A DNA stretch of 60,279 nt from Hydrurus foetidus (taxonomy: Eukaryota). Made by a program: the position numbers and the translations under genes. Shown one piece after another: positions 1 through 60,279 of this stretch (position 1 is the stretch's first letter; the number at the start of each line of letters is the position of its first letter). The stretch lies in the NCBI GenBank assembly GCA_900617105.1, contig UYFQ01000112.1, forward strand, positions 1-60,279, given 5' to 3'. The notes under the pieces were generated by a model that worked only from the letters and a program-made list of their open reading frames with translations, did no database searches and had not been told where the DNA came from.

Positions 1-16
1 TAGTGATTCGACATTT

Positions 17-1148
17 TCAGGACCTTTTCCCCACAGCTGCACTTTCCGCTTTCTGTCGATGTATGATGTATAAAACGAAAATCAATATACTTAGAATTAT
101 TACGGCATACATGGCGGAGTTTACTTTTTGTTTCTCAGCTTTTGTCGCTTCTAATTCTTCCTTTGTCTTGTAACCCTGAGATTTCTCTATTTGATCTTTA
201 AGACTCAACCCCCTTTCCGGAATCTTGATCTTCTTTCAAATACGGAAAGCTTCTCGAGTTCGTCAGGACCTCTGGGAATGGATTTCTCAATTTTATCATT
301 AGTTTCCTGTTCCACACTCTTTATTTCTTTTCTTCTTTTTCTTCTTTTCAAATTTTGCTTTCTCCTCGGCCGCCCTTTCTTCCATCTCTAGTTCATCTCT
401 TCTTTCACTTTCTAACTCCTCCTCCACTTCGCCCCTCTCTCTTTCCTCCTCCTCCTCTGGCTCGTCCTCAGTCGGGGCTACATCTTTTTCGCCACGGGAT
501 TCCGCAGAAAGTTCATCGATGACCTTGCAGCTCTGCAGGAAATCAATTTTTGGGAACTCCTCATGTATGTAGTTATTTCCCCGGTTATGAATTTTACTAG
601 GATTTGGCCCTTTCCCGAAGGGTGGCATATCTCCATACTCCTTGTACAAGGCATCTAGCGTTTCCTGTCCCTCAACAACAACACCGAAAGGCGTCTCCCA
701 AGGTTCCTTACCAAGCCAATTCAAGTATTCGAAAGCTATAAATATTTGGGTGCTGCGCGTATTAGGTCCCCCTCCTGCGAAGCTCACGTAATTTTTCTGG
801 ATTCCCATATGGAGGTTAGGGTCATCAGGAATGTTGTCTTCATGCCAGTGAAACATTTGTGGATTCACAGATATACCGAATTGAGTGAGAAATTTCTTCA
901 CGCATCTGAAGAAGGCGATGTCGGTATAGAACCCGTCTTTCACGAGAGCAACAAAGCGCTCGGCCCCAAGTGGCGCCCAGTCACTATCGCACATCGCTGA
1001 TAAAATTTCCCTTCGTGGTTTCACAACTGACTCTTGCAGTCGGAGGAGCGATGTCGATTCCTCTGCCAGTCTCGAAAATGGAAATGAGGGTGATGATAAG
1101 ATGAACCAAGCACCACCTGCGCCTCGATGAATCAATTACTGCTATCAT
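17..1148 (-). CDS. Cyclophilin-type peptidyl-prolyl isomerase with hydrophobic N-terminus, acidic linker and C-terminal TM helix; frameshifted in this sequence
   Basis: ATG at 1148 reads MIAVIDSS..LIITLISIF..RVSCETTKGNFI, then shifts frame near 988 into DWAPLGAERF..FFRCVKKFLTQFG..SFAGGGPNTRSTQIFI..WETPFG (ORF 299-1135). ORF 17-208 (TM helix) probably continues the gene after further shifts near 340 and 240. Confidence 0.8.
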
Positions 1149-1439
1149 ACTCAAAATTCTCGACTGATAAGGGAAGTACTCACGAGATCGACAGCTTTTC
1201 CTCCACGTTGTTAACTCGGCCTATTGGGTTTCGGAGCGGATGCCATGCTGCTTCATGGACATGCAGCGACGTCGAAACTTCTCGGTGGTCTTTCCGTGAT
1301 TAATCGCAAATTTGAACTTCGTAATTTTGGATCGATTACACATTTCCGTTTGCATTGGTAAGTTGTGGCTTGTTGACAAAACTGAGAATAAATTCGTGTT
1401 TTTTGTTTATTTTTCGTGAACGTAAGAACGGGGAAGAAC

Positions 1440-1718
1440 TTTTGGAAATCTGGGCGATTTACACGGAATTTCTTCCGAGTTCCCAAACGATCCCTGCACT
1501 TCCGACTGCTAGCAACGCTCGCTCAAAAGAGAAGAAGACGTTCTATTCGGTAAGTTGGATTAAACGACAGTGACATGCTGTCGATTACATCTAGGTAGCA
1601 TAACATGAGTGCGAGGGTTGCGGTCAATGTTATCGCTGAATGTACGTACACCCGTGCATGAAAACAATCATACATCACACAGGGTACAAGATCCTAGTCT
1701 AATCCGGATATCCCAACA
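1440..1718 (-). repeat. 3' LTR of Copia-1 (279 bp)
   Basis: Near-identical to 7063-7342: one internal substitution, one 1-bp indel and three mismatches in the terminal 19 bp. Starts TGTTGG on the minus strand. Confidence 0.93.
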
Positions 1719-1728
1719 CACCCCCATG
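1719..1728 (-). other. Polypurine tract of Copia-1 (CATGGGGGTG)
   Basis: G-run directly upstream of the 3' LTR; the same motif precedes the Copia-2 3' LTR. Confidence 0.75.
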
Positions 1729-2133
1729 ATGGTTATTGTTTGAATAAGTGAATATGTTAATTAGCATATGCTTATATAGTATACTTATTGGTTATTGTTC
1801 ATAATGTTTCACACAACACTCAGATAGGGAACTTAGTGTTAGGGTATGGTAAACAGTAAATTTTCTTAAAAATATTTTTCACGGAATTTTTAATATTGAC
1901 AAGTTGCGTCGTGATATGGTGAAAAAGAAAACATGGGTGGTTGGATTAGTAAATGGGTATTGCTCGAGAAAAACTATTTGTAAACCGTCAAAAAAGCCTC
2001 AGCTGGTGACCGGTCTCGAGTTCGATCCAACCGATGTTGGTGCCCTTAAATCCGCTAAAACGTCGACATTCGATGTCGCAAAAGCGCTATAAGTGGGTAA
2101 GTCAAAATCAATAAATAACTCCCCTGAATTTCT

Positions 2134-3963
2134 TTATACATTGAGCACTTGGTCGCGTAGCTCTTGGAATAGCTTCCCCTGCAGTGGCTTGGTCAGCAAA
2201 TCTGCAATCATTTCTTTAGTACTCTTGTAGGTTACAATAATATGGTCTGATTTAATTCGGTCATGCAGGAAGAAAAACTTGATGTCTATGTGTCTAGTTC
2301 TTTCACTGTTGGACCTACCGTTCTTAACTAACTGAATTGTGGATAGGTTATCTTGGTAATTTAAAGCTGGACCTACCTCATGCTCTTGGTGGATAAGGAA
2401 ATTCCTAGTCCATAAAACCTGATTACCTGCTTCAGTCATAGCTACTAGTTCTGCCTCTGTGCTAGACGTAGTATTTAATTTCTGAGTGGAACTCTTACCA
2501 TATATTGCTCCCTTACCTAGTGTTATAATACAGCCAGTGTGACTCTTCTTATCTGCATGTACAGCGTATGATGCATCTATATAGGCTATAACCTTAACCG
2601 GAGTATCTACCTCTAGGGTCAGCGGCGTAGCTCTAGTCTCTCTGATATACCGTATAGTATGCGCTAACTTATTCCAGTCGTCGGTTCTAGGTTCTAAGAC
2701 TCTTTTAGTTAGATATGCTATACATGTCAGTATGTCTGGTCTGGTTCTCTTACTTAAATATAACAACTTAGCTGTTAGTGAGTGGAATCTCTCACGTTCT
2801 TTATCTTTCAATAAAGGACTGTTAAGATCGATCTTGAATAGATTATCGTCGGCAGGTGTTCTAGACACCCCCACAATCTCTATGCAATCGTCTAACAAGT
2901 CTTTTATGAAACCTTCCATGGATATGACAACTCTGCCTAACTGCTCAAAGTTAAAAGTCATACCTATATAATTCAACACTCTGCCTCTACTCTTAGTCAA
3001 GCCTGGGTATAGTTTTTCTATCTCTGAAATTATACTATCTATACGCTTCTCATCCCTACTGCTGATCATCATATCATCAACATGGATAACTAAAGTAGTC
3101 TGAGTGGAATCTAGCTCAGTCCTATTGAATACACATATGTCTGATGGATTTACCTTATAGCCTAACTGTGTTAAGTCTGATGATATTTTATCGTACCATA
3201 ACTTAGCTGACTCTACGCATCCATATAATGCTTTCTTAAGCTTAACTACTACTGTTCCTTTCTCATTTACATACTTCTGATAAGACTTGTCAATGCTAAC
3301 TAATATGTTAGTCAAATATTTATTCAGTCTCATCAGCACTGCATGGTCACCGTCTAGTGGCATATCACTGTTGAGGAATGCACCAGGAAAATCGATCGTA
3401 GCGACCGCTCGATTTTCACTAGCAGCAATTGCAGCAACAATAAATACGCTAGTGGTGCTAACAGTTGGTGATGAACCGTTATCATATATATTTCTATCTT
3501 GTAAATGACCTCCTGCTACAAGTCTAGATTTTAGCTTATCAAATTTACCATCTGCTGTATACTTATCTTTTAAAAACATACTGCTGGTTATGATACTTTT
3601 CCTCTGATTGTAACTAAGACTGTTGAGGTGAACTGCCTCCCACACATTCTTATCACACATCTGTTGTAACTCTTTTTTAATGGAATCTACGGCTATCTCG
3701 CCTAATTTCTGTACTCCTTCTGTTACGGTCATGTTCATCATGTACTTACACATAACTGAATCTTTGTAGCTAGGTATACTTAAACCTACTAATCTCTTGT
3801 TCCATCTACCTGGCTGATGGTTTCTAGCACTACGTCTGGGTTGTTTATCTAGAATTTCCTCTGACTTGCTATTTTCTGTGGTGGGGGTATCTACCTCATC
3901 ATCACTGTCTACACCAAATATATATATTTCATAATGCATCGGGGTCAGTTGGTGTATCGTCAT
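2134..3963 (-). CDS. Copia-1 pol: reverse transcriptase + RNase H
   Basis: KSRLVAGG, TIDFPGAFLN, LKKALYG, VIHVDD, YIDASY, SSTEAE, RTRHIDIK, ADLLTKPL. Confidence 0.93.
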   Translation of the reverse strand: MTIHQLTPMHYEIYIFGVDSDDEVDTPTTENSKSEEILDKQPRRSARNHQPGRWNKRLVGLSIPSYKDSVMCKYMMNMTVTEGVQKLGEIAVDSIKKELQQMCDKNVWEAVHLNSLSYNQRKSIITSSMFLKDKYTADGKFDKLKSRLVAGGHLQDRNIYDNGSSPTVSTTSVFIVAAIAASENRAVATIDFPGAFLNSDMPLDGDHAVLMRLNKYLTNILVSIDKSYQKYVNEKGTVVVKLKKALYGCVESAKLWYDKISSDLTQLGYKVNPSDICVFNRTELDSTQTTLVIHVDDMMISSRDEKRIDSIISEIEKLYPGLTKSRGRVLNYIGMTFNFEQLGRVVISMEGFIKDLLDDCIEIVGVSRTPADDNLFKIDLNSPLLKDKERERFHSLTAKLLYLSKRTRPDILTCIAYLTKRVLEPRTDDWNKLAHTIRYIRETRATPLTLEVDTPVKVIAYIDASYAVHADKKSHTGCIITLGKGAIYGKSSTQKLNTTSSTEAELVAMTEAGNQVLWTRNFLIHQEHEVGPALNYQDNLSTIQLVKNGRSNSERTRHIDIKFFFLHDRIKSDHIIVTYKSTKEMIADLLTKPLQGKLFQELRDQVLNV

Positions 3964-5755
3964 ACACTACATCCTCTCCTTCATTAACGTATATATCATT
4001 TGGTATGTATTCTGTTAATTGTTCGAACTCTGATTCGTAAGCTACATCAGAATTGCCATCGTATGAGTCAAAATTATTTGCTATCTCATGATGCACAAAT
4101 TCGTCTTCTGTAGGGTAACTATACGGTGTTATCATGTCAGGTGTCTGCAACTCAAATTCATCGTTGGAGTAATCATTTCCATCGTCTTCGAGGATTTGAT
4201 TACTCTGTTCGAAAATAGGTTGCTTGACATTCACTGACATATTTAATTTCCTCTCAGATGCTAACTTATCGAGGTAACTGATCACATCATCTGTCATGGG
4301 TAGGCTAGTAGCCTTTGTCCTCTTCACTACTTTTAAGTTAGCTAACAGCAGATAATACCATGAACCTTCTAGGTTGCCTGCACTAACTAATGCTATTGCT
4401 GCCTGTGATCTGGGTTTAGTCGAGTTGTCCACGGAATCGGTATGTACTTGTACGTAATCACCGAAACCGTGTTTCAACTCCTTATCTACGTTAATCTTTC
4501 TACCGTATAATTTCTCTCTGGGGCTGACGTAAGCTACACTGTTTCTAGTTGGTACTAAATTTAATCTGTTCACAACATATCTAAGTAACCAACTTTCTAG
4601 TAGCTCACTCAGTGAAAAAGGTACCGTGTTGATGATGGCACGAACACGTTCCTTGATCACTCTGATCTTCCTCTCAACTACAGCTACTGCTTCTCCTGCT
4701 CCAGTACTGTCTAATATAATACCTAGTGCGGCTAGCTTACTCTCAAAACTTATGGTGTTAACTGCCGACTCTCCGTCTATTCTTATCATAGTTATCTTAA
4801 ATCCATACTTAGTAATGTGATGTATGTTGCTCTCTAAGTTCATCCATAAGGAAGACTTGTTTTTGCGTGAGAGTTTACATATCATCACATATTCTAAGGG
4901 ATTTGTAACTGTGACTAGATAGGGTATCGAGTTCACAAACATCAAATCTATGTACATAACCTGGTTCAGGAACTGCCTATCTACAACTGGCATCTCTTCC
5001 TCTAACTCAGTTTTGTGACTAGTTGTTTTCCCCTTAAGGGAACCCAAATCTGGTCCAAAAATATCTAATGCTCTAACTACATCTTGTGCTGTTATGTCAC
5101 TCTTATCTAATTTCCCCTGACCTATTAATTTAATTAACTGTCCTGGGCTGGCGTAACCTAACTTTCTCTGATACTCTCTAGCTAACTCTGCTGACTTAAC
5201 TTGTCTAGCTGTATACAGTTTCTTCTTATCCTTAACTGTCATGACCATGATCGATTTATCGAACGATACATTCTTGTAACTGACATTTCTGTCTAAGTCG
5301 CATAGATATATGTTCGTAGACTGATCATGGACAAATCTATATACAGGTCCTAACTTAATCATCCTAACTTTGTAACAATCCTGGTCACTGTCATAGCTAA
5401 CTGACTCGCTCGAGCTGACTATGTTACCGAAGGATAATATATTCGCTATACAATTTCTATCGTAGTAAACTGTTCCGAAGTCCGTCTCGCCACACTCCGT
5501 GATTATCAAGGGTTCCCCCTGAGGGTTCACTCCATTAATAATCATCGGGGTAGCGGACGGCATAATACTATAAAATAAATCTCCACTACAAAATACTGAC
5601 TCTGCTGCACATGTATCTAACAACACTTGTCTATCTGTAAATGTGGAACTGTGTGTATATACATTCGCACTAAAAATCACAGGGTCACCCCCACAATTTT
5701 TACTGTTCAGTGGACAAAAATTCTCCAAGCTGCATGCTTTATCTAACAATGGCAC
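3929..5755 (-). CDS. Copia-1 pol: aspartic protease + integrase
   Basis: VLLDTCAA protease motif; integrase D-D-E (YIDLMF, RIDGES, VERKIRVIKE); FGDYVQ. Joined to the RT ORF by a frameshift near 3930-3960. Confidence 0.88.
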   Translation of the reverse strand: MPLLDKACSLENFCPLNSKNCGGDPVIFSANVYTHSSTFTDRQVLLDTCAAESVFCSGDLFYSIMPSATPMIINGVNPQGEPLIITECGETDFGTVYYDRNCIANILSFGNIVSSSESVSYDSDQDCYKVRMIKLGPVYRFVHDQSTNIYLCDLDRNVSYKNVSFDKSIMVMTVKDKKKLYTARQVKSAELAREYQRKLGYASPGQLIKLIGQGKLDKSDITAQDVVRALDIFGPDLGSLKGKTTSHKTELEEEMPVVDRQFLNQVMYIDLMFVNSIPYLVTVTNPLEYVMICKLSRKNKSSLWMNLESNIHHITKYGFKITMIRIDGESAVNTISFESKLAALGIILDSTGAGEAVAVVERKIRVIKERVRAIINTVPFSLSELLESWLLRYVVNRLNLVPTRNSVAYVSPREKLYGRKINVDKELKHGFGDYVQVHTDSVDNSTKPRSQAAIALVSAGNLEGSWYYLLLANLKVVKRTKATSLPMTDDVISYLDKLASERKLNMSVNVKQPIFEQSNQILEDDGNDYSNDEFELQTPDMITPYSYPTEDEFVHHEIANNFDSYDGNSDVAYESEFEQLTEYIPNDIYVNEGEDVVYDDTPTDPDAL

Positions 5756-5864
5756 AAACGCAGGGTAACCGGTCGACGTTGCAAATACGTCATGCAGTCC
5801 GGTTTCCCCACACGGAACATTTACATCCTTAGCTAGTGAATCAGGTAAAAAACATATAAGGGAC

Positions 5865-7006
5865 TTACTTTTCCGAGGAAGTGTGACGCGCAGGTGCGTT
5901 CTTCTTCGGCGGGCTTCCTACACTCGTAGCCCCTCCTCCCCGCAGTTGTTGCAGCTCCGTAACGGGTACCGTACTCCTGTACGGCACCACCTCTCTCTCT
6001 GTGGGGGTGGCCTCCCTATCCCTATAGGGAGTGCCTGCCCACTTGCTCTCGCTGCCGGGGTGTTCCCTCCCGCTGTTCTGCTCCGCGGCCTCTGCCGCCT
6101 CTCGCTCCGGGCCGCTCCCCCGACTGGCCGCGAAAACGTTTCGCTTCTCCGAGTTCGGGGGAGCTCCTCCGTGGACGGGCCTTCCCAAGGAAGTTGGCCG
6201 CGTCCTGGTTGGCATCGGCCATGGTCTGCGGCCATGGCCGAACCTTATTTTTAAACGTATTTATATTCTGAATAGTTTGAATTCAGTCAGTTATAAATAA
6301 TACAGCATGGAACTCATCTGTGTGTTCTGGGGCTTCTTCGTCCGCCATCCTGTAGGCTTCGCTCTTGACGAACAGCAGCGTCCTACACCTACTATAATAA
6401 GCAGCTAGGTCCTCGTGTGCAGTCATTTTATTTGTATAGAAGTTTCTAACTGCTGTTATAGTGTTAAATGTTTCTCCATACCTTTTGTTGCTCATGTGTG
6501 TTGCAACCACACATGTCAACAGACCTAGAGGATCACATTCCTCCATAGCTCTCTTCCCAGACGGCATCTCGTTCACCCTGGTCTCGAGGCCTCTGACATT
6601 TGACCTAATAATACACCATACAATTTTGCGCAGTCTTTTATAAGTAATTCATCAGCAGCATCATATTTCTTACGTGCAGTTTTCCATCTCTCTATCGCGA
6701 CAAGACCGGCTCCCTCCGGCGGGTCTTCAGGTTCCACCTGCTCCACGTAGTCGTAGAGGATGCCGTCTATACCTATAATTTCTTTAATAGAAGATTCATA
6801 AGTACTGTACATATATACTCGAAAACATTCGAGCCATTTCAACACAGATTCTGGATCTGCCGCTTGGCCTCGTGGCAGATCCAGGTAAGCACCTACCTCG
6901 GGCTTCCTACCTTTTACTATGGGTTTATGGGGCTCGCCTTGCCCCCTACCATATCGACCCCTGCCCCCGCCACGGGACTGGAATCTCCATCGCCTCGTCC
7001 TCTCAT
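5865..7006 (-). pseudogene. Copia-1 gag, broken by several 1-bp indels
   Basis: ATG at 7006 is followed by an RG-rich N-terminus. ORF pieces 6573-7109, 6283-6576 and 5918-6235 include a damaged CCHC knuckle (CNNCGEEG). Confidence 0.7.
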
Positions 7007-7051
7007 CCTTGCAAGATTTTTGCAACTTTCTAGCTAATCTATCTAAGGATG

Positions 7052-7062
7052 ACTGTCGTTTA
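7052..7062 (-). other. Primer-binding site of Copia-1 (TAAACGACAGT), non-tRNA type, complementary to its own LTR
   Basis: Abuts the 5' LTR end (CCAACA), lacks TGG, and is the exact reverse complement of the element-sense sequence at 7184-7194. Confidence 0.8.
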
Positions 7063-7342
7063 TGTTGGAATTCTGGGCGAATTACACGGAATTTCTTCCG
7101 AGTTCCCAAACGATCCCTGCACTTCCGACTGCTAGCAACGCTCGCTCAAAAGAGAAGAAGACGTTCTATTCGGTAAGTTGGATTAAACGACAGTGACATG
7201 CTGTCGATTACATCTAGCTAGCATAACATGAGTGCGAGGGTTGCGGTCAATGTTATCGCTGAATGTACGTACACCCGTGCATGAAAAACAATCATACATC
7301 ACACAGGGTACAAGATCCTAGTCTAATCCGGATATCCCAACA
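7063..7342 (-). repeat. 5' LTR of Copia-1 (280 bp, TGTTGG...CCAACA)
   Basis: 6-bp terminal inverted repeat; direct repeat of 1440-1718. Confidence 0.95.
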
Positions 7343-7680
7343 TTGGGTCAAGAGTACTTACGCAAACGTGTGAGAGTGGTTCAAGAAGGTTCAAGTTGAT
7401 TGAGTTCGAGTTGTGTCTCGAAGTCGAAGTGATTCCTACTGGTACTGTGTCAGGTTTACTGAAGATTCGCAAGGCAGTAAGAAATCCAAGTTAAGTCAGT
7501 GGCACTTCCGTTCTGTCTCAACTGTAAAATTGACTGCGGCTTTGTTTACTCTGCTGAAATTGAAGTAGTCTTCGAGTAATTCTTCATATTTGCTAACGTA
7601 GAGCGCCTCCAGAAACGCCACACTTCCCTTCAGAAGCTAACGGTTGTCTCGAAGTCGCCTCTGTTGGCTGGAAGGATTGA

Positions 7681-10600
7681 ATGAAGTCGTTTATGATTCT
7701 GATTGCGCTGATATATGTTTTTGGGCGCGTTTCTTCACTAAATGCGAAAGCGTGGCAGAGTGTTGATGGCGATCTCGAGAGTAATGACTTCCCTGAGACT
7801 CCTTATCTTCTAACTCGGTCTAATACAGCCATTGGATTTAGTGGTGGAGGTGAAACACCAGTAGATTCGCTGAAAATCTTCATGCTGTCGACTGTTGAGC
7901 TCGGTCAATTCCTCTGATTGCAGAAAGCTTTGAAAGGCAATAGCGAAATACAGTCCTCCCAACTTTTAAAAGCCACTGATAAGTTCCATCATTTTGATGA
8001 TGACATTAGGTTCAAGGGCATACGTGGCAGCTCTTGGTCAAATATCCGCTTTGAACGAGTTAGGCCTGCTTGAAAAGATTAAATACATGGGGGGAATATC
8101 AGGAGGTAAGATGCCCTAAGAAGACTTTTTTAAGATGCTTGTACTACTAGTTTTCAGTACCGCATTTCTATCCTTTCGTTTCCTGTCTGTTCTCATTTCT
8201 ATTTAAACTCCGACAATAAACTTTATTCAGACAGTTTTCAAGTGACTTTTCACCTTGATTTACGACACTTGATACAATCTCTGTGGATGTCATGTATAGT
8301 GCGCGCTGTACAGGCAAAGTTTTCTTTTCTTTCAACTTTACATGTGCATGATATCTTATCATAAAAACTGTCAATCCTCTGTTTACAAAAATCTACAAAA
8401 TTTAATTATTTCAAGGGTCATGGGCAGTGACAGTTGTCACGTACGCACAAAACGTCACAGACATTGAAAGATTTCTCGGTGATATAATACAGCCTCAACA
8501 CATCAATCGCGAAGAATTAAATAAAATGAATCCTGAATGTGCGAGAAAATTTGCTGGAGCCGATTTAGTTGCGATTATATTATGGATGTTGAAAAACCGT
8601 GTTGTAGAATCCGTAGCTGAAGCATGGGCAGCTGCCTTGCAAGTAATGTACTTGGGTGAGTTTGTTAAAGCTATTTTGTGTTTGTGTGTTTTGTTTGATT
8701 ATTATCATTCGCATCATCTCAAATAATCCTATTTCATGTCGTTCGTATTATTTCGATTAACTTGAATTACGAAATGTAATCAACAACATACAAGACTAAT
8801 TTAGATGCAATTTACATTTTAGATCCAGTGAGAATCCCCAAAGGACTGAGATTTTCATGGAATGCAGAAACAGTTGAAAATATTAAAATCAGGAATCCAG
8901 ATCTAAGATCAGCAAGGTAAGAAAGAAAACATACACATATGTGTAATCATTTGCAGACAATTCTAGTTTTTTTTTGTGAATTTTTTCTGTCACATATAAC
9001 TGTTACGAGTATTAAATATAAACATTTTATTCCTAGTTTTTAATTTTTTTTAAGATTTTTGCTCCCTCTGAACGGGCTTTGGCCCTACCCCCTGATCGGC
9101 ACCACTCTGGTGGGTCCCACTTCAAATGCACCGTATGGCGTTAAAAACCATAATTACACTAGACTGGACATTACTCCATTGTATGTGGGTCAGATGGCGA
9201 CTGTGTGTGTGGTGTATCGATATTTATGTGGGTTTCTGAAGAGGAGTATTACCATCGGAGGCGCTGTTGAGACTTTTGCATTTGCTCGCAATGGTGAGAG
9301 CTGCTCCGCTCTGTCCATCTTTGTTCTGATCTGTTCTGTTCTGTTTGTATGTGCTGTAAAGAGATGGATGAATCATGATTGTGTGTGTACTGTGCCGTGC
9401 ATCCCGATGCACCACTGTCTCTTGTGATTGATTTCGTGTTATTGTATGTGATCATTCTTTATTGTATGTGATCATTCTTTATTGTATGTGATCATTCTTT
9501 ATTGTATGTGATCATTCTTTATTGTATGTGATCATTCTTTATTGTATGTGCGTCGCTTCATTCACAAACCACTAAAGAAAATGGACTCATTTCTGTCCAT
9601 TTCAACAGGCAAGGGACCTTACTACGGATTACCGGATGGAGTGACATCAACGGTTATATCCAACATACCCGATCCGCAAGACATTTTGGATTTACAGTCG
9701 GCCATTGCGGCATCCAGCTACGCTCCAGGTAGATGAGAATTGATATGATTATATTAAATGTGTTATTTATTCCTACTCTAGTGTGTTGGTCATGACCTGT
9801 CTATGAGAATCAAGAATTTCACTTGTTGCTGTCACACCTAGTCTGACGCAATATAGTGCAATTTCTTGATTCTCAGTTGTGTTATTAAAACACTCTTGAT
9901 TATCGATCCCTTTGTTTTAGTTGTCATTAGACGTGCATTTTTAATTTTCAATTTGTTGTGATTTCTGTTCTCTATTTTTGTTTTTATCGGTTGAATTCAC
10001 GCGTCTATTTGTATTTGAATGTAGAATTCATTTCCAATTGATGAATTTGTCATTATCCTCATATTAACTGTTTACTTCACTGTGCCTTCCTTTCCTTACT
10101 GTCAACTTTGTACTTAATTTAGGCGCATTTGCTGAATCGATACCATTAGGAGTATCAGATTCATTTGGAATGCATTTTAACTATTGGTCTCCCACACACC
10201 ACACTCGACCGACAAACTACGACATGTTACTGGCTGACGGAGGTTCGCTGGAAAATATACCGCTTATTTCATTTTTACAAAGAAAAGTCAAGAAAATCAT
10301 GTTATTCTTGAATTATGATGATCCGTTACAGACAATGGACGAGTGGGATGTCGAAACAAATAGCCGGAAATTCGGCCAAATTAGTGACGCACTTCCGGCC
10401 TATTTCGGCATTTTCATCGAGAAGGCATCTGTTATATTTGAGAGGTCGTATGATTATAGTAAAAATCAAGTTTATGCAGAAAGTGAATATGCAAAATTGA
10501 TACAAACGCTACAAAAAGCTCAAAAAGAAGGAAATGGAATAATCGCAACAATGAATCTCACGACAATAAGAAATGAAAATTGGGGAATTCCAGACGGTTT

Positions 10601-10862
10601 TACATCGCAAATTACTTTTGTTTATCTTGGTCGACTATTGTCATGGGAAAATAAATTATCCCAACAAATGAGGGCTTTAGTCCAGCCCACAAATGGGGGG
10701 GAGGATCTTGGGTCCGATGTGGAATCTGGCCCGTTTAGCGGGTTTCCCCACTACACTACATTAGCAGGAGGAATTAATTCTGAGAGAGCCAATTTATTGT
10801 CCAATATGGTTGGGTGGAGTGTGCTGGAAAATAGGGAACTATTCAAGTCCCTGTGTGAATAA
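7681..10862 (+). CDS. Secreted patatin/cPLA2-lysophospholipase family lipase (about 7 exons)
   Basis: Signal peptide MKSFMILIALIYVFG; FSGGG|SRA oxyanion motif; GISG|GSW nucleophile elbow split by an intron; LADGGSLEN in the last exon. Approximate GT-AG introns: 7850-8010, 8106-8416, 8657-8822, 8917-9054, 9294-9608, 9729-10122. Confidence 0.82.
9441..9550 (+). repeat. Intronic 20-bp tandem repeat (ATTGTATGTGATCATTCTTT) x5.5
   Basis: Perfect copies read directly; there are no spacers. Confidence 0.95.
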
Positions 10863-11902
10863 ATTTTCAATTATTTCCTCATAGTAACAGCTCACAAAAA
10901 TCACTCACTAAATCACTTATAAATCACTAATCATCATAAAGTCGTCTAGTATGACAAGTGATTTACCGCTGTTTGTCATTGCAAACAAAGTCACAATTTG
11001 TTCAATCGCTTTCTTCTTTACTGATCAACTTTATATCGCTCTCATACTTGCTGATTCAAACACTCCATCGTGTATTTATTATTTATTGCCATTAATGCCA
11101 CTATGTCATGCAAATCGCATGAAATTGAATTGACTTATCTTTATCACTGCTGAAGCTGGTTAGCTACTTCTCTTATTTTATTCGGTGGCGATTCGTAACA
11201 ACTACACCACTGTCATGTCATATTTTATGACTCCTAACTTTAACAATAATTTTGGAAACACTCTTATAATTAAAGAAATTGCACTGCTTCGGATTAATTT
11301 AGAGTTGATTTTCACTCTGTGCGGGCTATCATAGCCATTTGTAGAATTATTTTGTAACATATTGTATTAGTTGTGATATAAACCACTTTTCTTCTATTCT
11401 TTTTTCCTTCTCACTTCGTCACAAATGAAGCTTAGAACCTCCGTTACAATAACACAAATTGGATAACACCATCATAAAATTGCTGTAATATCATAAACAA
11501 GATACGGAAATTATTCTATGCCACAAATGTGAATTACTTTTTCCCCACTTTCTATTTTGGCATGCGAAATATGATCTAGTTCCTTTCATATCTGTTACAT
11601 CAGAGCATCCTCTAGCCTCTAGCTAAGCAGAAAACCAACTGTGAAGAAGAGAGAGATTCGAAAGATGTCGCCCAGAACTGAAATTTGCTGTACGCAATCT
11701 GCATCTATAACAGTTGTGGATTGTGTTCAGACGGATTAAAGAAAAGTTCGACAAAATAATTAAGTTTATGTCACAAAATTATACAAATATAAACCCATCT
11801 TGATAATCGATGAGAGGAAAGTCAGTCTGATTAGCTTGTGATAGTGCCCGAAGGAAGAAACGCATCTCAGAATTGTGTATCAAAATGTTCCTATCGAATA
11901 CA

Positions 11903-12232
11903 TCAATCATCTTTTCTTTCTGCATCTGTGGGTTTGTGAGAGTTTAGGAGTGATTGCAGTGCTAAATTCTGTCCTGATGTTCCATTTGAAAAAGCTTCAA
12001 GACTATTCCCCTTCTCAGCTGCCTTCTGCCTCATCAGTTCTCCATGTACTCCAAGATTTTTCACTGACTGTGCTGTCGACCACTCCATAATGTAGTACCC
12101 AATCACAACTGGTATAGTGAAGTAGACCACCTGCGCCACCTTGAGGTAGAATGGACTAAGCGGATATCTGAAAGCATGAATGCGCTTCTTCAGCGCCTCA
12201 TGACGACTCGGGATGCTGCGCAAAAATTCCAT
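11903..12232 (-). CDS. Small hypothetical single-pass membrane protein
   Basis: Intronless ORF of about 109 aa with one hydrophobic helix (VVYFTIPVVIGYYIM). Confidence 0.6.
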   Translation of the reverse strand: MEFLRSIPSRHEALKKRIHAFRYPLSPFYLKVAQVVYFTIPVVIGYYIMEWSTAQSVKNLGVHGELMRQKAAEKGNSLEAFSNGTSGQNLALQSLLNSHKPTDAERKDD

Positions 12233-13349
12233 TGGCGAAGACATCAGAATTTATTTTCGCAACGCGGATACGGATTATGCAGAAAAGCCAGAAAGTTCCA
12301 GCCGTTCGTTTAAAATGGATTTTAAAGGAGGCAGTCAAGGATGGAGAAGGTGAGTTGAGAAGTTTTGTTCCACAAAAGCTTCTGAGAGAACAGTCAGATT
12401 TTGCTGTGCTGTACTGTGTACACTATCCCTTGTGACGTGCTACCGTAACGTACGCGTTGGAAATCTGATGAATTTCCGAACATTTGCTGTTTTCTTTGTT
12501 ACATGAATCGTTCGGAGTTCGGATACCCGTTTCTGTTTCAGAACCCCTTCTGCGATAGGATTGGATTATGTGAAGGTGATGGAGCTAAAGCAGAAGAACA
12601 AAGAAAAACCACTGTAGAATCATTAAATCGCACAAACTTACTATTAGTTACATCTTGTTTAGAAAAAAGTCGATCACTGGCGAGCAATTTTTAGACATAT
12701 TTGTCAAATCAAAAAAAATTGCCCGCAATATAGGGAGTGCCGTGCTTTATGTGGGGTATTGTGTACGGTGGGTCCTGTACTGTCACGTAGCCGATTTTCG
12801 GCGCAATATTGCGATGTACGAGCATAACAATGTATACACCTATACCCAAAATCTACAATGAATGCAGACGTATTGCTAGTGAAAAGAATAGAAAAGGGGT
12901 TATGTGCGACAAAATGTCTCTAGTAACTAGTAAGACTGAAGCGGCTAATTTCAGGCCGCGCCAGCGATGTGGTTTGGGGTTGTCGTAAATCTAATTCACC
13001 GACAAAAATGATGTACAGTACAGTAGGTAACGGGAAGTAAGGTAAGGTAAGGTAGGGTGCAGAGAAGTACTATGAGACAAAAAAGACCGCTCCCCTACTC
13101 ACTATAAATGGAATTATCAATTTGAATGCTGCGTATGATTCCAAATGACCCACTTACTTCTCGACGAAATCGACTTTTAAGTTGTGATTCTTATTAAATA
13201 GCATCAAATCAGATCTTGTCAGTTTATTTTGCCCATTCACTATCTTAATCTCTTCTCCACATTATGTCCATCAAGTCTCTCTCTCTCCTATTCTCTCTCC
13301 CTCACTGTTTCTCTCTCCCTCAATCCCTCTTACAAATTAGCCCAACTCA

Positions 13350-16287
<2,938 letters not shown>

Positions 16288-17137
16288 TCTGATAATTCGA
16301 CTGTTTTTTTTTTTGCGATGTCTCGATCAACAACCTTTCTCTACTCACTCCTAAGGACTACAGGTCTCTTTATGATCGGCTCTCCAGCTCGCAACTTATG
16401 CTGAGATTTGTGTTTGCTGAGATTTGTGTTACTGCTTCTGACCAATCTCTGTGTCTTTGATCTGTTCGGACTACTGAAAGTGTCGGCTTTCTGTCACGAA
16501 GTCACTTTCTTTGACTTGAATCAATCGTTTTGATTTGTTTTCGGTCACTTTGTCGCAACGAACGCACACCGACGCGCATTATTTGTGGCGAAGAAAGTGG
16601 AAACGGTCACGCATTTTTGGAATTGGAATGATGATCCGTTGCGTGATCGGATACCGTAGAGATGACATCCGTTACTCACGAACAGATTTTGAAAAAAAAT
16701 GTACGTACTTCAAGCATGTCGGTAAAAGCACGACACGGAGGTACAGTACACGTACTACTTACTGCGATATTATGGAACTGTACCTACTGCAGGCATACAA
16801 TATAGCAACATCTTAACATCGCAACGGCAACCATCCATCACGCAGTTTGAAAATTCAATTACGAGGGGTACCATCGTGAACAATTGTATTGCACAGGGTT
16901 TCTCTGCCTGCTGACTGATCTGCCAGCATGTGTCTGTCTGACACATTATGATATCACATCTACATATGGCACACTAGAGAAAAAGTCATTTGATATTCGT
17001 TACTTGTCGACTTATCTCTAGATGTTCGGTTCATAGTTGTGATGATGAGTGACTTTTTCTTGCGAGAAAAGTTCTGAAACACATTTAGGATGAACTATGT
17101 ATTATTTAACATTACTAGAAACAAACAATCAGAGTGC

Positions 17138-19070
17138 CTAATTGCCATCATCATCACTATCTTCCTCATCATCATCGTCAACACCAAGGATATTAGAGAG
17201 AGCGAGTGCCATTGCTTCCGCTCTGCTGCGCCTCACTTCGTCACTCACTGTGCCGCTCATCGCTTCATCCCTGTACTCCTTCGCCTATCCCGTTGAAAGG
17301 AAAGAAGAGATGGCACAGATGTCATATGATAAGTTAAGAAATGAGCCATAGAAATGTGACATTTTCAGGTGGTATGCTGTTAGCATGATAATATGTGCTG
17401 TTAGAAGACGATCGGAAAAAAAGAAGGCGTCCAGGACAACGATTTCTGTCATTGGAGAATTAGGTAGTTGTGGCGCTGACTTCAGTAACGTCATACGAAT
17501 GTAAAACCTTAATGCAAATTAACTTTGAGAATTCTTCATGAAACAAAATAATCGTTCATAAAGCGAGGCGAATCAATGCATTGCAAGTTAAGGCAAACTA
17601 AAGCAAGGTAAAGTGAAGTACAGGCCAAAAAAAACAGAAGACGTAGGCCATATTTTCTGTACCTTGGAAATAACATCTGGATATTGTCCAAACAAAAGAT
17701 CGTCAACCTCATCACTGATTTCCTCCGTGTCATTAAAATCAGTTTTCGTATGAGTTTTTTTCACTTTGACTGGATTTTGATGGTTTGAGTTCTCAATAGA
17801 AAGAGAGTCAAACGAAACAGCTGGAATGTCATTTTGTCTTTGAGTCGGGGTGATATCTGTGAATGAATCAAGAAGTGAGATTTAGGAATCCAATAAGGAG
17901 TGACATGTTGGAATTGAATGAGGCATACGACTGAGAATCACATACAGTAAAACAGCTGATTTTCATTTGAAAGCACCTCATTTTATGCTACTGTGCAGTG
18001 CATCAGATAGAGTAAATAAAACACAGAATAGCGTACCTTGTTGTTTATCTTGTTGTTTCCGTATCATGGTGCTCCACATGTTGGAGTGCAATGCTTCCAT
18101 TAGACGTGGCAAACCTTCTTTCTCTCTATTCTTCCATCCTATTACATCATATCAAAGAAATCATCAGTGACAGTGATTGTGATTAAAAACGAGTCTCTGA
18201 CAAAAGGTGGATATATTGCAGATTAAGGTTTGAATCATTTTCCGAATAGTTTAGTTTTCGTTTTGAATGTTTTTTTCTCTCTTCACGAACATAAAAGAGG
18301 TGCAATGAAATACCTTCCGTGAGATTTGACTCATCTACTTCTATGTGTTCAAATCCCGAATCAAGAGTCCACAACATCCTGCTCATTCTTTCTTCATCGC
18401 TTAAATCAGAATCATCTATCCTCTGATGTTTCAGTTCAAATTTATAGGTTTTCAGCTAGCTTCTCACTGATTGCAGTTTAATTTGATTTTAGTGCTCCTA
18501 TTATTAGGCAGATTTACCTTCAAGGATATCAGTACTCGGACTGTTATCTTGGTGGATACATTGACAGCATTAATTAGAGAATTCCTCGATTGAGAGCAAA
18601 AAACCTTCAAAAGAGAAAAACGCATAGCACTTTGATTAATGACGAAATGCTCAAATGAAAATTTCGGAACTGACATAGATCAAACCTTATCATACGGAAC
18701 GATATCTAAGAAACATTCCGAAGACTCGAGATCTTTGATAAGAGACTCTATCCCGTATACTCCGTCAATAACTTCGCACTCATAGGGATTGAGCTTCAAT
18801 CTTGCGTCATAATACTTGGTTTTCAAATCAAACTCAACTGGAGAGCTGTGATAGGACCTGTATGTGTGTAACGAAGAGAGATACAGCTGAGGAAAGTCCA
18901 TGCAAAGTGACGATGGTGAGTAGGTACATCTACTCGACTACTAACCCAGATGAATCTGTGCTACTTAGTGCTCTGCTGGTTGCATCCATGTGGCACAATT
19001 CATCATATGACTTCATATACGATATCATTCTGTATACATCATGCAAGTCTCCACAAATAGAAATCGACAT
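17138..19070 (-). CDS. AAGAB: Alpha/gamma-adaptin-binding protein p34 (AAGAB/Irc6)-like; multi-exon
   Basis: Exon pieces in the expected order: FDLKTKYYDARL, WTLDSGFEHIEV, EKEGLPRLMEALHSNMWSTMIRK, and a last exon DEVRRSRAEAMALALSNILGVDDDEE* (stop 17138-17140). The start codon is inferred. Confidence 0.7.
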
Positions 19071-19391
19071 GGCACAGTTGAGAGCAAGATTTTACTGCAA
19101 GAATATCAGGTAACAATAGAAATGCGCGACTCGTCAGCAACTGCCGTCCTGCTACAGCTCCATCACTCCTTCCAAAATTATTTTGGGAGTCGTTTTGGAT
19201 CACACTCTCGCCTTTCGCCTTTCGCCTACATTGGCCAATAACCGACAATCCGACAATAATTTGTGTGCTCGACGAAACTAAGATAGTGCATCATAGAATT
19301 ATCTTCAACTTACTGCTATCGCTTTGCTCGGACAGAGAAGCCTGAGAGCAATGGGTGGAACTTGTTGTCTTTCGCGTGTTCGATTTTAGAG

Positions 19392-20159
19392 ATGCTAATC
19401 CATCACTCTCGCAGAGCTGCACTTCGGGTATGCCGACCTGTTCGTACAACATCTGCTCCTGCAAGAAGATTGCACTCCGTGAGTAAGGATCTGATGCCTT
19501 CAGCTGACAGCATGCCTGCATCTGCCAAAGAATGGGAATTTCATATTCTAGAAACTTGTGATCTGTCGAAAGCATCCGACTTGATACTGTTGTCCCAAAA
19601 ATCCATCTCGGATGAGATTGAACTTGGAGGACTGCAATCTCTGCTCAACGGAGCGTTAGTGAGGTTAGGCTTGAGATGTAGATCTCGCAATCGGCTTGCA
19701 AATCCGTCCATGGCACTCACCGGTGACTCAGTGATAATCGCTGCGACATTGCGGGGAACTACTGAAATTGCAGCGTTAGTTGAAGTTCATCTACTGACGC
19801 CAGATGGAGGATACGTCCCTATGTTTGGGAATCTGTTTCGATCTTCAACTCCTGTAGCTACCGACCAACCTTATCTATCCAATCTCTGCGTTGCAAATGA
19901 TCATAGGAAGAAGGGGTTGGGAAGACTACTATGCGAAGTGGCGCAGGAACTTGTTCTCACTAACTGGAAGAAGGAGTTCATGTTTCTGCACGTCCACAAG
20001 AACAATGTTGCTGCCAATGCGCTCTATAAGGCAATGGGATATCGTGAGGCAGCGACGAATAAAAAGTCATCGAATGAGAGGTCGGACACTCCCTCATATT
20101 ACAGAGTGGCCCTAAAGCGATCATGGACTACTGATTCTAGTGGACAAAAGAATGAGTGA
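19392..20159 (+). CDS. GNAT-family N-acetyltransferase, possibly organelle-targeted
   Basis: PYLSNLCV..HRKKGLGRLL (acetyl-CoA motif A), LHVHKNNVAANALYKAMGY; Arg/Ser-rich N-terminus. Confidence 0.85.
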   Translation: MLIHHSRRAALRVCRPVRTTSAPARRLHSVSKDLMPSADSMPASAKEWEFHILETCDLSKASDLILLSQKSISDEIELGGLQSLLNGALVRLGLRCRSRNRLANPSMALTGDSVIIAATLRGTTEIAALVEVHLLTPDGGYVPMFGNLFRSSTPVATDQPYLSNLCVANDHRKKGLGRLLCEVAQELVLTNWKKEFMFLHVHKNNVAANALYKAMGYREAATNKKSSNERSDTPSYYRVALKRSWTTDSSGQKNE

Positions 20160-20733
20160 GGAGCATTAATTGTGGCTGTGGGCATTCAGCACATTGTTCA
20201 TTAGGCTGTCTCTATTGGATTTACTGAATTTACAATTTATGGGTCATCAGAGATTAGATCTCGATGTGGTATTTTGATGAATGTGCAATAATCATCACAG
20301 AACACAGACCTAGATCTGTGAATCCGAATCCCGAAATCTAACAGATTGTCGCCCACATCTCACACCCGTACACACACAACATCTCCTACTGCCTATTGAT
20401 CCATGGAGGTGTAAATAGCGCTTTCCATATCAACACGAAATGGCAATATTCCATATGTTGATCCGCATTATTCTCTGGTGTTTGATTTCACTCAAGACAC
20501 ATATTACATGCCATATTTTCGTTACTGAAATAGACTCAGTGGGCACAGATGTTGTTAGACTTTATTTTCCAATATTCATTAATGAGGAATTACCCAGATC
20601 AAACCCGTTCTTTTTCACGTTCGGAGCAGTAGTGACTCAGAAATAGCATAGAAGAAAGAAGAATTCTCAATTTTAATGAAGCTGGTCGCCATTTTTCTTG
20701 CGACAAGAGCATCTGCGATGCCTTAGTGATGGC

Positions 20734-21420
20734 TCATATTTTATCAAAGTTCCGCTTTCTTGATGAAGAATCTTCTTTCTCTAATTTAATAGCGTTGGCG
20801 TTCGACTTCATGTCCGAGCGAAATTCTGCAACTAACTGTGCAAAATCATTGAGAACACCCTCCATTTTCTCGTTATGCTGTGCGAGAAGTAAGTGGTCTG
20901 ATTCGGTAGTCGTCCATGATTTATCTGGAGTGATTTGTGCCAGACTATCTTCCGGTGGTATCATGCAGCTCAATAGATGTGGAACTGATAAATCGGAATT
21001 AGTTAGCATTAGGATTTTGCGTGACTAAAATATGCCAGCAATAACTGATTAAGAAAACTCACTGGGAAATGCATTTTGGGGAGTGGGCTTCTTCGGAATG
21101 GGGACGCTAACGCAGAGAAGAGGATCAATGTTGTTGTACAGTGTGTCGAGTTGCTGAGCTACTGTCGTAAATTTTGACTGCAGAACAATGTCAAATAGTC
21201 AGTGGAGTCAGTGAGATGCTCGGCCTCTGAGATGTTTTAAGAGTTCTGTGATAATCATTCAGTACCAATAAGTATCCCCAGTCGGCCTTTTCATCTGGGA
21301 CATTTAGGGCTGGTAGAATACTATCCGCGATCGTGGCGATGGCCACTTTCCCAGAGGAGTCAAGCTTTCGAAGTGCTGCCCTGTCCATGAACAACAGTGT
21401 CACTTCATATCTGAGGTGCT
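20734..21420 (-). CDS. Probable exons of a hypothetical protein with a C-terminal coiled coil
   Basis: Coding-like ORFs 21191-21403 and 20734-21009; no recognisable domain and uncertain boundaries. Confidence 0.35.
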
Positions 21421-22571
21421 GAGAATAAAAATCTGAAGCGTCAGCATGTCACACTGATCTCGATAGATATGGGATACTGCTTTGAAGCAACTTGAAACTT
21501 CTTGAAACATTGTCAATTAATTCGACTGCTATTCAGTCGTTTAGATGAAAAGTTTCAGTATATTAGATGGATATTACAGTTTTATGACGCTGAACGGAGG
21601 AATTATTTCTATGAAGCAGGCTTTCTCATCGACTTGCTACAATTTGTTATCCTCCTTCAGCAGGTAACATAACTTGAACTTTTACTAACAAATATGATGA
21701 CACATTTCAGATCGTCAATTTCTCTCCATACGTCACACTCCAATAACTTTGATTGAAATTATTAATGTGGGACAAGTTCTAATGTTAAGAGAAACATCTC
21801 TCCAATCCACCACTTCAACTCACAAACGTTTTGTTTTTCAATTTTGTTGCCAGTGCAATTCTGTGTGGAAGAAAAGATGAAAATCTTTATTAGGAAATTC
21901 TGTCGAATCCAAATCGGAGAAAAAAATTGTGATCTTTTCATCAACAACATTTAATGAAGAAACCTGTTTCGTCAATTTTGCATTTGAAGATTTCAAATCG
22001 GTCTGAAGCTTAAACATTCTTCGGAAAATTAATTATTCGCAATATAATGGTCCAGATAAATGCAGTCATTAGCTTGTGCGTTAGAGAGATCAATGTCATT
22101 GTGCAGACTATTAATAAATAATAAATAATAAATAGTAAATCATAAGTAAGTAAACAAGAAAACAAGAAAACAAATGGAAGCAAAAAGGAAACAGGAAAAC
22201 GAAAATGGAAAAACATGCAGTCACGCAAAATCTATTTATCATATAAGATAAAACAGAAATATGTAAATCAGTAAAAGTCTAATGGTTGTTATTGGTTTGT
22301 TGACAAATTAGTTTCTTATCATGATCGTAGATGTATTTATTCTATATGTACAAATGCGACTTTTTAATTTTTAATTGTATGGAGTAATACGAGAACAATT
22401 TTAATTAATTTTCTACCGCGTTAATATCATCGTTTAATTTACTTCATTTCAGTTTGATTGAATTTCAACGCCAATTTTACAACTAATTATATTCGTATCA
22501 ACTTTTGCTTCGACGACTTCAACAATGTTATGTTCAGTTTTTGTTTTTTTGTATTCCGTATTTTGTATTCC

Positions 22572-25500
22572 TTACAAGTACCTCGACTGAATCGCAAGAA
22601 CGGACTACAAGAGGAAAAAGGGGTAGAGAAGAGTGAGAAAAAAATATGGAGAACTAGAAGAAATGAGGTGATGTTACCTGATATGAGTTAGGGTATGAAA
22701 AGTAACATACAGCCAATTTTAGCAAAGAGCAAAAATAGTAACTGTTCCAGCATACGACTGTATCTGTTATAATTTGATCAACTTACATCACTTTCTAGAG
22801 CAGAATATTCCTCTTCAAATCCACTACCAAAATCCGTGGACCTAGAACCAAATCCGGCAGAAATTCCAGAACTCCCCAGGGAGAGTGAAAAACTGTTTAC
22901 CCCAGGTAGATGAAACCTGGACCCAGCAGATTCCATGTTTGATCCCTCCAGGGGATACCCATCATCCGATCTTCGCATTTTTAAGGTATTTACTGTATCT
23001 GTTGTATTTCTGTTTCGAATATGTAGATGTGCGGATTTTTTTTTCATTCTGTGCCGTTCTTTTTCTAATCGAGGATCTTCATTATATCTCTTATTTAAAG
23101 GGTTATATAAGCCTAAATTAGCCTGGTTATTAGAGAGATTGTTTCGGAATGTATTGTGATGAGATTGACTCTGAGGAGGACAGAAAGAGGAAGAGAGAGA
23201 GGTAGTGTAAGAGGAAGAGGAGGAGGAGGAGTCAGGATGGTTGAAAGTCGCGAATAGCGTTTCCCTCCTCTCTTCTTCCTCTTCGTGTTCTTCTTCATTT
23301 CTGTTTATCTCTCCTCTATTCTTCCTCTCATCCCTTTCCTCATACCCTCCTTCTCCTCCTCCTCTTTCTCTTCCACTTTCTCTTTCTCTTTCAGTCTCTC
23401 TCTCTTATCCTCATTCATCTCATTCTTTATTCTTTCAGAGTATGAACTGTGTCTTGTATTATCACCGTTATCAAACTTTGATTGCTTTGTGTGGTCATAT
23501 TCATTTGGATATTTGTTATATAATCCGCTATTTTTATATTGATCAATATCGTCTTTTGTCATTGTTGCTGTTGTTTCGGTGATGTAGATGTGCCTTTATT
23601 AATTCTCTTGCAGCCCTGACACCTACTTCTTCTCTCACATCTCTACTTCTTTCTCTACCTCTTCCTTCATCCAGTTCATTCCGTTCTTCTCTTCTCACGT
23701 TTGCTTCGTACCTATCTTTTTCCTCTTTCTTCTTCATTTCCATTTTTTTGAAATACATTGCATCATTGGCATTTTTATGTTCCAATAAATAATTATCCAC
23801 AACTTCAAAACTCTGACGAATGAAATCCGTTATTTTGGGTGGTGATGGGAAATCCGTTTGCACGGGATCATCAGCAGTTGAATACTGATTTAGAGAAGTA
23901 ACGGTTTTGCCATTATTTTCGTTGATTTGATTTGAATTGTGTTTTATAAACGGTTCTCTGCTGTTATTGGTAGTACGATGATTCACATCATTAAAATCAA
24001 CATTAGATTTATTATCTTTTAATTTGCTGTTACTACCATTATTTGTATTATAATTCGAGGATAAACCTAATTCGTTGAATCTCGTACTGAATATTTCATC
24101 TCCTTTGCCAGATGATAAAATTTGGTTTTTATTCATTGCAAAATGTTGTTCTGAATTAAAGTTATTGAACGGTTCTGGGACGTATTCCGTATTTTGGAGA
24201 ATAACGGATTCTGAAAGTGATTCCATAACATATTCGCTTTCATCGTAATTTTCGTTTTCGTATTTTTGATTGTTAAATTCCACATCAAAACGGTTTTTGC
24301 TGCTCAAATTTTTGGTAGGAATCTCATTTTGAAATCTGTTTTTGTCAATGGTTTCATTTTCACGATTTTTGCTCGAATAATTTAAGTGAGAAAAATTCCC
24401 TTGTGTTGAGTTTCGCAATTCATCCCTCTCCATATTAGGCCTTTTATCAGATTGATTTTTATTATAACTGTCATCTAATTCAATCGAATTATTATCTGTA
24501 ATCATGGGTCCACGGTCCAAATAATCGTTTGAATTCTCACTTTCATGATTATTTTTATTATAATTCTTTCTCCCATTTTCACTGTTATTCTCATGTTTAT
24601 CGTAACTTCGATTTACACTACCATGATAACTTATGTTTAATCGTCCTTCTCTACTATCATTCACAGTTGAGAGAAACATCGAAGTTGTCGTTCTCGCGTA
24701 CTTACGTACATCGTCTGAGTACGTTCCAACATTATCTATACGGTTTGTAAAAGTGAAATTCTTGTCTGTTACTTTATTATTTATCTCCGTATTTTCGTAT
24801 CTGATGTGATCTTCATCATTTGTGTCGATGTTGTTATGGTCACGTATCATTTTATTACTATCTTCATTCACTACTCCGAAACTGCTTGTATCGGATTGAT
24901 TATTAGTATTATCATTATTATTGTAAGATTTCATAAATTTTGAAATATCATCCTTTTCTCCATTTTTAGTGCGACATTCATACTCTCCCCTAAAATCCCG
25001 ACTATTCAATAATTTTGAATATAGTGCGGAATTCCCGTGATTTAGTATTTCTCCCTCAAATTTATCATATCCGCTTTTTTTCTCTTTCGCTAGTGAGAGA
25101 ACGAGAACTTTCAATTCTTCAACTTGATTTTGTAAATTTGAAATTTTATTCTCTTGTTCTAAAAATAAATTTGTTGTTTTTTCATCATGGAAATTATTTT
25201 GGATATTCAAATGTTTTCTGCAGTGATTAGAATGTTCATTTGCTTCGTTATCATTTATTTGATTAGCATGTTTAAAATTATTCCCAAGATTTTGCGTTTT
25301 AATATTCATTTTCATTTCGAAAGAATTGCGCAGCTTTGTGATAGCTCCATTATTAATATTGTTCCTCTCTCTGCTACCATCATACTGTGCGATTTGATAG
25401 CATTCATTATCATCACCTCTACCTCTTTCACTCCCTCTATTCCTATCACCACCTCTATTACCATTCACCTCTTCATATCTCCCTTCCTTCTCTCTCATAA

Positions 25501-28500
25501 CTCTTCTGTCATCCTCCGCATCTCTTTCCCAATTACTTCCCTTCCTTCCTTCTCCGCCGCTACCGTAAGATCTATCAAGGGATTCCCTCATATCGGAAGG
25601 GTTCCCGCTTCTTTGAAGGGGTACAGGGCCAGCCCCACCTATTCCCTTGTGTTCACCTCTATTTCCGGCTAATATCCGATCAGGTCTTCCGGCTCCTGTC
25701 AATCTATCACTGCGCTGCCCCGTGTCTCCACTCTCACCTCTATCTGCTCCATCATCACCCCTCGCAGCTCGTCCCTCTCTTTCCTCTCCTCTCCCTTCTC
25801 TCCCATTCCTGTTCATCATCATATTACCCTCTACATCACTTTCCCTGTCTCCAATGTCTCCTTTATTTCCATTACTTTCTCTACTTTCTCTCATTTGTTC
25901 TCTAACACTTAAACTATTCTCTCCTGAATAATGTCTGCTCATCCGCTGGTTCGTAAGTTGAGCAGACGAAGAAGAGGAAGGAAAAGAAGAGGATGGAGAT
26001 GACGAAGAGACAAACAAAGAAGAGGGGGAAGAAGAGGAAGAAGTAGAGGAAGAAGGAAGATGTGCAGTAGGTGCAGTATACGGACTGTTGTAGGAACGGG
26101 AGAGGGACCTTTGGCCGAATCTGTCCCCATTCAGGGGGGCGGGACTTACGGAATTTTGTTGGGAGGTGGACAAAGGACGGGCGAGAGAGCTTGACTTTGA
26201 GTAACGATTGGGATATGAGAGGAAGAGGGGGAGAGGAAGGGGGAGAAAGGAGGAAAAGGGAGGAAGGAGAAAGGGAGAGGAGGGAATGGATAAATGATGG
26301 AGGAAGGAGGGAGGAAGATGAAAGGAAGGAAGAAGGTGGAGGGAAGGAGATAGAGGAAGATGAATCAGATCTACGGTATGTGGAAGGATCTGCCGTATCT
26401 AGCCGAGGTTTGTTACCGTGCAAGTACCCTTGAGAGGGAGAAGGTGCGGTAAAATTGGTTTTGTCGTCGGCAGAGTGCAAGCAGGCTGAGTGGGATTGGG
26501 AGGGTGAGTGGGAACTGTGCGATGAGGGTGACTGTTTACGTGGATCGGAATTAGAAGTAGAGGAGGATGAATAAGGATGAGAGTGGGGATGGGAAAGACG
26601 CAATGCGGATGAGGAAGAAGAAGAAGAAGAGGACGAAGAAGAGGAAGAAGAAGAGGAAGAGGAAGAAGGGTAAGAGGGAGTGGGAAAAGATGGAGTAGCT
26701 GAAATTGTGTGTGTGCCTCGCATGGGGATTGGTGCGACAATCCTCGGAACTGGGGTCGATGATTCTAGATTAACTGTGCTACCTGACGAGAAAGTGTTCT
26801 GACAGTCTGTAGCTGAAGACAAATTGTTCCCTCTTCGGATTCTTTCTCTTTCTCTTTTTCTTTCTCTTTCCATCTCTCTTTCCATCTCTCTTTCTCTGTC
26901 TATGATTCTTTGATCATCTCTGTCTCTCATCTCTCTCCTTCTCTTCTCCTCCTCTACCTCTCACTTCCATAATCTCTCATATTTTTATTCAGATTTTCAT
27001 TTTCATGGTCTTTACTATTGACTTCATTGCGCAACATTACTTCCTCTTTCTCTCTTTCTTTATCTCTTTCCCTTTCTCTTCCCCCTCCCCACCCCCTCTC
27101 CTTTTTATCATCTTCATTTCTCAACTGGTCATTTCCAGCTCCACCTCCACCTCCAACTTCAACTTCAAGTTGAATCGGAACATCGTTTCTTACGTCATCA
27201 GAACATGATCGAAAAGAAGATATCGTGTCGACTCTAGTCAATTGTCGGAATCTGCAGAGTACAGGTTCCGTGTGGCCTCCGAAAGCATTAGTTGATGTGG
27301 ATGCTGGAGACCCTATCAGTGAGGGTAGTGATGAATGATATGATATGATATGATATTAGGTATTGATATGTGATTGAGATGACAATGGAAATGAGAAAAA
27401 GAAATAATGCCGTCAAGCTAATTATTCTTTGACTTTTACTAAAAATAATTATATCAATTAAAATATGAGGGGTGGATCTTGAACCTTTTCGATTCCAAGC
27501 TACGTCCAAATCCACTGTGAAATCCAAACAAATAAAATCCTTCGGGTCTGAAAGTGTTATACTCGACAATAATTCAGACTCCTTTTTAGTATTAATGTCA
27601 TTGATTTTAGTGGCGGATGAGGATGATTGGGAGAGGAAGAAAGAAGAGGAAGAAGGGACGTGTGATGTTACTATCGTTCTTCTCACTTCGTAACACTCCA
27701 CTTGGGTGTCACCAAAATTCACCTGGGGAATTTTAAGGAGTACAAATAAGAAAGGGTAATATAATATAGTGTATCAAATATATAATAGAGATGCAAGATA
27801 AGATTAGGTAAGATGAAACAGAAGCGAACTAAATAAAATTGAGCACAATTGAGTTGGACAGAAAAAAAAATATTTGCTTGATGAAGCAGAGGTGCGCTAA
27901 GTTGGAAAAGTGGTCAATAAATATGGCAACGATTGAAATTGATGAAAATGATCACAAAAAGTTGCGATTGAAATTGATGAAATTACAGGAACACAAGTGA
28001 CAACAGTCACAACTATGACAACAATGACAACAATTTAGCGATGAATCAATGATCATCATTTGATCGACAATTTCATAACAGATTTCACAAAAGTGAAGTT
28101 CTAAATTAATATTGATCATGAGAGAAATCAAATGGCAGGAAAACAGGAATAGTTAATGGTGAGGTAATGGAAACAGAAATAATGGCAACAGTAAGAACAA
28201 CAGCAATCACGATAAAAATGATCGCAGTAGTCGTGATCACAATTCGTCCAGCAATGTCACAGCACAAACAATGGTGTAAAAGCACCAACATCAAAAATGC
28301 AGATTCAACATCAAATTCCGCTCAACTTACCAGCAAAAAAGTTTCTTTCTCAAAAAATACTTTGTCTCTCAAATGTTCACTGCACAGAAATCTCGTCAAT
28401 ATCGCCCATGTTAGTGGATTCTGTAAATGAGAATTCGCAGAATTCTGATCCTTGTTCTGACACTGAGTATCCGATCTATCAAAATTGCTAAGATTTTTTT

Positions 28501-29714
28501 CATTATCATTTTCATTTCCATTTGTCGACTCCACTTCATCGAAAGCAGTCCAGACACCCACAAGCGGTGTAGCGCTCACAGCAGGATCATTCTCAAGAAG
28601 GGGGACTATTTTCCTGGTTTGATTTAGAGTGACGTATCCAACCTTAGGAATATCTCCTGAAGAATTATTATTTCTTCTCGCCAACTTCAATGACAATGGC
28701 GTCGTAAGTACGGGTATTGTACGTACTTGTTGTACGTGATAAGAGATGTTGGGTAGTACTGCTTCAAACCGTATAGTACCGTTTAATGTTGCTTCATTTC
28801 GTTTCACATATCCTGCGGTACGTCACAGACGATTTATGACATGTCAGAAAAACAACTATGCAAATTAGCTGATGACATTATAAAGACAACAAAGGCGTAT
28901 CGAATGCACTGCCTGTAGTTCCGTCAATTCAATCAATTAAAAATTGCAAATAATACATAGGGCACAGACGATCACCATTAATCAGGCATTTCAGTATACA
29001 CTAGAATCCTAACTCTCCTTCACCTGCTGCTCTGACTCGCATACACGATCTGATCGAAGTGATCCGACTGGCTCGAATAGCTTTCCCAAGATTCATTATG
29101 AGGTTACTACGTTCCGATTGATTTTACGTACAGTATTACGAGCTTGTAAAATAGTTTGGATTGGATGACGTAGTATGTCATCCGCAGACACTCAGCATAA
29201 ACGATCATCATATAATCAATCTAAATGAGAATCGTAGACTGCTAACAATCATATGCTAAAATGGAATAGTTTTGGAAATTCGAAAAAGGCATTGTTATTG
29301 CTGTCGAATTCCTTACCGTGTTGAATCTTTCTCAAATAGCAGCCCAAAATCAGACAGCTTCCGAGGAGATATAGGTATGGTTAAGCTGCATTCCGAGTTC
29401 GTGCTATTGTGTCGCTGATTCTCGAAAAAATTGCCGTCCACTTTCAATACTGATGAATGTAATCCAATAATTGACTTTAGAGGGCTATGACTACTAGATT
29501 GTCTACTATCCAACTCGCTGACGTGTTGAACAACTGCTGTACGCTCTACTGTTGTGGTTGTCGAGCTTAGTTCCTCCAATATTGACTGCACAGAAGCAGC
29601 TGATATATATAAAGGCGGAATTACATCCACTGCTTTCACATAAGAAACATCGCTGATTGTGGAGCGATCCCACAGAACATCACGATTGTTCGGGAACTCA
29701 ACATTCGCTGCCAT
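22572..29714 (-). CDS. STIL: STIL/SAS-5/Ana2-like centriolar assembly protein; multi-exon
   Basis: N-terminal FPNNRDVLWD; STIL_N-like block IPVLTTPL..GYVTLNQTRKIVPLLENDP..PLVGVW..PLTWAILTRFL..KVF..FLLV (28322-28807); central coiled coil (ISNLQNQVEELKVLV); last mini-exon SVLAIQSRYL* (22572-22604) resembling the STAN motif. Confidence 0.72.
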
Positions 29715-30138
29715 GGCCGTACGAGCAAGGCTGTTACCGAAATCAATCACAGCGATCAGTTTTCGATAGCAATATTCAAACCGTAGTGCTACAATAACTG
29801 CAGTAGCCGTGAACAGTCCAATTGATTTGAAATTGACTGCTGGCGCATACAGTCTACCGCTCTTTGTCGTAACGGTATGACACGTACATTGAGCTTACGA
29901 AGTACTTACAAGAACAGAAACTGAAAACGTTTCTTCTCCAAGTTTTCCACTTCGAAAGACTTCACCATTCCTGAGCACTGCTATTTAGATTCTTGAGTGT
30001 CCGCAGTTTTGTCCTTATTTTCGCCAGTGTTTGAGTAAAACTGCTGATAAGAAGTGTGCACCATAGCGGTATGAGGATAGCCTGCGACGACAAAATAGCC
30101 GCGTAATTCATCCGACTTTACATGTGTGTGGCAAGAGT

Positions 30139-33064
30139 ATGATGACATTTTCGACGGATCCGGTGATTGCGCACGATATTGGGCAGCAATTTCAATCTCA
30201 CACTATCACTATCGATGAAGATGGAGAAGCTGTTGAGAGAGCTGGATTACGCATTGTCACGTACGAGGAAAGAGAAACTGAAAGCATCTCGACTCCACAA
30301 AAGGGGAAAAGTGATTGGGATCGTTACATAGATGAAGAAACAGGTTTTCCATATATTGTCAATACTGTGTCTGGGGAAAGTAAATGGGACACTGAGCTAT
30401 TCGATTTTTCATTATCTGCCGACGACCTTGCTGTAGCTGCAGCTGGAGAACCTGATTGTAACTGGGTTGAAGTTACAGACAACGATGAGAATGTGTATTT
30501 CTACAATAGAGTAAGATCATCCCTCAGTGTGAAGATTTGACAGATCCATTGCGCAGCACAATTTCTGCATTACTTACAATGTTGATAATTTTGAAATGTT
30601 AGGAAACAGAAGAGTCAAGTTGGATATTGCCACCTGGCGGAAGATTATCGAGAAAGTCTGGGAAACTCTCTCCGAAGAATTCAGTTCCTCATGAAGAGGT
30701 GGCGCCAGCTGTTGATATCACGAATGAGCAGACACAACAGAAGATTCCGTCTGTACTTCTTAAGGATATCATTGAAAAAAAGTCTTCTTTTAAAAATACA
30801 GAAGAACATCCACGAATTATTGAGTCAGCTTTGAGTTTTGAAACAGCTGATCAGTCGGTATTCAAAATGCTGCAATCTGTGGAGAGAAAGAGCTCTTCTA
30901 TCGAGATTGCATGCGTTTCAAACAGCATCAGTAGCAGTCGCAGTGAAAGTCGAACAGACAGTGAAAGAACTTCTGTAGAGTTTGAAACGAAGAACATTCC
31001 TAGGAAACATGAAAGGCAGAATATCCTTACCGACGACGGAGCAACAGAATGTGATGGAATTCTGCTGAGAAAGACACTTACATCACATTTGAATTTATTT
31101 GGAGACCCAGGTGGAAATACTGATAATAATGATGATAATGATCATCATGGCATCAGTGATGATAATAGCAATGGAAAGGGCCATGATGTGAGTAATCTGT
31201 CGAACATGAATGTAATCGACAGCTCTGGTGGTCACAACATCAGTGAAGACACGGCATTTCTGCGAGACATTGAAAGAGTTATCAGCGCACATCTTCATGC
31301 AAAGGATCTACAGAGTAATGCTGCTAATGACGACACACATAATCACTCTCAAAATGATGTAAAGCACACTTCAATCAGCGACATTCTTTCCGATGAGAAC
31401 AATTTGAGTGAGAAAAGCGGAAATAAAACTGAATATAATGCTAACATTGATGATTACATTATCGAGAAAAAATACGAGAAAGAAGAAATTGAAGACGATA
31501 ATGAAGATTTAAAAATGTTGCAAGCACTAAACGAAGGCTTTGAAGAAAATAGAGATTACTGCTCTAAACGTGAATCAAATAATTCCAATTCAGTAATTCG
31601 TCCAAAGGGCGAGAATCATCAAATAGAAGATGTGCATTCTCTGTATGAAATAAATTTTACCGATTCTAGAATAGATGAAATCGGAAGTAAAAAAGATGTG
31701 GATGATGTCGTTGAGGGCAAAAAAATATTGGATTTTTTAAGTACAAAAATAGACGACTCGCCTTTGCGAGAGCTTTATTGTGTGGTAAAAAATGAATATA
31801 ATAATTCAGAAAGTTCCTTCTTAAATTCCTTGGGAATAATAAAATCAATTGCGATAGAAAGAAAATTTCCAGAAATTGGTCTTAGGTCTACGATACATGA
31901 TAAAATTGAAGAAAGTTTTATTGGAAATGAAAATGAATTATTAATCACAGCTGATAAAATCGGTGAAATTGAAGTTTCGAATGACGTTTTAACGGATTTG
32001 GAAATCAATCAGAGTGGTAATGAAGATTTCTTTTTAAAATATGCTGTGCCTAAGGGTATGGATGATGCAATGATGGTAAGTGCGGCATTTTCGTTACACA
32101 ACGATGAAGCAAAAGAACATATTGTCCTGCCTCCAGCGTGATAGTGAGAACTCTCCTCTGAGATTCAGAGATTTTAATAAGTAACCGTTACTCGATTAGA
32201 CCTAATGTGGAACTATGTGTTAGGACAATTTCTCAATTCTGATCAGTTGGTTATTATTGTTCCGATGGCGATAATTTACACCCGTACTGACTGTACGGTA
32301 CATTCGAGATTTCTCATACATCTATACTACTTAATCAGACTTTTCTACCAAATCTAATTCATCACCACTGTTGTATTGTTGTGTTGCATACGTGACATAT
32401 ATTGTCGAAGCCACAAATGACAAAAAGTCTGTATGATTATGTTGGAGTATATTTGAAGAATATCGATGAAGGCGTTGCAAGAGGTCGTTTTCGAGTATGA
32501 AAATAAATTCCCGTTTACTTGTGACTCCTACTCTATGGAGCAATTTGCACACATGAATTAATCAATACTTTTACTTGGACATATTCACTCGCTCACTCAC
32601 TCCCTGACACGCTTACTACAGAAGCACCACCCCAAACCATTTTACTTATCTTTCTACTTACTTTCATTTCCCAGGAGAGAATCTTGGAGGCATCAGTCCA
32701 GCCGACTTTAAAAAGAAAAGAAAAAATGAGGAAGAAAAGAAGAGATGAAGATGTTGATATTTTTAGTCATCGACTTAAGATGTTGTCACACATCAGTGTT
32801 GACAACACACACAACAACACCTGTATTAATAATGTTAAGAACAGCAATTATAATGCACATTGCAGCAATAATAATGGTAATAATAGTAATGGTAGTAATA
32901 GCAATTTCAGTAAAACAGACAGACGAGACAGTGCAGGGTTGAGCAGATCAACCTTCATCTCGTCTCCCACAAACGACAACAAGAATAACAGAAAAAATAA
33001 CAACAAATACGACAACCATGACGATAGCAATGATAGCAGTCATAACAATGATGAAAATATATCC

Positions 33065-33099
<35 letters not shown>

Positions 33100-36000
33100 T
33101 CTCTACAGCAACAATTCCAAAGAAATCTCAGCACCTCTAAATCTCACATTACCTTTCTCTCCCAATCCAAACCGTATGAACATAAAATACACTTCACCCT
33201 ATCCTGCAAACTCTCCCGATGTAACACGGTATATAACTTCAGGAAGTGCACCTAGAAAAAACTCCACTCTATCGCTATTTTCAACATCAGGAAGGCCCCT
33301 TTCTTCCCCCCACTGCCCGTCCCTCCAGGGACAAAGGGGGTCGGAGTATGGTCTAAAGCCCGTTCCGGGATCCGGTCCAGGGTCCGGTCGAAAGACCGTT
33401 CCAGGGTCCACTGTAGGATTTGGATGTGCAGAAGAATTGTTACGAAGTTCAACCCGTACGTTCTCTCAGTACAGCGGAGTGACGAGTGACGATTATTGTT
33501 CTGCCAGGGACAGACAGACGAGAGTGCTGTATGCGGATAAAGAGAGAAAAGCCATGGCAGTGCGATTAATTAGTACAGCAATAGCAGCTCAGAATGTAGA
33601 GTGCAGAGATTTGATCATGCGAATGAATGTGATTCTTGAGGTAAGTACACTACAGCACGTACAATATTATCAGCACATACTATCCGTACGTACACCATAA
33701 TTTTTGTACAGCTTTAAATCTTCTAATTGTGTATCGACAGAAGATATCTCACAACCATAAATGTAAAAGAGAATCTATCTACTTGAATAAAAATCAATTT
33801 CTTTTAATTTTCAATTTCTAGATTCAATTTTAATGCATCTAATAATCCGATCCACCATCTGAAATTCGTTAGGAGAGGGAACCTTCTTGGATAGAAAAAG
33901 AAATAAACAGAAGACACGCACTTGAAGCTGCTGTAATGTACAGAGCGTACTTACGCCTTCCTCGTAGTACCACACAGTACACCGCACACACACACATGAC
34001 TGCTGAAATGTGTTGTCCTTTAGGATTGGCTTTTCAAGATCGATTGAAAATGGGGACGATTTCGGGGATTAAGGGGCCGTTTTTGAATTGTTCGAAGAGT
34101 GACGTATGTGTGGATTTATGGTGGAGAGGAACCAAAGCTAAGGCGATGAGGAAATTGGGGTGGGAGGCCTATAAAGGGATACCAGGTGAGAACTGTTATA
34201 AAAAGATTCATCTCGAATTTTAGTAGTTTTACAGTCAGTTAAATTGTTCGGATATGGATAAGGTGTTACTCTTTCTTTTTCTTCTTTTCCATTCTTGTAA
34301 AAATAAAATTTCTGTTCTTTTCATGACCTAATATAGCATCCAATATACCCCACCCCCCATAGAGTCACGAAGACTCTGTATACTCAACCACATATAATTT
34401 TAAATCATTGCCTTCTCATCTCTCTCTCTTCTTCTCCTCCTCTTTTTTTCTTTTTCGAAGGTTCATCTGGCCCGCTTTACAGGAAGAGGAGTACTGGTCG
34501 TGTTCAGACAGGGGAACCCTTCAACGTGACGATGCACAGACAAAAAGACTCACTCACTCCCATCAGCTGGTGAGTTAACTTTACTTTTTTGTTCTATATT
34601 ATGTCCCCATTCATTTTTGAAAGATTTTTTTTTTCAGTCTTGTATTTTCTTTGTTTTAATAACCGCTTAATTTATCTATTTCTTTTTTCCACTGCCAATA
34701 TTTATTATAACATACGATTATCCCAGTGCAAATTTTGAGCAATGTAAATCAACATAATGTTTTATTGTGATACTATGAATTATTATGTCAGACCAAATAC
34801 CTAAGGACACATAAGCCGTCATCTTCCAAATTCTCATTGTGTCCCTTTCTTTTCTATTTTCTGTTGACTTTTCCCTAATTTAAAGCACATTATCTACTGG
34901 AAAAATAGTATTGCATAAAATCTAAAAATTCATTTTCCATCTACGTAAGGTCTGTTTTAGAGCGAAAACTGACCATTTCGGCACTCAGAGAAATAACACC
35001 TAGTATGAGATCGATGAAATTGTACACTGACGAAAATGCAGGTCTTGTATTCTATTGCTCTAAAACTGGTACGTACTAAAATGCGTATGTGTTGGTTTGT
35101 GAAGTACGTGTGTGTTGTTTTCAAGTGCAAGTAATGGGTGTGATATTATGTTGCTGCGAGATTTGCTTCCATTTGATGGTGCTTTGATATGGCAGTGGTA
35201 TCACCCAAACAATACGAGTAACGCTACCGATCATGGATTGTTCATCGAAATGCAAAGATATTCAGTGAATAAGAGGCCACTAGTGATAATCATTTTCATA
35301 CGTCACTGACAGTATTTTCTTGACATTTAATTTTATTCCGTACGTTCAGACACGTACAGTTGTGCAGGGCGTCCTACCGAAAGTCCCTCCTCATCCCCTT
35401 GTACAGAATCCGAGCAAAAAAAAACAGCGAAGAAACTGAGCGCAAAAAGGAACGAAGTGTTGGAGAAGAAACTACAGTCAATGGAATCGACTTCTACTGG
35501 TACAACTGCAATGAAAGGAGAGAATTTGGGGGATATAGAAAAAGAGAAGGATAGAGGGAAAGAGAAAGAAGAAGAGGAGAGGGAGATGAGAATGTTGATT
35601 GGAAGTTTGATAGAAGAAAGTGACAGCGATGATGATTGTCAATTCAATCAGAATGTCTGGCTTTCTCTCAAGCCTTTACTGACTCACAAAACGAAGCAAT
35701 TTAATAGAGACAGGAGGAAAGAAAAAAAAAGTGAACTACAATATAAAAATCAATTTTCTGAAGACTTTGAACACATTAAAATATCAGAAACGATTTCTAT
35801 CAAAGAAAAACACGACAAAGAAAAAAACGAAGAAAATGTTTTTTCTGTTACAGTTCCTGGAATCGGTTTAACATCTCCAGATTTTTCAATTAATTATCTT
35901 GAAATAAACAATAATAATGCGTCACAGTTCCGGAATCAAAGGCCAAGGTCCGCACCCCAGGGTTCTCGATCCTTGGGCCCCGACAGGGCAAATCCAAAAA

Positions 36001-39000
36001 TTAATTCAACAGTACTGAAGTCAAATTTTGATCTAAAATTACCTATTCCAAAATGTTTGAAATCATCAAATCCGTCGAATACGTCACAATTTTCAAATGA
36101 CTGTTTTAGCAGTTTATTTTCTGTGACTTCGAGTGGACAGGTGTGTGGTATGGGGGGACGGAATGCGGTCCAAGGTCCACTGGAAAGAGAGCTCTTAAAT
36201 GCATTTGAAGAAAGTGAATTATCAGATGTGAGATTTGTACGTACGTGCTTTCGAAATCCACTGAACTCAACTACACTGTGCCATTATGTCGAACCGTAAC
36301 GTATTGTACTGCATGGTAATGTACTGTACTGTACTATAGTATGTAGTGTACTGTACAGCATGACATAGTACGGTACAGCACTCTCCTCAACATCATTGTG
36401 CCACTACTGCACTTTACAACTGCACTAGACTTCACACTTTCTCACCCTGCACACAGCCTGAAGACATACTAATATGACAGTCAATAGATCACCATCGAAC
36501 AATTTCCACAGTGAACTTCTCATTTTCTGTTCCAATCCTTCTCTCCAAATCAATCTTACTTGCACCTTATTTTTCCCCTCAAAACAGAGTCTGGAATCAA
36601 GTCCAAGATCCCTCAAATTCGAATCGACATTTTCCCCTCAAGAATCGGCAGAATATTTGTCACTTCTGGAATCTGTCGGGAAAAGTTCTAGATCCACTTC
36701 TGTTAGTCTCGTTCAACTTGCCCTTTGGTTGTTACAAAAAGGTAAACGTTGTTTAGTATTGGATATTTGTGCACTGTTATAGGTCTAATAATGGACTATT
36801 TTATCATGTTTTGTGCCATATTAGTCTTCTTTAAAGATATTAGGAGAGTGCTTTTTTTATCCGCGAATAGTTGTCGGCATGGTAATCATTTAAACCTTGA
36901 CCTTGTCTTCGTCAAAGTTCTTGTGTCATCGATGTGCAATTGCCGATGATGGACATGCGATTAAACACTCTCTCCATTCTGTGCATCGTATATACTATGT
37001 ACTAAATGATCCATGGAAAAGTTCATGGTGTGGCCACTAAGCTCTTCTACTATTCTGTTCACCTATCTTCACCTCACTGAAGAATGTCTCATATGCTACC
37101 GTCTTGCTGACTGTCTGACTGTAGATGTGTATGTCTATTCCCATGCACGTTCATCTCAAGGAACATGTTCTGTTGCTGGTCCACTTTTACTGCCAGACCC
37201 ACCCCAATAAACGACAATACACACACTTTGTGTATCGTTTATATGTAAAAGTGGATGAGCAACAGAACATGTTCCTTGATCTGTCAATCCATCCTTCTAT
37301 CTGAACTCTATCAAGTCTCCCCTTCTATTTCTCGTCCTACGTGTAGACTAGATGGCATGATTAGTTATCCCTTTTGCTGCTCTGTCCGCTTGCTTTCACC
37401 TGACGGTTCTCACTTGTTGTCGCCAGATTGTCCGTCTGTCTATTTATCTGTCTATCTGTCAGTCCACATGTCTGTATATTCTATAATCAATACATGTACA
37501 CATTTTTATTCAATTCGTCTGTCACTCCTGACCAACAATCAATGCCACCCACAGGTCTTAATATCGAATCCCTCTCAGTGCTCTCTCTCGCAGAAGAAAC
37601 CCTCTCCCTCCCCTCACCCAAACATCACCAAACAGACCACCCTCTTCCCCTCTGCTCTCTTCTCATCGCCAAGCTCTCCTCTATTTATACGGGGAAATAC
37701 AAGAGCATTAAAGGAATACTAAATATTATTGAAAAAAATCCAACACCGAATGTTCTAATTCTTGCAGCGGAATATTTTGTGAAAATCAAACATGAAAAAG
37801 GTATTATATTTTAGATATTTAGTGTGTCAGAAAATTTTGTCTTTTATATTCTGTACGCCTGACATTTATTTTCGTAGGCTTCATCGAGAAATATATTCAT
37901 ACATCTAAATCGTTCTTGGCGTAACAACTGTACTCAATCACTGAGAGTTGAAAAATTCAACTTGTACTTTTTGTTTGACCAATGTAGTTGTTGAAGAAAT
38001 ATGGGACAACTTTGCGATCCTCAGTGGCTGATCATCATTGTTACGCTGGGTGCGATTTGTACCGTTGCTTGAAATCGACTTATCTATTCTCCTTCTTGCA
38101 ATTACACATCTGTCCGAAAAGTCAAATATCTTGAATAAATTCCTATTTTCTCAGTTGAATTATTGGTGCCCTTGAAGAATTTTTCAAAACAAAAGGCACT
38201 CTCTATTCTACACTTTTTCTGTATTTTTGAAATACAATCAAAGCTATTCAATTTGAAGCACTTCTTTTCTCACATTATTACATTTAATATATTAAACTCA
38301 CCTGGTGGAGTGATTTACTAATTTGCTAACTTTCTAACTCCCTTTTTTTAATCAATTCTTTTGTCTCCTTATTCCTTTTTTAGATGCGGAATATTTATAC
38401 ATCGGATCCCTCATACTGCATCCAAGGTACACACCCTACAGTATCGTGTGCTATACTTTACTATACACAGCTGATATCGACCCATACTCTCTCTCTCTTC
38501 CACCCTCCCTCTTTCTCCCTCCTTCCCTTTTCCTTCCCCCTTTTTTCCTCCCTGTTTCTCCATTCCTCTTTCCTTCTCTTTTATTTCTTATCCCTCCACA
38601 CGTCAGTTGTTCAGCGTCTCTATGGGGATATGCACACCTTCTAATAGGAAAGGGAAATCACCGAACTGCAACAAGATATCTCACACGGGTATCTTATACA
38701 ATCTCATACCAAATCTCGATACAATTTTTTCTTTTTTTGTATTATTGAAAACACATTTGTCGCGATATTAGGTTTGTGAGCCCCTCCTTATACTAAATAT
38801 TTTCAAGCAACACACATACGATGATTCTTATCTTCTATCTCATAATAAGCATCAACAGAATATTACTCTGACAGGACTTTGTTTTACTTCCCATGTTGCT
38901 TTTGATGATTTTATTCCGTATTGCTATTGATTATTTATACCGTATTGATATTGAATACTTGGTACCATAGATACCGGAGGGTGCTCCGGAGTACCCGTCA

Positions 39001-39283
39001 TCCCGTGTAGTACTGGCATGGCTAAAAGAATTGACAATCGATCATACAGATATAGGTAAGAGAAATTGGAGATGTGGAATTGTACTCTATTCCACTAAGT
39101 ATTTATTAAAGAAAGAGAATACATACATACATACATACATGCATACATACATACATACATACATACATACATACATACATACATACATACATACATACAT
39201 ACATACATACATACATACATACATACATACATACATACATACATACATACATACATACATACATACATACATACATACATACA

Positions 39284-39315
<32 letters not shown>

Positions 39316-42300
39316 CATACATACATACATACATACATACATACATACATACATACATACATACATACATACATACATACATACATACATACATACATAC
39401 ATACATACACACAAATGCATACATACATACATACACACATTCACTGACGATTCCATCTCCCATTTCAACGCTTTGTAGACTGCAGTGTCGCAGCGGATAC
39501 TCTCCTCGCATCCTTGAAGTTAGCAGTGCAAGTTGGTAAGATCTCACGTACTGGTTGAATGTTTAGTTCAATAATTACGTTTTGAGTTAACTCGAAGATG
39601 ATGCGAATGTGATACTTATTTTCCTACCTCCTACGTAATTATGTGGTAAGATGCAACATTATTTTTATCAGTGTAGTGCAGTGTAGTGTAGTGTAGTGTA
39701 GTGTAGTGTAGTGTAGTGTAGTGCAGTGTAGTGTAGTGTAGTGTAGTGTAGTGTAGTGTAGTGCAGTGCAGTGTAGTGTATTGCAGTATCGTGTAGAGTA
39801 GTGTATTGAAGTGGAGTTTAGGGTAGGGTAGTGTATTGTAGTGTAGTGTAGTGTAGTGTAGTGTAGTGCAGTGAAGTTTAGTGCGGTGTGTAATAATCTC
39901 AATGATACATATTCTGTTGGAGTAATGATGACGCATCAAATACATACCAAATAAACAATAGGAAATAGAGTTTGTCAGCTCTTTCTCCCATCCACTATAA
40001 CTGCACTAATGGAGAGCTTTCTTTAATTCTTAATGTTTCGAAAAATACATTATGTACGGTAAACTCATCCTTCTTATTGCACACTATGCTCTCTCTTTTC
40101 CCAGGTGTCAAGAATACTCGATGGCTGTCCATGGCATGGCACGCTCTAGGTCGGTAATCATACGATACGTGGCATGGCATGATATGGGATGATGTGACAT
40201 CACACTTTATGTGGCATCATACTTAGCCACTATATGACATAATGTGGTCTGATATGATTTGACTTGATGTGAATTGAGCCTGTTACTTCCAGTAGAGCGC
40301 AACACGTAAATGAGATGTAGTGCAGCACTTAATTATACAACTCTGCTCTACACTTTATTGTACTATACATTACGTTGTACAACACTAGACTACACTGCAC
40401 TATACTATACTATACTACACTACACTACACCTCACTACAATGTGTTACACAATGCTTAACAACACCATACTACACTGTGCCATATTGCACTACGCGTCAT
40501 GATTGTATATTAAACTGTATCATACCATACCATACCATACCATACCATACCATACCATACCATACCATACCATACCATACCATACCATACCATACCATAC
40601 CATACTATACCATACCATACCATACCATACCATACCATACTATACCATACCACATATATACTCTATTTTCCTTCCACATCCCAAGATCGTCCTCGCTCCA
40701 CTACGCCAGACTCCACCCCATCAGACACGTCACATCTTAACTCCCCCCACCCCGTAAACCGCCTACACCTTACAGGCCATTACTACCACATACGGCGCAT
40801 CAGCGGTTTAGCGCTCACCTGCTATGATAGGGCCCTCGAAAACGACCCCCATAACGGTCCCGCCCTGCTTCTCCGCTGTCTCCTTCCTCAACCTTCCTTA
40901 CCCTTGGAAGGTGGAACTAGAACTCACATTCCAGGAGATGGAATGGGGGATCCTTTGTAAGTCGTGCAAATTGTAAATTACCATTGCATTTTCTGTGTCA
41001 TTCTTACTGCATGATACTACCATGGTTTGATGAAAACAAAAACTTTCAATAGAATGAATTTGTACATGTATTTGTGAACGTCTCTATTTGATCAATTTAG
41101 AACCTTTGTTGAATCTTCGTCTTTGCTGAGACTCGCTTCAAATATCGATTGAATTGATTCACAGTCCTGCCCATAATCGCTAATCATTAGCTGTCTTCAC
41201 CGCGTTTAGCCATTCAATATTCTGTCATTTTTCTTTTCTCTTCTTTTCTTTTCCTTTCCTTTACCTTACCTTACCTTACCTTACCTTACCTTACCTTACC
41301 TTACCTTACCTTACCTTACCTTACCTTACCTTACCTTGCTTTTCTCGTCCCTTCTTTGTATCCAACCCTTTAACTCCACCGCTCCCTCCCCCTCCTTATC
41401 GATGCAGCCACACACACACAACGCAGTCAACAGCTCCCTCCACTCCCTCTTTCTCTACCTCTTCCACATCATCTTTCTTCCGGTGCTCTATATCTCTCTT
41501 GGGAGGGGAGACGAGATGGGTGGGATTGATCACACAAGCAGAGGTACGTTGTGTTGTGTTGCGTCGTGTTGTGTCGTGTTGTATTGTATTGTGTTGTGTT
41601 GTGTTGTGTTGTGTTGTGTTGTGTTGTGTTGTGTTGTGTTGTGTTGTGTTGTGTTGTGTTGTGTTGTGTTGTGTTGTGTTGTGTGTGGAGTGTGTTGTGT
41701 TGTGGTGTGGTGTGGTGTGTTGTGTTGTGGTGTGTTGTGTGTGTGGTGTGGTGTTGTGTTGTGGTGTGGTGTGGTGTGGTGTGGTGTGGAGTGGAGTGGT
41801 GTGGTTTGGTTTGGTATGGTGTGGTATGGTGTTGTGTTGTGGTGTGGTGTGTCATTGTACGTTACTTCATGGAGCGTATGTTGTGTTTTTCACTCACACT
41901 CACTTCCGTGTCCATATTTTGACATCATCTGGTGCCTCACCTTCAATTCATATTCATTAATATCTGCTAAATAAAGTGATCGGTCATAGGACGCACATTT
42001 GTTTTTGTATTATACCTTCTTATGGAATGCATTTTTAATATCAGAAATATACTAGATAACTCAACTGCAAAAGTCTAGTACTTCCAGATATTTGCAGTAA
42101 ATGAAAAATGGTCATCGATTTCAATAGCAACACCACAGATAACTAAATGTAATTCAATATTATTTAATTTTATCTACCATCTAATGCTTTCAGTTTGTGC
42201 TGTGTGAGTTGGGCGATGCAGATCAATGCGAAGCATTGATGAGACAGGCAGCAGGCTTATCTCCTTCATTCTCTCCCTCCTCTTCCTTTTCCTCTTTTCC

Positions 42301-45300
42301 TTCTTCTCCTTCTCCTTCTCCTTCCAATAGAGCATCTCCACTTATCATGTCATCCACAACACCTCCTCCCTCTTCCTTTCCTTCTTCTCCCTTCTCTTCC
42401 TCTTCCACTCCCTCTTCTTCCTCGTCCTCTATATGGCCAACAATAGCACTAGCTCATTTTTATTTGTACGTACGTGGCGACGCACGTACCTCCATACAAT
42501 TGCTAAAAAGAACAATTGAATTAAGAAATAAAGCAGACATGCGTAATTTACCAAAATTTTCAAATACTGAAAAACTTCAAATTATAAATTCCAAAAGTTT
42601 AAAACACGCCAAGATTTTGCTCATGAAAAAAAATTGCACTTTAAATAGAAATAATGATAATAACTATAATCGTGGGAATAAGTATAGCGAATTCTCGAAT
42701 GGTGATGATATTGACGATTTGGATTCTTCCGATGAGAACATTCCAGACTTGACCCAAAGTCACATTCACATTCCAGATAATAGTCCAAGATCCATAGAGG
42801 ATTATGAAAGGTGAGGAGTACAAAGCAACTTGATAATTGTTCCGTGGTGTAATTTTCAATAATATTAGATAGTAAATGTTACGTCAGATTCAAGTCTGTT
42901 TTGCATCAAGAAATATAACATTTTGTTGATTTATTTGATGATATTTCATGTGACTTTATATGTCTATTGAAATGTATAAACAATTCGATATTTTCTATAC
43001 CATTCAATATGAAATACAGATTCTTTTGTTTCCACCTGTATCTAGTACCTTGTGAATGACTCACACATTACCTTCAATGAAATGCAGCCACTTCACAATC
43101 CACAAAAAAAGCGTCACAATCCAATTGATTGGTCTATTGCCCAAGTGTAACTCAATGTAGTTGCCAAATTGAATCAAAATGAATTGAATTGAATTGAATT
43201 GAATTGAATTGAATTGAATTGAATTGAATTGAATTGGATTGAATTGAATTGAATTGAATTGAATTGAATTGAATTGAATTGAATTGAATTGAATTAAATT
43301 AAATAAAAATAAAATAAATTGAAATAAAATAAATGGCATAAAATCAAATCACACAGGAACAATGAGGACGTTGCACTGCACACACTCCTCTCCTTCTCGT
43401 TCCTCCAAATAGATGACGTGATATCTGCCAGTACCCACTGCAAACGGGCTTTAGACTTTGACCCCTTCTCCTCTCCTGCCCACAGATGCTCTGCATACAT
43501 TGCTCTGAGAATGTACGTACAGAGAGAAACGATATTTTTGTGTGATTATTATTGTTTCCTGCAGTGTGTAATAGTGCAAGATAAACATCTTTAAGCATTG
43601 AAACGTAATTAGAGTGCGACAATTAAGTGATAGAGTAGAAGATGATATGACATCATGTGCCATGATGCAACAACATAAGTCACATATTGTGATTTAATAC
43701 ATGGCAATATTTCTTGACATGGCATTGCACGCAATAGGACAAAATGATTTAACAAATTAATTCAACATAACTACTGCTATCACAGACAACAAACAAAAAG
43801 TACAGCACAAGCACTCGAAGAAAAAGCCCGTCTACCCCCGGGCATTATGTTAAGTGGGGAGGTCGTATCCATGATACTTCCCTTGTCCCTTGCTTTCAGG
43901 TGACATTTCATTTACACTTGATTTATCAATTTTACACCGTTTCTAATGGAGATTCTATTTTTTTTAAAGTTCATGTTTCGAATCGGAGTAATTTATCGAG
44001 AGTTATTTTCCGCTATGAAGTACTGTATTGTATTACATTATATTGTATTATATTGTGTTGTGTTGTGTTGTATTGTATTGTATTGTATTGTATTGTATTG
44101 TATTGTATTGTATTGTATTGTATTGTATTGTATTGTATTGTATTGTATTGTATCGTATCGTATTGTATTGCATTGTGTATTGTGTTGTATTGCATCGTAT
44201 TGCATTGTGTTGTGTTGTGTTGTGTTGTGTTGTGTTGTGTTGTGTTGTGTTGTGTTGTGTTGTGTTGTGTTGTGTTGTGTTTGTATTTGTGTTGTGTTGT
44301 ATTGTGTGTTGTGTTGTATTGTGTTGTATTGTGTTGTGTTGTGTTGTGTTGTGTTGTGTTGTGTTGTGTTGTGTTGTGTTGTGTTGTGTTGTGTTGTGTT
44401 GTGTGGTATTGCGTCGTATTGTATTGTGTTGTATTGCATTGTGTATTGTGTTGTGTTGTGTTGTATTGTATTGTGTTGTGTTGTATTGTGTTGTGTTGTG
44501 TTGTGTTGTGTTGTATTGTATTGTATTGTACTGTATAGCGTAGGATGTGAGTATGAGAATGATAAGTAAGGATTTCAAAGTCATTCTTGATATTGATACA
44601 TTTTTGTGTTTTTTCAATCGATAATATCGCACAATTCATTAAATTGTTTCGCATGGTGCCTCCCACTATCGCGCACACTTGAATCGTTTCATATTTTTAC
44701 TGTGCCCACCTAACACACTTGTTCCTCCTGTTATAATGTTCCTCTCTCAGACATGCACATGGCAGTCCGTACACTTTGAGATGCTGCGCGGTACGTACGT
44801 TAAAGAGTACGTGCGAGTCTGCAAACAATCTTTCAATTAGAGCGGTGCATTAAAGAATATTTAATCAATATCGTTCTCATATTTTATTCTTTCTTTCGAT
44901 ACATTTTCACTTCACATGGTTGTGATCTATCGCCAACGTGCTTGATTCCCTAGAACATGTAGAAGTCGCGGCAATGATCAGGAACATACACTTCACTTTA
45001 CTACCATAGCATGCAGTGTTGCAATTTGGATGATAGTGGGAAATGGAAAATAGGCGAGGAATAGAAGACAGTTCTACTCAATGGGAATACGGAATACGGA
45101 ATAAGGAACAAGCAATCGTTTACTGCCACCCATTTCTTTTCGTCTTATCTTCATCTTACCTATGCGTTTGTTTTCTCAATGCATTTTTCTCTGTAGGCTT
45201 TTTCTCTGTTGAGAGGGAGGCACGTTGAAGCGTTGAAGATATTCAGAGCAGCGGACAGCGGCACAGCGCACGCACTCACCCTTAGAGCATTAGGTGCGGT

Positions 45301-47846
45301 ATCGTCTTCACTACTCTTATTCTCATTCTTCTCACTCTCTTTGTCTTTCTCTTTGTCTTTCTATTTCTATTTCTCTTTATATTTATATTAAGCATAGTTA
45401 TTTATTGCCCTTAAATCTATTGCCAATTTTTTACTACTCCCCCTCATATTTTTTATTTCCCTTTTCTTTCTTTTGATTTCCCTCTCTTCGCCCAGTGGGT
45501 TTTACTACCATTTTAAATTTCCAACTGCTTCACTCTATTTTTACATCACCTATTTTCCTCTTCTCTTCTCTTCTCTTCTCTTCTCTTCTCTTCTCTTCTC
45601 TTCTCTTCTCTTCTCTTCTCTTCTCTTCTCCATCTTTCCCCTTGCCTTCCTTCTCTTCGATTGAATTTCTGTGGCTCACTCTCTCGTGTATGAAAGAACT
45701 CTGCTCCCCTCTACTCTCCTCTGCTCCCTGTCCTATCGAATCACACTCCTTCGCACCGCACACTATTGCACACTACTTACATCCTTTCATTCCACTTACT
45801 CCTTCCTATCGACAAAAGTCTCACTTATCTAATCCTGTTCTAAAGTCTTTCAAAGTCTTCATTGTGAGGTCATCGATCTACAGCAGCAACTCTCTGTGCA
45901 TCATGTCATTGCCATAGAACTCGTCTAGCCACCCCGTCTAATGCTATTCCACTTCACTCCTCCCTCGACTCAACATCACGTTATCGCATAGCGAAGTGTA
46001 TCATACCATACCATACCATACGATACCATGCCTTGTTATCTGGTCCCATCCCACCACTCACGACCCACTCACCTCCACGTCAATGCTGCGAACATTCTCT
46101 TTAGGGCTGACTACATATCTATACGGTCAAGGCACTGCGACAGAAAAAACAAATCAAGCGATCGGATACCTCAGTCGCTGCCTCAAGCTGACTCCTCTAA
46201 ACTCTTCTGTCGATATCGATGCCTCTTTGTTGCTGGCGCAGATTTATGTAGAAGTGAGGAATTTCTCTGCGGCAAGAATGGTGCTCCAAATTGCTCTCAA
46301 AGGATCTCCAGATTGCCCTCTCCTGCTAGCTAGCCTAGCAGCAGCGGTTAGCGGCTTACGACTCATGTATGATGAACCGTATGGCGATCCTGATGAGGCG
46401 TACCGATCTCGCATTTTGTCATTGTCGAGTATTGAGGAGATTCTGGAATGGACGGATCCAGAGTCCCTCTTCTTTGCAGCGACTAATCCGCAATTGTTAC
46501 ATGAGGTGCGTATGAAAACCGAAGTAAAAGAGAGAGAAAAAGAGAAGGGGAGTTTGAAAAATGGTTATTCTGAGAGTATAGAGAATGTTCCTAGGAACTG
46601 TGCTACATTAAAATCAAGTATAAACGTTTACGCGGAACAGCGAAGAGATAACAAGAATCTGAATGATATCGAAAACAAAATTGGTGATGCGAATAGCAAT
46701 TTAAATGAATTCAAAAATTGTGGAAAATTCGTATCTCCAGATGTTTTTTACGGATTTGGAATTTACCTTCTTAATAAAGGGAAAAGAAAATTATTGGTTG
46801 AAGCCAGAAAACTTTTTACTGAAGCTGTTCGTGTATCTGTCAGTGCGATGCCTCTTGTTTCGAATGGGTGCGGGGTGAGCAGAAACGAAAATACCGAAGT
46901 AGATTGTAATAAAAATGATAGAGATAAGAATAAGAATGAAAATAAAAAAAGAAACAAAGATGTCAACACAAGTAATACTGAAAGTGAGAATGGGAGTGCA
47001 TTACCGTACAGCACACCGCACGCCCTGTCCGTTCACATGTTAGGATTTATTGCGGAAATAGAAGGAGATTTGAGGACTGCTGAAAACCTTTATTCTCACG
47101 CACTTCAAATCGATTTGAAAAAAGAACCCATACAGTACGTACAACTTCGAGGAATCGTACGTGACACTGCAAGTAACACAAGTACATATTTGACGAAGAT
47201 TTTGGAATCAAACAAAGTTGGTAAAGAAGGCAAAGTAGAGAAAAAGAAAAAGATCAAGAAAAAAAAAGATTCAACGAATAATTCATATCAAAATTTGGTG
47301 GAAAAATTTGGTGCCGGAAAAGGAGATGATCGGGAAATAATACCACGATTAGAACTACGGAATTTGCTTCATAACCGTGTATTGCGTTTACTTGAAATTC
47401 AAGATGTAGGTATGAAAGAATACATGGAGGGAATGGAGAGGTGCGGTACTTGCATTTCCATTGAAATGAATTGGAAAGAAAATTTGTTTTATTCTTTTTC
47501 TGATTGTGATGACTGGTCTTGGATGTTAAAAACAGGAATGATAAAACAAAAATTAAAAAGAAATGAAATACGACTAAAAAAGGAAGTAATAACAAATACA
47601 AAACAAATCGGCAAAATAAAAATTGATGAAAAGAGTAATTCTGGACGTAGAACATGTTCAGATTCTGCCAGTAGATTATCGAAAACGTCGTCAAATTTAT
47701 CAGATCCCCAAGGACTTGTTTCTTTATCTCCGTATAATTCATTAATAGTGAAGTCCGACAAGAAATCGAGAAGTGCAATATCCGACAATAGTGACAGGAA
47801 AGATGTCAATGGACATCATCTGTCCGCACAGCACCTATGGAAATAA
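30139..47846 (+). CDS. Very large multi-exon gene: two N-terminal WW domains, low-complexity region, TPR-like helical repeats (may be two genes)
   Basis: WDRYIDEETGFPYIVNTVSGESKW and WVEVTDNDENVYFYNR|ETEESSW; long ORFs 30627-32141, 32684-33700, 35457-36299, 42197-42814, 45996-47846; TPR-like AIGYLSRCLKL, LGFIAEIEGDLRTAENLYSHAL; GT-AG-flanked small exons in between. Confidence 0.55.
39119..39438 (+). repeat. (ACAT)n microsatellite, intronic
   Basis: Directly visible. Confidence 0.97.
39670..39871 (+). repeat. (GTGTA)n pentamer microsatellite, intronic
   Basis: Directly visible, partly degenerate. Confidence 0.95.
40521..40651 (+). repeat. (CATAC)n pentamer microsatellite, intronic
   Basis: Directly visible. 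Confidence 0.95.
41260..41337 (+). repeat. (CTTAC)n pentamer microsatellite, intronic
   Basis: Directly visible. Confidence 0.95.
41547..41851 (+). repeat. (GTGTT)n/(GTGGT)n compound pentamer microsatellite
   Basis: Directly visible; begins just after a GTACGT donor-like site. Confidence 0.95.
43181..43294 (+). repeat. (GAATT)n pentamer microsatellite
   Basis: Directly visible. Confidence 0.95.
44024..44530 (+). repeat. (TATTG)n/(TGTTG)n compound pentamer microsatellite
   Basis: Directly visible. Confidence 0.95.
45558..45629 (+). repeat. (CTTCT)n pentamer microsatellite
   Basis: Directly visible. Confidence 0.95.
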
Positions 47847-48851
47847 AGTTTAAAACATGATAGAAAGAAGTATAGAAATCGTATTCCATGCGAAGTTATT
47901 TTCACATTACCATTCTGAATATTGATGATAATTAGTTGCTTAATTATTCAATTCTGTTAATTGTTTTCCAGTCGTTAGCTTTTTTAAAAATAAAGGAATA
48001 AAATTGGGTAGTAATATTTTGAAGGAACAGAATTGTTTAATTTAAGAATTAGCTGATTGGTGACTTCTTAACTTTTACTGAAACTATTTACTGACTGACT
48101 TCACACCGAATTTGAAATCAATTGCTATACAGCTTATGACAGATTTCTTTGTATCAAAATTGAGCTGTATAGCTTGAGGTTCAAAATGATTTGCCCGGCA
48201 GTTTTGTGCGATTGGATTATTCATCCTGAAATCTCTGACGCTGAATGCGACACTAAAAGTTAGAGTCAAGGAAGTTAAAGCGAAACTACGTTCTCGACAT
48301 CGGCTTGTATTGATGAATTCAATTATATTGGATTAAATTTGAGTTCACTTAGTAAAGCAGTGCAATGCTTATTGATGGAAAAATGAGAGAAGCAGATTCT
48401 TTAAAGTTCTTTTACTTACAACAAATTCAAATCCGTGAAAATTCTGACAACGTAAGCCTATTTTCCTCGTCATGTAATCCGTACAAATCCCAACCACCAT
48501 CTAATTTGTGGTGACAATCATCATATTCCACAATTGAATAATTACTTGACCTACGCAGAAACTTTCAAAAAGAGCGTTTTATTGTCCAATCCTACAGCTA
48601 ATTAAACTACACTCATACAGTTCCTATCAAACTGTATTATTTTCCGAACTTATCGTCTGAATACTTCACGATTATCAAACTATACTTATACAGTTGTAAT
48701 AAAACGGTAGAAATTCCATACTCATTTATTTTTATGTAAAACTATTCAACAGATTATTTCATTTTCACTTTTTGACTATTTTGCGATTTCATAATATTGT
48801 TTTTTTAAATATTCTATGATTTTGCTTTTTTATTTTTGACATTTTGTTATT

Positions 48852-51800
48852 TTACGATTTGACATAATGCTTCTTTTTGACATTTTTATTGCTTATTGCA
48901 TCTAATACATTCTTTATGTCATTGTGATCAGTGCTAGGTTGTTTTGTATTTTTAGCTTTTTGTTGTACTTGACTAATAAAATCGTTTTCATTTTGTTTAA
49001 ATTCATTAAGTCTCAAGTCGTACTGATTTCCGTCTGATAAAATTACTGCCTGCGCAGCAGCCACTTGGTCGTGCATGGTTCGTATGGATGCGTAGTGTGG
49101 GTCATTTTTAGATTCTGGACGTTTTAGAAACATTCCCCAAAGAGCCGTGAATCGTAAGGCACACCACTCCTTGCCACTGCACATGTAAATCAGAAAATAG
49201 ATTCATGTCAAATAAATAATTATGACAAAAAGAAATGGATCAATAATTAAGAAAATAAGCGAAGAAAAACATAGTAAAACATTGTGAATGATAAATACAT
49301 TAAATACGGAAATGCTTTTCGCAATGTATAATAAAACGTAGTTATAAAATTCTGATGACATTTTTTTGTATCAATAAATTTAAGATGTTTCAAAACATCG
49401 TTAAGTTCATTTTGGGAACAACATTCTCATGCAGATAAAAATGGATTGAAGTAAGAGATATTCAATGAACAAACAATAACAAGTCACAGTAATTCAAAAC
49501 ACCCTGACAGACTCAGTGACATAAAAATGAAAAATGATTATAGTAGGAAAGTCTCACTTTTCAGTCGGCCACCCCATGGCCGTTTGAATGTTAAAAATGT
49601 CGGATGTAACATTTGGTAAAGATAAAATTGTTTTCACTTGTTGAGCCGCTTGGGCATGAGCTGTAAAAGGAAAAAAAAACGGATTATTGATGTATTTCTT
49701 GTATGTGATATCAATAAATTCAATTTTCTTATGTCGTCATTGTGTGTGTTTGATCAAATAGCTAAACAATAATAATAAAAAGAAAAGCAATAAAATAAAA
49801 TCAGAGAGAAGACAAAATATCATAATGAAACTCTTTTCTGTGAAGATATGATTTAACATCAGAAGAACCATGATGTCATATGAAGTAAACAAATAATCAA
49901 ACAAATATACAAAAGATTCAGAAATAGATGAAAGGAAATAGATTGAATCACGTGAATAAAAAATTTCTCCCGATATTTCACATAAAATCAAAAACAAAAA
50001 TCAGCACAGAATAATCTGAATAATCACCTAATCCTGCATTTTTCAGCATCATTAAATTCGGGTCATCCTTTTCAAGGTACAGAGAACTTTCTTGCCAATA
50101 CAGCGCGTCAACTAAAGGTTGAGAATCGGTTGCTGCTACGAGTATCGCTTTTTCGAGAAAATAAGAGGCGGTATCTGTTTGTGCGACATAGACACAAGTT
50201 GTAAAATAAATAAAAGTTATTTTAAAAGTAATGTGGGATAAGAAAATCGGTAATAACAATGAAAACAACTAGAAGATAGTGGGATTGTTTTTTTACTAGA
50301 TTTCGCTTGCTAATGCAGATCTCATATAGACGTATTACAACTAAAATTAAAAAATAAATATCACAATAGATCGTTATTAAAGAAAACCAATATTATAATG
50401 GTAGTAAATAAGAATAAGAACGAATCTGATCCTACCTGCGACTCTATCTTTAAAATCCCTGCCTATGGTCCACTCCCATGTACGCTCCGAATATTTGTCC
50501 CTAAAGGGCAAAAGCGCATCAATTCCACCGATTCCACCCAAGATCCTCTTCCAATCACGTACTAAATTATCACCGTACGTACGTGCATTTGAAGTTTCAT
50601 TTTTCAATATAATTTTTGAAGCTAATCCTACAGGCTCAAAAGCGTAAGTACTGAAAAAGGATGTTTCTGCTGGATTTACGATTCCTGTTATGTATATATC
50701 TTTTCTTGGATTGGATTGTAAAAAATCATATAAATTATAAAATGGTAATTTTATTCCTGATGATTTTTTGCTACTTTCTATTTTTTGTAAGTTTTTTTGT
50801 CCTAATTCGTCAAGGAAAGGATTATATAGGAGACCGGGAAAATTTAAATTTGGGTAATGTTTTTGTTTGTGTTGAAACCAATCATAAGACATCAGTGCCA
50901 AATTGATCGATGTTATATCTGTTCTGTATTTTTCACATTGTTGCAGGTAACGAATTGAAGTCCATTGCATATCGTAATTTAGTAGAATAGTCGCATCTTT
51001 TGGTAAACCATCTAATATCGCCTTTGCATAACTCGGAAAATAAATAGATTCACTCTGATCACTTACATAGTAATGTTTTCTCATTTGATAAATAATTAAT
51101 AACGCACCAAATATATGTCCCCCTATTGGCAAACATCTCTTAACTATTTTTTTGTATTTTTCAGCAGTATTTGTATTTTCATTTGCCGTTGCGATAATAT
51201 TCGGTTGCTTATTTTTTTTCGTTTTAATTTTATTTTGTATTTTTTTAGAGACACTTTGATCTGTCTCTACCAGAAACATAGAGTCTACTACTATATTTTC
51301 GTGCATATAATTTCTCATTGCAAACTCAATAATATGTCCTATGATAATGCATAATGAAGTAAGAAGCAAATCATACCCCACACCACCAAATACAAAAATC
51401 AGAACATTCGGTTGAATCCAGAATCGTTGGTGTACTCCATACAACAATTTATTAGAAAGACGTATATTGGACAGTGAATGAAATACTGCAAAGTAGAATA
51501 TAAATGTCAGTATTATTATTAGAGGGGTGTAGCGTGATTCGATGTCACACACTCTGTTCTGAAAAGAATATTGAGAACATTCTTCATTTATTTCAGAGTC
51601 AGAGAACTTTCCTTTTGAATCTGTTGATTTCTTCGTTATTTTCGCCTTATTTTTTTCATTTGTATTTAAGTCTTCGGTTTTTAGTAGTGCAATAATTGCT
51701 TCTTGAACACTGTCACTTCGATGAGTTTTCATATTCTGATGAGCTGTAAAAGAAAAGACCAAAATATACAAGAAGCTAATCACCGCAAGATATGGTATGA

Positions 51801-52683
51801 TACACAATCCTTGAACTTCTGTGATGTCCTTCCAGTATGCGTCATTTCTCTCTGAAAGTCCCTCAGAATATCCATTGTTTGCACCAGAGAATAATTGGAA
51901 TGTTCCGTAATCTTTCCTAATAAAATGATTGATAAACCCAGAAAAAGTTTTCACATCACCCCAACCTCCTCCGTTTGGGCTCACTGTCGCAGCGAGTGGG
52001 AGATAGATGTACGGCAGTAGACCTATCAAGAAAGCTCGCACGAGTCTGATCAATACTGCGGAGTCATGCAGAATATTGGTGCGTAGCAGAAAAAGCATCC
52101 ACAGAATACAAGGAATTTCGAAAAGAACTATTGTATGCTGATTGCAGATAGCTAGTCCGCATATAAATGCTCCAGTGACAGCGATACTTTCCTTTTTCTC
52201 AATGGCGAATTTAGTGCAGAGAAAAATGATAACGGCTGAGAACATAGTATTCATAGGGAAAACCTCCGTCGTGACGGCGTACTGCCATACCAATGGCGAA
52301 AAAGAGAATAGTCCAAGAGCGAGTAGATGACCACCTCCTTTGATATCGTCAACGCAGTGGTCCAAATTGAGGAGTTTCTTGATGTTTACAGCTATGGCTG
52401 ATATGTAAGTTGCAGCGATAACAGAGAAAATAGATGATGACGCATTTACTCGTGAAATTACACTTGCCCCTGGAAGGAAGTTGATATTCTTCAGAAGAAA
52501 AACTAGGATCGTAAGCAGAGGATATCCTGGGGGATGACTCGTCCCAAGGATACAACCTTCTGCGATTAGCTCCCCACTGTCCCCACCTGCTATGGATGGA
52601 GATAACGTCGCAAAATAAACTCCTAACACGACCACAGATGCGGCTGCGCGCAGCACGTGATGAGGTTTCATGCTGAGGGGCAT
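48852..52683 (-). CDS. TMEM260: TMEM260 (DUF2723) GT-C fold protein O-mannosyltransferase-like membrane protein; multi-exon
   Basis: PSIAGGDSGELI..GTSHPPGYPL, FSPLVWQYA..EVF, NQHT, GLLPYIYLP, WGD..F..HF.RKDYGTFQL, RFWIQP; large first exon followed by small exons ending at 48852. Confidence 0.9.
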
Positions 52684-52799
52684 ACTCGGTAATATTTGAG
52701 TGTATGCGCGTCTCACTGGCTACTGGCTACTGGCTACCGCAAGAGGAGTTTCAGTGCGCGCCAATGCGAACCCAGAACCCCTCGGTGTGTGCCACACAG

Positions 52800-53097
52800 T
52801 GTTGAATATATCTGAGTATATGGCACGTACACAATGCGTGTACTTATGATTACATACAAGCGTACGGTCGAGTACGTGTGCGTACGTCGATTGGATCTGC
52901 GAGGGCTGCGAGTGCAACTGTAGTCTAGGATCGTATGTATTTGGATGGACTCGTGACTTATTCGTCGATAAGCACAGTCTAATTAACAAGTGACGACTGA
53001 TACGATAGATCTTATATCACGAGCATTGACAATCCCGAACTCACGCCGCTGTGCTCACAGTACTCCCGTCGGCCACCAGACCTCGGATTCGTCAACA
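52800..53097 (+). repeat. 5' LTR of Copia-2 (298 bp, TGTTGA...TCAACA)
   Basis: 6-bp terminal inverted repeat; direct repeat of 57663-57934. Confidence 0.93.
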
Positions 53098-53109
53098 TAA
53101 TTAGACTGT
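53098..53109 (+). other. Primer-binding site of Copia-2 (TAATTAGACTGT), non-tRNA type, complementary to its own LTR
   Basis: Abuts TCAACA; exact reverse complement of 52974-52985 (ACAGTCTAATTA). Confidence 0.8.
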
Positions 53110-53122
53110 CTCGGCATTTGAG

Positions 53123-56100
53123 ATGCCTCCAAAACGTGTTCCTGAAGTAGTGAAAAGCACAGAAGAATGCATGCTACTCTACGGAAAACACAATAACGTG
53201 ATCAAGTGGAAAGAGCACATGCAGACGATGGTAACCGAGCTCTACGGCATCATCGGGATGTTCTTTACCACGAATAAAAGATACCAACTTCCAAGAGTAT
53301 CGTACGCGGACTACTCGTCGGAAAGTGAAAGCGCCGAGTCCGTGGATGAGGACGAGGACGAGGTAGTGGACCCTGACGCACCCGCCTTATTACCAGAAAT
53401 GATCGCCATACTCGCAGCCGAGAAAGCGGCGCGAGCTACCGCGAGAGAAGCAAGAAATGGACGTAGACGGAAAATTGCCGAGAGGGCAAGAGCAAAATTC
53501 CGTGAAGACGATTACATTCAGAGGAAAAAAGACCTTAAGGCACAAAAGGAGAACGAACGTACGGTGTACCCAATGATGTGGAAACGTATGTCTCCAGCCT
53601 CACAGAGCAGGGTAAGAGAAGAGGAGCAGTACGAGCAAGCGTACTTGTCCCTGGATTGTATCCTCCTATGGTCCCTGATAAGGAAAACACATCTCACGCA
53701 CATCTTCGGGGACTCGGACCCCATGAACGACGTGAACATGCACGAACAGGAGAACAAGTACAACTCACTGAGACAGGGTGAGCGAGAGTTCATATCCACA
53801 TTCAAAGTTAGATTCGATGAACAAGTATCGGCAAACAATGGAGTAGGGGTGGCAGAGATAACGGATTCGCGAAGAGCGCTGGACTTCATCCTGAAGCTGG
53901 ACCCAAAGAGATACAAGAGGATGCACGACGACATGAAGAACGACGCACTCCGATGCGTCACTGACGCTTACCCCAAGACACTGGCGGCCGCCTACCGAAT
54001 TGCGTCTCAGTGGACGGGTACTGATCACGCCCAATACGCGGGTGCAGCAGGGAACGCCGCAGCATTCGTCACGGATGGGGCGCTGGTGACGACCAACAAG
54101 GACCCCACCGAGAAAGTACCCGGTAAGACCGGGGGTGCTAGGAAGAAGACCCCACTAAGCGACATCACATGTCACGTCTGCGGAGTTAACGGGCACTTTG
54201 CAAGAAACTGCAGCCAGCGGAAATCGTCATCAGAGAAAGCTCACGTAACCTCTACCGAGAGCCAGGATGATATTGACTCAGATGACTACGACGTAGCACT
54301 GGTTACTACAGCCGAAACGTGTCTGTTCTCGCGCTACGATATACTGCTGGATAATGAGGCATCGTTAAACATCTTCAGCAACGCAGACTTACTCACGGGA
54401 CTGAGGAAATCGGAGAGGCAAATCAACGTTGGAGGTATTCAAGTCGGCGGTGGAGTTGCCGTAACTCAGGAAGGCGATTTCGGAGAGCTAGGGAAAGTAT
54501 TTTATAGCGAATCAGCGTCGGCGAACGTCCTATCATTCGCCTCCCAAGTCGACTCTGGTGCGGCAATACGTTACGATCATCATGACGATTGTTTCACCCT
54601 TCAACCACGGAACAGTCAGAGCATCTATCGATTCGGTCGGAAGAATATACCTGGTAGCGAGGGACGCTTCTACAGCTGCGACTGGAGCGAAGTAATCAGT
54701 GAGTCGGCAATGGTAGCGACTGTAGAAAATAACGCGAAAGCGTTCACCAAGCGCGAAATTGAGCAAGCAAGGAAGGCGCGCGAGCTTTTGGCGCGCATGG
54801 GGTTTCCTACTGTGGCGCAGGCGATCGCAATAATCAACTCGGGAAGCAACTTCGAGGTGACAGCACGTGATTTCCAGATAGCCGATGCAATCTGGGGAGC
54901 AGATATTGCGTCGCTGAAAGGAAAGACAACGAAGAGAGCTACAGCCGTAGCGGACATCACTGTGAACGCGAAGATTGTCCAACAAAATCAGGTGCTCGCG
55001 ATTGATATTATGTTCATAGACAAAACTGCTACGCTAATCGGGTTAGCTACTCCGCTAGGATTGACTATCGCCTACAGCCTGAACAACCTGGACATGAAAA
55101 AAGCGGTCAGAGCAGCAGCCAATATCAAAAAGGGAATCGATCACTTTGTCGCGATGCTGGCGTCGCAGAACTTCAAGACTGCGATGATCATGAGCGATGG
55201 CGAGCGTGGAGTAACGAGCATCATTCCTGAACTCGAGGCGCTTGGAATTGAGGTGGACATTAGCGGCGCTGGAGGCCACGTAGCTAGGGTAGAAAGGCGT
55301 ATAAGGGTAATTAAAGAACGATTACGATCCTACGTCGCATATCACTTACCTTTTGCCTTATCGAGTGTGGGGATCGCCATGTGCATATTGTACTGCGTAT
55401 CGAGACTCAACTACGAACCGGCCGGAATACGGGAATGGGGCCCTAGTCCAAGAGAGGCTTTCATCGGGCGTAAGGCTGATGGAAAGAGAGACTTCAGATG
55501 TTCTTTCGGCGATTACGCGCAGTGTACAATACCCACCACTGACAACACGTTAAAGGGCAGGACGGAGGATTGCGTGGTTATGCTACCGTTGGGAAACCGT
55601 ACTGGGACCGTACGAATGATGTCACTCACCACAGGACACCTGGTGAATCGCGACCAGTTTCGAATACCACCAATGCCGCTTTCTGTTATAAAGAGGATGA
55701 ATGAGCTCGCACTTAAAGATGGGAGAGAAAAGGGGAAAGGTGATCTAGCAAAAGCGCCTACGACATACGGTATGCAGGGCGATGTGGGAGGCAGTCTACC
55801 GGACACCATCGAGACTACGACACATAACGGGATCGACCCATCGATAATTCTCAGGGACGGCGAGTATAACCCCGACCCAATAGACTACGGCGTTCCATAC
55901 GACGGAGACGAAGGGAATGGGGGTGTGAGAGAGGAGGCGATAGGTGTCAATGACACTGACTTCGCCGATGATGCTATCCCGGCATTCGTTCCACAGGGGA
56001 AGCCCAAGACCGTGGACATGGATGACCTGATACACAGCTTCGAGGGGTTGGGGTCAGGGCGGTGCGACGATGAGGGCATTGGAAGAATGGGTGAATTAAA

Positions 56101-57595
56101 CGGTGCAACGGCAAGCGCGGCGGTGAGCGGCGATAACTTGTACGAACCGCATAGCGGTGGAGTCGCGGTTGAGTCGAGTGAAACGGAGGATGAACATCAT
56201 GACAACTCGCTGAAACCAAGGCGTGAGAACATCATGCAGTTTTTCCGCAAGGGAACTAACGGTGCTGCGTTACTGACGAGGCTGTATGGCGAGCCAGGAG
56301 TCGACTGGACTGATTACGTCTTCAACATTTCAGTGAATGAAGCATTACGCACCCGTGGAAAGAACGCTGAAAGCGTCATCGAAAAAGAACTTGGACAGAT
56401 GCTGACCAAGAAAGTCTGGACCCCTGTCAATGTGAAGTTAGACGCGAAGGGTTGTGTGGTGGTAAGGTTAGATAAAGCGCTGTATGGGTGCGTAGAGTCA
56501 GCTGCACTTTGGTATGAGAATTTGCGAGCGAGCTTCTCGGATCTGGGATATACACCTAACCTTTATGACGTCTGCGTGTTCAACAGACAAAATGAGCATG
56601 GCTTGCAGTGCACTGTTGCCATTCATGTCGACGATCTACTGATCACCAGTGCATGTCCGCTGATGATAGAAGAGTTGGCGGCCGGTCTGACTAAGAGGTA
56701 TGGGGAGATCACGAGAAAGAACGGACCTGTAATGAACTACTTAGGGATGGTGTTCGACCTGACAACTCCAGGCGAAGTCAAAGTCACGATGACAGGATTC
56801 GTGGATGAGATGCTGAAGGAGTGTGGCATCACGGGAAGTGCTCGCACGCCAGCCACGGAAGGATTATTCGATGTGCGACAAAACATTAATACCGCGACTG
56901 AGCAGCAGAGAGTGACTTTCCACAGATGTGTTGCGAAAATGCTGTACTTAGCAAAGAGAGCGAGACCAGATTGCCTTACCGCGGTGTCATTCCTGGCGAC
57001 GAGAGTGAATCGGTGCACCACAGACGACCTTGTCAAGCTGCAGCGACTGATGCGATATGTGTGTGCGACCAAGGAGAGGGGAGTTGTATTCTCACCTGGG
57101 GAGTCAGGGATCAAAGTGAGTGTCCTGATAGATGCGGCATACGGGGTGCACCCAGACGGGAAGTCACACACGGGCAGTTGCGTAGTCATCGGAGAGCTAG
57201 GGGCAGTGCACTGCAAGTCATCTAAGCAGCAGATCGTGACGAAGTCAAGTACGGAGGCAGAGCTGGTAGCGCTCTCGGATTCTGCTAATCAAGCACTACA
57301 CATCAGGAACTTCGTGCTAGCGCAGGGACACCCATGCGGGCCGGTCACCATATACCAGGACAACATGTCGTGCATGGCGCTGATAGATCGAGGGCGGTCA
57401 GCGGCGGAGCGCACCAGGCACATTGCTATCAGATACTTCTGGGTGAAGGAGCGTGTAGACACAGGAGAAGCGAGAGTGGTACATTTAGGGACGAAGAAAA
57501 TGTATGCGAACATGCTGACGAAGCCACTGCAAGGGATACAGTTCCAAGAGGAGAGAAAAGGGATCACAGGGTGGAGCGATGCTGTAGTAATTTAA
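53123..57595 (+). CDS. Copia-2 gag-pol polyprotein (1490 aa) with an internal RT deletion
   Basis: CCHC knuckle CHVCGVNGHFARNC; protease LLDNEAS; integrase IDIMF/MSDGER/VERRIRVIKE; RT LDKALYG, IHVDD; RNase H IDAAY, STEAE, YQDN. Confidence 0.95.
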   Translation: MPPKRVPEVVKSTEECMLLYGKHNNVIKWKEHMQTMVTELYGIIGMFFTTNKRYQLPRVSYADYSSESESAESVDEDEDEVVDPDAPALLPEMIAILAAEKAARATAREARNGRRRKIAERARAKFREDDYIQRKKDLKAQKENERTVYPMMWKRMSPASQSRVREEEQYEQAYLSLDCILLWSLIRKTHLTHIFGDSDPMNDVNMHEQENKYNSLRQGEREFISTFKVRFDEQVSANNGVGVAEITDSRRALDFILKLDPKRYKRMHDDMKNDALRCVTDAYPKTLAAAYRIASQWTGTDHAQYAGAAGNAAAFVTDGALVTTNKDPTEKVPGKTGGARKKTPLSDITCHVCGVNGHFARNCSQRKSSSEKAHVTSTESQDDIDSDDYDVALVTTAETCLFSRYDILLDNEASLNIFSNADLLTGLRKSERQINVGGIQVGGGVAVTQEGDFGELGKVFYSESASANVLSFASQVDSGAAIRYDHHDDCFTLQPRNSQSIYRFGRKNIPGSEGRFYSCDWSEVISESAMVATVENNAKAFTKREIEQARKARELLARMGFPTVAQAIAIINSGSNFEVTARDFQIADAIWGADIASLKGKTTKRATAVADITVNAKIVQQNQVLAIDIMFIDKTATLIGLATPLGLTIAYSLNNLDMKKAVRAAANIKKGIDHFVAMLASQNFKTAMIMSDGERGVTSIIPELEALGIEVDISGAGGHVARVERRIRVIKERLRSYVAYHLPFALSSVGIAMCILYCVSRLNYEPAGIREWGPSPREAFIGRKADGKRDFRCSFGDYAQCTIPTTDNTLKGRTEDCVVMLPLGNRTGTVRMMSLTTGHLVNRDQFRIPPMPLSVIKRMNELALKDGREKGKGDLAKAPTTYGMQGDVGGSLPDTIETTTHNGIDPSIILRDGEYNPDPIDYGVPYDGDEGNGGVREEAIGVNDTDFADDAIPAFVPQGKPKTVDMDDLIHSFEGLGSGRCDDEGIGRMGELNGATASAAVSGDNLYEPHSGGVAVESSETEDEHHDNSLKPRRENIMQFFRKGTNGAALLTRLYGEPGVDWTDYVFNISVNEALRTRGKNAESVIEKELGQMLTKKVWTPVNVKLDAKGCVVVRLDKALYGCVESAALWYENLRASFSDLGYTPNLYDVCVFNRQNEHGLQCTVAIHVDDLLITSACPLMIEELAAGLTKRYGEITRKNGPVMNYLGMVFDLTTPGEVKVTMTGFVDEMLKECGITGSARTPATEGLFDVRQNINTATEQQRVTFHRCVAKMLYLAKRARPDCLTAVSFLATRVNRCTTDDLVKLQRLMRYVCATKERGVVFSPGESGIKVSVLIDAAYGVHPDGKSHTGSCVVIGELGAVHCKSSKQQIVTKSSTEAELVALSDSANQALHIRNFVLAQGHPCGPVTIYQDNMSCMALIDRGRSAAERTRHIAIRYFWVKERVDTGEARVVHLGTKKMYANMLTKPLQGIQFQEERKGITGWSDAVVI

Positions 57596-57652
57596 ACATT
57601 GGAATCTGATTGAATGCATACTAAACCTTCTGTGTGACGTTTGTGTAAGTGC

Positions 57653-57662
57653 CATAGGGGTG
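57653..57662 (+). other. Polypurine tract of Copia-2 (CATAGGGGTG)
   Basis: Directly before the 3' LTR start TGTTGA. Confidence 0.75.
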
Positions 57663-57934
57663 TGTTGAATATATCTGAGTATATGGCACTTACACAATGC
57701 GTGTACTTATGATTACATACAAGCGTACGGTCGAGTACGTGTGCGTACGTCGATTGGATCTGCGAGGGCTGCGAGTGCAACTGTAGTCTAGGATCGTATG
57801 TATTTGGATGAACTCGTGACTTATTCGTCGATAAGCACAGTCTAATTAACAAGTGACGACTGATACGATAGATCTTATATCACGAGCATTGACAATCCCG
57901 AACTCACGCCGCTGTGCTCACAGTACTCCCGTCG
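57663..57934 (+). repeat. 3' LTR of Copia-2, lacking its last 26 bp
   Basis: Identity to the 5' LTR stops abruptly after TACTCCCGTCG. Confidence 0.93.
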
Positions 57935-57944
57935 ATTGCACCCC

Positions 57945-58084
57945 GTTTCGTAAATTTCAGTTCGTAAATCTCGTTTCGTAGATTTCGTTTCGTAAATTTC
58001 AGATCGTAAATCTCCATTCGGAATTCCCGCTTCGTAACTCCCACCCCGTAAAAACCGTTACGGAAATCTCGCCTCGGAACTATC
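57945..58084 (+). repeat. Ten phased 14-bp subterminal repeats (approximate consensus GTTTCGTAAATYTC)
   Basis: CG(T/G)A core at 57949, 57963, 57977, 57991, 58005, 58019, 58033, 58047, 58061 and 58075. Confidence 0.9.
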
Positions 58085-58237
58085 ATTTTGTAACTTTCAC
58101 AACCGTTATGAAAATTAGATGTTTTTAGTGTTACCGCAGAACGTCGTTAACATACATTTCGAAATCGATTAAGTATATATAAACCTTAGCACATACAAGT
58201 TTGGAATTAGTTTCCATTCATATAGCTCTTGTCTAAC

Positions 58238-60063
58238 ATGAACGATATTCTTCCTGCTGAGTTAGATATTCTTCCTGCTGAGTTAGATATTCTTCCTGCT
58301 GAGTTAGACTTTTCTACAAAATCAACAAAAAACCAGCCACTTCTAATGTTTCGAAACAAGTTATTTGTTTGTAAGAAAAGAACTCGAAATGCTGAAGGTC
58401 AAATCATCAAGTGTTACTGGTATTGTTCTTCAGAGGCATGTACCGGAGCTCTTAATTATAGTATTGACGTCAACAATGCTTTGGCAAATGAGCTTGGGAC
58501 AGGAGGAGGTATAAACGAATTTGTTTTGACGAAACGTCACACAATTGATTTGTGCAAAGTTACTCGAAATGACATTGTGAGACGTGTTGCACGTACAAAT
58601 GTCATCAGTCAGGCAAAGCTCGGTAAGATTCGATGAAGGCAGTATTTTTGTTTAACTAAGATATGGAAGTTTATGTCATTGATGTAAAATAAAATCACTC
58701 CATCAGGAAATTCGTTGAACGTGGCCTACAATGGAGTCGTGAATCCTTTATTTCAAGCAAATCCAGAGGCTGTTGAATTGATGCAGACAGCAAGTAGCCT
58801 AAAATCAGCGTATTCAAGAGCTCAAGTTGCAAATCTACCAGCTATTCCAGTGAATGCAATCGACATTGCGATTCCTCCTGAGTACGCCAATATACAAATA
58901 GAGAATGCAGCAGATTTTGTCCCGTTTTTGATGTTCAACTATTCTTACGCCAGCGTGGTTGGTGGTCAGAGGGATTCGACTATTCTGGCATTTGGGACTG
59001 ATGCAATGTTTACTGAGCTTTGCAATGCGAGGACGGTATATATGGACGGGACGTTCAAGATATGTCCAGCCCAATTCTACCAAGTGTTTTCCATCCATTT
59101 TTTTCCTTACGACAGTAGAAGGCAAATGCCAGCTATCTACTGCCTCTTGACTGGTAAAACGGAGGAAATTTACACTAGATTCTTCCAATTCATCATTGAT
59201 AAGGCTTTGGCGATGGGCTTGATCATACGCTGGGAAAAATCGATGGCAGATTTTGAAAGCGGTTTATGGCCTGCATTACATGCAGCTTTTCCTTTACTTC
59301 TCAGAAAGGGCTGCCTATTCTATTTTATGAATGCGGTCTTTAAGTGGATTAAACAGCGTCTTCTGGTACGTTGAAGAGCAAACAATTTTCATGAACAAAA
59401 TTCGTGCTTGAAATCCGGTGTACTCACAAGTAACTCACACAAATTGCAGGTGGCATATAACGATGAAACGACAGGATTGCGTGCGGTAGTGAGAAAGTTT
59501 TTCGCCCTAGCTTTTCTTCGACCTGATCGCACTGAGGACCAAGTTGAGAACGGCGTAGAGAGATCAGATTTGGCGACAGTTTTCGATGGTTTGGTGGCTT
59601 CCCTCTACGCATTACAGAGTGAAACTCTTCCGATTGCAACATTGACTCAATTTGTGACATATTTCACGCAAACTTGGATGTCTAATCTTGTAAGGTGGAA
59701 CGTATTTCACCTTGATGACCACAGAACCAATAACGATCTTGAAGGTACATTCATTCATTCTCAAAACAAGCACTTTTATGATAAGCACTAATAAACATAA
59801 CAACTTGATCAGGCTGGCACAACAAGATGGCACTGGCTTTCAAGGCTAAAACAAACTTGTGGTCATTCATTCGAGGAATAAAGCAAGAACATATCTCAAA
59901 AGAGGTGGAGATGAGACAAATTCTCCAAGGGAATATAATCAAACCACGCCGACTCCAACAAAAGGCTAAAGAAGAACTGCTCGCGAGAATGAAAAATCTA
60001 TACATTCTGGGTGATTTAACTCCAGAGATATACAATCAAAACCTTTCAAATCGCATGCTGTAA
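58238..60063 (+). CDS. MULE transposase with N-terminal FLYWCH-like zinc finger; three introns
   Basis: YWYC....C..H; YMDGTFKICP..FYQVFSIH; MADFESG; KGCLFYF; RTNNDLEG|WHNK. Approximate introns: 58623-58706, 59366-59449, 59745-59811. Confidence 0.88.
58244..58308 (+). repeat. Coding 21-bp tandem repeat x3 (DILPAEL)
   Basis: GATATTCTTCCTGCTGAGTTA x3. Confidence 0.95.
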
Positions 60064-60279
60064 TAGTTTGACCACATGATATATATTCGCCTACCCATTT
60101 GTCACTCTTTTCTGGTGTACTCTTTCCCTTCGTTTCCATTCGATCAGTTCTATCCATTTGACCTACAATAATCGCATACAACTCAACCTTTCGCATCACG
60201 TCAATTTCAATTACTGGGAAATTTCTCTCGTATAATTCTTCTTTGACCATAAGAATGTTCTGATGTACTGCATCACTTG

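Follow-up and report, generated by a model that had tools for sequence, protein, structure and literature searches.

The window analysed here, a 60,279-nt stretch of DNA taken as a whole, carries a Copia element, E1 (7342-1440, minus strand), in which the bases that directly follow the 5' LTR are complementary to a segment inside that same LTR, and this raises the question of what primes its reverse transcription. From comparison with its relatives and from predicted RNA structure, we consider it highly probable that the lineage of E1 uses Tf1-like self-priming, in which the initial ~11 bases of the element's own RNA would serve instead of a host tRNA. The features of E1, of a second Copia element (E2) and of the host genes are collected in Table 1.

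Table 1. Features of the window (LTR, long terminal repeat; PBS, primer-binding site; RT, reverse transcriptase)
Feature	Coordinates	Strand	Remarks
5' LTR of E1	7063..7342	-	280 nt, TGTTGG...CCAACA; TG...CA with 6-bp terminal inverted repeat
PBS of E1, TAAACGACAGT	7052..7062	-	directly 3' of the LTR end
Predicted self-primer of E1, ACTGTCGTTTA	7184..7194	-	LTR nt 149-159; predicted transcript 5' end
Initiator-like TCACT of E1	7192..7196	-	fits TCAHW; predicted start 7194 or 7193
U5 hairpin of E1	7069..7083	-	small, 5-bp stem, stops 6 nt before the PBS
gag-pol of E1	2134..7006	-	Copia order: gag, protease, integrase, RT, RNase H; from ORFs and translation
Polypurine tract of E1	1719..1728	-	ends GGGGGTG; relatives have the same tract type
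3' LTR of E1	1440..1718	-	279 nt; 5 differences from the 5' LTR
5' LTR of E2 (second Copia element)	52800..53097	+	298 nt
Predicted self-primer of E2	52974-52985	+	in the 5' LTR
PBS of E2, TAATTAGACTGT	53098..53109	+	12-nt complement of own LTR (52974-52985)
Polyprotein ORF of E2	53123..57595	+	zinc knuckle, protease, integrase, RT, RNase H
3' LTR of E2	57663..57934	+	shortened before its end
Cyclophilin	299-1135		host gene; E1 about 300 bp upstream of reading frame
Kinase fragment	15644-16096		host gene
GNAT acetyltransferase	19287-20159		host gene
STIL N-terminal domain	28322-28822		host gene
TPR protein	45942-47846		host gene
TMEM260-like	50377-52719		host gene

E1 is a Ty1/Copia element by its direct LTRs with TG...CA ends, its polypurine tract, its protease-integrase-RT-RNase H order and its RVT_2-type RT (E 4e-22), which the integrase precedes. 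The LTR limits, 7063 and 7342, coincide with loose ends of public contigs and are independent of the PBS match; in this copy the 3' LTR terminates in AA, not CA. Because gag-pol carries several frameshifts, this copy may be inactive. The U5 hairpin exists as two alleles with a compensated A-T/T-A pair at 7081/7071 and an identical predicted fold, both of them common in public runs and present at equal depth in two of four runs (X7 and X11), and the 5' and 3' LTRs of E1 differ in the hairpin exactly at these positions. Since the hairpin alleles differ between the LTRs and comparison of the flanks (...GACCCAA and GTTCTT...) revealed no repeat that could be a target-site duplication, the structure suggests a recombinant origin of E1 from two copies, which may have been two insertions. 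E1 is present in biofilm, sediment, freshwater, air, and glacier metagenomes and in one coded organism. Contigs of run X17 link the start side of the LTR to its end side (1442; 1711-1719) across 16 or 201 intervening letters, an arrangement expected of an LTR-LTR junction or of neighbouring solo LTRs. No HHCC zinc-finger pattern precedes the integrase core in E1 (4900-5250, minus strand), E2, or the aligned relatives, all of which have a conserved helix-like block ending LKGKT in that position.

The first-pass annotation had described an exact 11-bp complement between the PBS of E1 and its own LTR, and the minus strand bears this out: TAAACGACAGT (7062-7052) is the exact reverse complement of ACTGTCGTTTA (7194-7184) over 11 nt, at offset 0 from the LTR. 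The pairing stops on both sides, as had been claimed, with C opposite C and A opposite A, and the claimed lack of TGG after the LTR was confirmed. Judged by the usual motif, the site appears unlike one of the half-tRNA-iMet type. The chance of such a match had been put at about 7e-5; in our simulation, 10 of 100,000 dinucleotide shuffles (LTR nt 1-240) gave a match of at least 11 nt, about 1e-4. A published criterion for a putative self-primer is complementarity of at least 10 bp to a PBS lying 0-5 bp after the LTR (as given in PMC6317226), and E1 has 11 bp at offset 0. Neither tRNA genes nor Rfam matches were found in the window. Other copies of E1, which the annotation had proposed to check, were compared in 4 runs from 4 studies (3,377 contigs, 5% threshold): none of the 26 variant sites listed in 6800-7500 falls in the PBS or the primer segment, which lends the pairing little weight because the entire LTR is well conserved. 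An independent public contig (a loose end of run X15) has an identical LTR-PBS junction.

More divergent relatives were collected with a protease-integrase alignment of 22 proteins, scanned against metagenome contigs. The scan confirmed 276 stretches, and the best 80 of 276, representing 78 distinct loci, were kept, with five more added from prokaryotic bins. These five (L079-L083) are whole Copia elements on 2-6 kb contigs in prokaryotic genome bins of the GTDB set and are probably eukaryotic contamination; a scan of IMG/VR for relatives yielded none. Of the 83 loci, 54 could be tested, and 29 were left out because the LTR-PBS junction or the greater part of the LTR was missing from their contig; the LTR start was placed manually in 7 loci, and the sequence of 13 loci starts within the LTR. 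Together with E1 and E2, the set comprises 56 sequences in 44 families as defined by shared 18-mers. Starting from the base after every ACA site in the first 800 nt, we recorded the longest run that has an exact complement in the sequence 40-450 nt upstream.

By this rule, 36 of the 44 families, the relatives being drawn from the best 80 of 276 stretches and the five loci of prokaryotic bins, match their own LTR over 9-16 nt, and 33 do so over at least 10 nt; the identical rule applied to 200 shuffles gave a mean of 0.91 families and a maximum of 5. When each PBS was set against the LTR of another family, only 21 of 1260 pairings matched, mostly between close sisters, and the 36 matching families have 31 distinct PBS 10-mers. 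TGG follows the LTR in none of the 36 (0/36), and a PBS of the tRNA 3'-end type is absent as judged by this TGG screen. Across the lineage, the complementarity and the position of the PBS at the LTR end are conserved while the letters change. Among the eight nonmatching families, six have a 10-16 nt match with a non-ACA LTR end or an LTR of more than 800 nt, a rescue made post hoc; L033 and L044 have no match at the expected place, the L033 contig being without that part of the LTR. In L014, L025, L026, L030, L031, L037, and L076, the LTR ends in CG, TA, CT, or TCA instead of ACA, and the primer-PBS duplex is intact. LTR ends are independently visible where the 3' LTR meets host DNA (L054 versus L063 and L017 versus L018).

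In the integrase tree, a quick one with no bootstrap and no outgroup that covers all 44 families (median identity, 33%), the trait occurs on every branch. The group that contains E1 has segments of 9-12 nt, and another group has segments of 14-15 nt. The length of 11 nt, which the first-pass annotation had noted to be that of the Tf1 primer, is incidental and was rejected as a link to Tf1, as segment length in the lineage ranges over 9-16 nt with modes at 11 and 15. The annotation had also read the two families of the window as independent cases arguing for a conserved mechanism; conservation is borne out by the 36 of 44 families, and independence is not, as both families belong to one integrase clade. 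We rejected two independent origins in the window on the same grounds.

E2 likewise has an RVT_2 reverse transcriptase after the integrase. Its ORF is open and about 110 aa below its closest relatives (about 1600 aa), and it lacks the first RT motifs, likely through an in-frame deletion. The 3' LTR is about 26 nt short; beyond it come tandem repeats of 14 nt (57944-58097) and an ORF for a MULE transposase (58688-59374). The sequence 3' of E2 (57935-59374) is probably a Mutator-like insertion. Elsewhere in the window, various microsatellite arrays with units of 5, 8, and 10 nt are densely clustered at 39000-46100.

If the matched segment is the 5' end of the RNA, it should begin at a start site. 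A CA marks the segment start in 27 of the 36 families, the first base being its A or the one that follows (random LTR positions, 2000 draws: mean, 4.0; maximum, 11), and TCA stands at the segment start in 21 of 36 (null, 1.3), counts that come from offsets picked after viewing the data and from families that share ancestry. Five of the six rescued families, which lie outside the count of 27/36, start exactly at TC|A. This pattern supports a predicted transcription start at the matched segment. A diatom initiator-like consensus, TCAH(+1)W, has been described (PMC4686930), and an oomycete promoter study notes that an initiator is apparently present in a diatom (PMC3599244). The TCACT of E1 fits the diatom TCAHW, and that consensus would place the start at 7193 and not at 7194; with +1 next to the A on its 3' side, it agrees with the unpaired state of the A in 13 of 37 families. 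TATAWA was found at -45..-18 in 0/36 families, and a cap-templated C after the PBS is not supported (13/36 versus 9.0 expected; p = 0.09). Contigs from RNA, or possibly from RNA, run through the predicted start in the 3' LTR (X18, 1442-1811; X17, 1449-1690), although contigs cannot show starts, and no poly(A) loose end occurs among the loose ends listed.

Folding of the predicted 5' end of the E1 transcript, which had been proposed as a check, gave the expected duplex. The primer segment of the predicted RNA is paired with a mean probability of 0.95, and the primer-PBS duplex is part of the minimum-energy and centroid structures of both E1 and E2 (z, -1.9 and -2.3). The mean probability of the duplex exceeds 0.8 in 29 of the 36 predicted RNAs, and segment pairing is below 0.5 in 6 of 36. 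In 15 of 36 families the pairing continues 1-2 nt into the LTR terminus, and the cut site would therefore not be set by pairing alone. The folds bear on a variant of self-priming in which the segment acts in trans, from a second packaged RNA or a short capped transcript, or in which the copy of R at the RNA 3' end is the primer. The DNA sequence would be the same for cis and trans priming, the segment occurs in the 3' LTR as well (1571-1561), and the six predicted RNAs with low pairing do not favour the cis fold. We nevertheless regard this geometry as very unlikely, given that the cis duplex dominates in 29 of the 36 predicted RNAs and that the initiator-like motif at the segment start is expected for a 5' end and not for a 3' end; a 3'-end primer would also clash with the poly(A) tail and with strand transfer. 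Self-priming in cis by the RNA 5' end is the reading that we retain.

The two arms of the duplex change together. Joint changes separate the sister pairs L049/L062, L059/L063, L067/L073, L007/L010, L001/L003, and L053/L038, and L025/L027 differ by a matched one-base indel in both arms; one-sided differences are found at the outermost pair (L001 versus L002) and also in L060, L076, and L083. Counted from the nearest upstream CA, 34 of 42 families (the 36 plus the 6 rescued) show no departure from Watson-Crick pairing between the second base and the end, and 5 of 42 have no upstream CA anchor. The internal pairs of the 37 CA-anchored families number 439, of which 432 are Watson-Crick, 1 is G-U, and 6 are mismatches, a Watson-Crick share that is inflated because the families were picked by exact match. 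Structural stems are usually richer in G-U pairs. This matters for the proposal that the duplex is a structural RNA stem, with a function in packaging, dimer formation, or translation control, and that it is displaced by the true primer, a host tRNA or a fragment of one. Such a stem would agree with the way in which the duplex closes a larger folded R-U5 domain, a hidden primer derived from a tRNA fragment would be compatible with a screen that covered TGG only, and fungal GalEa Copia elements keep a hairpin at the PBS position for which the text of PMC5445492 gives no known primer. We consider this proposal very unlikely: each of the 31 PBS 10-mers in the 36 families fits its own LTR with no TGG, the LTR end is always where the 3' arm starts, just as an initiator-like site is for the 5' arm, and a single G-U among 439 internal pairs is atypical of a structural stem.

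The probability of a chance match or an assembly artefact is negligible, for although a single 11-nt match has a p of about 1e-4 while a genome scan covers many elements, and although many relatives are collapsed metagenome contigs joined via terminal overlap, the family counts (36/44 versus 0.9 expected) refute chance, E1, E2, and many loci carry the two arms on contiguous sequence that involved no joining, and the junction recurs on the independent contig.

Self-priming is thus proposed for the whole lineage because 36 of 44 families match their own LTR, the arms covary, and the segment has an initiator-like start. In E1, transcription would start at the initiator-like TCACT (7194 or 7193), and the 5' end of the RNA would fold onto the PBS, enclosing some 120 nt of R-U5 in a multi-stem loop. 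Cleavage following the final paired base, for which RNase H would be responsible if Tf1 is a guide, would free a 3'-OH, from which RT would copy U5-R starting from the terminal A of the LTR. Plus-strand synthesis would then copy the retained primer into a new PBS, a step that would explain why the arms covary with almost no G-U pairs.

The closest experimental precedent is Tf1, in which bases 1-11 anneal to the PBS and are severed from base 12 by RNase H (described in PMC7175516 and PMC4600332). According to the same papers and PMC6317226, self-priming has been established in Tf1 and is a proposal in the case of Tf1/sushi, Tj1, and Tcn1. As in E1, an LTR-adjacent PBS complements a segment inside the LTR in Tf1/Tf2 of Schizosaccharomyces pombe, Tj1 of S. 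japonicus, and Tf1/sushi elements (Ty3/Gypsy) generally. The segment of Tf1 is 11 nt, as in E1, whereas the E1 lineage as a whole spans 9-16 nt, and priming by Tf1 rests on experiment while we infer that of E1. Tf1/sushi elements have the Gypsy order RT-RNase H-integrase; E1, with its integrase before an RVT_2 RT, is not a member.

Within Copia, self-priming has been predicted for the plant TAR lineage of Ty1/Copia (Houba, Osr-1, and Fourf), for 89% of 203 elements as reported in PMC6317226. TAR thus shares with the E1 lineage both the superfamily and the type of evidence for self-priming; TAR elements are from plants, whereas the E1 lineage is from aquatic metagenomes. YGLKQ occurs in 0 of 45 RT motif hits among 48 loci, which have LYGCVES and similar motifs instead. 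These noncanonical RT motifs (LYGCVES-type and HVDD) and an E1 RT 31% identical to that of conventional Copia place the E1 lineage probably outside TAR, with a putatively separate origin.

Diatom CoDi lineages share with the E1 lineage a divergent, algal-type Copia character and TG...CA LTRs. The RT and integrase motifs of the E1 lineage presumably resemble those of CoDiII/CoDi5; the host of E1 may be a stramenopile alga, and the element may be kin to diatom CoDiII/CoDi5. The CoDi elements (CoDiI, CoDiII/CoDi5, and CoDi6) have been described as divergent Copia of 5-8 kb with TG...CA LTRs (PMC2806351), in a paper whose main text mentions neither PBS nor tRNA and whose supplement may bear on the point. 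Fungal GalEa Copia elements with a Conserved Hairpin Site resemble E1 in having no tRNA-type PBS, but the partner of their site lies 12-41 bp downstream, with no LTR complement found as far as PMC5445492 describes them, whereas the partner in E1 lies upstream, inside the LTR. In the literature covered, which excludes most subscription journals, Repbase, and GyDB, we found no report of self-priming in algal Copia elements.

Self-priming in the E1 lineage is not categorically new, because it has been demonstrated in Tf1, a Gypsy element, and plant Copia elements of the TAR lineage have been predicted to use it. We give about an even chance to a broader proposal, namely, that tRNA-free self-priming arose in a deep and widespread Copia lineage, hosted by aquatic microbial eukaryotes, independently of Tf1/sushi and TAR, that the capped 5' end set by the host initiator would be the primer, that primer length (about 11 or 15 nt) would be a trait of sublineages, and that the PBS would be rewritten from the primer in each cycle, leaving the pair to drift freely.

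In the literature covered, experimental self-priming is confined to Tf1, a Gypsy element, and for Copia it has been predicted in a single plant lineage. A large and diverse Copia clade in which primer and PBS covary is strong comparative support for the mechanism operating with RT and RNase H of the Copia type, and it suggests repeated origins of self-priming. It is also relevant to the question, raised in PMC3601003, of whether tRNA priming descends from hairpin priming. The pairing of primer and PBS predicts the start site and the U3/R border of each element within a base. Self-primed elements would be independent of host tRNAs and would be under-annotated by LTR finders in which a tRNA PBS is mandatory.

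Follow-up and report, generated by a model that had tools for sequence, protein, structure and literature searches.

In the Tf1 retrotransposon of Schizosaccharomyces pombe the RNA's first 11 nucleotides anneal to the primer-binding site (PBS), and cleavage by RNase H falls between bases 11 and 12, as described in PMC7175516; this self-priming is reported in PMC10085805 to need a three-duplex 'pretzel' structure. Among Ty1/copia elements, self-priming has been predicted for the plant TAR lineage, for which PMC6317226 gives a figure of 89% of 203 elements under a criterion of at least 10 bp of complementarity that begins 0-5 bp past the LTR, and refers to Capy 2005 for a previous suggestion concerning Houba and Osr-1. 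In fungal GalEa Copia elements the place of the PBS is taken by a palindrome and a local hairpin, and the account in PMC5445492 is that no complementary LTR sequence was found. Hairpin priming has been proposed in PMC3601003 as ancestral, preceding tRNA priming. For the diatom CoDi elements, the main-text sections of PMC2806351 and PMC2774666 make no mention of a PBS or of priming.

The window, that is, the whole stretch of 60,279 nucleotides analysed here, holds two LTR elements, Copia-1 and Copia-2. Copia-2 lies on the forward strand. Its 5' LTR (52800-53097, 298 bp, TGTT...AACA) forms a direct repeat with the 3' LTR (57663-57934), which is 99% identical but lacks the last 26 nucleotides; the LTR start was placed from the sequence together with the polypurine-tract junction at the 3' copy. 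The predicted PBS (53098-53109) abuts the 5' LTR. A polypurine tract ending GGGGTG (57652-57662) abuts the 3' LTR, a junction seen in many relatives. The interior is a single gag-PR-IN-RT-RH reading frame of 1490 residues (53123-57595) in the Copia domain order, with a Pfam RVT_2 match (E 1e-12), a domain found in Copia-1 too, and a zf-CCHC (zinc knuckle) score slightly below the Pfam cut-off. Its motifs can be labelled as a zinc knuckle at residue 350, a protease-like motif at 408, integrase at 627-723, RT at 1168 and RNase H at 1336-1462. TG...CA LTR ends, polypurine tract, gag-PR-IN-RT-RH order and an RVT_2-type RT, all features of Ty1/copia elements, are thus present.

Alignment of the Copia-2 RT to its two closest long relatives (P0001 and P0004) revealed an in-frame loss of 115 codons after residue 1105 (~56438). 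The reading frame is open despite this loss and the LTRs have stayed 99% identical, but with those codons missing this copy would need RT from another copy, and it is probably non-autonomous. With the end of the 3' LTR lost, comparison of the flanks for a target-site duplication is cut on that side. The 3' LTR stops at 57934 and is followed by short repeats (57946-58002) and a MULE-domain reading frame (58781-59374), likely a Mutator-type insertion; depth is high across 57935-59374 in sequencing runs X3 and X4.

Copia-1 lies on the reverse strand, with a 280-bp 5' LTR (7063-7342) unrelated in sequence to that of Copia-2, a predicted PBS at 7052-7062, pol in two reading frames (integrase part and RT-RH part, 2134-5563, which share 32% and 44% identity with Copia-2) and, at 1442-1718, a 3' LTR. 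No target-site duplication was seen for it. Elsewhere in the window, dense arrays of 5-nt and 8-nt microsatellites (39000-46100) give rise to spurious reading frames, and several frames of 320-800 residues at 13350-14870, 23543-26930 and 30867-33700 have no Pfam match.

In abutting the 5' LTR, complementing a short stretch of it and carrying no tRNA site, the PBS of Copia-2 resembles those of Tf1/Tf2 and of the Tf1/sushi group. These are Ty3/gypsy chromoviruses with integrase last, whereas Copia-2 and its relatives have integrase before an RVT_2 RT and are not members of that group. The 12 nucleotides of the PBS are the exact reverse complement of 52974-52985 within the same LTR, a segment (the arm) predicted to form both the first 12 nucleotides of the RNA and the self-primer. 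When the LTR was dinucleotide-shuffled 20,000 times, with offsets of 0-3 allowed, a single shuffle gave a match of this length, and the arm 12-mer occurs in the window in the two LTRs only (52974 and 57837). Copia-1 has the same arrangement in different letters, its PBS (7062-7052) pairing over 11 nt with an arm at 7194-7184 (11 of 20,000 shuffles as good). A C precedes the arm in both elements. Arm and PBS crossed between the two elements match over just 4-5 nt.

These observations uphold the earlier note, which had described the exact complementarity in Copia-2, its counterpart next to an unrelated LTR in Copia-1, and an initiator-like CA formed by the C before each arm. Two further points need revision. 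The two elements had been presented as co-varying; their LTRs can be aligned over no more than 12 nt, so these two alone provide no homologous covariation, which is supplied instead by a paired change in a third element, L033 (below). The likeness noted between the arms ('AC-GTC...TTA') is true of Copia-1 and Copia-2, but a lineage-wide primer consensus of this form was rejected on comparison of 17 families.

A protein search with Copia-2 residues 380-850 gave 98 relatives. Metagenomes contributed 6 loci with 26-30% identity, and prokaryote genome bins yielded 24, evidently retroelement contigs that had been sorted into MAGs. A first scan of genome contigs, and a scan of viral contigs with two alignments, yielded no relative. 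Further loci came from searches inside matching bins and of whole contigs, and DNA searches of five MAGs with both LTR regions returned L033 as the one match. Bins G001, G002, G004 and G011 contain many retrotransposon contigs (66 matches in G001), likely eukaryotic contamination. The 92 records examined comprised the two window elements and 90 loci, most of which lacked an LTR/PBS junction or belonged to other Copia groups. Once the duplicates L013 and L019 had been dropped, 18 related elements with a junction and upstream LTR sequence were left, both window elements included. Five more distant Copia elements served as controls.

Complementarity of the PBS to the element's own LTR, over 9-16 nt, was found in 17 of the 18 junctions that could be judged, with the letters changing from one to another; this was the check in related families for which the earlier note had called. 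The arms lie 62-221 nt upstream of the LTR end. The exception, L068, has a junction but a match of only 6 nt within the 99 nt of LTR available, and given the arm distances elsewhere it may be either a miss or a cut-off arm. An anchored test counted from the first base after the LTR, whose end had been set manually once the arms were already known: none of 400 shuffles equalled the 9-16 nt match in 16 families, and 3 of 400 did so in L026. A position-free test needs no LTR end: it compares the 75 nt upstream of the gag ATG with the 330 nt preceding them and scores the longest exact complement. Here 0 of 400 shuffles were as good in 11 of 17 families; the remainder gave 3/400 (L139), 3/200 (L142) and, in the four families where the test is weak, 14 (L033), 19 (L016), 37 (L023) and 47 (L026) of 400. 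Own LTR against own leader matched over 9-19 nt (median 14), as against at most 11 nt in 272 crossed pairs, 12 of which reached 10 nt or more. Arm/PBS complementarity is a real and lineage-wide feature of these elements.

The pairing is kept while the sequence is not. All 17 PBS 9-mers are distinct, with on average 3.5 of 9 bases identical, and the only features that recur across the families are a C-A-Y-W arm start and a purine at the arm 3' end. None of the 17 junctions has TGG at the LTR end, as the earlier note had remarked for Copia-2, and TGG occurs anywhere in the leader in one of 17. The PBS starts in all 17 with one pyrimidine and two A/T bases; the predicted primer consequently ends in a purine, which possibly reflects an RNase H cleavage preference.

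A paired change was found in L033, a close relative that aligns to the Copia-2 R-U5-PBS-gag region. One base is gone from its LTR arm and the partner base is gone from its PBS, with a perfect 10-bp duplex kept. A single mutation copied from primer to PBS would be a simpler explanation than two independent deletions.

The controls behave differently. Three of them (L029, L113 and L134) have a GGT(T/A)AT PBS, which we take to be of the half-tRNA-Met type, and match their LTRs over 4 nt only. The other two, L126 and L123, gave no complementarity signal, and the LTR ends of both were not located. In L029 the position-free test gave a 10-nt match (8/200 shuffles); it was discarded, since the 5' arm is located outside the LTR and the 3' arm is distant from where the LTR ends.

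Several of the loci have features of their own. LTR ends can be non-canonical: that of L002 is not CA, L003 (4507 onward and 1-127) is apparently CG...CG, L004 (1-112) ends CAACG, and the control L113 (~1453-1724) apparently has TA...TA. The PBS region of L026 is itself palindromic (5116-5129), recalling the fungal GalEa hairpin site. In L014 (8501-9487) the self-complementary element adjoins eukaryotic LSU rRNA on the same contig, which could name the host group.

If the arm is the RNA 5' end, transcription should start at its first base. CA is present at the arm start or one base upstream in 13 of the 16 families with upstream sequence (background 0.12, p ~5e-10), and all 13 of these starts read CAYW. 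They resemble the diatom transcription start consensus, given in PMC4686930 as CAY+1A / TCAH+1W, which would also account for the one-base wobble; for Copia-2 the predicted start is at 52974 or 52975. The contig L004 starts exactly where its arm does. Depth contributed by related LTR variants in runs X3 and X4 climbs from ~550-600 to 8,000-10,500 across 52960-52989, and three contigs rejoin at 52970-52972 after U3 stretches differing by 87-123 nt. The related LTR variants begin aligning at 52970-52975, a U3/R-like boundary. Among the matches listed these runs contain no variant in 52891-53015, and they contain a PBS variant at 53107 whose partner change at 52976 is absent among the matches listed. 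X3 and X4 are possibly the source of the window itself and hence not independent. The RNA runs X1 and X2 (0.07 and 0.05 of words) are available as contigs only, so that their pieces carry no RNA start.

In the predicted RNA fold of both window elements the arm lies on the PBS and this helix is dominant, the Copia-2 arm being paired with a probability of 0.97. The predicted arm:PBS pairing probability is 0.86-0.99 in all 17 families, three of the duplexes having an energy of only -6 to -7 kcal/mol. Flanking duplexes like those of Tf1 were not enriched across the 17 families (mean z -0.46 with p 0.13 on the U5 side, mean z 0.08 on the leader side), with z below -1.64 in 3 of 17 on the former and 0 of 17 on the latter; the energy test is coarse and could overlook short helices. 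With neither side significant overall, the Tf1 'pretzel' arrangement is not supported in this clade, and the clade's duplex of 9-16 nt compares with a Tf1 primer of 11 nt.

Taken together, the complementarity in related families, the paired loss in L033, the CA start and the lack of TGG support the self-priming reading of this Copia lineage, and we consider it highly probable on sequence grounds that Copia-2 and its relatives prime reverse transcription as Tf1 does, with their own RNA 5' end and without a tRNA. RNA polymerase II would start at the initiator-like CA (52974/52975), making the arm the 5' end of the RNA, which would then fold onto the PBS around a 112-nt loop. The element's RNase H would cut after the arm (near 52985/52986), as in Tf1, leaving a 3'-OH that points into U5, from which RT would synthesise minus-strand strong-stop DNA. 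Plus-strand synthesis would finally copy the primer back into the new PBS. Changes in the arm would in this way be written into the PBS, and this would account for the perfect matches as well as for the loss of one base from each arm of L033. For Tf1 the mechanism has been shown by experiment; in the Copia-2 clade the transcription start, cleavage and priming are inferred from sequence.

The arm/PBS helix could instead be a structural or regulatory RNA element, acting in packaging, dimerisation, translation control or as a switch that hides the primer site, with priming achieved otherwise, for example by a tRNA elsewhere or in trans by a primer from a second RNA copy. The dominance of the helix in the predicted fold and the lack of evident Tf1 flanking duplexes suit this explanation, conservation of a helix does not by itself prove cutting, and fungal GalEa Copia elements are described in PMC5445492 as having a non-tRNA hairpin at the PBS position whose mechanism is not known. 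We nevertheless regard it as improbable. The 3' arm begins at the first base after the LTR (with the ends placed by hand), which is where a primer has to lie, and the 5' arm at an initiator-like CA; the matches are perfect Watson-Crick runs, as primer copying would give; and TGG is present in only one of 17 leaders. Were this same 5' fragment to prime in trans, that would still count as self-priming.

Alternatively, the PBS might bind a host tRNA fragment or other small host RNA, the LTR arm being a copy of that primer acquired during reverse transcription. Half-tRNA priming is common in Ty1/copia elements (Osser, Bryco and Bianca; PMC6317226). Against this stand 17 different AT-rich PBSs, each matching its own LTR only, none starting with TGG, and L033, in which both arms are altered together. 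ARAGORN detected no tRNA in the window and Rfam no match there; nor did Rfam give a tRNA family in 13 junction loci, 12-mers being below its reach. By standard tRNA architecture, a half-tRNA end with the sequence of the Copia-2 arm would also need G at position 32, a CUA anticodon and a stem that does not pair. A host RNA primer is accordingly very unlikely, a good deal more so than a regulatory helix. Least credible of all is that AT-rich sequence produced the inverted repeat by chance: the arms have just 1-6 GC pairs and are AT-rich, and shuffles of larger windows sometimes reach 11-14 nt, but the explanation is refuted by the window shuffles, with the Copia-2 match equalled once in 20,000, and by the 17-family tests, in which the same geometry recurs and is absent from crossed pairs and outgroup elements.

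Returning to self-priming by the RNA 5' end, its distribution was examined in a tree of the RNase H region with 33 rows, including 12 self-complementary families. L004, L014, L016, L033 and L139 are absent from it, and P0289 was left out as its C-terminal cut fell on a very long branch and is probably not RNase H. Eleven of these 12 families form one group together with 7 unscored rows (support 92/95). L142 forms a long unresolved branch, and three control elements fall outside the clade. Copia-1 and Copia-2 belong to different subgroups within it, and an RT protein of Fragilaria crotonensis (P0288) also falls inside. The clade is marked by the RNase H motif DA[SA][YF]xVHxDxKSHTG and is found in stramenopile-like and aquatic DNA; the nearest Atlas clusters are mostly diatom, as 2 of the 3 matches listed. 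The named relatives of a neighbouring gene in the window are stramenopile: chrysophyte entries lead at 36-37%, and a brown alga, diatoms and oomycetes come after them. The host is putatively chrysophyte-like.

The last RNase H motif of Copia-2 (residues 1462-1467, ~57506) reads ANxLTK. The N position is N in 46 of 49 scored Copia-2 relatives and D in 77 of 77 sequences of the L063 set. A carboxylate of RNase H has thus been lost in one subgroup, though RNase H is the enzyme predicted to release the primer.

Among the described Ty1/copia groups, TAR (Houba and Osr-1; Tork/Fourf in GyDB) resembles these elements in that its PBS complements its own LTR, and self-priming was predicted for it by a similar sequence criterion. 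It is a lineage of plants, filed in the GyDB entry under Tork with Tnt-1, whereas the present clade comes from stramenopile-like and aquatic DNA, includes the Fragilaria protein and carries the RNase H motif given above. Self-priming in the clade may have had an origin independent of that in TAR, of which the tree includes no sequence. The earlier note had not known self-priming to be established for Copia elements; the TAR prediction was already published, however, and the idea is no novelty for Copia elements in general. The CoDi elements (Maumus 2009; GyDB branch 1) are likewise stramenopile Ty1/copia elements of ~5 kb, and the Fragilaria RT places diatom sequence inside the clade in a tree without a named CoDi sequence. 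GalEa elements share the lack of a tRNA PBS, but in the Copia-2 clade there is an LTR partner, 62-221 nt upstream of the LTR end. Our literature search, with subscription journals and database pages outside its scope, found no publication on self-priming in stramenopile Copia elements. What is proposed here is a mechanism known from elsewhere and predicted before in one other lineage of Copia, now in a clade on which the search found no report.

A broader proposal, for and against which we see the case as evenly balanced, is that a large and deep stramenopile Copia clade, with chrysophyte-like hosts and diatoms, evolved self-priming independently of both Tf1/sushi and plant TAR, through a single 5'-end:PBS duplex without the three-duplex structure. 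Since each cycle would recopy the PBS from the RNA 5' end, any PBS in the clade would record its element's transcription start, tying the primer to the host initiator motif; the model predicts each start within one base. Self-priming would also explain why tRNA-based PBS finders would overlook these elements. In the literature found, experimental proof of self-priming is confined to one Gypsy-type element and prediction to one plant Copia lineage, and cutting of an RNA:RNA duplex by a Copia RNase H becomes testable in transformable diatoms. If the reading is true, escape from tRNA priming either arose repeatedly or is old in this branch, and a self-priming Copia clade of aquatic protists would bear on the proposal, made in PMC3601003, that hairpin priming came before tRNA priming.
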